Source: an uncultured virus (IMG/VR IMGVR_UViG_3300007538_000001)
Lineage: Duplodnaviria; Heunggongvirae; Uroviricota; Caudoviricetes; Crassvirales
Length of the DNA stretch: 32,540 bases
Virus record (IMG/VR): IMGVR_UViG_3300007538_000001
Direction: 5' to 3' (one strand)
In this document: positions 1 through 32,540 of the stretch, in pieces
Layout of the letters: each line of letters opens with the position of its first letter
How positions within the stretch are numbered: position 1 is the first letter of the stretch
The notes under the pieces: generated by a model
Seen by the model: the letters and a program-made list of their open reading frames with translations, nothing else
Told to the model about the DNA's origin: nothing
Databases searched by the model: none
Made by a program: the position numbers and the translations under genes

Positions 1-1081
1 TCTCTATATTAGATAAGTTTATTCCTTCGCGAAGCATTTTAACAGCAAACAACTCACTACAAGAACCATCATTAAAACAGTCTATTAAGTTCTGGTTATC
101 TTCCCTTGTATTCTTGGAATTAACAGCACTTTTGGAGCCTAACTTTACTGATTGTTCTATTGTACCAGTAAAACAAATAAACCTCTTCTGAGAGCCTCTA
201 AATTGCTTAACAATGCTGGCTGCTTTATCTGTTTTTACTTTAGAAATAAACTTTTTTCTTTGGGATCCCAAATTTAAGAATTTATTTCGACATGCTTGAC
301 GTATTTGATAAGAATTATTAGTCTGAGATTGATCTTGATAATAACTCATTTGCTTAGTGATTAACTCATAATACTGAATTTCATTACATTTAACAAGTAA
401 ACCAGTACCTTTTGGTAATGATTTCTGAACAGTCCACATATCACTATACTTACAAGTGACAGTTTTCTTTCCTTTACCAGCTTTTTTGAATTGAAACTCA
501 TGATTACCCGTAGGTGTTAAACCCATTTTGTGAACTACAAGTTCGGGTGTTGGCAACAAACCTAAGTCAATTGCTTTCAATAATGGTATTTTATAGTTAT
601 ACACATTTCCTAAGAGACCCTTTATTAGGTCCTTCTTGTCCATCGGAATAGTAGCAGATAAAAGTATCACCTTTGTTGCAGGGCCAATTAGGCTTTTCAA
701 AAGTGATACTCTTTTATCCGTTAATGCGTGGCATTCGTCCAGTATAATGAAATCTGGATGCGTCGAGTGATGCTGGTGCTTATGTAAAGAAGCGTAAAGG
801 AACATAGAAACCTTTTTCATAACTGTTTTTTTCTTATGCTTCACAAACTCATCTTCCCAATTTTTCAAATGGGTTGACTCTTTGCATATTAATAGACCAT
901 GTGAATTTCTACGCGTACTTAAAATGTCCTCTATTATCCTTATGGATGCAAGAGACTTGCCTACGCCTGTACTCCATTCCAAACACAAGTGTTGATTAGA
1001 CTGAGAAATTTGAACTGCAAGAGATTGTATTTCGGATTTTATCCTATTACTCTCTTCAGTACTAATCCTCGTCTTCTTCAT
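1..1081 (-). CDS. Superfamily 2 (DExH-box) helicase, runs off the window edge (partial)
   Basis: Manual translation from ATG 1081: MKKTRISTEESNRIKSEIQ...EWSTGVGKS (Walker A), FIILDECHAL (DExH), LLSAT (motif III). Not in the ORF track because it has no stop in the window. Confidence 0.85.
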   Translation of the reverse strand, partial: MKKTRISTEESNRIKSEIQSLAVQISQSNQHLCLEWSTGVGKSLASIRIIEDILSTRRNSHGLLICKESTHLKNWEDEFVKHKKKTVMKKVSMFLYASLHKHQHHSTHPDFIILDECHALTDKRVSLLKSLIGPATKVILLSATIPMDKKDLIKGLLGNVYNYKIPLLKAIDLGLLPTPELVVHKMGLTPTGNHEFQFKKAGKGKKTVTCKYSDMWTVQKSLPKGTGLLVKCNEIQYYELITKQMSYYQDQSQTNNSYQIRQACRNKFLNLGSQRKKFISKVKTDKAASIVKQFRGSQKRFICFTGTIEQSVKLGSKSAVNSKNTREDNQNLIDCFNDGSCSELFAVKMLREGINLSNIE

Positions 1082-1679
1082 CTCTTGCGCTATTTATCAG
1101 ACCATCTATCAGGTCATCAATTTCTTCATCAGATGCTTTAGATAGATCATCAATGTTAATACCTTTCATATTCTTTCCAAACTCTTCAATGTTAAGGCCT
1201 ATTCTTTTACCTTTTACATTGCTACCTTTGAAGTTAGAAGTTTTAGGTATTTCTCCATTACGCTGTCCTTCTCTAACTTTATCCATTAAATCGTCAGCGT
1301 AATCTTTTAGATGAGGTTTATGGAATTGTATTGCTTGCGCAACAGCAATCATAGCTTTAGCAAATGTGTCATCGCGCATACCTACTTGCATAAGTATCTC
1401 ACCAATTGATTCATCACTAGCTCTTACGAAAGCACAATCCATGCTTTCTATACCTGATTCTCCTTCTTGAGCATTTGGATCAGCTGTTGCCACAAATGTG
1501 AGAATATGCTGATTCTTATTCAAGTTGTTCTCAAGCACGTATGCCATAAGTTCAAGAGCATGTCTCAACTTACCTTGTACAGTTCCTGAAATTGGTTTGC
1601 TTATTTGTTCACCCTCTGGTGATACGGGTTTTTGCGAACCTTTACCGTTGTTGTTTCCTTTTTTAAATAGTCCAAACAT
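1062..1679 (-). CDS. Hypothetical protein, acidic C-terminus
   Basis: 205-aa ORF with A-rich leader; overlaps the helicase start. Confidence 0.8.
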   Translation of the reverse strand: MFGLFKKGNNNGKGSQKPVSPEGEQISKPISGTVQGKLRHALELMAYVLENNLNKNQHILTFVATADPNAQEGESGIESMDCAFVRASDESIGEILMQVGMRDDTFAKAMIAVAQAIQFHKPHLKDYADDLMDKVREGQRNGEIPKTSNFKGSNVKGKRIGLNIEEFGKNMKGINIDDLSKASDEEIDDLIDGLINSARDEEDED

Positions 1680-1823
1680 ATTCTTATTGTTTTTGTTTTA
1701 GATTAATGGGAGAGACTCTAATGCCTCTCCCGAATTTAATAATTCTACTCCTTTATCAGGTGTAATTAACTTGCCTTATGGCAATAAGTTAAAATACATC
1801 ATCTTTTGATTTAGTTTTTGTTA

Positions 1824-1926
1824 AGTTTCCCTTGGGTCACAATTGTCCTTGTTAACAGCTAACGCTAGCACCATAGTTTGTGACACATCGAGTGCTACTA
1901 ATAACCGGCCATCCAAGGGAATAACT
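1824..1926 (-). ncRNA. Candidate pseudoknotted small RNA with 9-bp closing stem
   Basis: TTCCCTTGG/CCAAGGGAA closing stem (1827-1835 with 1913-1921); crossing 7-bp helices 1866-72/1891-97 and 1836-42/1878-84; intergenic. Confidence 0.55.
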
Positions 1927-1929
1927 ACT

Positions 1930-2283
1930 TTACTGATGCATGTGAACATGCACCTTATTTCCTCTATTTGTAACTTTTCCGTCTATTTGAAGGATTTTTC
2001 TGGATGCTTTTGCAACTTTATCAGTACCTTCTTCACCGTATTCTTCATGTACTCCAGCCATAATGTCATCAATACCTTCTTTATATCCATCTTTTAATCC
2101 TTCACTACGTTGATTTTTAAGCATTTTGAATGCTACCAACATAAAAGTTATAAAAACTATATTTAAAAAAGAAAGTATAACAACTGCTATTGAAGTGTTA
2201 GGCTCATTATTAAATAATGTTCCTAAAAAATATCCACTTACGGTAAAAAATAATGCTGATGTTACTAATAATTTATACTTCAT
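1930..2283 (-). CDS. Hypothetical membrane protein (2 TM)
   Basis: Two hydrophobic N-terminal stretches; overlaps the neighbouring gene in an operon. Confidence 0.75.
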   Translation of the reverse strand: MKYKLLVTSALFFTVSGYFLGTLFNNEPNTSIAVVILSFLNIVFITFMLVAFKMLKNQRSEGLKDGYKEGIDDIMAGVHEEYGEEGTDKVAKASRKILQIDGKVTNRGNKVHVHMHQ

Positions 2284-2686
2284 TTGCTATGTCTTTTAGG
2301 AATGAAAAATCTAATTCATCGAATGAATCACTATCTGGACTAAACCTGTTTAAGAATTCAGTTAAATGTCTTGCTTCCATTACATCTGAATGCAAGTCTT
2401 TAAACATTTTTCTATCTCCTTTTCTACCTAATGCATGCATTAGTTTGCTAACGCCTTTTAATGCGTCTTTTTTCTTTTCATCAGGGATATTTTCTACTTG
2501 TTCTTTAGTCATTTCAACTTGTTCAAGTATTTTGTTCATAAATTTTTCCCTGACTTCTAAAATCTCACTTAATTTATCGTATCTTTCTTTACATATACGA
2601 AAAACTGTTTCAAATTCTTTTACACTTAAAGATTTTTGAAAATCCTTAAATGCTTGTGTGTCTTCTGTTTCTTCTGTTTTACTCAT
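2273..2686 (-). CDS. Hypothetical helical protein
   Basis: 137-aa ORF, overlapping starts/stops with neighbours. Confidence 0.8.
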   Translation of the reverse strand: MSKTEETEDTQAFKDFQKSLSVKEFETVFRICKERYDKLSEILEVREKFMNKILEQVEMTKEQVENIPDEKKKDALKGVSKLMHALGRKGDRKMFKDLHSDVMEARHLTEFLNRFSPDSDSFDELDFSFLKDIANEV

Positions 2687-2927
2687 TTTCTAAGTTTCTG
2701 TAATCTATTTCATTTTTTAAGTCGAATAATTGGTGTAATCTATCTTCTAGCTCACCACGCTCAATCTTAGCTATTATATTCTTTAGATGATTAACATCTA
2801 ATTCTTTATAAAGCTTTTGAGTACCATTAGATGATGTCCAACTAATAGTATTTCTTATCTGTTCATGGGCTTTCATAAGCCTCGAGTCTATGGTAACATG
2901 AAATGCCTTCTTCTTAAGAATCGTCAT
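2679..2927 (-). CDS. Hypothetical protein
   Basis: 82-aa ORF in a tightly packed operon. Confidence 0.7.
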   Translation of the reverse strand: MTILKKKAFHVTIDSRLMKAHEQIRNTISWTSSNGTQKLYKELDVNHLKNIIAKIERGELEDRLHQLFDLKNEIDYRNLENE

Positions 2928-3150
2928 CTTCTTGTTCTTTTTCTGCTATATACTCTTCATATTCCTCTCTTGTCATCTTTTTCACGTTTATCTTAACTAA
3001 AGCTAAGATAGACACAATCAAGACTCCAATAGCTGCTACCCACCACTTGAGTAACATACATACCAATATTAATGTTATCCTAGGCCATTTATAAGCCAAA
3101 AGAATTATTAATAATGGTAATAACTTGTACGCGTATTCCATTGCTGTCAT
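2914..3150 (-). CDS. Small membrane protein
   Basis: Hydrophobic 78-aa ORF with a charged tail. Confidence 0.7.
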   Translation of the reverse strand: MTAMEYAYKLLPLLIILLAYKWPRITLILVCMLLKWWVAAIGVLIVSILALVKINVKKMTREEYEEYIAEKEQEDDDS

Positions 3151-3293
3151 TAGTTTTCTTCTTTTATTGATTTAACTTCTTCTATTACTATGTATGTGTC
3201 ATTCTGAGTGACTTCTACATTATCATCTACCTCTATATTGATTCCTTTTTGATGGAGCCAATTAAGAGTATGGTTCATATAAATTGTTTTCAT
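3150..3293 (-). CDS. Small hypothetical protein (47 aa)
   Basis: Manual: MKTIYMNHTLNWLHQKGINIEVDD...; TAATG coupling to the next ORF. Confidence 0.6.
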   Translation of the reverse strand: MKTIYMNHTLNWLHQKGINIEVDDNVEVTQNDTYIVIEEVKSIKEEN

Positions 3294-3307
3294 GTTATTT
3301 TTTTTAC

Positions 3308-3392
3308 TGACTACCTATCCTGCGAGGATTCGAACTCGCGTCTCCAAGTAATGACACCTAGCGTTATGGCCTCTCTACTAAGGGTTATAGTC
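3308..3392 (-). tRNA. Degenerate tRNA-like element (Asp-GTC or Met-CAT like)
   Basis: T-arm GCGAG-TTCGAATC-CTCGC, variable region AGAC, anticodon stem CTAGG/CTTGG with an 8-nt loop TGTCATTA, interrupted acceptor, weak D-arm. Confidence 0.5.
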
Positions 3393-3396
3393 AAGA

Positions 3397-3531
3397 TTAA
3401 TCTCCCCATCTAAATCCAGGAGGAGTTGGCTCATTATTATCATCATCTGGACCATACTTTTCATATAAATATACTATTATACCACCTATAACTACAAGTC
3501 CAAAGTAAATAAGCATTCCTTTTATATTCAT
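3397..3531 (-). CDS. Small membrane peptide (44 aa)
   Basis: Manual: MNIKGMLIYFGLVVIGGIIVYIYMKS... Confidence 0.55.
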   Translation of the reverse strand: MNIKGMLIYFGLVVIGGIIVYLYEKYGPDDDNNEPTPPGFRWGD

Positions 3532-3544
3532 AATTTTGTTTTTT

Positions 3545-3577
3545 AAAAAAAGCCAGCTACTGTACTTCACTGGCTTT
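3545..3577 (-). terminator. Intrinsic terminator-like hairpin
   Basis: AAAGCCAG...CTGGCTTT followed by a T-run on the minus strand. Confidence 0.5.
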
Positions 3578-3651
3578 ATTAACGTGCAAATTTCGTCCGG
3601 GCCTCATCAGGAGGTGATTTTTATAGTCTTCCCGGCTGACTTAATTTCTTT

Positions 3652-3694
3652 AAAAAAATGAGACGGAGCAAGTCTAAATAAAACTCCGCCTCAT
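3652..3694 (-). terminator. Intrinsic terminator-like hairpin
   Basis: ATGAGGCGGAG...CTCCGTCTCAT then a T-run on the minus strand; lies just 3' of the mini-tRNA. Confidence 0.6.
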
Positions 3695-3732
3695 CAACCA
3701 ACCAACTAAATCAACAGAAAACATCTGCTTAG

Positions 3733-3783
3733 GTCACCATGTTGGAATCGAACCAACCTAACCACATCTAGAATCATGGTGAC
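3733..3783 (-). ncRNA. 51-nt truncated tRNA-like RNA (His-like, one arm missing)
   Basis: GTCACCAT GATT CTAG-ATGTGG-TTAG GTTGG-TTCGATT-CCAAC ATGGTGAC: perfect 8-bp acceptor and canonical T-arm, with only one small internal hairpin. Confidence 0.7.
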
Positions 3784-3816
3784 TCAATGTATCATTCTTT
3801 GATGATACATTGTAAC

Positions 3817-4347
3817 TTAATCTAATTCCTCATTGTATGCAACTTTTTTGACATTAACTAACTTTTGTTGAAGTGAGAAATAATCTTTATTTAATTCTCT
3901 CTTTACATTATCAAGAGTTTTTTCTATTTCTCTCATCTTCCTTGATACTCTAAGTACCTTCAACTCAGCGAATTGTTGGTCATCCATATCTGTCACTAAC
4001 TTTTCATATATATCATATATGTCAGGTCTATAAGCTTCTATTTCTTCCCAAACATTTGTCATTGCGTGTGTAACTGTTGCATGATCTCTATTAACAAGAT
4101 AAGCAATTGATGAGTATGAGTATTTAGTTAGTTCAATTGCAAGTCTAAAATAAACTGCTCTTAAATAAACTAATTCTCTTTGTCTATTTGTCAAAGTAAT
4201 ATCTACTCCTGCTTCATCAGAAACAGAATTAATAAGATATTGTAACTTCTTCTTCTTTTTAAATAACAATACAGAATGATCTCTATCAACATTATATTTC
4301 TGTTGAAAGTGTCTCTGTATCACTACATCACTTTTGCTTTTTCCCAT
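3817..4347 (-). CDS. Protein with DnaA domain IV-like HTH and C-terminal coiled coil
   Basis: RQRELVYLRAVYFRLAIELTKYSYSSIAYLVNRDHATVTHA matches the DnaA C-terminal signature (R.R..V..R...MYL..ELT..S...IG....RDHTTV.HA); no AAA+ domain. Confidence 0.75.
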   Translation of the reverse strand: MGKSKSDVVIQRHFQQKYNVDRDHSVLLFKKKKKLQYLINSVSDEAGVDITLTNRQRELVYLRAVYFRLAIELTKYSYSSIAYLVNRDHATVTHAMTNVWEEIEAYRPDIYDIYEKLVTDMDDQQFAELKVLRVSRKMREIEKTLDNVKRELNKDYFSLQQKLVNVKKVAYNEELD

Positions 4348-4479
4348 ATTTTTGTTTTTTTAGGCTTCTTTTCTGTCTTAAAGCCTTTGATTATCAATTG
4401 TTTTCTCCCAATCACATCACAAGTATAACTTGATCCAGTGATTACATTGTATTCATGTTTTACCATAGTTTTATTGGTT

Positions 4480-4737
4480 TTAAATTTTTAGTTTTCTTCT
4501 CTCGTAAATATCTACTTTCTTTAATAACTTTATATCTGTTGTTCCGAATTTATGTTTGATTTTTAGTTTCTTTGAATTAACTGTAATTGTTCCATTAACT
4601 AATATCATTTCACATGTTTCTTCTTCATAGTTAATCTTAGTTATAAGAAGTAAATGATCTCTAGATATATAGTTAATAACTGAATCTAATTAATAGTCTA
4701 ATTTAACATGATCTCCTATTTTAAATTTATTATTCAT
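4480..4737 (-). pseudogene. KOW/SH3-like small ORF with an in-frame TAA at codon 16
   Basis: MNNKFKIGDHVKLDY*LDSVINY...YERRKLKI*; TAA at 4690-4692; both ends resemble ORF 7158-7493. Confidence 0.6.
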
Positions 4738-4757
4738 GTTTATGTATATAAAATTAG

Positions 4758-4915
4758 TAGCAACGACAGGAGTCGAACCTGCAATCTCTGAGTTATCAGC
4801 TCAGCGTGATCGGCTTCTCACAATAAACTTCCTTTGTATTTTCATCTGATCAATTACTTCTATACAAACTATAATATTGCTAACATAGCGGCCTTTCCTT
4901 TTTCACCACGTTGCG
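4758..4915 (-). tRNA. tRNA-Ile(GAT)-like gene with ~82-nt insertion in the D-loop
   Basis: Acceptor CGCAACG/CGTTGCT-A, D-stem GTGA/TCAC, anticodon arm CTGAG-CTGATAA-CTCAG, T-arm GCAGG-TTCGACT-CCTGT; total 158 nt. Confidence 0.8.
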
Positions 4916-4924
4916 GTGAAGTTA

Positions 4925-5300
4925 ATTCCTACGCCAACATTATCCCACTTAACAATAGTGTAACTGCCAAGGGCAGGAGACGCAGTAGTTTATAATATTT
5001 ACGTCACTATGAACCAAACTAAGTACCTATCTGCGGTAAGGTTAGCGCGAACCCACTGTAACATTAATGCTCTATAAGTGGCTATCTCAAGGGCCCTAGG
5101 TTTCCTTCCAACCAGGGCTTTCTTTGTTCAAGAACTGAAAAGCTGTGTGATAGTGACGTAAATAATTATACTTGCTTGTTCTAATGTACCCATCTCATTA
5201 GATTCAAATCTTTATTGACGTGTGTCATGGATCTTCATTTACAAGCTTAGAACTTCCTAGCTTTTAAGTGCAAGCACAACAAGCTGTTCTCATAAGACGC
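4925..5300 (-). ncRNA. Tandem candidate structured RNAs (three closed units) upstream of the aberrant tRNA
   Basis: ~390 nt with no ORF; closing stems at 5174-80/5278-84, a perfect 15-bp stem at 4996-5010/5150-5164, and TGCGTC/GGCGTA at about 4930-4984. Confidence 0.6.
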
Positions 5301-5309
5301 ATAGTGAAG

Positions 5310-5540
5310 CTAGGTTAGAAATTTAAATTTTCTTGGTGATCCTGATCCTGGATCAAATTTCCTTGATAATCTCTCAACCATTTTTATACCTAATCTCTTT
5401 GGATTGTATCCATCAGAGAAATCAATATGATAATGGTCTTTTGTTATTTTTGTGACTTGCCCACGTTTATATTCACTTTTGCCGTGGGAGCCAGGCCAGA
5501 AATACTTTGTTTCTATATAGTCTCCTACGGCATATTTCAT
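5310..5540 (-). CDS. Small KOW/SH3-like protein
   Basis: KYAVGDYIE...GQVTKI...YHIDF pattern. Confidence 0.7.
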   Translation of the reverse strand: MKYAVGDYIETKYFWPGSHGKSEYKRGQVTKITKDHYHIDFSDGYNPKRLGIKMVERLSRKFDPGSGSPRKFKFLT

Positions 5541-5669
5541 TTATCTTGTGATTAATTTCACTAACGCATTTTTATTTGTTGTTGATAATATCTCTGCTGC
5601 TCTTCTAAATAGAATGCCTGCTCTTATGTCATTCATTATCGGAACAGTAGAAATAGGTGTTCTCCATGA

Positions 5670-5954
5670 TTAAATATTTAATTGTCTTCTTTTGTTATTG
5701 TTTCTAATTCTTTTTTTAGCATTTTCAACTGCTATGTGTTCTTGGTTTCTAAGATCCTTTGTATTTGTTACTAAGATCTTACCTTTTGTTGTTCTAACTA
5801 CTACCTTGTCACCACGGATAGATAATAGTTCTACTCTCATTCTTTTAAACTTAGGAGATGCCCACGATAGGTGATACCATTCTCCTCTTTCTGGATACGT
5901 AGGTATCCTGTCTTCAGGCTGTATCCTTAACTGTGCTTTCTCTAGGGCATTCAT
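5670..5954 (-). CDS. Small SH3-like hypothetical protein
   Basis: 94 aa, beta-rich core, C-terminus KRRQLNI. Confidence 0.7.
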   Translation of the reverse strand: MNALEKAQLRIQPEDRIPTYPERGEWYHLSWASPKFKRMRVELLSIRGDKVVVRTTKGKILVTNTKDLRNQEHIAVENAKKRIRNNNKRRQLNI

Positions 5955-6244
5955 TACACATCTATTCTTATTCCTACTCTTTTAAGCTTAGCTTTTTGAA
6001 TTTTAATGTGCTCTATTTTAGATTCAGCATTCTTTCTGCTTACCTCTATTTTTTGTTTTTGAATTTCTTGATGATTAGCAAGCACTACTCCTTCAACAAC
6101 AGCTTTAATTGCTTTACCAGATAACCTTGATATTACAGTTGCTTTTTTCTCATCTAATTTGCCGGCTCTTAAGTCTAATACATCCTGACCTAAGCCGGTA
6201 GCAAGTCTATTCATAACGGTCATTTGTTTTTTAATTGGTATCAT
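5954..6244 (-). CDS. Hypothetical helical protein coupled to the upstream NUMOD4-like gene
   Basis: ATGA overlap with 6241-6753. Confidence 0.7.
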   Translation of the reverse strand: MIPIKKQMTVMNRLATGLGQDVLDLRAGKLDEKKATVISRLSGKAIKAVVEGVVLANHQEIQKQKIEVSRKNAESKIEHIKIQKAKLKRVGIRIDV

Positions 6245-6753
6245 TTTATTTTTTGTTTTTTAAGTTCTCTATGTAATTTTAAATGGTTTTTTTTAGCATC
6301 TATTATCTCAGGAGTTAAATCTTGAGTAGTACATCTTAATACTGTTGAAATATAACCATCTTTAAGATCCTTCCTGTATTTATTTCTACTTAATTTAATT
6401 TTTTCAGGATTGTTACGTTTAAATTTAGCTGAATTTAATCTTCTTTTTTCTTTAGTGCATTTGCTACAAAAAAAGTATTGAATATTATTATCATTATCTT
6501 TAGTTTTTTTATTGCATTTTTTACAATGGAAAAAACCAAAGTATTTTTTAACTAGAGCTTTTGTACATTTAGATCCTTTTTCTTTACCATAATTAATTTG
6601 AACAACAATTCTATCTTTATCTTTTCTGCTTTTAAGAGGGTATTTTCTTTTTACTTTGTCTCCATTGTTATTAAAATAATAATTAGAAAATACCACACCA
6701 TCTTCTCTAATAGAATACTTTTTATTAGTTCCTTTTATAAATTTTGTTTTCAT
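6241..6753 (-). CDS. NUMOD4-like/Zn-ribbon basic DNA-binding protein (homing-endonuclease related)
   Basis: N-terminal IKGTNKKYSIREDGVVFS (NUMOD4-like), CxxC...CxxC, very Lys-rich; no intact HNH motif seen. Confidence 0.55.
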   Translation of the reverse strand: MKTKFIKGTNKKYSIREDGVVFSNYYFNNNGDKVKRKYPLKSRKDKDRIVVQINYGKEKGSKCTKALVKKYFGFFHCKKCNKKTKDNDNNIQYFFCSKCTKEKRRLNSAKFKRNNPEKIKLSRNKYRKDLKDGYISTVLRCTTQDLTPEIIDAKKNHLKLHRELKKQKIK

Positions 6754-6844
6754 TTGTTCTAGTTTTTAAATAAGCTCAAAACAAAAATATGTACGTTAAT
6801 CAATTACTTTATCCATATTGTATATTATTTTGAGCTTTTGGTTT

Positions 6845-6965
6845 AACTTCAAGGAGCCGTAACGCCCGGTTCTATATGGTTCACGATGATTTGTGACAAC
6901 AGAGGTGAATGGATCGGTCATATATCCTCACATCTTCATGCTACTCGAACTCCTTGCTAGAAGTT
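6845..6965 (-). ncRNA. Candidate multibranch small RNA
   Basis: Closing stem AACTT-(CTAG)-CAAGGAG/CTCCTTG-AAGTT; inner GTGA-GGAT/ATCC-TCAC and TCAC/GTGA helices; GC-richer than the flanks. Confidence 0.5.
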
Positions 6966-7141
6966 TATATCTCGACCTGCATCATTTCAGGACGTGACAC
7001 TAAAGTGTTGCTAACTACAAGTGAATTTCTAAATGCTATCTTAGCTAGCACTTGTTTACCTGCATCATATGTGTTTGCTGCAAATACTTTAAATTGTTCA
7101 CCTGCCGGTGTTTCTACTAAATATTGTTCTAATCTTGCCAT
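6965..7141 (-). CDS. Small hypothetical protein (58 aa)
   Basis: Manual: MARLEQYLVETPAGEQFKVFAANTYDAGKQVLAKI... Confidence 0.6.
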   Translation of the reverse strand: MARLEQYLVETPAGEQFKVFAANTYDAGKQVLAKIAFRNSLVVSNTLVSRPEMMQVEI

Positions 7142-7157
7142 TGGTTTAAGGTTTTTG

Positions 7158-7493
7158 TTATAAATCTAATTTTCTTCTTTCATGTATTGGTGCTAAATGT
7201 AATGATTCCTCATGTATTAGAGTTCTCAATTCTTCACCATTATATTCTACCGTATACATTATTCCAAAGCCTTTCCAAGTAGCTCCTTTGATAGTGTATA
7301 TAAAATTCATTTCCTCTTGTGTGCTTAATGAGAGGTCTTTGAATTCTGATTTTTTGATGCAGACCTTGTCACCCGGCCTGAATTTAGCGCTACTCTGAAC
7401 CATATCCGCGATGGACTCCATGGAAGCTTGCATATGTAAATGAGCAATCTTATGACCTTCTTGAGATTGTTCTTCAAAGTACTCATCATTCAT
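7158..7493 (-). CDS. KOW/SH3-like hypothetical protein
   Basis: KFRPGDKVCI...YTVEY...IHEESL; ends ERRKLDL. Confidence 0.75.
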   Translation of the reverse strand: MNDEYFEEQSQEGHKIAHLHMQASMESIADMVQSSAKFRPGDKVCIKKSEFKDLSLSTQEEMNFIYTIKGATWKGFGIMYTVEYNGEELRTLIHEESLHLAPIHERRKLDL

Positions 7494-7767
7494 CTAATTC
7501 GTCTTTATACTTTGGTATGTGTATAATATCATCATACCATTCAAAATTATCTAGGTCAGCACCCTCCATAGATATGAGTAATAAATCATACTCCATTCCT
7601 GTTTCATAATAGTTCTTCAAGAACCACATGACTCTTTGTTCGTAAGTTGCTAACTCACGTTTTTTTCTTTTCTTTGATATTATTTTGTTTTCTTTTCTTG
7701 ATATTCTCCATTCTGCTACCATAAGAATCAACACAAATAATACTAAGGTAATAAAAATTCCTTTCAT
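7486..7767 (-). CDS. Membrane-anchored hypothetical protein
   Basis: N-terminal hydrophobic helix. Confidence 0.7.
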   Translation of the reverse strand: MKGIFITLVLFVLILMVAEWRISRKENKIISKKRKKRELATYEQRVMWFLKNYYETGMEYDLLLISMEGADLDNFEWYDDIIHIPKYKDELDE

Positions 7768-7791
7768 AATTCGTATTTGTTTTTAATTAAA

Positions 7792-7938
7792 AAACTTAGG
7801 GTTGAGTGATGGCCCTAAAAGATTGTCATTGTAAATGCTTTCACACTTATACACACACGTACATTACTGCACGTAGACAACATATTCACGAGTTACGGTG
7901 CTCGACACCACTACATTAAGAGTTACAATTTTAAGTTT
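7792..7938 (-). ncRNA. Candidate structured RNA with GNRA tetraloops
   Basis: AAACTTA/TAAGTTT and ATTGTAA/TTACAAT stems; TACGTGCA-GTAA-TGTACGTG and GTGT-GAAA-GCAT hairpins; G-U pairs and GNRA loops point to the minus strand. Confidence 0.6.
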
Positions 7939-8018
7939 CATTATGATTTAGCTATTAGTAAGCAACAGTTAAATACTGTTGGTTGTTTTTATTAATTAGT
8001 TTAGCACCCTCTTTCATA

Positions 8019-8159
8019 TTATTCATAATCTGATTCTATTAAAGTTCCTAAAGGAAATATACTAAATGTTCCATATCCTCTTGAATGTGCAATTTTTGTT
8101 GCTTGTGTTTCTGAAGTATATACTCCAATGACATTACCATTATATACTAATTCTACCAT
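8019..8159 (-). CDS. Small hypothetical protein (46 aa)
   Basis: Manual: MVELVYNGNVIGVYTSETQATKIAHSRGY... Confidence 0.55.
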   Translation of the reverse strand: MVELVYNGNVIGVYTSETQATKIAHSRGYGTFSIFPLGTLIESDYE

Positions 8160-8180
8160 AATTGTTTATTATTAAATTAA

Positions 8181-8386
8181 AAACTCTTTGCCCAAATTTC
8201 AGTGGGATGTTGTCTCGGTACTCCTTCACCCAAGTATTGTGGAGTTTTAATGTTTACAACATATTTACAATAAACACAACCACCTGATAATGGTTTATAA
8301 GTCGTCACATTATAAGTTATTTCAGTTATAACAGGGCGTGCTGTCGCAATTCATTTACTTATCGTTTATCTTTAATCAAAGAGTTT
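8181..8386 (-). ncRNA. Candidate ~205-nt multi-hairpin RNA
   Basis: Perfect 10-bp closing stem AAACTCTTTG/CAAAGAGTTT enclosing about six hairpins. Confidence 0.55.
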
Positions 8387-8506
8387 AATTATAATGTTTA
8401 CATTTTATTTCTTTCCAACTTATTCTTTATATATTTTACTAAGAAATATTCCAATGATAATCATTATTATTATTATTATCATGAAAGCATAAAAGTATTC
8501 CATATT

Positions 8507-8677
8507 TTATATAATTTCAGTTACTATGATTTCAACATCATTGATTTTTTCCTTTCTTCTAATTGTATGGTTTGCTTTTTCACAACCAACAAGTATTATA
8601 AATTTACCTTGGTAATAAAATCCTTTAGGAAAAAATTCTTTTCCATCAATTATTGCTTTGAATTTATATTTATTCAT
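8507..8677 (-). CDS. Small hypothetical protein (56 aa)
   Basis: Manual: MNKYKFKAIIDGKEFFPKGFYYQGK... Confidence 0.6.
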   Translation of the reverse strand: MNKYKFKAIIDGKEFFPKGFYYQGKFIILVGCEKANHTIRRKEKINDVEIIVTEII

Positions 8678-8692
8678 AATATTACATTTTAT

Positions 8693-8854
8693 TTAAATTC
8701 TGTTGTTGTCATTTAGTTCATCATTAGTTTTTTCTTTTCTTTTATTTGTAGAGTATTTTCTATTGTCTCTACAATAAGGACATCCACCATTACACCTACA
8801 AGTCTTATCAAATGCTTTAGATTTAGTGTATGGCTTTTTATATGTTCTACTCAT
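8693..8854 (-). CDS. Small basic Cys-rich protein (53 aa)
   Basis: Manual: MSRTYKKPYTKSKAFDKTCRCNGGCPYCRDNRKY... Confidence 0.65.
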   Translation of the reverse strand: MSRTYKKPYTKSKAFDKTCRCNGGCPYCRDNRKYSTNKRKEKTNDELNDNNRI

Positions 8855-8881
8855 GCTGGTGTTTTTTCATTTATCTATTAT

Positions 8882-9058
8882 TTAATGTGACCAATCTTGT
8901 TTATAATTACAATGATTACATATCCAACCATCTTTAGTTGCTACTAATAATCTTCTTTCTTTGTGATTATTTGGGCAAGTATATCCATGAAACCTATCAT
9001 CAGCTTGAAGTTTATTTAATTCATCAACTTGTTCTTTTGTCCAAGGTGCTTTGTTCAT
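8882..9058 (-). CDS. Small Zn-binding protein (58 aa)
   Basis: Manual: MNKAPWTKEQVDELNKLQ...HGYTCPNNH...GWICNHCNYKQDW. Confidence 0.7.
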   Translation of the reverse strand: MNKAPWTKEQVDELNKLQADDRFHGYTCPNNHKERRLLVATKDGWICNHCNYKQDWSH

Positions 9059-9129
9059 TTTAGCTATAATTTAATAAGGTTAGTTAATGTTCGTATTTGA
9101 ATTAGGTGGTGAAAAGAGGGGTTTATGAG

Positions 9130-9399
9130 TTATCCCACGCAACTCAACACTCTTCTCTTAAACTTTTTATTGCTTCTAAACACTCTAACACCAACACACT
9201 CTGAAAACATTTTACTCTGCTCGTGAGTCTTATAACCAAGGCTTTTGTAATAGTCCATGTCTAGTCTTACTTGGCAAGATGGATTATATCCTCCGAAGTT
9301 AGAATGTGTCTTATAAAATACACAAGAATCACAGCTAACTCTACCTAAGGGATTGTCAACAATCTTGTAATCTTCTCCTCTATATGATATATCTTTCAT
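9130..9399 (-). CDS. Small Cys-containing hypothetical protein
   Basis: SCDSCVF...C...C pattern. Confidence 0.7.
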   Translation of the reverse strand: MKDISYRGEDYKIVDNPLGRVSCDSCVFYKTHSNFGGYNPSCQVRLDMDYYKSLGYKTHEQSKMFSECVGVRVFRSNKKFKRRVLSCVG

Positions 9400-9553
9400 T
9401 TAGTTCGTATTTAAATTTTGCGGGAAAGTTCGTATTGCAACTCCGCCGTGCATAAAAAGAGAGGATGTAAAGTTTAGGTTATATTAATCAATGTTTTTAC
9501 ATTGATTAAATTAAATACTGCAACTTGTTGCAAACCTTTTTTCACGCAATAAT

Positions 9554-9582
9554 AAAACCACTCTCAAATTAATGAGAGTGGT
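9554..9582 (-). terminator. Intrinsic terminator
   Basis: ACCACTCTCA-TTAATT-TGAGAGTGGT then TTT, downstream of 9604-10071. Confidence 0.7.
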
Positions 9583-9603
9583 CAATGCTTTTAACCCTTA
9601 CTA

Positions 9604-10071
9604 TTATTCAGGGGTTGCAGAGGATGCCTCTTGGGCAACAGGTGTTGCCACGCCATCTCTATCGCCTGCTAACAAAGTATCTTTAGCCTCAAGGTCAAAG
9701 ACATAGTTAGTGTCACGATAAACAGGTGCACCTAAATGAGTGATTACCTCTCCGTCTGCACCTTTTCTTTTAGGCTCTTGACCCTCATAGAATGGTGTTA
9801 AACTTTCAGTAACAACAACTTTACCCTCAATTGGATAAGGTTTGTCCTCTGCAAGGATTGTTTCCATTTCCTTTGCAGTTTTCTCATCTAACGTGATGAA
9901 AGCACTACGATTGGCAAATGACATAAATCCATTATTGATAACAGGTGCACGTTGGTCAACTCGGATTTTACCGAAAGTTTCGCCTTTACTGTTATCAAAA
10001 TAAGTAACAATTGCACCTGTTACAGGGTGAGCCTTTACAATTGGCTGATTTGAAAGAACATTCTTGCTCAT
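9604..10071 (-). CDS. Beta-rich protein, possibly OB-fold/nucleic-acid binding
   Basis: 155 aa with its own promoter motif and terminator; fold is a guess. Confidence 0.75.
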   Translation of the reverse strand: MSKNVLSNQPIVKAHPVTGAIVTYFDNSKGETFGKIRVDQRAPVINNGFMSFANRSAFITLDEKTAKEMETILAEDKPYPIEGKVVVTESLTPFYEGQEPKRKGADGEVITHLGAPVYRDTNYVFDLEAKDTLLAGDRDGVATPVAQEASSATPE

Positions 10072-10441
10072 GATTTCAAATGATTTTATAAGAGTTTTAA
10101 TAAAGGCACTCCATGAAGCCTAATAGTTAATACTAACTACCAATATATAAAAAGAGTTATCTGTAAAGTTTGGGTTTTTTAAGCATGAGTATTTCATCAT
10201 GCTTATTTATTAAGACGCAATTGCAACTCCTGTTTTCAATTGACTGATACTTAAAGCTTCCTGTAATGAACTAGCCAATATGGCATTTCCATTGATGTAA
10301 TAAAGATTTTTCACGAGTTTACGAGATTTAGTTGTGATAGTTATTATTAACTACCAATGTATAATAAGAGTATATGTGAAGTTTAGGTTTTATTAAAAAT
10401 AGCTAAAGGGAGTGCTGTTGTCACACTCCCAATATGTCTAC

Positions 10442-10687
10442 TTAGTTTACATAACTCCTCTTTTTGTTTACCTTAAACTCATAAGTGTTACACATATATA
10501 TTCCAATCTTGCATACAAAGTATACAGCTAATAAGAATGTTTGTGCTTTAATGTTCCATAACAATGACTCATTACTCCAAGGGCGTATTGGTGTATCATT
10601 GAACATGGTTGTGAATGTAATAATACTCATCATCATAGTTATGAACGTGAGTGATAGCATTGCTGTTACTTGAAAGAATGTTTTCAT
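10442..10687 (-). CDS. Small 2-TM membrane protein
   Basis: Two hydrophobic helices. Confidence 0.65.
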   Translation of the reverse strand: MKTFFQVTAMLSLTFITMMMSIITFTTMFNDTPIRPWSNESLLWNIKAQTFLLAVYFVCKIGIYMCNTYEFKVNKKRSYVN

Positions 10688-10740
10688 AATATAGTTGTTT
10701 TAATTATTAATATACCCAATTGATTTAGTTGAAATAAAAA

Positions 10741-10853
10741 CACCTGCACTACCATAGGAGTTAGACATCATTTACGTAGAACCACAAAGGGCTGATGACT
10801 GTAATTTGGGTTAATTTCGCACAGGCTCTACCACATGTTCTTGAAATTAGGTG
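10741..10853 (-). ncRNA. Candidate structured RNA/leader directly after the outermost early motif
   Basis: CACCT/AGGTG closure followed by a T-run; inner GTAGAGCC/GGTTCTAC helix. Confidence 0.4.
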
Positions 10854-11001
10854 AGCTGTCACAAAGTGATACCCCTATACCCAAAATATAAAAAGAGTGG
10901 GGCTAAAGTTTGGGTTTATCTAGCGTACGACAATCTTTTTTCAAAAAAAAAAAAAAAATTAAAAATAATAAAAACAAAGGGGGTGTATTTTAATAGGGGG
11001 G

Positions 11002-11032
11002 TTGACTTTTACATAAAAATGTTGTATATTAG
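11002..11032 (+). promoter_or_regulatory. Promoter TTGACT-N17-TATATTAG (second copy at 11591-11623, N19)
   Basis: Both copies end 4 nt before an ATG (11037, 11628). Confidence 0.65.
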
Positions 11033-11036
11033 CAGT

Positions 11037-11594
11037 ATGAAGAGAATAATTAGTCCTGTAACAGGAAAGAAAATAAGAGATATAACTGGACAAAGGTTTG
11101 GAATATTGACAGCAATAAAACCTACAATTAAGGTAGGTAGGAATCATAAATGGTTGTGTAAATGTGATTGCGGAAATAAGAAAGAAATATCAGTTAAGCA
11201 ATTAACAAGAACAGATAGAGGTGATAAACCGCCAACAAGGTCATGTGGATGCATTGGTACTAAGCCACTGGAGCACTATGGAGGGTATAAAGGAGTACAT
11301 AAGTCTTATTTTACATCTTTAAAGCATGGAGCTAAAGCCAGGAATATTGAATTTAAAGTAACGATAGAAGAAATTGGAGATTTATTAGAAGCGCAAGAAA
11401 ATAAATGCGCATTATCTGGAGAAGAGATAGAGTTTACATCATATGGCATTAAAACTGCATCACTTGATAGAATAGATTCTAATAAAGGATATACAATTGA
11501 TAATATTCAATGGCTTCATAAAGACGTAAATAGAATGAAACTAAATCTTTGTCAAGAAAGATTTATTGAATTATGTAAAAAGATATCCACTTGA
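11037..11594 (+). CDS. HNH homing endonuclease-like protein
   Basis: DITGQRFGILT...WLCKCDCG...SCGC N-terminal domain; CALSG...SLDRIDSNKGYTIDNIQWLHKDVNRMK nuclease motif. Start reassigned from 10851 to ATG 11037. Confidence 0.85.
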   Translation: MKRIISPVTGKKIRDITGQRFGILTAIKPTIKVGRNHKWLCKCDCGNKKEISVKQLTRTDRGDKPPTRSCGCIGTKPLEHYGGYKGVHKSYFTSLKHGAKARNIEFKVTIEEIGDLLEAQENKCALSGEEIEFTSYGIKTASLDRIDSNKGYTIDNIQWLHKDVNRMKLNLCQERFIELCKKIST

Positions 11595-11627
11595 CTTATA
11601 TATAAAAATATTTCGTATATTAGAGCT

Positions 11628-11843
11628 ATGAAAACTATGAGAGAAGTATTAGAAGCGCATGACTTCAAGTGGGATGACAAGGAAGAGATCTGGGTTAAGA
11701 AGGGAGGATTTGGCAGGAAGTCTACTGTTGATGTAATGTTTAAGAACCTTTTTATCATTCACAAGAATGGCAAGTTAGTCTATGATCATTATATAGATTC
11801 TTTCGGAGAGTTTTCGGAAATAATTAGGAATAATTTCGGATAA
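11628..11843 (+). CDS. Hypothetical protein
   Basis: 71 aa, own promoter, followed by the palindrome AGTTACGG/CCGTAACT. Confidence 0.7.
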   Translation: MKTMREVLEAHDFKWDDKEEIWVKKGGFGRKSTVDVMFKNLFIIHKNGKLVYDHYIDSFGEFSEIIRNNFG

Positions 11844-12164
11844 GTTACGGGTTTACCGTAACTGAAAACATACTTTAGCTATAAAGTTACCGGAATTTCT
11901 GAGAAAAATGAGTTATCTTTACACATGCAAAGAATAAATTTCTCTAAAGTTCTAGGCACAACTGCCTTTGTAGTCTTCGGAATGACAACCCCAACCAACA
12001 TTATGTTTATTCCGAGGACACTTGGGTGGATTATGTGGATAATCCGTATATTTCTTCCATGGACTATCCTTTTTTTCATAAAATTTCTACCAAATTCCAA
12101 AATTTCTTATTTAATTCTTGTGATTTACAAATTTTTTAAGTATCTTTAGATAAAATCTAAAGAG

Positions 12165-12509
12165 ATGGACGAAATAACAACAGCTAATTTCCCTCAGACT
12201 ACAATAACAACTACTGGAGGAAATACTACAACTAATATTATATATGATGAAGCTGGACAGTTTCCTCAACTCCACCAAGTTGGTAGTAGTACTGGACGGA
12301 GAATAGACGCATTCTTATGTCCTTCTGAGCCGGAAGGTATTGGAGCATTAGGTGAGATACATACTGATGATAATGGATACAGATTTGTATATACTAAAGA
12401 AGGTTGGATACAAGTTGTTAATGTAGCTGACCCAGGATTATGGGAACAGTTACACGGAAAAGAAGAGGAGATTACGAAGGGAACTAAAAAGAAATTAAAA
12501 TGTTTTTAA
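12165..12509 (+). CDS. Hypothetical protein
   Basis: 114 aa; TATCTTTA motif upstream. Confidence 0.7.
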   Translation: MDEITTANFPQTTITTTGGNTTTNIIYDEAGQFPQLHQVGSSTGRRIDAFLCPSEPEGIGALGEIHTDDNGYRFVYTKEGWIQVVNVADPGLWEQLHGKEEEITKGTKKKLKCF

Positions 12510-12742
12510 AGGAGAAAGAAGAAAATTTAAGTTTGATGAGTCCTGAAGAATTATTAAAAGCATTAAGAGATGCAGCTTATAAAAAAATGCCATGTCCTAT
12601 GATTCATATTCATGACATGAAGAACTTTACTATCAGGTATAATATTAATCCAGTACAATATTATAACTCTTTAATAACTCAACCGGATAAGGTTTATGCA
12701 AGAAGAAAATTAAGTATAAAAGTAAAGCCTACTTCTCAGTAG
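12500..12742 (+). CDS. Hypothetical protein
   Basis: 80 aa; hairpin AGCCTACT/AGTAGGCT plus T-run overlaps the stop. Confidence 0.65.
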   Translation: MFLKEKEENLSLMSPEELLKALRDAAYKKMPCPMIHIHDMKNFTIRYNINPVQYYNSLITQPDKVYARRKLSIKVKPTSQ

Positions 12743-12852
12743 GCTTTTTTCTTGGTCCATCGTATAGAGGATCATGTTCTATTAAAACTTCCACTCCATT
12801 ATATTCCATCCTAAGAAACTTCTCAGGATCATAACGCATCTCTCTTTTTTTC

Positions 12853-13092
12853 TTAAACTTTAGCTTTTGCATGACTGCATGTGTTTATAGCTTGTTTCTT
12901 AAAGTTAGTTACACTCTGTTCGAAATCAGGCCCGAAAGGTATCTCATGTGTTATAATTGGTAACTCTCCTGAGTCTAATAAAAAGAAAGTAACCCTCCCT
13001 GTATTCGCATCTTCCTCATAATCAGCATGATAGTCACATTTGTAACTCTTTAGTGCGTAATTTAATTTTTTAATTTCTTGATCTAAATCCAT
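12853..13092 (-). CDS. Hypothetical protein (counter-oriented)
   Basis: Likely start MDLDQEIKK at 13092; a 36-aa ORF (about 12729-12839) follows on the same strand. Confidence 0.65.
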   Translation of the reverse strand: MDLDQEIKKLNYALKSYKCDYHADYEEDANTGRVTFFLLDSGELPIITHEIPFGPDFEQSVTNFKKQAINTCSHAKAKV

Positions 13093-13149
13093 TTTTATCT
13101 TGTTTTTACAAATTATTTTTTGTATCTTTATGTAAATATACGAAATAAA

Positions 13150-13317
13150 ATGCTTAAAAAAAAATCTGAGAGAAGTTTTTCTGAACAATTAGAAGAAGCT
13201 AAGGCGTCTGGAGACATGAGAAAGATGTCTGATGTAGCTAGAAGAGCAAGTATAGCTTATAGAAATGAGATGGAAAGATTACGCAAATTAGAAAAGGATG
13301 TGTGTAACAAAAAATAG
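13150..13317 (+). CDS. Small helical protein
   Basis: Likely ATG at 13150 after TATCTTTA. Confidence 0.55.
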   Translation: MLKKKSERSFSEQLEEAKASGDMRKMSDVARRASIAYRNEMERLRKLEKDVCNKK

Positions 13318-13328
13318 TGATACTATTA

Positions 13329-13360
13329 TTTGGAAATAGAACTTTTATATCGTATGTTTG
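13329..13360 (+). promoter_or_regulatory. Consensus Bacteroidota housekeeping promoter
   Basis: TTTG (13329)-N20-TATGTTTG (13353). Confidence 0.75.
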
Positions 13361-13364
13361 CATA

Positions 13365-13640
13365 AATAAACTATCTGGTGTTAGAATTACATCAGCCTAA
13401 AGCTAATAAGTTAAGAATATTATAGGGCGTAGGCGTGTAAGGAGGTTAAAAAGATAGTAACTCGATGGAAACCATTTACATATAATAATAGAGTTGGACT
13501 GGATACGGAACAAGTAGGATCCTTTTGAATTAACAAATGTTATCAGTCCTGGGCAAGAGTAGCACTGCTCTATTGAAATTGTAAAGAAAACTGTTCCAGG
13601 TTCTGAAATACCAACAGGGCCAAGGGATTTTTCTATCTAA
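13365..13640 (+). ncRNA. Candidate ~270-nt structured RNA or 5' leader
   Basis: No ORF; stems ACTATCT/AGATAGT, AACTC/GAGTT, GGACT-GATA/TATC-AGTCC, CTGTT/AACAG. Confidence 0.55.
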
Positions 13641-13666
13641 TATTTAAATTTTAAAAAAAATACATT

Positions 13667-13879
13667 ATGAATAAAATTATTGATTATATTAAAAGTGTTG
13701 TTAGTGTTATAGTTAAATTTACCACTGGACTTGGATTCTATGGCTTAGGCTTAGTTTTAGGTGCATTAGGTGCGTGGATACTATTGGGGTGGAGCCATAT
13801 AGCCGCAGGGTTACTTGGTGCATTCATATTTAAAAACTTTAAGGCTATTGTTGACTACGTTAAAGGCATCAAGCTATAA
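13667..13879 (+). CDS. Small Gly-rich membrane protein
   Basis: Hydrophobic with GxxxG motifs; followed by a terminator. Confidence 0.75.
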   Translation: MNKIIDYIKSVVSVIVKFTTGLGFYGLGLVLGALGAWILLGWSHIAAGLLGAFIFKNFKAIVDYVKGIKL

Positions 13880-13901
13880 ATTGTTTAAATCTATTATGTT
13901 A

Positions 13902-13931
13902 GAATCCTCACAGAAATGTGAGGATTTTTTT
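13902..13931 (+). terminator. Intrinsic terminator
   Basis: AATCCTCACA-GAAA-TGTGAGGATT plus T-run. Confidence 0.85.
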
Positions 13932-13999
13932 GTTTTAATTAGGATTTGTCAATTTTATTTCTTATTTTTACTAAATGAAAGAAGAAAACAACGTACTAA

Positions 14000-14182
14000 C
14001 TGAAACCATTGTGTGATATCAATGCTATTCCTGATGGAATGGACGTACAGAAGTGGTTAGAGATAGCAATGCAAACTGGAGTTTGTCTTATAGACTCTAA
14101 GAAGGGAGTTGTTCCTTTCATGATGCATTCAAGAAGAAAGTTGAAGTTTGAAGTAAAAGATATAAACAATGAATCAAAATAA
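14000..14182 (+). CDS. Small hypothetical protein, uncertain start
   Basis: Manual: LKPLCDINAIPDGMDVQKWLEIAMQTGVCLIDS...SRRKLKFEV...; the upstream ATG at 13975 is out of frame. Confidence 0.5.
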   Translation: MKPLCDINAIPDGMDVQKWLEIAMQTGVCLIDSKKGVVPFMMHSRRKLKFEVKDINNESK

Positions 14183-14507
14183 TAAAAGAAAAAGAATGAC
14201 ATTAAGTATCAAGCCGTCACTTAGACGGGTACTTGATATGGATAATGATACAATACTTGCTCATTATGCTTTGATAGTTCATAAAGCAAGTAGCTTAAGT
14301 TCTACACAAAGAAGATTTTTACAGCAAGTGTTACAAAGTAAGCTTGATCACGGAAGCGTAAAGGATGATGAGGTAGCGAAAGCAGTAGCTGACTTATCTA
14401 ATGCTATACAAAAGCAACTTCAAGAAGAATTATTACAAGAGATAGTTAAAAATGATGAAGAATTAGGATTATACGAAGATGAAAGTAGGGATAGTACAGA
14501 CAAGTAA
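14169..14507 (+). CDS. Hypothetical protein
   Basis: 112-aa ORF in an operon. Confidence 0.75.
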   Translation: MNQNNKRKRMTLSIKPSLRRVLDMDNDTILAHYALIVHKASSLSSTQRRFLQQVLQSKLDHGSVKDDEVAKAVADLSNAIQKQLQEELLQEIVKNDEELGLYEDESRDSTDK

Positions 14508-14718
14508 TATTGAGGGTAAGATCAATGAAGCGTTACACAATGCTCACGATCGTGGAGAATCATCTGTCACATTCATTATACAAGCACATGCTTTACCAAG
14601 AGTGGTATCATTCTTAAAGGACAGAGAAGAAATAAGTGTTCTTGATATACAAGACAAGTCAGTCTTTATGGTTAAGCACATGAGAATAACATTTGAAATA
14701 GTAGATTATTATGTCTAA
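14479..14718 (+). CDS. Hypothetical protein
   Basis: 79-aa ORF in an operon. Confidence 0.7.
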   Translation: MKVGIVQTSNIEGKINEALHNAHDRGESSVTFIIQAHALPRVVSFLKDREEISVLDIQDKSVFMVKHMRITFEIVDYYV

Positions 14719-15043
14719 AGAAAAAATATATTTAAATGGAGTTCCTGTTTACAGATACACTGATATCGAAGAATTAGGACCGTCAGTTAAGTATGTTTTA
14801 TTCGAAGACAATGAAGAGATAGGACATGTGTTGTTTCTTCAGTTGTTCTTAACAAGAGCAGAAGAATATAGAATAGTATTAGACTCAATAAAGAGTGTAA
14901 TCAAAGTAGATGAAAATAGTAAAATAAACGTTAGAAGAATAGAGTATGAGCAAGATAGACGAAGTAGCCAATGGGTTCTCAAACCTAGCCAAGAGCAAAC
15001 TAGGGTTATTATCAAAGGAGACGATGGAGAGAAATCAAGCTAG
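14711..15043 (+). CDS. Hypothetical protein
   Basis: 110 aa; 98-nt overlap with the next ORF. Confidence 0.65.
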   Translation: MSKEKIYLNGVPVYRYTDIEELGPSVKYVLFEDNEEIGHVLFLQLFLTRAEEYRIVLDSIKSVIKVDENSKINVRRIEYEQDRRSSQWVLKPSQEQTRVIIKGDDGEKSS

Positions 15044-15164
15044 AATGGATATATGTAATGAATGTGAATTCAAGACAGCCTTAGGTAGATGTGGAAAATG
15101 TGGCTGTGTATTAACAGCCAAAACAAAATGTGATGAATGTAAATGTCCAATAGATAAATGGTAA
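14946..15164 (+). CDS. Small Cys-rich Zn-binding protein
   Basis: RMDICNECE...CGKCGC...KCPIDKW motif common in phages. Confidence 0.75.
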   Translation: MSKIDEVANGFSNLAKSKLGLLSKETMERNQARMDICNECEFKTALGRCGKCGCVLTAKTKCDECKCPIDKW

Positions 15165-15412
15165 CAGCAGAACAAATTATAATGTTAGGTTTTATGCCTG
15201 ACAGAAGAAATCAAAAAGTAAAACAAAGTGGTTACTCGGTGACAGGAGAAGATAGAGAAGGGAACATCTGTGAATTAAGAATAGTAATGAACTACTATAC
15301 CGGAAGTGTCCAGATTATATATACTGAAGCAACAGAAAGAAAATTAATATACGAAGGTGAAGTCTCATCAATTAACGAACTAGAAGAAAGAATACAAGAT
15401 GGAGAGTATTAA
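15158..15412 (+). CDS. Hypothetical protein
   Basis: 84 aa, overlaps the groEL start. Confidence 0.7.
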   Translation: MVTAEQIIMLGFMPDRRNQKVKQSGYSVTGEDREGNICELRIVMNYYTGSVQIIYTEATERKLIYEGEVSSINELEERIQDGEY

Positions 15413-16961
15413 ATACGGGAGAGAAGCAAGAGAGAGTATACAGAGAGGTGTGGATACTCTCTCTAATGCAGTAAAGATTACATTAGGGCCTAAGGGTCAG
15501 AATGTTATTATAGATAGGGGGCCAGATATGCTACCTATCATAACAAAGGATGGAGTAACTGTCGCAAAAAACGTGACAGTTGAAGATAGGTATGAGGCAA
15601 TGGGTGTACAGTTAATGAAAGATGTAGCTGAACAGGCTGAACAAGGATCAGGTGATGGTACTACTACCGCTACTGTGATAGCTCAGTGTATACTTAATTA
15701 TGGATTAAAACTTGTTGCAGGTGGATATGATGCAAATGAATTAAAGCAGGGGGTAGATTTCGGTGTAAAGCAGGCAGTTGAATATATAAATTCGATTGCT
15801 ATTCCTGTTGATACTGATTCAGAAATGATTAAACAAGTTGCCACAGTATCTGCAAATAACAATATTGAGATTGGAGAGTTAGTGGCAAAAGCTTTCGGGA
15901 AAGTAGGCAGAGAAGGAGGAGTATCCGTAGAAGCTAGTCAAGGACAAACTACTTATATTGATGTAGTTGATGGGATGCAATTCGACAGAGGTATGGTCAG
16001 TCCTTATTTCTCTACTAATCCGGACACAATGGAAGTGACTTATAAGGACCCATATATTATGTTGGTGGATGGTAAGTTAACTACTGTTGAGGATGTAATG
16101 CCTACATTAGAACAAACAACGAAGGTAGGAAGACCGTTACTAATAGTGGCGGAAGACATTGAAGGACAAGCACTTGCAACGTTAGTGATAAACAAAACAC
16201 GAGGAGGAGCGCAAGTTGTAGCCGTTAAGACTCCAGGATTCGGAAGCCAAAGAGCTGAAATACTACAAGATATGGCATACCAAACCGGAGGCATAGTATG
16301 TAAATCAGAATTTATAAACCAACTGGATGGTACCTACTTAGGTCAAGCAGATTCAGTTACAGTAACTCAAGGATCAACAGTTATAGTTGGTGCTAAAGGA
16401 GATGAGAAAGAAATCAAAGATAGAGTCTCCGAACTACAAGGTAAAATAAAATTAGAAAAATCAGAGTTTAATAAAACTCAACTAACAAACAGAATTGCAA
16501 AACTATCTGGTGGTATTGCTGTAATTTATGTTGGAGGAAACTCAGAGGTTGAGATGAAAGAAAAAATGGATAGAGTTATTGATGCTAAGGAAGCCGTAAT
16601 ATCAGCACTAGAAGAAGGTGTTGTACCAGGCGGAGGAATTGCATTGCTTAATGCTATTGACTTTATTCAGGATGTTAAGCATGAGACAGAGCAAAAAGGA
16701 ATTAACCTCCTTAAAGAGGCGTTAAAATCACCAATATTAACAATATGTGAAAATGCTGGAATCAATGGAGATGTTGTTATTTCAAGTATCAATAGACACA
16801 AGACTAGTGGAAGACTTGGGTATGATGCTAAAAATGCTAAATACGAAGACATGATAGTTGTTGGTATTATTGATCCAAAGAAGGTAACAAGAGTTGCATT
16901 AGAAAATGCTGCTTCAGTTGCTGGAACAATCCTTACAACAGGATGTGCTATTAAATTATAA
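15399..16961 (+). CDS. groL: Phage-encoded group I chaperonin GroEL (Cpn60)
   Basis: TLGPKGQNV, ITKDGVTVAK, GDGTTTATV, GMQFDRG, KTPGFG, EEGVVPGGG, GIIDPKKVTRVALENAASVA; no GGM tail. Confidence 0.97.
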   Translation: MESIKYGREARESIQRGVDTLSNAVKITLGPKGQNVIIDRGPDMLPIITKDGVTVAKNVTVEDRYEAMGVQLMKDVAEQAEQGSGDGTTTATVIAQCILNYGLKLVAGGYDANELKQGVDFGVKQAVEYINSIAIPVDTDSEMIKQVATVSANNNIEIGELVAKAFGKVGREGGVSVEASQGQTTYIDVVDGMQFDRGMVSPYFSTNPDTMEVTYKDPYIMLVDGKLTTVEDVMPTLEQTTKVGRPLLIVAEDIEGQALATLVINKTRGGAQVVAVKTPGFGSQRAEILQDMAYQTGGIVCKSEFINQLDGTYLGQADSVTVTQGSTVIVGAKGDEKEIKDRVSELQGKIKLEKSEFNKTQLTNRIAKLSGGIAVIYVGGNSEVEMKEKMDRVIDAKEAVISALEEGVVPGGGIALLNAIDFIQDVKHETEQKGINLLKEALKSPILTICENAGINGDVVISSINRHKTSGRLGYDAKNAKYEDMIVVGIIDPKKVTRVALENAASVAGTILTTGCAIKL

Positions 16962-16965
16962 ACCA

Positions 16966-17310
16966 ATGAAAAACCTAACTAAAGAAATTGAACGCAGAGA
17001 GCATGCCAACATGATGGCACCATTTCCAGTGTATGACACTGACATTATTAACGATTTAAAATTATTAAACATGATAACAAAAAAGCAGGATTACAACAAC
17101 GTGCCAGTGACATATTGCAAGACTTGTCTAAGATTGCACATTAAAGAAGTTTCATTTCCAAAGGATGGAGCAATTAGTACTAAGGACAAGGCAGTTGTTC
17201 CATATTGTGTAGATTGTGGAAACACAGATCTAGCAGAAGCTCATATTACTGAGTGGGAAGATATGTATGAAGATAAGTACGGAGAAAGGTTTTTAGATAA
17301 AAAAGATTAA
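16966..17310 (+). CDS. Zn-finger protein of crAss-like type
   Basis: YNNVPVTYCKTCL...YCVDCG...EWEDMYEDKYG; start reassigned to ATG 16966. Confidence 0.75.
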   Translation: MKNLTKEIERREHANMMAPFPVYDTDIINDLKLLNMITKKQDYNNVPVTYCKTCLRLHIKEVSFPKDGAISTKDKAVVPYCVDCGNTDLAEAHITEWEDMYEDKYGERFLDKKD

Positions 17311-17312
17311 CC

Positions 17313-17582
17313 ATGAAAAAACTTTTAGAACTAAACCAATGGGATAGTAACGGAGTATTAAGATACGCTTACACTTCAACAGATATGGAATATCTTGAAG
17401 ATAAAGCTGATAGGATTTATAAAGTAATAAATGCAATTAACAAAGTAGAAGATAGGTACAAGGTATCAATGAACTATGTTGGGAATGATGATGAACCAGA
17501 AGTTACATTGCATATACAAATAGAAATGAATGAACAACATAAATGTAAAAAGAATAAAGACCTCAAAGAGAGAGATATTTAA
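17313..17582 (+). CDS. Hypothetical protein
   Basis: 89-aa ORF. Confidence 0.7.
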   Translation: MKKLLELNQWDSNGVLRYAYTSTDMEYLEDKADRIYKVINAINKVEDRYKVSMNYVGNDDEPEVTLHIQIEMNEQHKCKKNKDLKERDI

Positions 17583-17913
17583 ATACTGGCTAGAGTTCCT
17601 TAAGCCTTATCATAAGCTAAGACAAAAGGAAATTGACGCACTTGCACTTCTATTGTATTACAAGTATGAACTATCAAGAGAGGTTAAGAACAAAGACCTG
17701 GTAAATAAGTTGCTATTTGCAACAGACACCAGGAATCAGATAAGAGGAGATTTAGATGGAATGAGTCAAAAGGTGTTTAATAACTTATTGACATCACTCA
17801 GGAAGAAGGGAGTAATAATGAAAGGAAATATAATCAATCCAGTGCTTATACCAAATATGACAGAGGATGGATTTAAATTGATATTCAATTTTGAGATAGA
17901 TGAGGGAAAGTAA
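17530..17913 (+). CDS. Putative winged-helix DNA-binding protein
   Basis: IRGDLDGMSQKVFNNLLTSLRKKGVI...INPVLIP wHTH-like pattern. Confidence 0.6.
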   Translation: MNNINVKRIKTSKREIFKYWLEFLKPYHKLRQKEIDALALLLYYKYELSREVKNKDLVNKLLFATDTRNQIRGDLDGMSQKVFNNLLTSLRKKGVIMKGNIINPVLIPNMTEDGFKLIFNFEIDEGK

Positions 17914-18160
17914 AGCAGATCTTTTAAAGCTTAAGGAGCTTGCAGATAAGTATGGGTTGACAGTGTCAGAAGTTAGGGATATAGTTCGTAGTCAGTTTGA
18001 GTATGTTAGAGTTGTTAACAATGCTCTTACAATAGAAGACAACTTAACTAGAGAAGAGTTCTCTAAGCTTAAGACTAACTTTACATTTCCAGCACTAGGA
18101 AAGTTATACGCAAGTTACTTTCTGTACAACAAGATTCAAGAGAATAAAAAAAAGAAGTAA
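17900..18160 (+). CDS. IHF/HU-like protein
   Basis: LKELADKYGLTVSEVRDIV...NFTFPALGKL, the HU/IHF helix-helix plus beta signature; crAss-like phages carry such genes near terL. Confidence 0.7.
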   Translation: MRESKADLLKLKELADKYGLTVSEVRDIVRSQFEYVRVVNNALTIEDNLTREEFSKLKTNFTFPALGKLYASYFLYNKIQENKKKK

Positions 18161-18217
18161 AAATTAGGAATTAAAGTAATTAATTAGTATATTTACAAAA
18201 TAAATTTAAAACAAATT

Positions 18218-18433
18218 ATGAAAACACTTATTACGGCAATAGACAAAGCCCAAAGAGAAGGAGTCTACACATTAGAAGAAATTTCTGTTATATTAAGGGA
18301 ATTAGATCAATTAGGTAGGATTGTTGAAATGCACGAGAAGCAGCAAAAAGAAGTTCAAGATAAGATTGCAGCTCAAGACAAGGAGGCAAATAAACCTGAG
18401 AAGAAAGTTGTAACACCAAAAGCAGGAAAATAA
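18218..18433 (+). CDS. Hypothetical coiled-coil protein
   Basis: 71 aa after a TATATTTAC motif. Confidence 0.75.
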   Translation: MKTLITAIDKAQREGVYTLEEISVILRELDQLGRIVEMHEKQQKEVQDKIAAQDKEANKPEKKVVTPKAGK

Positions 18434-19005
18434 TGGATGTAAAAAAGGATGTAGAATTACAAAAGCAAAAAGCTCATAGTCAGGAGGTTCACAAAGATTT
18501 TTTCACTACGCGTGATAAATCTAAAAGAGGAACATCTGGTCTTGTAGAAGACTCTTCTGAAATACTATCAGCTGAAGCTCAAGTTAAAGAGATGTTATAT
18601 GAAGCATCTCTTAAAGAATGTCCTTTACCAAAAGGTACTGAGCCAATGTTCAATACCATGTTTTTGACAGCGCGAAGAAATAAACTAACCAACGAATCAG
18701 GTTTGTATTTACCAACAGCATCTTTTGGTGCTGATGGTAGTACAGACTTAGAACAAGACTTTTCTACAATACAGAAAGTTATGGAAGTTGGTCCACACTG
18801 TCAACAAGTGTGTAAAGGAATGGAAATTAAAATCAATGTTGAAAACTTTAAAAGGAGAATTGAAGGAGGAATGAATAGGCAGGTTGATGCTAAGTTTGCA
18901 TACGAAATGCCAGTAGTAGTTATTAATGATGTTGAGTATATAAGGATCTCAGAAAGAGATGTAGATTATATCGTAGACACAAAAGGATTAAAAAATGAAA
19001 AATAA
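18433..19005 (+). CDS. GroES-like co-chaperonin with N-terminal extension
   Basis: PMFNTMFL...TNESGLYLP (mobile loop)...VMEVGP...INDVEYIRISERDV fits the GroES pattern from about residue 70. Confidence 0.7.
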   Translation: MDVKKDVELQKQKAHSQEVHKDFFTTRDKSKRGTSGLVEDSSEILSAEAQVKEMLYEASLKECPLPKGTEPMFNTMFLTARRNKLTNESGLYLPTASFGADGSTDLEQDFSTIQKVMEVGPHCQQVCKGMEIKINVENFKRRIEGGMNRQVDAKFAYEMPVVVINDVEYIRISERDVDYIVDTKGLKNEK

Positions 19006-19122
19006 TTTAGGGCCAATTCGTCCACAAGGCTTGGATGAAGAAACAGAAAAAGAGATAGAAGTTATTGATCCGGAAACTGTTAAAGGCGACGAAGATTAAT
19101 AAACATCACAAAAGATGATGAT

Positions 19123-19151
19123 AGGCCTACTTGACAGTGGGCCTTTTTTTT
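19123..19151 (+). terminator. Intrinsic terminator
   Basis: AGGCCTACT-TGAC-AGTGGGCCT plus T-run. Confidence 0.8.
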
Positions 19152-19170
19152 CATATATTTACAGTTATAT

Positions 19171-19241
19171 CGCGTGAAGGTGTAAAGGTTGCATGGGTGG
19201 TTCATATCCACTACGGGAGGGTTCGAATCCCTGACACGCTA
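19171..19241 (+). tRNA. tRNA-Met(CAT), initiator-like 1:72 mismatch, slightly degenerate
   Basis: GGTGG-TTCATAT-CCACT anticodon arm, AGGG-TTCGAAT-CCCT T-arm, GCGTG/CACGC acceptor; promoter-like TATATTTAC just upstream. Confidence 0.75.
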
Positions 19242-19249
19242 CTAAGAAG

Positions 19250-19366
19250 ATCAACGCAGAAGGCACACAAGCAGTTGTAAAATAACAAAATGTGGCCGCC
19301 TGCGTAACAATCAACAGTGACCCGCAGCCCCACTAAGTTGTAAAAACAACAGGGCTGCTCACTGTT
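19250..19366 (+). ncRNA. Two related hairpins between tRNAs
   Basis: Both start with ATCAAC (60 nt apart) and share the apical GTTG-TAAAA(A)-YAAC stem-loop. Confidence 0.6.
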
Positions 19367-19370
19367 AAAT

Positions 19371-19443
19371 GCCCTTATAGCTCAGCTGATAGAGCGTCTT
19401 GTTTGTACCAAGGATGTCGTAGGTTTGAATCCTGCTAAGGGCT
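19371..19443 (+). tRNA. tRNA-Thr(TGT)
   Basis: GCCCTTA/TAAGGGC, GCTC/GAGC, TCTTG-TTTGTAC-CAAGG, GTAGG-TTTGAAT-CCTGC. Confidence 0.85.
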
Positions 19444-19459
19444 CAATAAAGAGAGGAAA

Positions 19460-20014
19460 ATGAATGTATTTGAAATTGTAAACAATCAGGTTACATTTTC
19501 GCCACAAGCGTTAATGATTAAACCTTTTAGAGAAATATGGGATTGTGATAAATCCAAAGATAAGTTTCAGGCATCTCAAGAGTTGTCTTATGTGTATTAT
19601 ATGGCAGATGAAAGATCTGACTACATGTATATACTTGATGAAGAAGAAAGGCATGATCAAGTCTGCTTAGATATAGATCTAGGAGACAATTGGATAAAGC
19701 CTAAGTATATAGATGAAGCAATAGTCTATTACAAGAGACTATCTGAGACAACTAGTACTAAATTATTAGAGAGTACTCGTGGTGTAATTGAAAAAATATC
19801 ATCTTTCTTAGATACTATTGATATCAATGAGAGAGATTTAAGAACAAATAAACCTATTCATGACATTAACAAGATAACAGCTTCTGTTGAAAAAATACCA
19901 AAGCTAATTAAAGCTCTTAATGAAATTGAAAAGGAGATTATAAAGGAAAAAGAATTAAAAGCCCAATCTGGTAACAAGATTGTAGGAATATTTGATACCA
20001 ATGAGGGAATTTAA
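19460..20014 (+). CDS. Helical protein upstream of terL (candidate terminase small subunit)
   Basis: Position and size; function inferred from synteny only. Confidence 0.6.
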   Translation: MNVFEIVNNQVTFSPQALMIKPFREIWDCDKSKDKFQASQELSYVYYMADERSDYMYILDEEERHDQVCLDIDLGDNWIKPKYIDEAIVYYKRLSETTSTKLLESTRGVIEKISSFLDTIDINERDLRTNKPIHDINKITASVEKIPKLIKALNEIEKEIIKEKELKAQSGNKIVGIFDTNEGI

Positions 20015-22340
20015 TGAAACACAGACAGAGTTAACTAAAGAGTTGCTTATTGGATTAAAGAGGGAAGAAAGAGAAGACCTCTTAGCTGATATAGACTCAA
20101 TTCAGTTTATTCAAAACTTAGCCAGCCCTACAAGGCCTAGGCTTAAGGATCTAGAAAGATGGGAGAATCCTCTCTTACCATTAAAGTCTGATGATCCGAA
20201 TATGTCTGTAAGAAAATTAGATCCTAACGGAAGGATAGCTGTTGATCTTACTAATCCGCATGTCTTAGAAGACATGGAGTATTTTAGACATGCTGCTATT
20301 CATTTTGAGAAACACGGATGTTACACAAAGTTGTTTCCAAATCAGAATCCAAACTCTGAGTATTATAAGTTCTGGGCTGAAGAAGCTAGACGTTGCAGAG
20401 AAGGGTATATAAGAGAAAGTGATGGTGAATGGATACCTGGTAATTATTATTTTCAGTTAAACTACGCGCCATTATTAAGAGCAGAAGTTATTGACGGAAC
20501 AAAGCAATCAGATAGGGTTGAAGCGTTCCCTTTTGTATATGATGCAGATTACTGGTTCTATCATTACGTAGAAATAGCAAGAGCACATGGTATGCATGGG
20601 GCTAATCTAAAAAGAAGGGGTTGTGGATATTCTGTAAAGGCAAGCACCATGTTAGCTAAGAATTTTATCTTAGGTGACAGAACTAAATCAAGAAGTAAAG
20701 TTAAGTCTTTTGCAATAGCAAATGAAAAAGAATACTTAACTAAGGATGGGATACTAAATAAGTTTGTCTCAACAATAGATTTCTGCGCCTCACACACTCC
20801 ATTTCCTCGTATACGCTCATTAAAAGATTCCTTAAATGACATGCACTGGAGAATGGGGCGCAAAGACACAAGAACTGGTACTGAGGTAGGGGTTCTAAAT
20901 GAAGTTCTCGGTGTTACATTAAAGAATGATGCACAAAAGGCCAGGGGTAAAAGGGGTGCGTTAGTACTCTGGGAAGAAGCAGGTAAATTTGATGACTTCC
21001 TTACTGCTTGGGGTATTGCTAGACCTTCAGTTGAAGAATCCGGATATGCGTTTGGATTCATGATGGCAGGTGGTACCGGTGGTGTTGAAGGTGGAGCCTT
21101 TGAGGGATTAGAAGAAATATTCTATAACTCAGCAGGACATAACATCTATTCAATGCCTAACGTGTTTGATAGAAATGCTTTTGGAAAAGGTGAATGCGCA
21201 TTTTTCTTTGGAACATATTTAAACTATACGGGTAAGTATGATAAGAATGGAAATAGCGATGTAATAGGCGCCTTAATTGAAATCAATAAAGCAAGAGCAA
21301 TTGTTAAGTATGGATCTAGTGATCCTAATGCAATTATACAAAAGAAAGCTGAGGAACCTATAACACCACAGGAAGCAATTATGCGTACACAGGGTACAGC
21401 ATTTCCTGTTGCAGACTTAAGAGATTACTTAGAAGATATATTACCAAGATTACAAAGCTTCGTTGATGAACATTGGGTTGGTAATTTAACATATGATGAA
21501 AAGGGATTTGTAAAATGGGAAGTTGATTCTGATATAATCCCAATTAGAGAATATCCTTATAAAGTAAAAGGAGCTACATCTGATGGAGCAGTTGAGATAT
21601 TTGAGATGCCACAAAAAGATAGAGATGGCAGAGTATTTCAAAACAGATACATAGCAGGAATTGACCCTATTGATAATGATTACACAATTGGTGGATCCTT
21701 GGCAAGTATATTTGTATTTGATTTGTGGACAGATAAGATTGTAGCAGAATATACTGGAAGACCAGTATTAGCAGATAGTTTTTACGAGCAGTGTTTAAGA
21801 CTTACACAGTTCTACAATGCTCAAGCTAATTATGAAAATAACCTTAAGGGTTTATTTACTTACTTTTCAAATAAGAATGCATTGCATTTATTGGCTGATA
21901 GTCCGGAGATACTTAGGGATATGGAAATTGTTAAATCAACATTATATGGTAATAGATCTAAAGGCACTAGAACAACTGCTGAAGTCATCAAGCTTGGTAA
22001 AACATTACAAAGACAGTGGATGTTATCCCAGTACGAACTTGAGGTTTTTAATGAAGAAACTGGTGATAGTGACCTTATTACTGTACCTAACCTCAGAAGA
22101 ATAAGAAGTATTGGCTATATAAAAGAAGCTATTGCTTGGAATCCTGATATAAATACTGATAGAGTTTCAGCAATGGATATGGTGATGATTCTTAGAGAGG
22201 ATAGAAAAAGGTACATAGATAAATTTGAAGAGAATAAGATAGAAGATCCTATTAGTCACTTCCATGATGATCCATTTTTAGATGAAAATTGGAACAAAGC
22301 AATGAGAAAAGCAGGATGGGAAAAGAGTGGTACGATATAG
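19992..22340 (+). CDS. terL: Terminase large subunit (crAss-like)
   Basis: KRRGCGYS Walker A, LVLWEEAGKF Walker B, GGTGG, RNase H-like IAGIDP, NYENN, NTDRVSA. Confidence 0.93.
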   Translation: MIPMREFNETQTELTKELLIGLKREEREDLLADIDSIQFIQNLASPTRPRLKDLERWENPLLPLKSDDPNMSVRKLDPNGRIAVDLTNPHVLEDMEYFRHAAIHFEKHGCYTKLFPNQNPNSEYYKFWAEEARRCREGYIRESDGEWIPGNYYFQLNYAPLLRAEVIDGTKQSDRVEAFPFVYDADYWFYHYVEIARAHGMHGANLKRRGCGYSVKASTMLAKNFILGDRTKSRSKVKSFAIANEKEYLTKDGILNKFVSTIDFCASHTPFPRIRSLKDSLNDMHWRMGRKDTRTGTEVGVLNEVLGVTLKNDAQKARGKRGALVLWEEAGKFDDFLTAWGIARPSVEESGYAFGFMMAGGTGGVEGGAFEGLEEIFYNSAGHNIYSMPNVFDRNAFGKGECAFFFGTYLNYTGKYDKNGNSDVIGALIEINKARAIVKYGSSDPNAIIQKKAEEPITPQEAIMRTQGTAFPVADLRDYLEDILPRLQSFVDEHWVGNLTYDEKGFVKWEVDSDIIPIREYPYKVKGATSDGAVEIFEMPQKDRDGRVFQNRYIAGIDPIDNDYTIGGSLASIFVFDLWTDKIVAEYTGRPVLADSFYEQCLRLTQFYNAQANYENNLKGLFTYFSNKNALHLLADSPEILRDMEIVKSTLYGNRSKGTRTTAEVIKLGKTLQRQWMLSQYELEVFNEETGDSDLITVPNLRRIRSIGYIKEAIAWNPDINTDRVSAMDMVMILREDRKRYIDKFEENKIEDPISHFHDDPFLDENWNKAMRKAGWEKSGTI

Positions 22341-22385
22341 CTATAATAATACAACAACAATAAGAGTAAAATGAGTTATTTTTAC
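22338..22385 (+). promoter_or_regulatory. Putative late promoter TAGCTATAA-N29/30-TAnnTTTAC (also at 11876-11922 and 32063-32110)
   Basis: Three copies with nearly fixed spacing; two share AAAATGAGTTATYTTTACA. Confidence 0.65.
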
Positions 22386-22398
22386 AAAAACATGAAAT

Positions 22399-24816
22399 AT
22401 GTCAACAGATAAAAGTTTTCCAAGACAAAAGTTGTCCTTTAAGCAAAAAGGACCTAAATGGAGACAATCCCACTTGGACTGGGCCGATCATAACAGTTAC
22501 TTAAATAATACTGTTATACGTAGAAAATTTAAAGGAAAGAAAATAAACCTTGACCTTTACAATGGTAAGGTGGACTTACGTGATATGAAATTAGTTCTTA
22601 ATCCAGGTGGATTAGAACAACACTTTATTCCTGATGCTATTCAGCATTATCCAATTATAGCACCACGAGTTAACGTACTTGTTGGTGAGGAGAAAAGACG
22701 TAAGTTTGATTGGACTGTACAAATAACTAATCCAGATACTGTATCTAAAATTAAGAAAGATAAGATGGCCTTGATCCAAGCAAAGATTAAGGAATTCATT
22801 GGGTCTGACTTATCAGATGAAGAACTAGACAAAGAACTTCAAGCATACGGTGACTACATAAACTTTGATTACCAGGATTTAAGAGAGAAGCGTGCTAACT
22901 TACTTATGCGCAGCTACATTGAGAAGCTAAACATGAAGATTAAGTTTCAGCAAGGCTTTAAGGATGCTCTTATTATGGGTGAAGAAATTTACATGTTCGA
23001 CATTGTAAATGGTAAAGTTACATTTGAAAAATTAAACCCACTTAAAGTACATACATTAAGATCAGGCTACTCTAATAGAATAGAAGATGCAGATGTTATT
23101 GTAATTGATGACTTCTGGAGCCCTGGTAAAATACAGGATACATTCTATGAGGATCTTAAAGACGCTGATGTTAAGAAATTAGACAACGGAGAATTTAAAG
23201 GAGACGGAACAGATTTAGATGGAGAGAATTTAGCAATTGATGATAAAGAAGGATGGGAAATATACGAGAGAGAAACAATAAATTCATTTATAGAGTCATC
23301 TGGGATATTCGCAGGAAGTGGATCTCAAGGAAGAAACACGTACACAGACGGAGCAGGAAACATAAGAGTTCTTAGAATGTTCTGGAAGTCAATGAAGCAA
23401 ATACAAAAGATAACTTACTTTGACACATTAGGTAAAAACCAAATTAAATTTAGATCTGAAGATTATATCTTAGATGAAGCTAAAGGTGAGACATCAGAAA
23501 GGTTCTGGGTAACTCAATGGTGGAAAGGTGCTAAGATTGGTAAAGATACTTATGTTCAGATCAAACCAAGAGAAATACAATACAATAAAATAAATGAGCC
23601 TTCATTCAATTCATGTGGAATAGTTGGCCAGATATATAATACAAATGAGCAAGAAGCCGTATCTATGGTTGATAGAGCTAAGCCATTCCAATACCTGTTT
23701 GACATATCATGGTATAGAGTGAATGAAGCGCTATCTAAATACTTAGGTGCTATTGTTGAATTAGATTTAGCTAAAATACCAACCGGGTGGAATGTAACAA
23801 AATGGTTATATTTTGCACGTAAGTCTGGGATATCTGTTGTTGACAGTTTTAAAGAAGGACAGAAAGGTATGGCAAAAGGAAAACTTGCCGGGTCAGTAGG
23901 AAATACAACTGGTAAGGTTTTAGAACAAAGAGTTGGAGATTTCATTCAAGTCCATATGGAAATGATGGAATTTGCCTCAGCTAAGATGGACGAGATAACG
24001 GGCGTATCTAGGCAAAGATTAGGTCAGACTGAAAACAGAGAGACTATGGGTGGGATAGAAAGGGCCGTATCTCAGTCCAATCACATTACTGAGGAATTAT
24101 TTACTCTTCATGATTACTGTAAGAAAAGATGTTTTGAAATATTAATTGAGACAGCTAAGATTGCACTGAAGGGGCAAGAATTAAAATTCTCTTACATTGC
24201 TGATGACATGACTAGACAGATCATGGAAATTGACGGTGATCAGTTTGCTGAAGAAGAATATGGTCTTGCTGTATCTAATGAAGATGGAATAAATCAAATC
24301 CAACAAAAATTAGATGGAATGATTCAATTAGGTTTACAAAACCAAATGATTACATTCTCTGCTGCTATGAAAATGTATAACTCACCATCTCTACGTGAAG
24401 TACAACGAATGATTGAGAAGGATGAGCAAGCAATGAAAGAGCAACAAGCTAAGCAAGGAGAAATGGAACAAAAACAACTTCAAGCTCAAATGGAGCAACA
24501 AGCTGCTAAAGAACTTAGAGATGAAGAAAGATCTGCTTATGAGTTTGATAGAGAAGATGAAACTAAGAGATATATAGCTGAGCTTAAAGAAGAGACTGAA
24601 AGAATCAAGATGGCTAATGAAGAGAATGGTGTAGAGATGCCAGATGATAACGATGACTTAGATTACGAAAAATTTAGAGCTGAGTTAGGCATCAAAGAGA
24701 AAACCCTTTCTCAAGATATGAAGAAGCATAATGATGTAATGTCTATAAAACAAAAAGAAGTAGCAATTAAGAACAAGGTAGCTAATAAACCAGTTCCTTC
24801 AAGCGCGAAGAAATAA
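22399..24816 (+). CDS. Portal protein (crAss-like)
   Basis: 805 aa after terL; FPRQKL, HYPIIAPRVNVLVGEE, ITGVSRQRLGQ, Q-rich coiled-coil C-terminus. Confidence 0.88.
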   Translation: MSTDKSFPRQKLSFKQKGPKWRQSHLDWADHNSYLNNTVIRRKFKGKKINLDLYNGKVDLRDMKLVLNPGGLEQHFIPDAIQHYPIIAPRVNVLVGEEKRRKFDWTVQITNPDTVSKIKKDKMALIQAKIKEFIGSDLSDEELDKELQAYGDYINFDYQDLREKRANLLMRSYIEKLNMKIKFQQGFKDALIMGEEIYMFDIVNGKVTFEKLNPLKVHTLRSGYSNRIEDADVIVIDDFWSPGKIQDTFYEDLKDADVKKLDNGEFKGDGTDLDGENLAIDDKEGWEIYERETINSFIESSGIFAGSGSQGRNTYTDGAGNIRVLRMFWKSMKQIQKITYFDTLGKNQIKFRSEDYILDEAKGETSERFWVTQWWKGAKIGKDTYVQIKPREIQYNKINEPSFNSCGIVGQIYNTNEQEAVSMVDRAKPFQYLFDISWYRVNEALSKYLGAIVELDLAKIPTGWNVTKWLYFARKSGISVVDSFKEGQKGMAKGKLAGSVGNTTGKVLEQRVGDFIQVHMEMMEFASAKMDEITGVSRQRLGQTENRETMGGIERAVSQSNHITEELFTLHDYCKKRCFEILIETAKIALKGQELKFSYIADDMTRQIMEIDGDQFAEEEYGLAVSNEDGINQIQQKLDGMIQLGLQNQMITFSAAMKMYNSPSLREVQRMIEKDEQAMKEQQAKQGEMEQKQLQAQMEQQAAKELRDEERSAYEFDREDETKRYIAELKEETERIKMANEENGVEMPDDNDDLDYEKFRAELGIKEKTLSQDMKKHNDVMSIKQKEVAIKNKVANKPVPSSAKK

Positions 24817-25553
24817 TGGGTACAATAACACTAAGTATAGCAGCTGAGTCCAATCAACCACCTAATAAACCAGGTTTTGTTGATATTACTCTTGCATATA
24901 ATCAATTGTATACATTTACAGTTGATGATTTTACAACACTTGCAAGTCCACCATATTCAGATCCTGAAGGTGATGCGTTTCAGAGTTTAAAAATATTAAC
25001 GTTACCAGCGCAAGGTGTTTTAACACTAAACGCTATTGCGGTTGCTCCAAATGATATTGTAACTTCAACTCAGCTTGGACTTGGATTACTAAAATATCAA
25101 GCTGATGTTTTAGATACTGATGGATATCTTTCTCATTTTGGATACACAACATCAGATGTTGGGTCTAGCACATTTAGTGTTCTTTCAGGTAAAGCTGTAA
25201 TTGGTGTAGCTGCTCAAATTGCTAATCTACCTCCAACAGTTGTTGGTACTGGTTCCGCAAAAATTGCTTATGGTGAGACATTAGTATTTACAAGAGCTAT
25301 GTTTACTTCAGCTACAACTCCTGCTTTTTCTGATCCGGAAGGTGATCCAGCACTATACTTAAAGATAACTAGCTTACCTACTCTTGGAGAAATTTTTATA
25401 AATGGAATTGAGGTAACAATTAATGATGTAATTGATTTTAATGATATAGATGCAGGTTTGTTAACATATGTTCCAGACTTAGCAGATATTGATGGAGATT
25501 TACAAGGATTTACATTTCAAATAGCAGATGTTTCTGGAATATTTGTAGGATAA
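24816..25553 (+). CDS. Tandem cadherin/Ig-like domain virion protein
   Basis: Two ~120-aa repeats: NxPP...FT...P.(Y/F)SDPEGD...LKI..LP..G...ND...GLL.Y..D..D.DG. Confidence 0.7.
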   Translation: MGTITLSIAAESNQPPNKPGFVDITLAYNQLYTFTVDDFTTLASPPYSDPEGDAFQSLKILTLPAQGVLTLNAIAVAPNDIVTSTQLGLGLLKYQADVLDTDGYLSHFGYTTSDVGSSTFSVLSGKAVIGVAAQIANLPPTVVGTGSAKIAYGETLVFTRAMFTSATTPAFSDPEGDPALYLKITSLPTLGEIFINGIEVTINDVIDFNDIDAGLLTYVPDLADIDGDLQGFTFQIADVSGIFVG

Positions 25554-25564
25554 AAAAAAACAAA

Positions 25565-26257
25565 ATGGCAGATTTTAATATTACAATTGGCAGAGATAGT
25601 ACGTATCAAGTCACTAAGACTAGTGAGACAAGCACTGAGTGCGCTACAATATACACTTATACAGTAGAGGCTCTAGCGGCTGAATCAATAACAATTACAT
25701 TAACTGGTAATTATGATAATGCTACATACACATCTAATGGAGTTACTAATCCTTTAGTTTCGCCACAAGTTGTTGCTTTTAGTGCTTCATTAACATTTTC
25801 TTTCTCAATAGAGAATTCTGGTAAGCCAGGTGTATTTTATAGTACTGACGTTAATGTAGTTAATACTACTACGGTAGAACCTATTGACGCATTTAATTTT
25901 ACAGTAGAAAGAGCTAATGACGGAGCTAAGTGCGCGTCAGAAACATTGACTTATGATGAGTTAACAGATACTCCAGATAATAAAGTAGGGCAATCACTAA
26001 AACTAGTGAGAGTTTCTTTAGATGAAACTAAACATGAGTATGTAGATCCTGGTACATTAGGAAATGATCTAAATTATACCCATGTCCAAGCATCTAGTAC
26101 TTCTTGGGCTATACCACATAATCTAGGAAAAATTCCTTCAGTCACAGTAATAGATGGATATGGAAACAGAGTTCACGGAGATGTGGATTACGTTGACCTA
26201 AACAATCTAACAATAAAGTTTAACACAGCATTTGCTGGAACAGCCTATTTAAATTAA
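25565..26257 (+). CDS. Putative virion structural/fibre protein with C-terminal HNLG domain
   Basis: Beta-rich; ends YTHVQ...W.IPHNLGKIPSVTVID...FAGTAYLN. Confidence 0.7.
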   Translation: MADFNITIGRDSTYQVTKTSETSTECATIYTYTVEALAAESITITLTGNYDNATYTSNGVTNPLVSPQVVAFSASLTFSFSIENSGKPGVFYSTDVNVVNTTTVEPIDAFNFTVERANDGAKCASETLTYDELTDTPDNKVGQSLKLVRVSLDETKHEYVDPGTLGNDLNYTHVQASSTSWAIPHNLGKIPSVTVIDGYGNRVHGDVDYVDLNNLTIKFNTAFAGTAYLN

Positions 26258-27168
26258 TGGAAATATTTGGTACAGATATAGATTTAAATGGAAATGAGCT
26301 TAAGAAGCTTAGGGCAGAAAATATGTTAGCATTACCGACAGCTACATCTAACGACGTTGGGAGAATTATAATGCATATTGGTTTAAATAAGTTTTATGGA
26401 TATAATGGATTTAATTGGGTTCCAATAGAAAGTTCTGTACAAACTTCTACTCAAATAGTAGACAACAGAACATCTTTTACTGGGATAAGCCCTCAGCATA
26501 CATTTAAACCTTTATTTGACGGAAGTGGTTTAGAATCTAAAAATGTAAGTATATCTGACACATTTATATTAAGAAGCACGTCGATAGGCAATGTAACTTC
26601 TTCTGTTAAAGGGAAAAGCTTACCAGGATATTCTTTAGATCTCGCAGGCGGAAACACACATTTTGCTTCTCTTTATGAAGATAACGTCATGTATGTTTCT
26701 TCTTACAATGATTTTATGTTTACTTTCAATATAGAATTTATCAAAGAGCACGAAAGAAACTTTATAGGATTAAGCTCAAGTAATGCTGCATGGTCGCAAG
26801 GAGACCCAAGCTCTAAAACAAATATTATTGGTTTGGGTTACGACGAAGGTGATACTAATTTTCATATAATTTTAAATAACAACTCTGGGTCTGCGACAAA
26901 AATAGACACTGGCCTTGTCGTGTTAAATGGAGGAAATATTAGAGGTTATATTTATCAAGTAAACAACGTAGTGTATTACGATATTATTCAACAAAAAGAT
27001 TTTACAAATCAAGATCTAATATTTAGTGGCAATAATACTGGTTTAAATAAACCTGGAGTAAATAACTCATTATCGGTAGGATTAGGTTTTAGAATATATA
27101 CAGACAGGATTACTTCTGGAACAGAAGGAGCAACAATTTTGAAATACATGAATCTTACTAAAATATAA
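26257..27168 (+). CDS. Putative fibre/lectin-like structural protein
   Basis: N-terminal DIDLNGNEL shared with 27572; beta-sandwich-like C-terminus. Confidence 0.65.
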   Translation: MEIFGTDIDLNGNELKKLRAENMLALPTATSNDVGRIIMHIGLNKFYGYNGFNWVPIESSVQTSTQIVDNRTSFTGISPQHTFKPLFDGSGLESKNVSISDTFILRSTSIGNVTSSVKGKSLPGYSLDLAGGNTHFASLYEDNVMYVSSYNDFMFTFNIEFIKEHERNFIGLSSSNAAWSQGDPSSKTNIIGLGYDEGDTNFHIILNNNSGSATKIDTGLVVLNGGNIRGYIYQVNNVVYYDIIQQKDFTNQDLIFSGNNTGLNKPGVNNSLSVGLGFRIYTDRITSGTEGATILKYMNLTKI

Positions 27169-27183
27169 ATAGAATATAAATAA

Positions 27184-27528
27184 ATGGAAATATTTAATAA
27201 AGATGTAACGGTATTAGGTGATTTGACAATCAACCCTGTTAATGGTGCTGGAGATATTCTAGTTAAAGACGGGACTAATGTAATAAAATACAGAACTGTT
27301 GCTGAACTTTTCAACGACATGTCTGTGGTAAATGATAAAAATTATGTACATGACCAAGCGTCTCCATCTGCTGTTTGGAATATTACGCATAATTTAGGAA
27401 AAAATGCAGCACCAATTGTAGTTGATTCAGCAGGCACGGTAGTTGTTGGGCAAATAGATTATATTGATGAAAATAATATTACATTAACTTTTAATGGAGC
27501 ATTCTCGGGATATGCTTATTTCAATTAA
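27184..27528 (+). CDS. Small structural protein with HNLG domain
   Basis: C-terminal 60 aa paralogous to 25565-26257. Confidence 0.7.
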   Translation: MEIFNKDVTVLGDLTINPVNGAGDILVKDGTNVIKYRTVAELFNDMSVVNDKNYVHDQASPSAVWNITHNLGKNAAPIVVDSAGTVVVGQIDYIDENNITLTFNGAFSGYAYFN

Positions 27529-27571
27529 AAAAAACAATAATTAAAACAAACAATAATTAAAACAAAAAGAT

Positions 27572-28993
27572 ATGGCTTTTATTAAATATTTAGTGGATAT
27601 TGATTTAAATAAAAATCAATTAACACAAGCGGCTCTGCAAAATTTAGTTACTGCCCCAGGCTCTCCCGCAACAGGACAAATATACTGGGATACAGTTTTA
27701 GATACTGCAAGAGTTTGGGATGGTTCAGCGTGGTTGGACTTGGGTTCTGACGGTATAACAAACTTAGGATATACAGCTTCTCCAACAGACGGAACAGTAT
27801 CATCTGATACAGGAACAGACGCGACAATTCCTGCTGGTAGTGGAACAAATGCAAGTTTAATGCTACCTGGTGATAAAACAAAACTTGATGGCATAGAGTC
27901 TGGTGCTAATGTCACAGATGCAGCAAATGTAGATGCAGCAGGAGCTGTAATGAATTCAGATACCACAACTGCATCAATGAGTTTTGTTATTGATGAAGAT
28001 GCGATGACATCTAACTCAGCAACTAAAGTTCCAACACAACAAAGTGTTAAGGCTTATGTAGACGCTGAGGTTGGAGCAGTAGTTCCTAACTCGCCTACAG
28101 CATTAAGTACAGGTACTGTTACCAACACGACTTACGGTATTAATTCCGATGGGTCTAATAATGATGTTATATTAGCAGCAGCAACTACATCTGCATCTGG
28201 TGTAATGACTGGAACTGACAAAACTAAGCTTAATAGCATAGAGACAGGAGCAGACGTTACTGACGCTACTAATGTTAATGCTGCTGGAGCAGTGATGGAA
28301 TCTGATATTTCCGCTACTCCTTCTGGTAGAATTATAGATGATAACACAATGGGTACTGCATCTCAAACAACTTTAGCTACATCAGCCTCTATTAAGGCTT
28401 ATGTAGATAGTGTAGTTGCAGGCGGTATGATTTATAAAGGTGGTTATGACGCAGCTACCAATTCACCATTATTAGACAGTACTCCAATAACAACAGCAAT
28501 AGGTGATACATATACTGTAACAGCAGCAGGTACATTCTTTACTGAAGATGTTCAAGTTGGTGATTTACTTGTGTCTCAAGTAGCGAATGCAGCTAGTTTA
28601 TCAGATTGGACTATTGTTAACAAAAATATTCCAGATATAGTTTCTGCTTCTGAAACAGAACAAGGTATTGTTGAGATTGCAACTCAAGGTGAAGTTGATA
28701 CTGGTACTGATACAACAAGAGTAGTAACGCCAGCAACATTAAAAGGAACTCTTGGTGTAACAGGTAGTTTAAGCACTACTTTAAAATACACATCTTTGAT
28801 AGGAGATGGCACACTCACAACAATAGCAGTAACTCATAATATTGGAGAAGAACATGTACAAACTCAAATTTTTGATGCTACTACTGGAGATTTAGTTATT
28901 TGCGAAGTTGAAAATACTTCTGTTAACACAACAACATTTAAGTTTAATACTGCTCCGGCATTGAATTCATTAAGGGTGGTAATAATAGGATAA
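27572..28993 (+). CDS. Fibre-like protein with internal repeats
   Basis: DKTKL..IE.GA.VTDA.NV.AAGAVM.SD twice, S.KAYVD twice, ASETEQGIVEIAT fibre repeat, C-terminal HNIG domain. Confidence 0.8.
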   Translation: MAFIKYLVDIDLNKNQLTQAALQNLVTAPGSPATGQIYWDTVLDTARVWDGSAWLDLGSDGITNLGYTASPTDGTVSSDTGTDATIPAGSGTNASLMLPGDKTKLDGIESGANVTDAANVDAAGAVMNSDTTTASMSFVIDEDAMTSNSATKVPTQQSVKAYVDAEVGAVVPNSPTALSTGTVTNTTYGINSDGSNNDVILAAATTSASGVMTGTDKTKLNSIETGADVTDATNVNAAGAVMESDISATPSGRIIDDNTMGTASQTTLATSASIKAYVDSVVAGGMIYKGGYDAATNSPLLDSTPITTAIGDTYTVTAAGTFFTEDVQVGDLLVSQVANAASLSDWTIVNKNIPDIVSASETEQGIVEIATQGEVDTGTDTTRVVTPATLKGTLGVTGSLSTTLKYTSLIGDGTLTTIAVTHNIGEEHVQTQIFDATTGDLVICEVENTSVNTTTFKFNTAPALNSLRVVIIG

Positions 28994-28999
28994 TAAGAT

Positions 29000-31900
29000 A
29001 TGTCTGAAATAATTTCTAAGTCAAATATAACAATAGACGGTGTCATAACCGCAAATAGTCTAATAACATCTGGAGGAACAAGCTCTCAATTTGTAAAAGG
29101 AGATGGAACATTAGACCCGTCAACTTACCTCTTAAATATTACAGGAGAGTCATTATCAAGTTTATCAGATGTTACTATAACTACGATAGCAGCAGGAGAG
29201 CTTTTAAAGTGGGATGGTTTGGGTTGGATCAACAACACTTTAGCTGAAGCTGGGATAATGTCTTCTGCTCAGCAACTAGCAGTAACTAAAGCAGCAGTAA
29301 CAAACCAATTTTTAACTTCTTATAATGCCACTACGGGCTTATTTACCTCGAAACAAGTTGCTTATTCGGGGTTAAGTGGAATACCAAGTACTTTTACACC
29401 GTCTCCTCATACCTTAGACTCACATTCAAATGTGACTATAACATCTAATACAAGTGGGGAACTGTTGAAATGGAATGGCTCAGCTTGGATTAATAATACA
29501 CTTGCAGAAGCAGGAATATCTGCTGTTGGTCATACACACGTAATCTCGGACATAACTGACTTTACAGATAATTCTTCAAATTGGGATACAGCGTACGGCT
29601 GGGGTAACCATGCTGCAGAACCATATAGACAATATAGATCAAGAACAATAACAGGGGTTTCTTTTGACCCTGTTGATACCTATCAATATTATGAAATAGG
29701 AAGGTTTGTATTTGGAAGTCTGCAAGGCGTTATTACTTTTGATTTATTATTCAGTGGTAGCGGTTTAGGAGCAGCATATCGTTATAGCGTTCCAGTTACA
29801 TACGCAATGGATTATGTAATTAGGTATGGAATAACTGCAATTCCGTCAAATACCTGGGTTGTTTGGACGCCAGACTTCGACACTCCAAGGCATTATGTTA
29901 GTAATTCGGATGACGTTCAACTACAACTAAGAGTCATAGGCAATACAGTAGAGTTTAGAGTTGTTGTTACAACACCATCTGGCACCTCTGGCAGCACAGG
30001 AACTATATTTGCAAATATTACTCACTCAAATGAGTTTGTAGGAGGTACTTATACAGAGCTGACAGGAACGGGAACAGACGCTACGGCATATACTGTGATC
30101 CCTAGCCTGGCTTCTCCCTCTTATGGTGTATCTCGTTTTTCTGGAGAAATTTACAGCAGAGGAAATATAATTTCTGCTGGAACAGTTACAGCAACAGGTG
30201 GAAACTCAACACAATGGAATACAGCATACGGATGGGGAAATCACGCTTCAGCAGGATACTTAACATCTGAAACAAATACTTTTCTAGGAGACGGCGGTAG
30301 TGCTACTACACACCCGGGTACAAGTAGGGTAATATTTACAGGACAAGTAAGTGCAGGATCAGCAGCACAGGGGATGCCAACCATAGACAATTCAAACGCT
30401 ATCCTAAACATTAATAGACATCCCGGAGAGTATAACAGCCAGTTAGGGTTTAGTTCTAACGGAAGTATGTATTATAGAAGCTTCAGTGCAACCGCTATAA
30501 ATAGTACACAAGCTTGGAGACAAGTTTGGGATTCTGGGAACCTTACTAACAACTCTACCAACTGGAACACTGCTTTTGGATGGGGAGATCACGCAGGACT
30601 ATATGCTCCAATATCTCATAGCTTAGATTCTCATAATAACGTGACTATTACATCTAATACTAGTGGTGAACTTCTGAAATGGAACGGTTCAGCTTGGATA
30701 AACAATACGCTTGCAGAGGCAGGGATAATGTCCTCTACTAAACAGTTAGCAGTAACTAAGGCTCTAATAACTAATCAAGTTCTAAACTCTTATAATGCTA
30801 CTACGGGAGTTTTTACCTCTATACAACCTACATTTGCTAGTTTAGCTTCTAAGCCAACAACTATTGCAGGTTATGGGATTACAGATTTTAACTCTTTAGG
30901 TGATGCTAGATGGTTAGGAATAAGTGCTACAGCTGCTAATTCAACATTATTTAATTCGTTAAATAGTGGTCAATTTCTAAGAAGTGATGTAGCTGATACA
31001 AAAACTAGTGGAGATTTAACATTTAATGATAGTATTAAATTACAACTTGGTACTGATAATGATTTTAAAATGTTCCATGATGGAGCAGATGCTAGGGCTC
31101 AATGGATTACTGGGGATTTAGTATTCCAAGATAATCTTACAACTAGATTTACGTTTGAAAGAACTACTGGTAACTTTACAAACAAAGGAACAATAACATC
31201 ACAAGGAGTAGGAGATAGTACATTTAGAGGTAGTTTGTTGGTAGGGACAGGAGAACCTTCTCCTGCTTGTGCATTTCATGTTGTTGATGAAGTTAATTTA
31301 CTAGGAGGTGTTACAGGTGATTCACAAGAGTTTAGAAGACTTCAGTATAGAGGTGGGTCAGGTGGTAATGATATAAAAATAAGTGAATACGCTTTAAGAG
31401 ATGCTACTGGAACTTCATGGACCACATCTAGGTATCACAACTCAATTGGTATTGATAATGTTTTTAAAACCCCAGGAGTTGATACTAAAGTATTTTGGGA
31501 ACGTGATCCCCATAGTGGTTTTCACTATTTTGGTAATGCAGCTAACTATGTCTTGACAGTAGATGGTGTAGGAAATAATGTAGGTATTGGTACAACTTCT
31601 CCCTCATATAGACTAGATGTAACAGGTGATGGTAGATTTACTAGTAGTTTAGCGGCAAATTCTTTCATAAAGAGAGGAGGAACAGCATCACAATTTTTAA
31701 AAGCTGATGGAAGTGTAGATACAAATACTTACGTAATATCATTACCTTCTACTAGTTTTGCTACGTTATCACTAAATATGACTGATATAAGTTCAGGATT
31801 AATAGAGTATAAGAAAATAAATGGAAGATTAATACTTAGTGGAGGATTCACGGTAACATCAACAGGTTTAATAAATGTAGGTACATTACCAGTAGGTTTT

Positions 31901-32050
31901 AGACCAAGTAGATTTAGGACATTGGTTGTAATCAATGGAGGTTCTGCTGGTCAGTTATCAATTCAAACAGACGGTTCTATAACGGCTGATATTGACTCAA
32001 TAACAGAATATAATATTGATATTGAAATAACACTAGATATTGAAGATTAA
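29000..32050 (+). CDS. Long tail/head fibre (receptor-binding) protein, mosaic
   Basis: GELLKW.G..WINNTLAEAGI x3, W.TA(Y/F)GWG.HA x3, KPTTIAGYGITD, QFLRSD, NVGIGTTSPSYRLDV, C-terminal TLPVGFRP. Confidence 0.85.
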   Translation: MSEIISKSNITIDGVITANSLITSGGTSSQFVKGDGTLDPSTYLLNITGESLSSLSDVTITTIAAGELLKWDGLGWINNTLAEAGIMSSAQQLAVTKAAVTNQFLTSYNATTGLFTSKQVAYSGLSGIPSTFTPSPHTLDSHSNVTITSNTSGELLKWNGSAWINNTLAEAGISAVGHTHVISDITDFTDNSSNWDTAYGWGNHAAEPYRQYRSRTITGVSFDPVDTYQYYEIGRFVFGSLQGVITFDLLFSGSGLGAAYRYSVPVTYAMDYVIRYGITAIPSNTWVVWTPDFDTPRHYVSNSDDVQLQLRVIGNTVEFRVVVTTPSGTSGSTGTIFANITHSNEFVGGTYTELTGTGTDATAYTVIPSLASPSYGVSRFSGEIYSRGNIISAGTVTATGGNSTQWNTAYGWGNHASAGYLTSETNTFLGDGGSATTHPGTSRVIFTGQVSAGSAAQGMPTIDNSNAILNINRHPGEYNSQLGFSSNGSMYYRSFSATAINSTQAWRQVWDSGNLTNNSTNWNTAFGWGDHAGLYAPISHSLDSHNNVTITSNTSGELLKWNGSAWINNTLAEAGIMSSTKQLAVTKALITNQVLNSYNATTGVFTSIQPTFASLASKPTTIAGYGITDFNSLGDARWLGISATAANSTLFNSLNSGQFLRSDVADTKTSGDLTFNDSIKLQLGTDNDFKMFHDGADARAQWITGDLVFQDNLTTRFTFERTTGNFTNKGTITSQGVGDSTFRGSLLVGTGEPSPACAFHVVDEVNLLGGVTGDSQEFRRLQYRGGSGGNDIKISEYALRDATGTSWTTSRYHNSIGIDNVFKTPGVDTKVFWERDPHSGFHYFGNAANYVLTVDGVGNNVGIGTTSPSYRLDVTGDGRFTSSLAANSFIKRGGTASQFLKADGSVDTNTYVISLPSTSFATLSLNMTDISSGLIEYKKINGRLILSGGFTVTSTGLINVGTLPVGFRPSRFRTLVVINGGSAGQLSIQTDGSITADIDSITEYNIDIEITLDIED

Positions 32051-32132
32051 TCTTATACAGTATAGCTATAATATGAATAATTAAATAATCACTATTTAAT
32101 ATATATTTACAGAGTCAAACACGATATTTTTT

Positions 32133-32540
32133 ATGAAATCACAAATTTTTCTAATGCAAACAATGACTAAGAAGAAGTTTATTACTCTGTCTTCTGTGTC
32201 GCTTATTATAACCACTTTATTAAATATGAGAGAGATTCTATTAGCTCTTGCTATTATCATTATCGTTGACATGCTTACTGGCATTAGAAAAAGTTTATTT
32301 TTAAAAAAAGTAAAATCAAGTATATTAAAGAAAGAATTTTGGCATGCAATTAATTCATCAGGCCTAAGAGCCACATGGAGAAAAACTTACGAATACGCAA
32401 TTGGAATAATAGTATTTATTGTTTTAGATAGTTTAGTTTTAAAATCATCGAGCATTATGATGATGGGAGCTGAATATACATTATCAGAGATTGCAGTAGC
32501 CGCAGCTTGTATAGTTGAAATTTATAGTATATATGAAAAT
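32133..32540 (+). CDS. Holin-like membrane protein (phage holin 4-type), partial
   Basis: Manual: ...LAIIIIVDMLTGIRKS...INSSGLRATWRK...VEIYSIYEN. Confidence 0.75.
   Translation, partial: MKSQIFLMQTMTKKKFITLSSVSLIITTLLNMREILLALAIIIIVDMLTGIRKSLFLKKVKSSILKKEFWHAINSSGLRATWRKTYEYAIGIIVFIVLDSLVLKSSSIMMMGAEYTLSEIAVAAACIVEIYSIYEN

Follow-up and report, generated by a model that had tools for sequence, protein, structure and literature searches.

The early-gene arm of the aquatic crAss-like phage analysed here holds several conserved non-coding modules which resemble structured RNAs. The DNA, referred to as the window, is a stretch of 32,540 nucleotides in which the minus strand carries the genes of positions 1-10800. 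The original prediction, that large gaps between these genes are filled by stem-closed RNAs which, together with tRNA mimics, form a phage small-RNA system, was confirmed in part: conserved paired modules and tRNA-derived elements were found in the gaps, but E3, E5, E9, T2 and the boundaries of E4 and E7 did not conform to it. The reading that we favour, with somewhat better than even confidence, is that the early arm is interspersed with autonomous non-coding modules, mostly structured RNAs from the gene strand. In comparisons with relatives of four lineages (L005/L003, L009, L008 and L011/L006/L010), the modules were shown to behave as homology islands outlasting the swap or loss of neighbouring genes, and their predicted helices were shown to tolerate compensatory, G-U and paired-indel changes without loss of pairing. 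The elements are as follows.

1680-1800, minus strand: element absent from the original prediction (UTR205), upstream of a 205-aa gene; two hairpins and an invariant single-stranded stretch
1827-1921, minus strand: E1; 9-bp closing stem, hairpin TAGCAC/GTGCTA, pseudoknot helix GTCACAA/TTGTGAC
3300-3397, minus strand: T3; aberrant, putatively tRNA-derived, T-loop GTTCGAATCC, without contiguous acceptor stem
3567-3642 (region 3545-3642), minus strand: RAGATH-1 hammerhead-like motif; sub-threshold Rfam match
3652-3734, minus strand: post-T2 block; conserved stretch after the tRNA slot, with intrinsic terminator
3732-3785, minus strand: T2; minihelix of a 9-bp acceptor-like stem, small hairpin and T arm
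4754-4925, minus strand: T1 block; hairpin 4920-4902, long helix 4889-4875 with 4825-4813, apical hairpin 4868-4833
4930-4988, minus strand: E2; hairpin module, one unit with 5171-5250 in relatives
4989-5170, minus strand: E3; 180-nt lineage-specific insertion with terminal inverted repeats
5171-5250, minus strand: 3' half of E4; conserved hairpin GCTTGT..ACAAGC
6772-6837, minus strand: E5; promoter-like TATTTTTG box enclosed by an inverted repeat of 10 bp
6846-6961, minus strand: E6; closed multi-helix element, three helices inside a 9-bp closing stem
7788-7926, minus strand: E7 core; ends in intrinsic terminator TTAGGG..CCCTAA followed by T6
8176-8390, minus strand: E8; 10-bp closing stem, 5' domain, variable 3' part, T run
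9452-9480, 10147-10176, 10361-10389 and 10888-10916, minus strand: four copies of the promoter-like motif AACCYAAACTTYA-N5-9-CTCTTWTTAT
10741-10853, minus strand: E9; leader that follows promoter-like motif 1

Autonomous islands were recognised at E1, E2 together with the 3' half of E4, E6, E7, E8, the T1 block and 1680-1800. They are 88-100% identical, compared with 67-80% at third codon positions of neighbouring genes. Between the window and L009, six neighbouring genes have third-position identities of 0.67-0.80, and identity amounts to 100% in the post-T2 stretch (over 50 nt), 98.3% in E2 (the same as to L005), 97.5% in the 3' half of E4, 96.6% in E7, 94.8% in T3, 92.6% in the T1 block, 89.7% in E6 and 87.7% in E5. 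The T1 block is 92.6-97% identical in relatives, exceeding its flanks; in contigs of other metagenomes it reaches 97% against 90.5 and 95% in the flanks, and a second case gives 96.7% against 89.5%. The 1680-1800 element is 84% identical to its L011 counterpart, and the next gene 53% at third codon positions. E6, E5, E7 and the T1 block persist where adjoining genes were replaced, lost or displaced by inserts; in L009, E5 is retained although the downstream 170-aa gene is missing, and other DNA separates E7 from both neighbouring genes.

These observations bear on a possible, though clearly less probable, explanation, namely that the elements act only in cis, as terminators, attenuators or antiterminators, structures for RNase III/P/Z processing or stability, and promoter cassettes, with no trans-acting or decoy RNAs among them. 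E7, E8, the hammerhead-like motif and the post-T2 block finish in hairpins followed by T runs (hairpin-plus-U tails), 1680-1800 immediately precedes a gene, E9 sits in a leader, the TAnnTTTG box of E5 is placed 28 nt ahead of the ATG at 6753, and RAGATH-1-type motifs at 31 other viral loci lie between unrelated genes, all of which would agree with action in cis. However, conservation of modules despite neighbour turnover argues against gene-specific UTR functions. Moreover, the conservation of E7 (mean column identity of 99% over 139 nt in three lineages) exceeds the needs of a terminator, and the complex 200-290-nt fold of E8 is maintained across phage families. If the modules are instead autonomous RNAs, early transcripts would contain them internally or terminally, in four cases with the hairpin-plus-U tails just mentioned, and they would outlast transcription as stable RNAs or as 3' ends that are protected, similarly to what is reported for the early intergenic RNAs of phage phi14:2. 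The tRNA-derived modules would most plausibly target tRNA-binding host factors, for example processing or modification enzymes or anticodon nucleases.

The listed elements are present where predicted, with ends capable of pairing, but end pairing by itself is close to chance. In the region 1600-11000 (arm spacing of 30-220 nt, 100 dinucleotide shuffles), perfect inverted repeats with arms of at least 8 bp number 45, with 46.1 expected; for arms of at least 9 bp there are 18 versus 12.9 (a count reached by 14 of the 100 shuffles), and for at least 10 bp, 8 versus 3.6 (reached by one shuffle), five of these eight being located within genes. When folding energy was compared with 200 shuffles on the gene strand, z was -1.7 for E1, -1.5 for E2, -3.9 for E3, -1.3 for E4, -3.5 for E5, -0.3 for E6, -0.5 for E7, -1.2 for E8, +1.3 for E9 and about 0 for T1-T3; hence E3 and E5 beat the shuffles and the other seven of nine elements do not. 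For E4, E7 and E9, relatives lack the closing stems as drawn.

Conserved paired modules in the gaps were supported by 1680-1800, which the original prediction did not list, and by E1, E6, E8 and the T1 block, whose helices stay paired through compensatory and G-U changes on the gene strand, and the proposed preference for that strand was borne out, consensus folding energy being lower there in all 8 blocks tested. The covariation tests are weak, with 3-5 lineages only and with structures inferred from the same alignments that served for pair counts; in coding windows of 120 nt, RNAalifold yields 0.8-1.5 'compensatory' pairs by chance. In E1 (alignment A3, three lineages), 98.4% of 62 cells over 22 pairs are paired and three pairs changed on both sides, a score reached by 10 of 500 shuffles; in L011, one base was deleted from each arm of the closing stem, in matching fashion. 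The hairpins of 1680-1800 (at about 1798-1761 and 1731-1708) contribute to 26 pairs with all 77 cells paired and three changed on both sides (A4, three lineages; 16/500 shuffles). For E6 (A5), 98.9% of 93 cells over 31 pairs are paired, with one double and three one-sided changes, and its covariation score is weak (164/500). Against a control of 124 coding windows relating SCI to identity, 1680-1800 (SCI 0.94 at 80% identity) and E6 (0.98 at 82%) were each equalled by a single window, E8 and E5E6 by none, and E1 (residual of just z 1.2) by 15; for E2, the 3' half of E4, E7 and the T1 block the identity is too high for SCI to be informative.

The 5' domain of E8 consists of a helix GATAAAC/GTTTATT and a hairpin, and in alignment A6 99.2% of cells are paired, with 7 double changes (0/500 shuffles). 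Model R2, built from three lineages, matches phi14:2 (36.3 bits, E 1.6e-4) and phi4:1/phi17:2 (42.8 bits), Cellulophaga phages whose E8 relatives lie beyond the range of blastn. The closing stem carries two compensatory changes in phi14:2, A-to-G changes yield G-U pairs on the gene strand only, and in the five-sequence alignment A12 94.8% of cells remain paired with 7 double-change pairs (0/500). E8 is a new structured RNA family, with further members in cultured Cellulophaga phages that belong to two families. Analogous models of E1 and E7 gave no matches in phi14:2 and phi4:1.

It is unlikely that the elements are mostly debris of a mosaic genome, that is, decaying tRNA genes, a MITE-like insertion and recently exchanged homology islands with incidental structure. 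The identity of islands could indeed stem from recent exchange instead of selection; breakpoints bound every island, and a 155-aa gene is likewise 96% identical to L009. E3 fits this explanation as a lineage-specific insertion, as do T2 and T3, which in L005 evolve faster than their flanks, T2 with stem-breaking changes that deprive its fold of the T arm, and so do the near-chance inverted-repeat counts and z-scores and the chance 'compensatory' pairs within genes. Nevertheless, the same islands are the best kept ones in several independent lineages and metagenomes, the SCI of 1680-1800, E6, E5E6 and E8 exceeds that of coding controls, and E8 was found by structure where blastn failed, with compensatory closing-stem and strand-specific G-U changes. 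That small proteins explain the conservation is most improbable: ORFs of 42, 41, 25 and 43 aa lie within E1, E6, E7 and E8 (1821-1949, 6796-6921, about 7865-7940 and 8177-8308), but the start codon is lost from that of E1 in L005, of E6 in L005 and L009 and of E7 in relatives, the would-be CxxC block of E8 supplies the 3' strand to a helix that co-varies, and E8 sequences between conserved blocks differ wholly among lineages.

Three tRNA-like elements exist as anticipated, although T1 lacks a cloverleaf form, T2 is decaying and T3 is weak; ARAGORN called none of them. T1 (4766-4821) scores 31.4 bits with the Rfam tRNA model (gathering 29), over model positions 10-63 only, and shares a 33-nt pattern with genuine tRNA-Ile(GAU). 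T1 originated as a tRNA-Ile(GAU) gene; its 5' part has been rewired into a long-range helix, with two hairpins left intact (anticodon-arm-like, 4804-4788; T arm, 4782-4766). The rewired fold (A8, four sequences) has 37 pairs with all 136 cells paired and three pairs changed on both sides (2/500 shuffles); the cloverleaf alternative is 93.4% paired, its acceptor 71%, and its D stem is broken in L005. Because the former D-stem strand now belongs to the co-varying long-range helix, a tRNA or cloverleaf mimic was ruled out. T2 folds at -16 kcal/mol (z -1.5) and gave no match with the tRNA model. Its slot holds a tRNA with anticodon 'ctta' in L011/L006/L010, a 47-bit tRNA in L008 and a 160-nt tmRNA-like RNA in L008 and L009; T2 is a decaying minihelix where relatives carry suppressor-like tRNAs or the tmRNA-like RNA. 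In the adjoining post-T2 block, the terminator (GAGGCGGAG..CTCCGTCTC, then T7) varies in stem sequence between lineages with pairing retained. T3 (3319-3383) reaches 15.7 bits (E 0.05, positions 5-66) and has an nhmmer match to a real tRNA in L048 (E 0.0027); its identity to L005, 87.6%, is below that of its flanks, and its SCI (z 1.6) is reached by 8/124 controls; T3 is a weak tRNA relic.

The claim that no known family is present mostly holds in an Rfam 15 scan, T1 and the unlisted hammerhead-like match excepted. The latter scores 35.1 bits with RF03152 (gathering 56.3; E 0.0064). It resembles RAGATH-1 in its intergenic position in a phage, a 5' hairpin, a pseudoknot replacing stem II (CCGGG/CCCGG, with compensatory changes) and the CUGAUGAG..CGAAA core, and differs in its sub-gathering score, lack of stem III, C instead of the needed U at position 16.1, and a following terminator hairpin (about 3575-3545) whose loop, TGAAGTACAGTAG, is conserved and which leads into a T run. 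The same layout is common to 14 of 31 viral loci found by pattern; of these 14, 11 scored 45-54 bits upon rescoring, all below the RF03152 threshold. Window positions 3682-3397 are missing from L005 and L009, and one metagenome contig joins 3541 directly to 3649. Self-cleavage by this motif is doubtful.

Among the remaining elements, E2 has two one-sided changes that retain pairing and no double changes. The 5' half of E4 (5251-5309) has no match in L009 and therefore the originally drawn closing stem is not conserved. In E7, whose identity is too high to permit covariation, three of four substitutions fall in predicted pairs with pairing intact. Four of the listed elements stand outside the reading of structured modules: T2, a decaying relic, and E3, E5 and E9. 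E3 is a recent lineage-specific insertion that two bridging metagenome contigs lack, as do L005 and L009; E5 looks like a promoter cassette. E9 as a closed RNA is unsupported: beside its unfavourable folding, the closing stem is lost in relatives, and 83% identity to L011 extends over an inner stretch of ~50 nt only. The promoter-like motif is found four times at 9452-10916, compared with no match in 100 shuffles.

RNase III processing hairpins stand between the early genes of T7, and T4-type phages carry promoter-stem-loop (PeSL) cassettes. Like these, the modules are structured intergenic units that punctuate an early operon and sit where mosaic segments meet, and in E5 a promoter-like box and an inverted repeat occur together as in PeSL; unlike them, the modules are mutually unrelated in sequence, larger (100-290 nt) and multi-helix or pseudoknotted. 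For T1-T3, the pertinent comparison is with tRNA genes and with the stable RNAs of the phage T4 tRNA region (species 1 and 2). T1-T3 resemble these in their derivation from tRNA genes and their location among phage early genes, but none has a working cloverleaf and T2 lacks an anticodon arm. E3 is similar to MITEs in being short, non-coding, inserted in one lineage only and bounded by inverted repeats (perfect over 15 nt, imperfect over about 20 nt), and dissimilar in having no evident target-site duplication, being single-copy in the genome and lacking any match of its terminal repeats in the scanned viral and bacterial collections.

The closest counterpart is phi14:2. Two of its intergenic regions are reported to be transcribed early, more strongly than most genes, and to remain at high levels as stable 'long non-coding RNAs' of unknown function (Drobysheva, Sokolova et al., bioRxiv 10.1101/2020.03.07.982082). 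Neither of these is the gap, g002-g003, in which the E8-like region of that phage is located. Gap g005-g006 of phi14:2 holds a tmRNA gene, unlike in the phage group of the window, and modules other than E8 gave no sequence or model match to phi14:2. Both phages are nevertheless crAss-like, with an aquatic Bacteroidota host and long non-coding gaps among small early genes, and phi14:2 has its own member of the E8 family.

The best-supported interpretation of our results is that the early region carries autonomous structured RNA modules, read from the gene strand and in several cases provided with terminator-like ends, in a mosaic genomic background. Genes in the window occupy the minus strand up to about 10800, starting at 1, and the plus strand beyond that point. 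The sequence comes from a 52.5-kb IMG/VR record, 54% complete; its large terminase is ~45% identical to crAss-like phage terminases, with Bacteroides, Flavobacterium and Cellulophaga phage records among the 153 matches, and PHROGs named two of the 26 early-arm proteins scanned, a helicase and an HNH endonuclease. A GroEL-like chaperonin gene (15399-16961, plus) was recognised by eye from the sequence.

Elements of the early region, in order of position. Identity is to the Tara contig L009. SCI gives the number of coding control windows that match the element. Pair figures are inflated, as pairs were counted in the very sequences, few in number, that had served to derive the structures.
1680-1800, minus: element absent from the original list; SCI 1/124; 26 pairs, 100% of cells paired, 3 double-changed pairs, score reached by 16/500 shuffles
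1827-1921, minus: E1, gap element; SCI 15/124; with pseudoknot 22 pairs, 98.4% of cells paired, 3 double-changed, 10/500 shuffles
3300-3397, minus: T3, tRNA-like; identity 94.8%; SCI 8/124
3567-3642, minus: hammerhead-like motif
3652-3734, minus: post-T2 block; identity 100% over the 50 nt after T2
3732-3785, minus: T2, tRNA-like
4754-4925, minus: T1 block, tRNA-like; identity 92.6%
4930-4988, minus: E2, gap element; identity 98.3%
4989-5170, minus: E3, gap element
5171-5250, minus: 3' half of E4, gap element; identity 97.5%
6772-6837, minus: E5, gap element; identity 87.7%; SCI of E5+E6 0/124
6846-6961, minus: E6, gap element; identity 89.7%; SCI 1/124; 31 pairs, 98.9% of cells paired, 1 double-changed, 164/500 shuffles
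7788-7926, minus: core of E7, gap element; identity 96.6%
8176-8390, minus: E8, gap element; SCI 0/124, extrapolated because E8 identity is outside the control range; 41 pairs, 99.2% of cells paired, 7 double-changed, 0/500 shuffles
10741-10853, minus: E9, gap element

The original prediction took ends that pair as the mark of such elements. When perfect inverted repeats with a spacing of 30-220 nt were counted against 100 shuffles, 45 with arms of at least 8 bp were found (46 expected), 18 with arms of at least 9 bp (12.9 expected, reached by 14 of 100 shuffles) and 8 with arms of at least 10 bp (3.6 expected, 1 of 100 shuffles), five of these eight within genes. Minimum free energy z-scores, calculated for the gene strand with 200 dinucleotide shuffles, were clearly better than shuffles only for E3 (-3.9) and E5 (-3.5) among E1-E9 and T1-T3; for the remaining elements the predicted advantage in folding was not clear, with z of -1.2 to -1.7 for E1, E2, E4 and E8, about 0 for E6, E7 and T1-T3, and +1.3 for E9. 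Pairing ends taken alone are therefore close to chance as a mark of an element. Relatives do not keep the closing stems that the prediction drew for E4 and E7. The motif TGTYGTCACAAA, common to E1 and E6, showed no enrichment.

Relatives were fetched with a helicase query and by alignment of a DnaA_C-like 176-aa protein. They comprise the same phage (L007), a complete 98-kb genome about 92-96% identical (L003/L005), the Tara contig L009, a short contig (L008) and a lineage about 60-73% identical (L011/L006/L010); DNA contigs from four other metagenomes were also mapped onto the region. A blastn search of the region against GenBank phages gave nothing useful, and DNA patterns of the post-T2 block and the 1680-1800 element retrieved known IMG/VR contigs only. 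The early region proved to be a mosaic, in which every non-coding element surviving in L009 is an island of homology between breakpoints. E6 and E5 persist in L009 and in one metagenome contig, with the downstream 170-aa and 96-aa genes gone; in L009, other DNA intervenes between E7 and both its neighbours; in three other metagenomes, too, the flanks of the T1 block are less well kept than the block itself. In six neighbouring genes, third codon positions are 0.67-0.80 identical and second positions 0.88-1.00. A block of high identity in a mosaic genome can equally reflect recent import, and the 155-aa gene is itself 96% identical to L009.

The reading as structured RNA modules draws on conservation of structure as well. 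Raw counts of covarying pairs mean little here, since chance alone gave RNAalifold 0.8-1.5 'compensatory' pairs per 120 nt in 124 coding windows of the same alignments. We regressed SCI on identity in these windows and judged each element against that regression; for the T1 block, E2, the 3' half of E4 and E7 the measure is uninformative because there is barely any variation. Double-changed pairs occur in E8, E1, the 1680-1800 element and E6; shuffles reached the score least often for E8 and most often for E6. The anticipated preference for the minus strand was borne out, the consensus energy being lower on the gene strand in all eight blocks. Small ORFs inside E1, E6 and E7 have start codons that are absent in relatives.

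E8 is a new RNA family, with members beyond this phage group; in phi14:2 the member spans 1281-1575 of NC_021806. A model built from its 5' domain in three lineages (R2) matches the Cellulophaga phage phi14:2 at 1281-1395 (36.3 bits, E 1.6e-4) and, at 42.8 bits, phages phi4:1 and phi17:2, which belong to the genus Lightbulbvirus and are not crAss-like. Each of the three genomes holds one copy, which is the top R2 match genome-wide. The links to Cellulophaga phages are not visible by blastn from the window; blastn joins phi14:2 and phi4:1 over the E8 5' domain at 89.8%. In the window the 10-bp closing stem reads AAACUCUUUG/CAAAGAGUUU; phi14:2 has AAGCUCUUUA/UAAAGAGCUU, a difference of two compensatory changes, and the G-U intermediate is seen in L005. 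The stem is also kept in phi4:1, with one U-G pair. In the helix GAUAAAC/GUUUAUU, two A-to-G changes in phi4:1 produce G-U pairs, on this strand only. Across five sequences 94.8% of 116 cells are paired, with 7 double-changed pairs and 0 of 500 shuffles reaching the score, in an alignment that was fitted to the model and so favours the structure. An OmpA-domain gene precedes the element in phi14:2 and phi4:1, and small ORFs formerly annotated over it in phi14:2 have since been withdrawn. Profiles of ten aligned blocks searched by nhmmer against phi14:2 gave no match. Apparent resemblances of E1 (phi14:2 3130-3400) and of E7 to phi14:2 were confirmed neither by MAFFT nor by models R1 and R3, and were rejected.

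A separate problem is the nature of the three aberrant tRNA-like genes, of which T1 alone exceeds the Rfam tRNA threshold (RF00005, 31.4 bits, gathering 29), over model positions 10-63 only. ARAGORN made no tRNA call at T1. A 7-bp acceptor joining its 5' and 3' ends is not kept (71% of cells paired in four sequences, two of seven positions never pairing). L005 has a broken D stem, and across the relatives covariation links the 5' strand of this stem to a partner further upstream (2 compensatory pairs). The anticodon-arm and T-arm stems are invariant in all four sequences; in its loop CTGATAA and its T arm, T1 agrees with a genuine tRNA-Ile(GAU) of another phage (L048), the two having in common a 33-nt pattern that runs from anticodon loop to T arm. 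An alternative 12-bp helix (4889-4875 with 4825-4813) uses the D-stem strand and is 100% paired, with two compensatory pairs, and the apical hairpin of the block shows three pair types at one position. Given the poor cloverleaf and the well-kept alternative helix, T1 is not a tRNA but a tRNA-derived segment within a larger RNA (about 170 nt). A 28-nt stretch of T1 had no exact match in bacterial genomes.

T2, with a 9-bp acceptor-like stem and a T arm, had no match to RF00005 at E<=1 and carries stem-breaking changes in the L005 copy; it has the look of a relic in decay, occupying a tRNA slot that changes fast. The same slot holds a tRNA with an 8-nt anticodon loop (ARAGORN 'ctta') in L011 (8592-8667), L006 (3511-3586) and L010 (2440-2515), and in L008 (1125-1195) a 47-bit tRNA with the loop CTCTACG, parsed manually as CUA. 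Suppressor tRNAs are known for crAss-like phages, and these tRNAs with anticodons of stop-codon type may be further examples. In L009 (8574-8732) and L008 (about 960-1120) the slot also contains a 160-nt tmRNA-like RNA with the acceptor GGGGAGU/CCUCUCC, a G3:U70-type pair recognised by eye, and a T arm; the L009 copy scores 13.7 bits on the Rfam tmRNA model, and ARAGORN found no tag. Searches for tmRNA (RF00023) in the window and G001 gave at best 6.7 and 10.3 bits, against a threshold of 47. T3 (15.7 bits on RF00005, E 0.05, sub-threshold, with mixed conservation) is a weak tRNA relic. ARAGORN found a single tRNA in the window, outside the early region, and only noise at relaxed settings. A genuine tRNA-Thr occupies 19371-19444, with a sub-threshold tRNA-like match (25.2 bits) at 19171-19241 (plus), 130 nt upstream.

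The motif at 3567-3642 matches the RAGATH-1 hammerhead (RF03152) at 35.1 bits, against a gathering threshold of 56.3. The catalytic core CUGAUGA..GAAA and the 5'-hairpin pseudoknot are present, with CCGGG/CCCGG compensatory relative to the family consensus; position 16.1 is C instead of U, stem III cannot be drawn and stem I is limited to 4 bp. A pattern scan revealed 31 viral loci of RAGATH-1 type. Fifteen sequences including the window have the order core, linker, hairpin and U run (the others, with the motif at ~385-500 of each, are L016, L017, L023, L025, L029, L031, L035, L038-L041 and L043-L045). These others come from diverse, often very large viral contigs, carry the pseudoknot along with the core, have no clear stem III, and in most cases conserve the terminator hairpin loop, as UGAAGNACAGUAG or GUGAAAGUAG. 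Of 20 loci rescored, five pass at 56-82 bits and 15 are sub-threshold, among them 11 with the layout of the window, at 45-54 bits. It may be that this sub-threshold group is a non-cleaving derivative. Action in trans was considered and dropped, as the target site had one match with 3 mismatches in the window (0.23 expected; 21 of 100 shuffles). No tRNA was found by ARAGORN at <=400 nt from the 31 loci, and Rfam indicated one near L017. The segment 3682-3397, holding the motif and the adjoining small gene, is absent from L005 and L009, and one metagenome contig lacks just 3542-3648. At the junctions of this cassette (3397-3682, the small gene encoding a membrane protein) relative to L005, we observed the near-repeat GAAATTAA / GAGATTAA. 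In L020, a twister-P1 match (499-562, 57.5 bits, gathering 67.2) lies ~50 nt from a threshold-passing RAGATH-1 hammerhead.

E3, E5 and E9 do not fit the original prediction. E3, located at the junction of the E4-3' and E2 hairpins, is a lineage-specific insertion: L005, L009 and two bridging contigs lack it, and a third contig replaces the segment that holds it. E5 contains a TAnnTTTG box placed 28 nt upstream of a start codon; this canonical Bacteroidota -7 box is not enriched (3 found, 4.9 expected). E9 is part of a leader, downstream of one of four promoter-like motif copies, and structural support for it is absent. The motif, AACCYAAACTTYA-N5-9-CTCTTWTTAT, occurs four times against none in 100 shuffles, and its copies are probably phage promoters. 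Intrinsic terminators were recognised on the gene strand by a hairpin that contains GC pairs and has a T run immediately after it.

Promoter-like motifs and intrinsic terminators.
9452-9480, minus: promoter-like motif, preceding a small gene where the minus-strand arm starts
10147-10176, minus: promoter-like motif, same setting
10361-10389, minus: promoter-like motif, same setting
10888-10916, minus: promoter-like motif, same setting
about 7820-7790, gene strand: terminator, E7
3691-3652, gene strand: terminator, post-T2
3575-3545, gene strand: terminator, after the hammerhead-like motif
9583-9556, gene strand: terminator, the only one of the four listed by a simple scan

The HNH endonuclease gene (10851-11594, plus) stands where the coding strand switches. 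Because the GTG listed as its start overlaps promoter-like motif 1, translation probably begins further downstream. By eye, AAATACGAA was seen just upstream of three start codons (about 9410, 9100 and 7775, minus), the E7-side copy being kept in L005 and L009. The 9.4-kb Rfam 15 scan (E<=10) returned 8 matches, none on E1, E2 or E4-E9 beyond chance level, the chance-level rows being snR76 at 5185-5243 (E 4) and Ocean-V at 10188-10259 (E 6). The impression that no known family is present holds for these elements in Rfam 15 and fails for T1.

To our knowledge, the non-coding RNAs that crAss-like phages carry have hardly been explored, and the window yields concrete, bounded candidates with comparative support. 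Because E8 also occurs in phi14:2 and phi4:1/phi17:2, which are grown on Cellulophaga baltica, its expression and function are directly testable. The single published crAss-like transcriptome (bioRxiv 10.1101/2020.03.07.982082; RNA-seq data GSE133609) describes early intergenic RNAs that exceed most mRNAs in abundance: two such regions of phi14:2 are transcribed above most genes and stay abundant, and one of them, the g005-g006 gap, is presented as an abundant, stable early long non-coding RNA. By analogy with these RNAs, we infer that the modules of the window would also accumulate as stable RNAs. In the phi14:2 record (L049, NC_021806) that gap contains a tmRNA gene at 4031-4500 (ARAGORN tag GSSVQKLAMVA*; Rfam 46 bits against a gathering threshold of 47, E 3.6e-16), and the record table has no tmRNA feature there.

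A bolder proposal, which we regard as rather improbable, is that half a dozen unrelated, individually conserved structured RNAs produced from the early region constitute an RNA-based arm of host takeover, including a rebuilt tRNA-Ile decoy or adaptor and a portable E8. The rebuilt tRNA-Ile RNA would keep only the anticodon-arm and T-arm faces and might serve as decoy or adaptor for a tRNA-binding host factor. E8 would be a closed RNA of 200-290 nt moving between unrelated flavobacterial phages, so that its function would be portable across phage families.

With respect to known systems, E3 resembles a MITE in its terminal inverted repeats (15 nt, perfect), and differs in being single copy in the genome and in that a target-site duplication is not evident at the junction AAGT|..|CTAC; its terminal repeats had no match in two scans of bacterial and viral contig collections. 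T1 shares with tRNA the anticodon arm and the T arm with its T loop, and is devoid of a kept acceptor and D stem. In the T1 block a tRNA gene has clearly been reused for another fold, which bears on the evolution of tRNA-like RNAs in phages and on how matches from tRNA finders and Rfam are to be read in their genomes. A RAGATH-1 hammerhead has a stem III with the A15.1:U16.1 pair and an unpaired H17 cleavage site beside stem I; whereas the window motif is without stem III and U16.1, the core and the pseudoknot are common to both.

What the first reader, a model, noticed from the sequence alone, without database searches (positions are those of the whole stretch)
4758..4915. tRNA-Ile(GAT) with an ~82-nt structured domain inserted in the D-loop
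Seen: all four tRNA stems are intact, but after the D-loop GG there is an insert closed by GGC/GCC. It contains hairpins GCTATG/TATAGT and TTTGTAT/ATACAAA and a possible loop pairing GCAATA/TATTGT. The acceptor has an initiator-like C1:U72 mismatch. Established: bacterial tRNA introns are group I/II and much longer; short D-loop introns are archaeal BHB type, and I see no clear BHB. Inference: a new intron type, or a tRNA scaffold displaying an extra RNA domain.
Basis: partly seen in the sequence, partly recalled or inferred. Interest (0 to 1): 0.85.

Follow-up and report, generated by a model that had tools for sequence, protein, structure and literature searches.

The report
Phage isoleucine tRNA with extra arm
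A crAss-like bacteriophage carries a complete isoleucine tRNA gene whose D-loop holds a conserved 85-base rod-shaped insert that standard tRNA finders miss, and its purpose is not yet known.

Summary
On the minus strand, 4915..4758, lies a full tRNA-Ile(GAU) body. It has a 6-bp acceptor plus a C1·U72 mismatch, U8, a 4-bp D stem, A14, A15:U48, G18G19, A21, a canonical anticodon arm and a canonical T arm. An 85-nt insert sits right after G18G19.

ARAGORN finds nothing there. Rfam sees only model positions 10-63.

Three further sequences from related crAss-like phages keep the insert. Its two main helices show 3 compensated pairs. All 4 substitutions in the closest relative are compensatory. The insert differs from the most distant relative at 10/85 positions, against about 32% at third codon positions.

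There is no BHB motif and no group I/II signature. Neither this phage fragment nor the complete relative genome encodes a splicing endonuclease, RtcB or an Rnl2-type ligase.

A second tRNA species (anticodon CAU), in tRNA arrays of two other phages, has a different 77-nt insert at the same D-loop site. It shares the same acceptor and T arm. An uninterrupted initiator-type relative also exists.

My best reading (0.55) is a tRNA-shaped RNA that keeps a self-contained arm at its elbow. Excision by an unknown route (0.22) remains open, because no RNA data settle it.

This scan has already noted similar D-loop-insert phage tRNAs on other DNA. I found none in print.

The parts
4758..4915 (-). Whole tRNA-Ile(GAU)-shaped gene with D-loop insert (158 nt; C1=4915, A73=4758)
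   Evidence: Sequence read. The Rfam local hit covers 4821..4766. Conserved in L002, L008, L009 (partial) and L010.
4897..4915 (-). 5' half: acceptor 5' strand CGCAACG, U8 G9, D-stem 5' strand GUGA, D-loop start AAAAGG (A14, A15, G18G19)
   Evidence: In the shuffle test, 14 of 5000 shuffles reach the same features. It differs from L008 at 1 of 19 positions: A5 to G, which gives G·U with U68.
4812..4896 (-). 85-nt insert at D-loop position 20 (boundaries uncertain by about 3 nt)
   Evidence: Length. Identity is 81/85 to L002 and 75/85 to L008. No Rfam family matches. No second copy in the 52-kb record.
4875..4880 (-). Insert helix A, 5' strand GCAAUA (pairs with 4825..4820)
   Evidence: 2 of 6 pairs are compensated: C-G to U-A in L002, and A-U to G-C in L008. 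RNAalifold recovers the helix independently. Its conserved G·U pair fits only this strand.
4820..4825 (-). Insert helix A, 3' strand UAUUGU. Its last two bases are the 'GU' of the GUGA that Rfam takes as the D stem.
   Evidence: The L002 G-to-A change breaks Rfam's alternative D stem but keeps helix A.
4862..4868 (-). Insert helix B, 5' strand UUUGUAU (pairs with 4839..4833)
   Evidence: The closing pair is U-A (window, L009), C-G (L002) and A-U (L008).
4833..4839 (-). Insert helix B, 3' strand AUACAAA
4840..4861 (-). 22-nt terminal loop of the insert, containing the palindrome UGAUCA
   Evidence: 4 of 22 positions differ in L008, and UGAUCA is kept. This is the fastest-evolving part of the RNA.
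4758..4811 (-). 3' part: G, A21, D-stem 3' strand UCAC, G26, anticodon arm (anticodon GAU = 4797..4795), variable loop, T arm, acceptor 3' strand, A73
   Evidence: 53/54 identical to L008.
4902..4920 (-). Rival leader hairpin UUCACCGC-AAC-GUGGUGAA, which overlaps the acceptor 5' strand and the D-stem 5' strand
   Evidence: RNAalifold prefers it. Both substitutions in it are compatible with it. It may be a precursor conformer.
4916..4988 (-). Conserved non-coding domain directly upstream of the tRNA
   Evidence: 70/72 identical to L008. No Rfam hit.
5170..5309 (-). Conserved non-coding domain further upstream, starting at the stop codon of the 76-aa gene
   Evidence: 5257..5171 is 85/87 identical to L008. 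Its closing helix shows an A-U to U-A swap in L003.

Best explanation
This is a real phage gene under selection. It encodes a tRNA-shaped RNA: a complete tRNA-Ile(GAU) body with an extra 85-nt rod-like arm growing out of D-loop position 20, the exposed outer corner of the L-shape.

The arm is most likely kept in the mature RNA. It folds on itself (helix A, helix B, a 22-nt loop). The flanking G18G19 and A21 can therefore still lock the D-loop onto the T-loop, and the tRNA core still forms.

Inferred steps, not shown:
- The gene is transcribed with the conserved upstream non-coding block.
- The ends are cut by host RNase P and a 3' nuclease, and CCA is added. The phage's normal tRNA-Thr also lacks an encoded CCA.
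- The anticodon arm and A73 are kept for IleRS or codon recognition.
- The arm gives the molecule a phage-specific property, such as a handle for a partner or protection of the elbow.

Whether the RNA still decodes AUU/AUC is open. I put it at roughly even odds within this explanation.
For: 1. Canonical body. Every secondary and tertiary signature of a class I tRNA is present once the far 5' half is used. That 5' half is unlikely by chance: 14/5000 shuffles match it.

2. The insert is under selection.
- 37 modelled pairs are 97.8% paired. 3 pairs (4 cells) are compensated, all in insert helices A and B. The covariation score was reached by 3/500 shuffles, and slid controls gave 0-1 compensated pairs.
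- RNAalifold finds the same two helices unaided.
- All 4 insert substitutions in L002 form 2 compensating pairs.

3. Rates against L008.
- Third codon positions: 54/176 and 27/77.
- Insert: 10/85.
- tRNA body: 2/73.
- Upstream non-coding domains: 2/87 and 2/72.

4. No splicing route was found: no BHB, no group I/II hit, no RtcB, tRNA-intron endonuclease or Rnl2-type ligase in G000 or in the complete 98-kb G001.

5. The same architecture recurs.
- Of 6 viral loci sharing the T arm plus acceptor 3' strand, L133 and L135 are 149-nt tRNA(CAU)-like genes with a different 77-nt insert at the same D-loop site.
- RNAalifold and the single-sequence MFE of L133 give the full cloverleaf plus rod. 3 pairs of the rod are compensated between the two.
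- In L135 the gene sits between two normal tRNAs, with spacers of 11 and 7 nt. Its two halves are therefore one unit.

6. Precedent. Phage T5 is annotated with over-length 'tRNA-like stable RNA with unknown functions'.
Against: - No RNA evidence bears on the mature form. Only contigs from RNA libraries reach the 5' half, and they do not prove transcription.
- The insert alone is not unusually stable: -9, -12.1 and -14 kcal/mol, with z-scores 0.48, -1.01 and -0.34.
- On alignment A2, RNAalifold prefers the leader hairpin to the acceptor and D stems.
- The cloverleaf-plus-rod model lies 4.5 to 11 kcal/mol above the MFE.
- Only 3 full sequences and 1 partial sequence exist, all close relatives. 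The tRNA stems never vary, so they are untested by covariation.
- The 1:72 pair is always mismatched.
- From general knowledge (inference): RNase P and ribosomal elements contact the elbow, so a bulky arm there may hinder normal tRNA use.
Confidence: 0.55

Rival explanations
1. The insert is an intervening sequence removed after transcription by a route not yet described for bacteria or phages. Either it is cut and rejoined to give a normal 73-nt tRNA-Ile, or it is cut out without rejoining to leave a two-piece tRNA held together by the acceptor and D stems.
For: - The tRNA body is perfect and more conserved than the insert: 2/73 against 10/85 changes versus L008.
- The base of the insert is more conserved than its tip. 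The 16 nt after G19 have 0 changes and the 9 nt before A21 have 1. The terminal loop has 4/22. That pattern is what recognition of splice sites would give.
- Lak phages of Prevotella have conserved tRNA 'enigmatic introns' that Rfam could not classify (PMC6784885, passages read).
- A Bacteroidota control genome has RtcB (control line).
Against: - No bulge-helix-bulge lies at junctions that would restore a normal D-loop.
- No group I/II signature is present, and 85 nt is too short for either.
- The phage encodes no tRNA-intron endonuclease, RtcB or Rnl2-type ligase.
- PF01974 rang only in the 4 archaeal controls, not in the bacterial ones.
- The rod is broken by large internal loops, so it is a poor RNase III substrate (inference).
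Confidence: 0.22
2. The two halves are not one molecule. The hairpin at 4920..4902 ends the upstream non-coding RNA. The rod is a separate small structured RNA. Only a 3' tRNA fragment (D-stem 3' strand to acceptor 3' strand) remains.
For: - Rfam aligns only model positions 10-63.
- RNAalifold chooses the 8-bp leader hairpin.
- Both substitutions in the 5' half fit the hairpin as well as they fit the tRNA: C-1 to U gives U·G, and A5 to G lies in the hairpin loop.
- The upstream block is itself a strongly conserved RNA.
Against: - The 5' half carries acceptor 6/7, D stem 4/4, U8, A14 and GG at the right spacing. Only 14/5000 shuffles reach this.
- A15:U48 and A21 are also in place.
- The G-to-A change in L002 destroys the alternative D stem inside the insert while preserving helix A.
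- The cloverleaf-plus-rod model is 1.3 to 5.4 kcal/mol better than the hairpin model.
- The L133/L135 family has the same split layout inside tRNA arrays, and there it folds as a cloverleaf by energy alone.
Confidence: 0.1
3. It is a tRNA gene disabled by the insertion of a small hairpin-type mobile element, now drifting. The apparent conservation only reflects the closeness of the relatives.
For: The locus is a hot spot for small insertions:
- a 181-nt inverted-repeat element is present in the window but absent in L002 and L008 and skipped (joint 4988/5170) in one contig each of three laid runs, X18, X24, X7;
- a block of about 250 nt with a hammerhead-like motif and a small ORF is absent in L002;
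- an extra block follows the tRNA in L008 and L009.

Degenerate tRNA-like remnants lie nearby. The 1:72 pair is mismatched.
Against: - Insert divergence from L008 is 10/85, where third codon positions show 81/253.
- 4 of 4 substitutions in L002 and 4 of 10 in L008 are in compensating pairs.
- The anticodon arm has 0/17 changes.
- No other copy of the insert exists in the record.
Confidence: 0.08

Closest known systems
Ordinary phage-encoded tRNA-Ile(GAU) / class I tRNA (Rfam RF00005)
   Same: All four stems, a 7-nt anticodon loop with U33, GAU, A37 and A38, the T-loop, U8-A14, A15-U48, G18G19 and A73. No encoded CCA, as in the phage's own tRNA-Thr.
   Different: The D-loop is 93 nt instead of 7-11, and the total length is 158 nt. 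1:72 is mismatched. ARAGORN does not find it, and the Rfam model matches only in part.
Archaeal non-canonical tRNA introns in the D-loop (bulge-helix-bulge, cut by EndA, joined by RtcB)
   Same: A short intervening sequence inside the D-loop of an otherwise intact tRNA gene.
   Different: There is no BHB at the junctions. The host is bacterial, since the phage is crAss-like. No endonuclease is found in the phage, and PF01974 did not ring in any bacterial control.
'Enigmatic' conserved introns in tRNA genes of Lak megaphages (Devoto et al. 2019, PMC6784885; passages read, Table S6 not read)
   Same: Phages of Bacteroidota-type hosts; conserved inserts in tRNA genes that Rfam could not classify; no known removal route.
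   Different: Those inserts were predicted with tRNAscan in eukaryote mode. By my recollection of that tool, this places them in the anticodon loop. Here the insert is in the D-loop and the anticodon loop is intact.
Phage T5 RNA1 (144 nt) and RNA2 (125 nt), annotated 'tRNA-like stable RNA with unknown functions' (AY543070)
   Same: Over-length RNAs of phages built on a tRNA acceptor/T-arm frame, with function unknown.
   Different: In T5 the extra sequence replaces or expands the anticodon/variable region, and the D arm is normal. Here the anticodon arm is intact and the extra arm is in the D-loop.
Bacterial/phage initiator tRNA-fMet (features from Silva et al. 2006, PMC1635315, passages; T5 tRNAfM)
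   Same: 1:72 mismatch, G2:C71, C3:G70, G12:C23. Acceptor and T arm are identical to the uninterrupted initiator-type tRNA(CAU) of L136.
   Different: U11:A24 instead of A11:U24, A30:U40 instead of G30:C40, and anticodon GAU instead of CAU.

Membership tests
Canonical tRNA (RF00005 cloverleaf) | 7-bp acceptor stem | tested here: inconclusive
   Pairs 2:71 to 7:66 hold in 3/3 sequences (one is A-U to G·U). Pair 1:72 is never formed: C·U, C·U, C·C.
Canonical tRNA (RF00005 cloverleaf) | D stem plus U8, A14, R15:Y48, G18G19, A21 | tested here: met
   GUGA/UCAC 4/4, with U8, A14, A15:U48, GG and A21 all present. They are invariant in 3/3 sequences. 14/5000 shuffles match this.
Canonical tRNA (RF00005 cloverleaf) | 5-bp anticodon stem, 7-nt loop with U33 and purine 37; 5-bp T stem with a GUUCRANY-type loop | tested here: met
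   Rfam alignment. Invariant in 4/4 sequences.
Canonical tRNA (RF00005 cloverleaf) | D-loop of about 7-11 nt and total length of about 72-95 nt; found by tRNA finders | tested here: not met
   D-loop of 93 nt, total 158 nt. ARAGORN finds 0 genes on the intact sequences. The Rfam hit is local, positions 10-63, 31.4 bits.
Canonical tRNA (RF00005 cloverleaf) | Aminoacylation and decoding | not testable with these tools
   Needs charging and translation assays.
Archaeal BHB tRNA intron | Bulge-helix-bulge (3-nt bulge, 4 bp, 3-nt bulge) spanning both splice sites | tested here: not met
   A script scan of both geometries in 3 sequences found no candidate with bulges near G19 and A21.
Archaeal BHB tRNA intron | Splicing endonuclease (PF01974) available | tested here: not met
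   0 of 2 phage records match. The control rings only in the 4 archaea. The phage is crAss-like, and known hosts of that group are Bacteroidota.
Group I / group II self-splicing intron | Match to the intron covariance models; size of about 200 nt or more | tested here: not met
   No such hit at E up to 10 in 4400..5400. The insert is 85 nt.
Bacterial initiator tRNA-fMet | C1, G2, C3, G70, C71 and a 1:72 mismatch (PMC1635315) | tested here: met
   C1, G2, C3, G70 and C71 are present. Position 72 is U or C, not A, but the mismatch is kept.
Bacterial initiator tRNA-fMet | A11:U24, R29G30G31/Y39C40Y41, anticodon CAU | tested here: not met
   U11:A24; G29 A30 G31 / C39 U40 C41; anticodon GAU.
Phage tRNA-like stable RNAs (T5 RNA1/RNA2 type) | tRNA acceptor/T-arm frame, longer than a tRNA, stable in infected cells | tested here: inconclusive
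   Frame and over-length are met. Stability is not testable. The insert position differs from T5.
Lak-phage 'enigmatic' tRNA introns | Conserved, unclassifiable insert in a phage tRNA gene | tested here: met
   The position of the Lak inserts was not checked, because I did not read Table S6.

The most novel reading that the evidence does not exclude
The RNA is a phage-made, initiator-type tRNA that carries an isoleucine anticodon.

Why the features fit:
- The permanent 1:72 mismatch with G2:C71 and C3:G70 would keep it off EF-Tu and allow formylation. These are the main acceptor marks of initiators, and its acceptor and T arm are identical to those of an initiator-type phage tRNA in L136.
- An initiator never has to pass the A site, so an elbow arm would be tolerated.
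- The arm could dock it to phage mRNAs or to the 30S subunit.

The phage would then start some proteins at AUU/AUC with isoleucine. That would be a natural version of the engineered initiator-anticodon mutants (recalled from the literature, not read here). The CAU-anticodon relatives with D-loop arms (L133, L135; A1·C72, A11:U24) would be armed initiators for AUG.
Probability: 0.06. Interest if true: 0.92.

Novelty: new variant of a known kind. Interest (0 to 1): 0.68.

Why it matters
The tRNA shape is among the most fixed in biology. A conserved 85-nt arm at the elbow of an otherwise textbook tRNA is a structural class that textbooks and tRNA finders do not allow for.

If the arm is kept, one of two things follows. 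Either the translation machinery or RNase P tolerates it, or phages make full tRNA look-alikes for another job, such as a decoy, a handle or a specialised initiator. If the arm is removed, bacteria or phages have a tRNA-splicing route that nobody has described.

There is also a practical consequence. Such genes are missed by ARAGORN and only half seen by Rfam, so tRNA counts in crAss-like and other phages are too low. Yutin et al. 2021 (PMC7886860, passages read) already proposed divergent tRNAs that escape detection. They did so to explain recoding phages with no suppressor tRNA found.

The locus also gives a natural design for displaying RNA on a tRNA frame from the D-loop.

Tried and rejected
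- **ARAGORN after in-silico removal of the insert.** It called tRNA-Ile(gat) starting at C1 in 43 of 64 junction choices, for both the window and L002. L008 gave 0 calls only because my anchor matched inside its loop. I reject this as a test. With any upstream 19-mer joined on, ARAGORN still called tRNA-Ile in 108 of 711 real windows and in 15,340 of 142,200 shuffled ones.
- **Sequencing runs** (24 listed; 4 laid, all as contigs). The RNA-library contigs X18 (5244..5170 joined to 4988..4915) and X24 (5199..5170 joined to 4988..4891) do not show transcription. Nothing covers 4890..4802, so they say nothing on splicing. The only joint found (4988/5170, skipping 181 nt) is also in DNA run X7, so it is a DNA polymorphism.
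- **Searches for more relatives.**
  - GenBank phages by DNA: no match. The 3' part alone matched only a Halogranum virus tRNA-Arg.
  - An exact 39-mer found nothing.
  - A mis-spaced pattern found an unrelated tRNA-Ile.
  - The corrected pattern found L002's contig plus an unrelated high-GC phage.
  - Two genome-contig scans found nothing.
  - The 5'-junction 20-mer found only L002's contig.
  - A loose two-anchor pattern gave 119 chance hits. 6 had a T-loop-like motif downstream, and none was tRNA-like.
- **L003**, the relative at 60% protein identity, has no tRNA-Ile at the matching spot.
- **A theta/HDV-like ribozyme after the tRNA in L008/L009:** no hit.
- **A promoter or terminator explanation:** 1 weak promoter-like site and 1 terminator-like site, neither at the feature.
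- **Recoding (TGA=W, TAG=Q):** neither code gives an ORF across the feature on its (minus) strand. The one frame that covers it, 4708..4995 under TGA=W, is on the plus strand and needs 2 recoded stops.
- **Need for AUU/AUC start codons:** the two large ORF-free gaps are filled by small ATG ORFs. The 141-codon open frame at 8291..8716(+) translates to low-complexity sequence; I take it to be the antisense strand of those ORFs.
- **Homology between the two insert families:** MAFFT aligned about 25 AU-rich bases. I do not count this as homology.
- **Literature.** Six full-text searches turned up no description of a bacterial or phage tRNA with a D-loop insert. Subscription-journal papers are not in the library.

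Full report
**What is there.** The window is part of a 52.5-kb IMG/VR virus record. Its large terminase is 43-45% identical over 97-98% of its length to crAss-like phages; records that name a bacterial host name Bacteroides or Flavobacterium. The portal, GroEL-type chaperonin and tail genes fit that group. It is therefore a phage of bacteria, most likely Bacteroidota.

The feature lies on the minus strand between a 76-aa gene (5540..5310) and small ORFs that precede a DnaA-C-like gene (4347..3817). It sits in a stretch of about 700 nt with no ORF of 60 aa or more on the minus strand under code 11, TGA=W or TAG=Q (TGA=W opens two short plus-strand frames). GC is raised there, 0.36-0.45 against about 0.25.

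**The observation.** Read 5' to 3' on the minus strand, 4915..4758 gives:
- CGCAACG (acceptor), UG, GUGA (D stem), AAAAGG;
- 85 nt of insert;
- GA, UCAC, G, CUGAG-CUGAUAA-CUCAG, AGAUU, GCAGG-UUCGACU-CCUGU, CGUUGCU, A.

With this reading every class I tRNA signature is in place: U8, A14, A15 opposite U48, G18G19, A21, G26 opposite A44, U33, A37, G53-C61 and A73. The insert sits exactly at position 20. From general tRNA knowledge, that is the variable, solvent-exposed pocket of the D-loop.

ARAGORN reports only tRNA-Thr in the window. Rfam reports a local hit to model positions 10-63 at 31.4 bits. That hit borrows a GUGA inside the insert, which gives a D-loop without A14 or GG.

The far 5' half is not a chance match. 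Of 5000 dinucleotide shuffles of the 729 nt upstream, 456 held at least 6/7 acceptor pairs plus 4/4 D-stem pairs. Only 14 also had U8, A14 and GG.

An ARAGORN call after deleting the insert in silico (43 of 64 junction choices) is not evidence. The same program accepted 108 of 711 arbitrary 5' halves.

**Relatives.**
- Neighbour-protein and pattern searches gave L002. It lies in a complete 98.4-kb phage with terminal repeats, G001, whose terminase is 98% identical.
- The single metagenome scan gave L008 (the most divergent), L009 (which starts inside the insert) and L010 (identical in the overlapping 600-nt non-coding block, so left out of the alignment).
- L003, at 60% protein identity, has no tRNA-Ile at that spot.
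- All four relatives that have the gene have the insert.

**Selection on the insert.** On the 4-row alignment A2 I named a structure of 37 pairs.
- 97.8% of cells pair.
- 3 pairs (4 cells) carry changes on both sides, all of them in the insert. Helix A (GCAAUA/UAUUGU) has C-G to U-A in L002 and A-U to G-C in L008. The closing pair of helix B (UUUGUAU/AUACAAA) is U-A, C-G or A-U.
- Shuffles reached the covariation score 3 times in 500. Sliding the partners gave 0-1 such pairs.
- RNAalifold found the same two helices without my input.
- All four insert substitutions in L002 belong to these compensating pairs.
- Helix A holds an invariant G·U, which would be A·C on the other strand, so the structure belongs to the tRNA-sense RNA.

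| Region, compared with L008 | Differences |
|---|---|
| Third codon positions, DnaA-C-like gene | 54/176 |
| Third codon positions, 76-aa gene | 27/77 |
| Insert | 10/85 |
| tRNA body | 2/73 |
| Upstream non-coding domain 1 | 2/87 |
| Upstream non-coding domain 2 | 2/72 |

Inside the insert the tip evolves fastest (4/22 in the loop). The base evolves slowest (0/16 and 1/9 in the junction strands).

**Results against a neat picture.**
- The insert alone folds weakly: -9, -12.1 and -14 kcal/mol, with z-scores 0.48, -1.01 and -0.34.
- The whole 164-nt stretch has z = 0.40.
- RNAalifold prefers an 8-bp leader hairpin (4920..4902) over the acceptor and D stems. Both substitutions in that region fit either fold.
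- The cloverleaf-plus-rod model scores -28.6, -28.4 and -30.2 kcal/mol, against MFEs of -33.5, -32.9 and -41.2. It still beats the hairpin model, which scores -25.6, -23.0 and -28.9.
- The tRNA stems never vary, so covariation cannot test them.
- Pair 1:72 is never formed.

**Is it an intron?**
- No bulge-helix-bulge has bulges near G19 and A21 in any of three sequences.
- No group I or II hit appears at E up to 10.
- RtcB, tRNA-intron endonuclease and Rnl2-type RNA ligase are absent from G000 and from the complete G001.
- The endonuclease family rang only in the archaeal controls.

Excision by something unknown cannot be excluded. Lak phages of Prevotella have conserved, unclassified tRNA introns (PMC6784885, passages). 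The sequencing runs did not help. Only contigs were available, none covers the insert's interior, and the single joint is a DNA polymorphism.

**A second family and an uninterrupted relative.** The last viral scan used the T arm plus the acceptor 3' strand and returned 6 loci.
- One is L002's contig.
- L132 (tRNA-Met) and L137 (tRNA-Leu) are ordinary tRNAs.
- L136 is an uninterrupted tRNA(CAU) that ARAGORN calls. It has the same acceptor, including C1·U72 and A73, and the same T arm. Its A11:U24 and G12:C23 are initiator marks according to PMC1635315 (passages).
- L133 and L135 are 149-nt genes with A1·C72, D stem GAAC/GUUC and a D-loop of GAUGG or AAAGG. A 77-nt insert follows at the same site, unrelated in sequence to the one here.

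For L133/L135:
- ARAGORN misses both, and a small Rfam search at E up to 1 lists no tRNA hit over either. A whole-record search gave L133 only an 18.2-bit hit, below the 29-bit cut-off.
- RNAalifold, and the MFE of L133 alone, give the whole cloverleaf plus a three-helix rod. Three rod pairs and one anticodon-stem pair are compensated among the 26 differences.
- Both lie in fragments of phages with 21 tRNA hits each. Those fragments have no match to this terminase.
- In L135 the gene is flanked by normal tRNAs at 11 and 7 nt.

So a rod at D-loop position 20 recurs in at least two tRNA species and two kinds of phage.

**Mechanism.** I commit to a retained arm (0.55).
- Shown: a canonical body, a self-contained insert under selection at the exposed corner, no recognisable splicing apparatus, and recurrence of the design.
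- Inferred: transcription, end processing, CCA addition, folding with an intact elbow, and any function of the arm.

Whether the RNA decodes is open. The anticodon arm is invariant (0/17 changes where about 5 would be expected at the third-position rate), which argues for anticodon use. The 1:72 mismatch and a bulky elbow argue against ordinary EF-Tu/A-site traffic.

That combination prompts the boldest reading, an initiator-type tRNA for AUU/AUC. It meets the acceptor marks but fails A11:U24, G30:C40 and CAU, so I give it 0.06. I saw no need for non-canonical starts in the gene map.

**Comparison and novelty.**
- It works like a tRNA frame displaying an RNA arm.
- It is not a member of the BHB, group I/II or initiator families, because defining features were tested and not met.
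- It is akin to, but differently built from, T5 RNA1/RNA2 and the Lak introns.
- Six literature searches found no D-loop-insert tRNA in bacteria or phages.
- Earlier notes of this scan describe D-loop inserts in tRNA-Phe genes of other crAss-like phages and elbow hairpins in other phage tRNA look-alikes. I did not check these notes. They agree that this is a recurring class.
- This case adds what those notes lacked: relatives with covariation, and a second family sharing the acceptor and T arm.

Noticed in passing
window 4989..5169 (-): A 181-nt element with 17-19-nt terminal inverted repeats and a GC-richer core. It is inserted in the conserved upstream non-coding RNA of the window and L010. 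It is absent in L002 and L008 and in contigs of three runs (joint 4988/5170). There is no second copy in the record.
   Followed up: partly
window 5170..5309 and 4916..4988 (-): A non-coding block upstream of the tRNA that is 97-98% identical to L008 where third codon positions differ by about 32%. It has no Rfam match. Its first domain (GAAGUUCUA...AUGAAGAU...UAGAAC) is also recognisable in the distant relative L003, with an A-U to U-A swap in the closing helix.
   Followed up: partly
window 3567..3642 (-), with ORF 3397..3570 (-): A hammerhead-like match (RAGATH-1 hammerhead, 35.1 bits, E 5e-4, below the 56.3-bit cut-off), with what I recall as the hammerhead core motifs (CUGAUGAG and CGAAA), followed by a 57-aa ORF. 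The whole block of about 250 nt is missing from L002, so it looks like a small inserted cassette.
   Followed up: partly
window 3733..3783 (-): A minihelix of acceptor stem plus T arm, with no D or anticodon arm, followed by an intrinsic-terminator-like hairpin with a U run. It is conserved in L002.
   Followed up: no
window 3319..3383 (-) and 19171..19241 (+): Two weak tRNA-like hits (15.7 and 25.2 bits). The second has a CAU anticodon loop and lies 130 nt upstream of the good tRNA-Thr (19371..19444).
   Followed up: no
window 8180..8395 (-); L003:2548-2780: A non-coding stretch of about 210 nt closed by AAACUCUUUG/CAAAGAGUUU and followed by a U run. It is shared between the window and L003 at different genome positions.
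   Followed up: no
L003:3511-3586; L133:399-547(-); L135:277-425: Enlarged anticodon loops. ARAGORN reports a four-base anticodon 'ctta' in L003. The two D-loop-insert tRNA(CAU) genes have 8-nt anticodon loops, with one extra G compared with L136.
   Followed up: no
L008 (-) just 3' of the tRNA; L009 likewise: An extra block of about 100-170 nt directly after the tRNA 3' end that the window and L002 lack. It gave no Rfam (HDV/theta-like) hit.
   Followed up: partly
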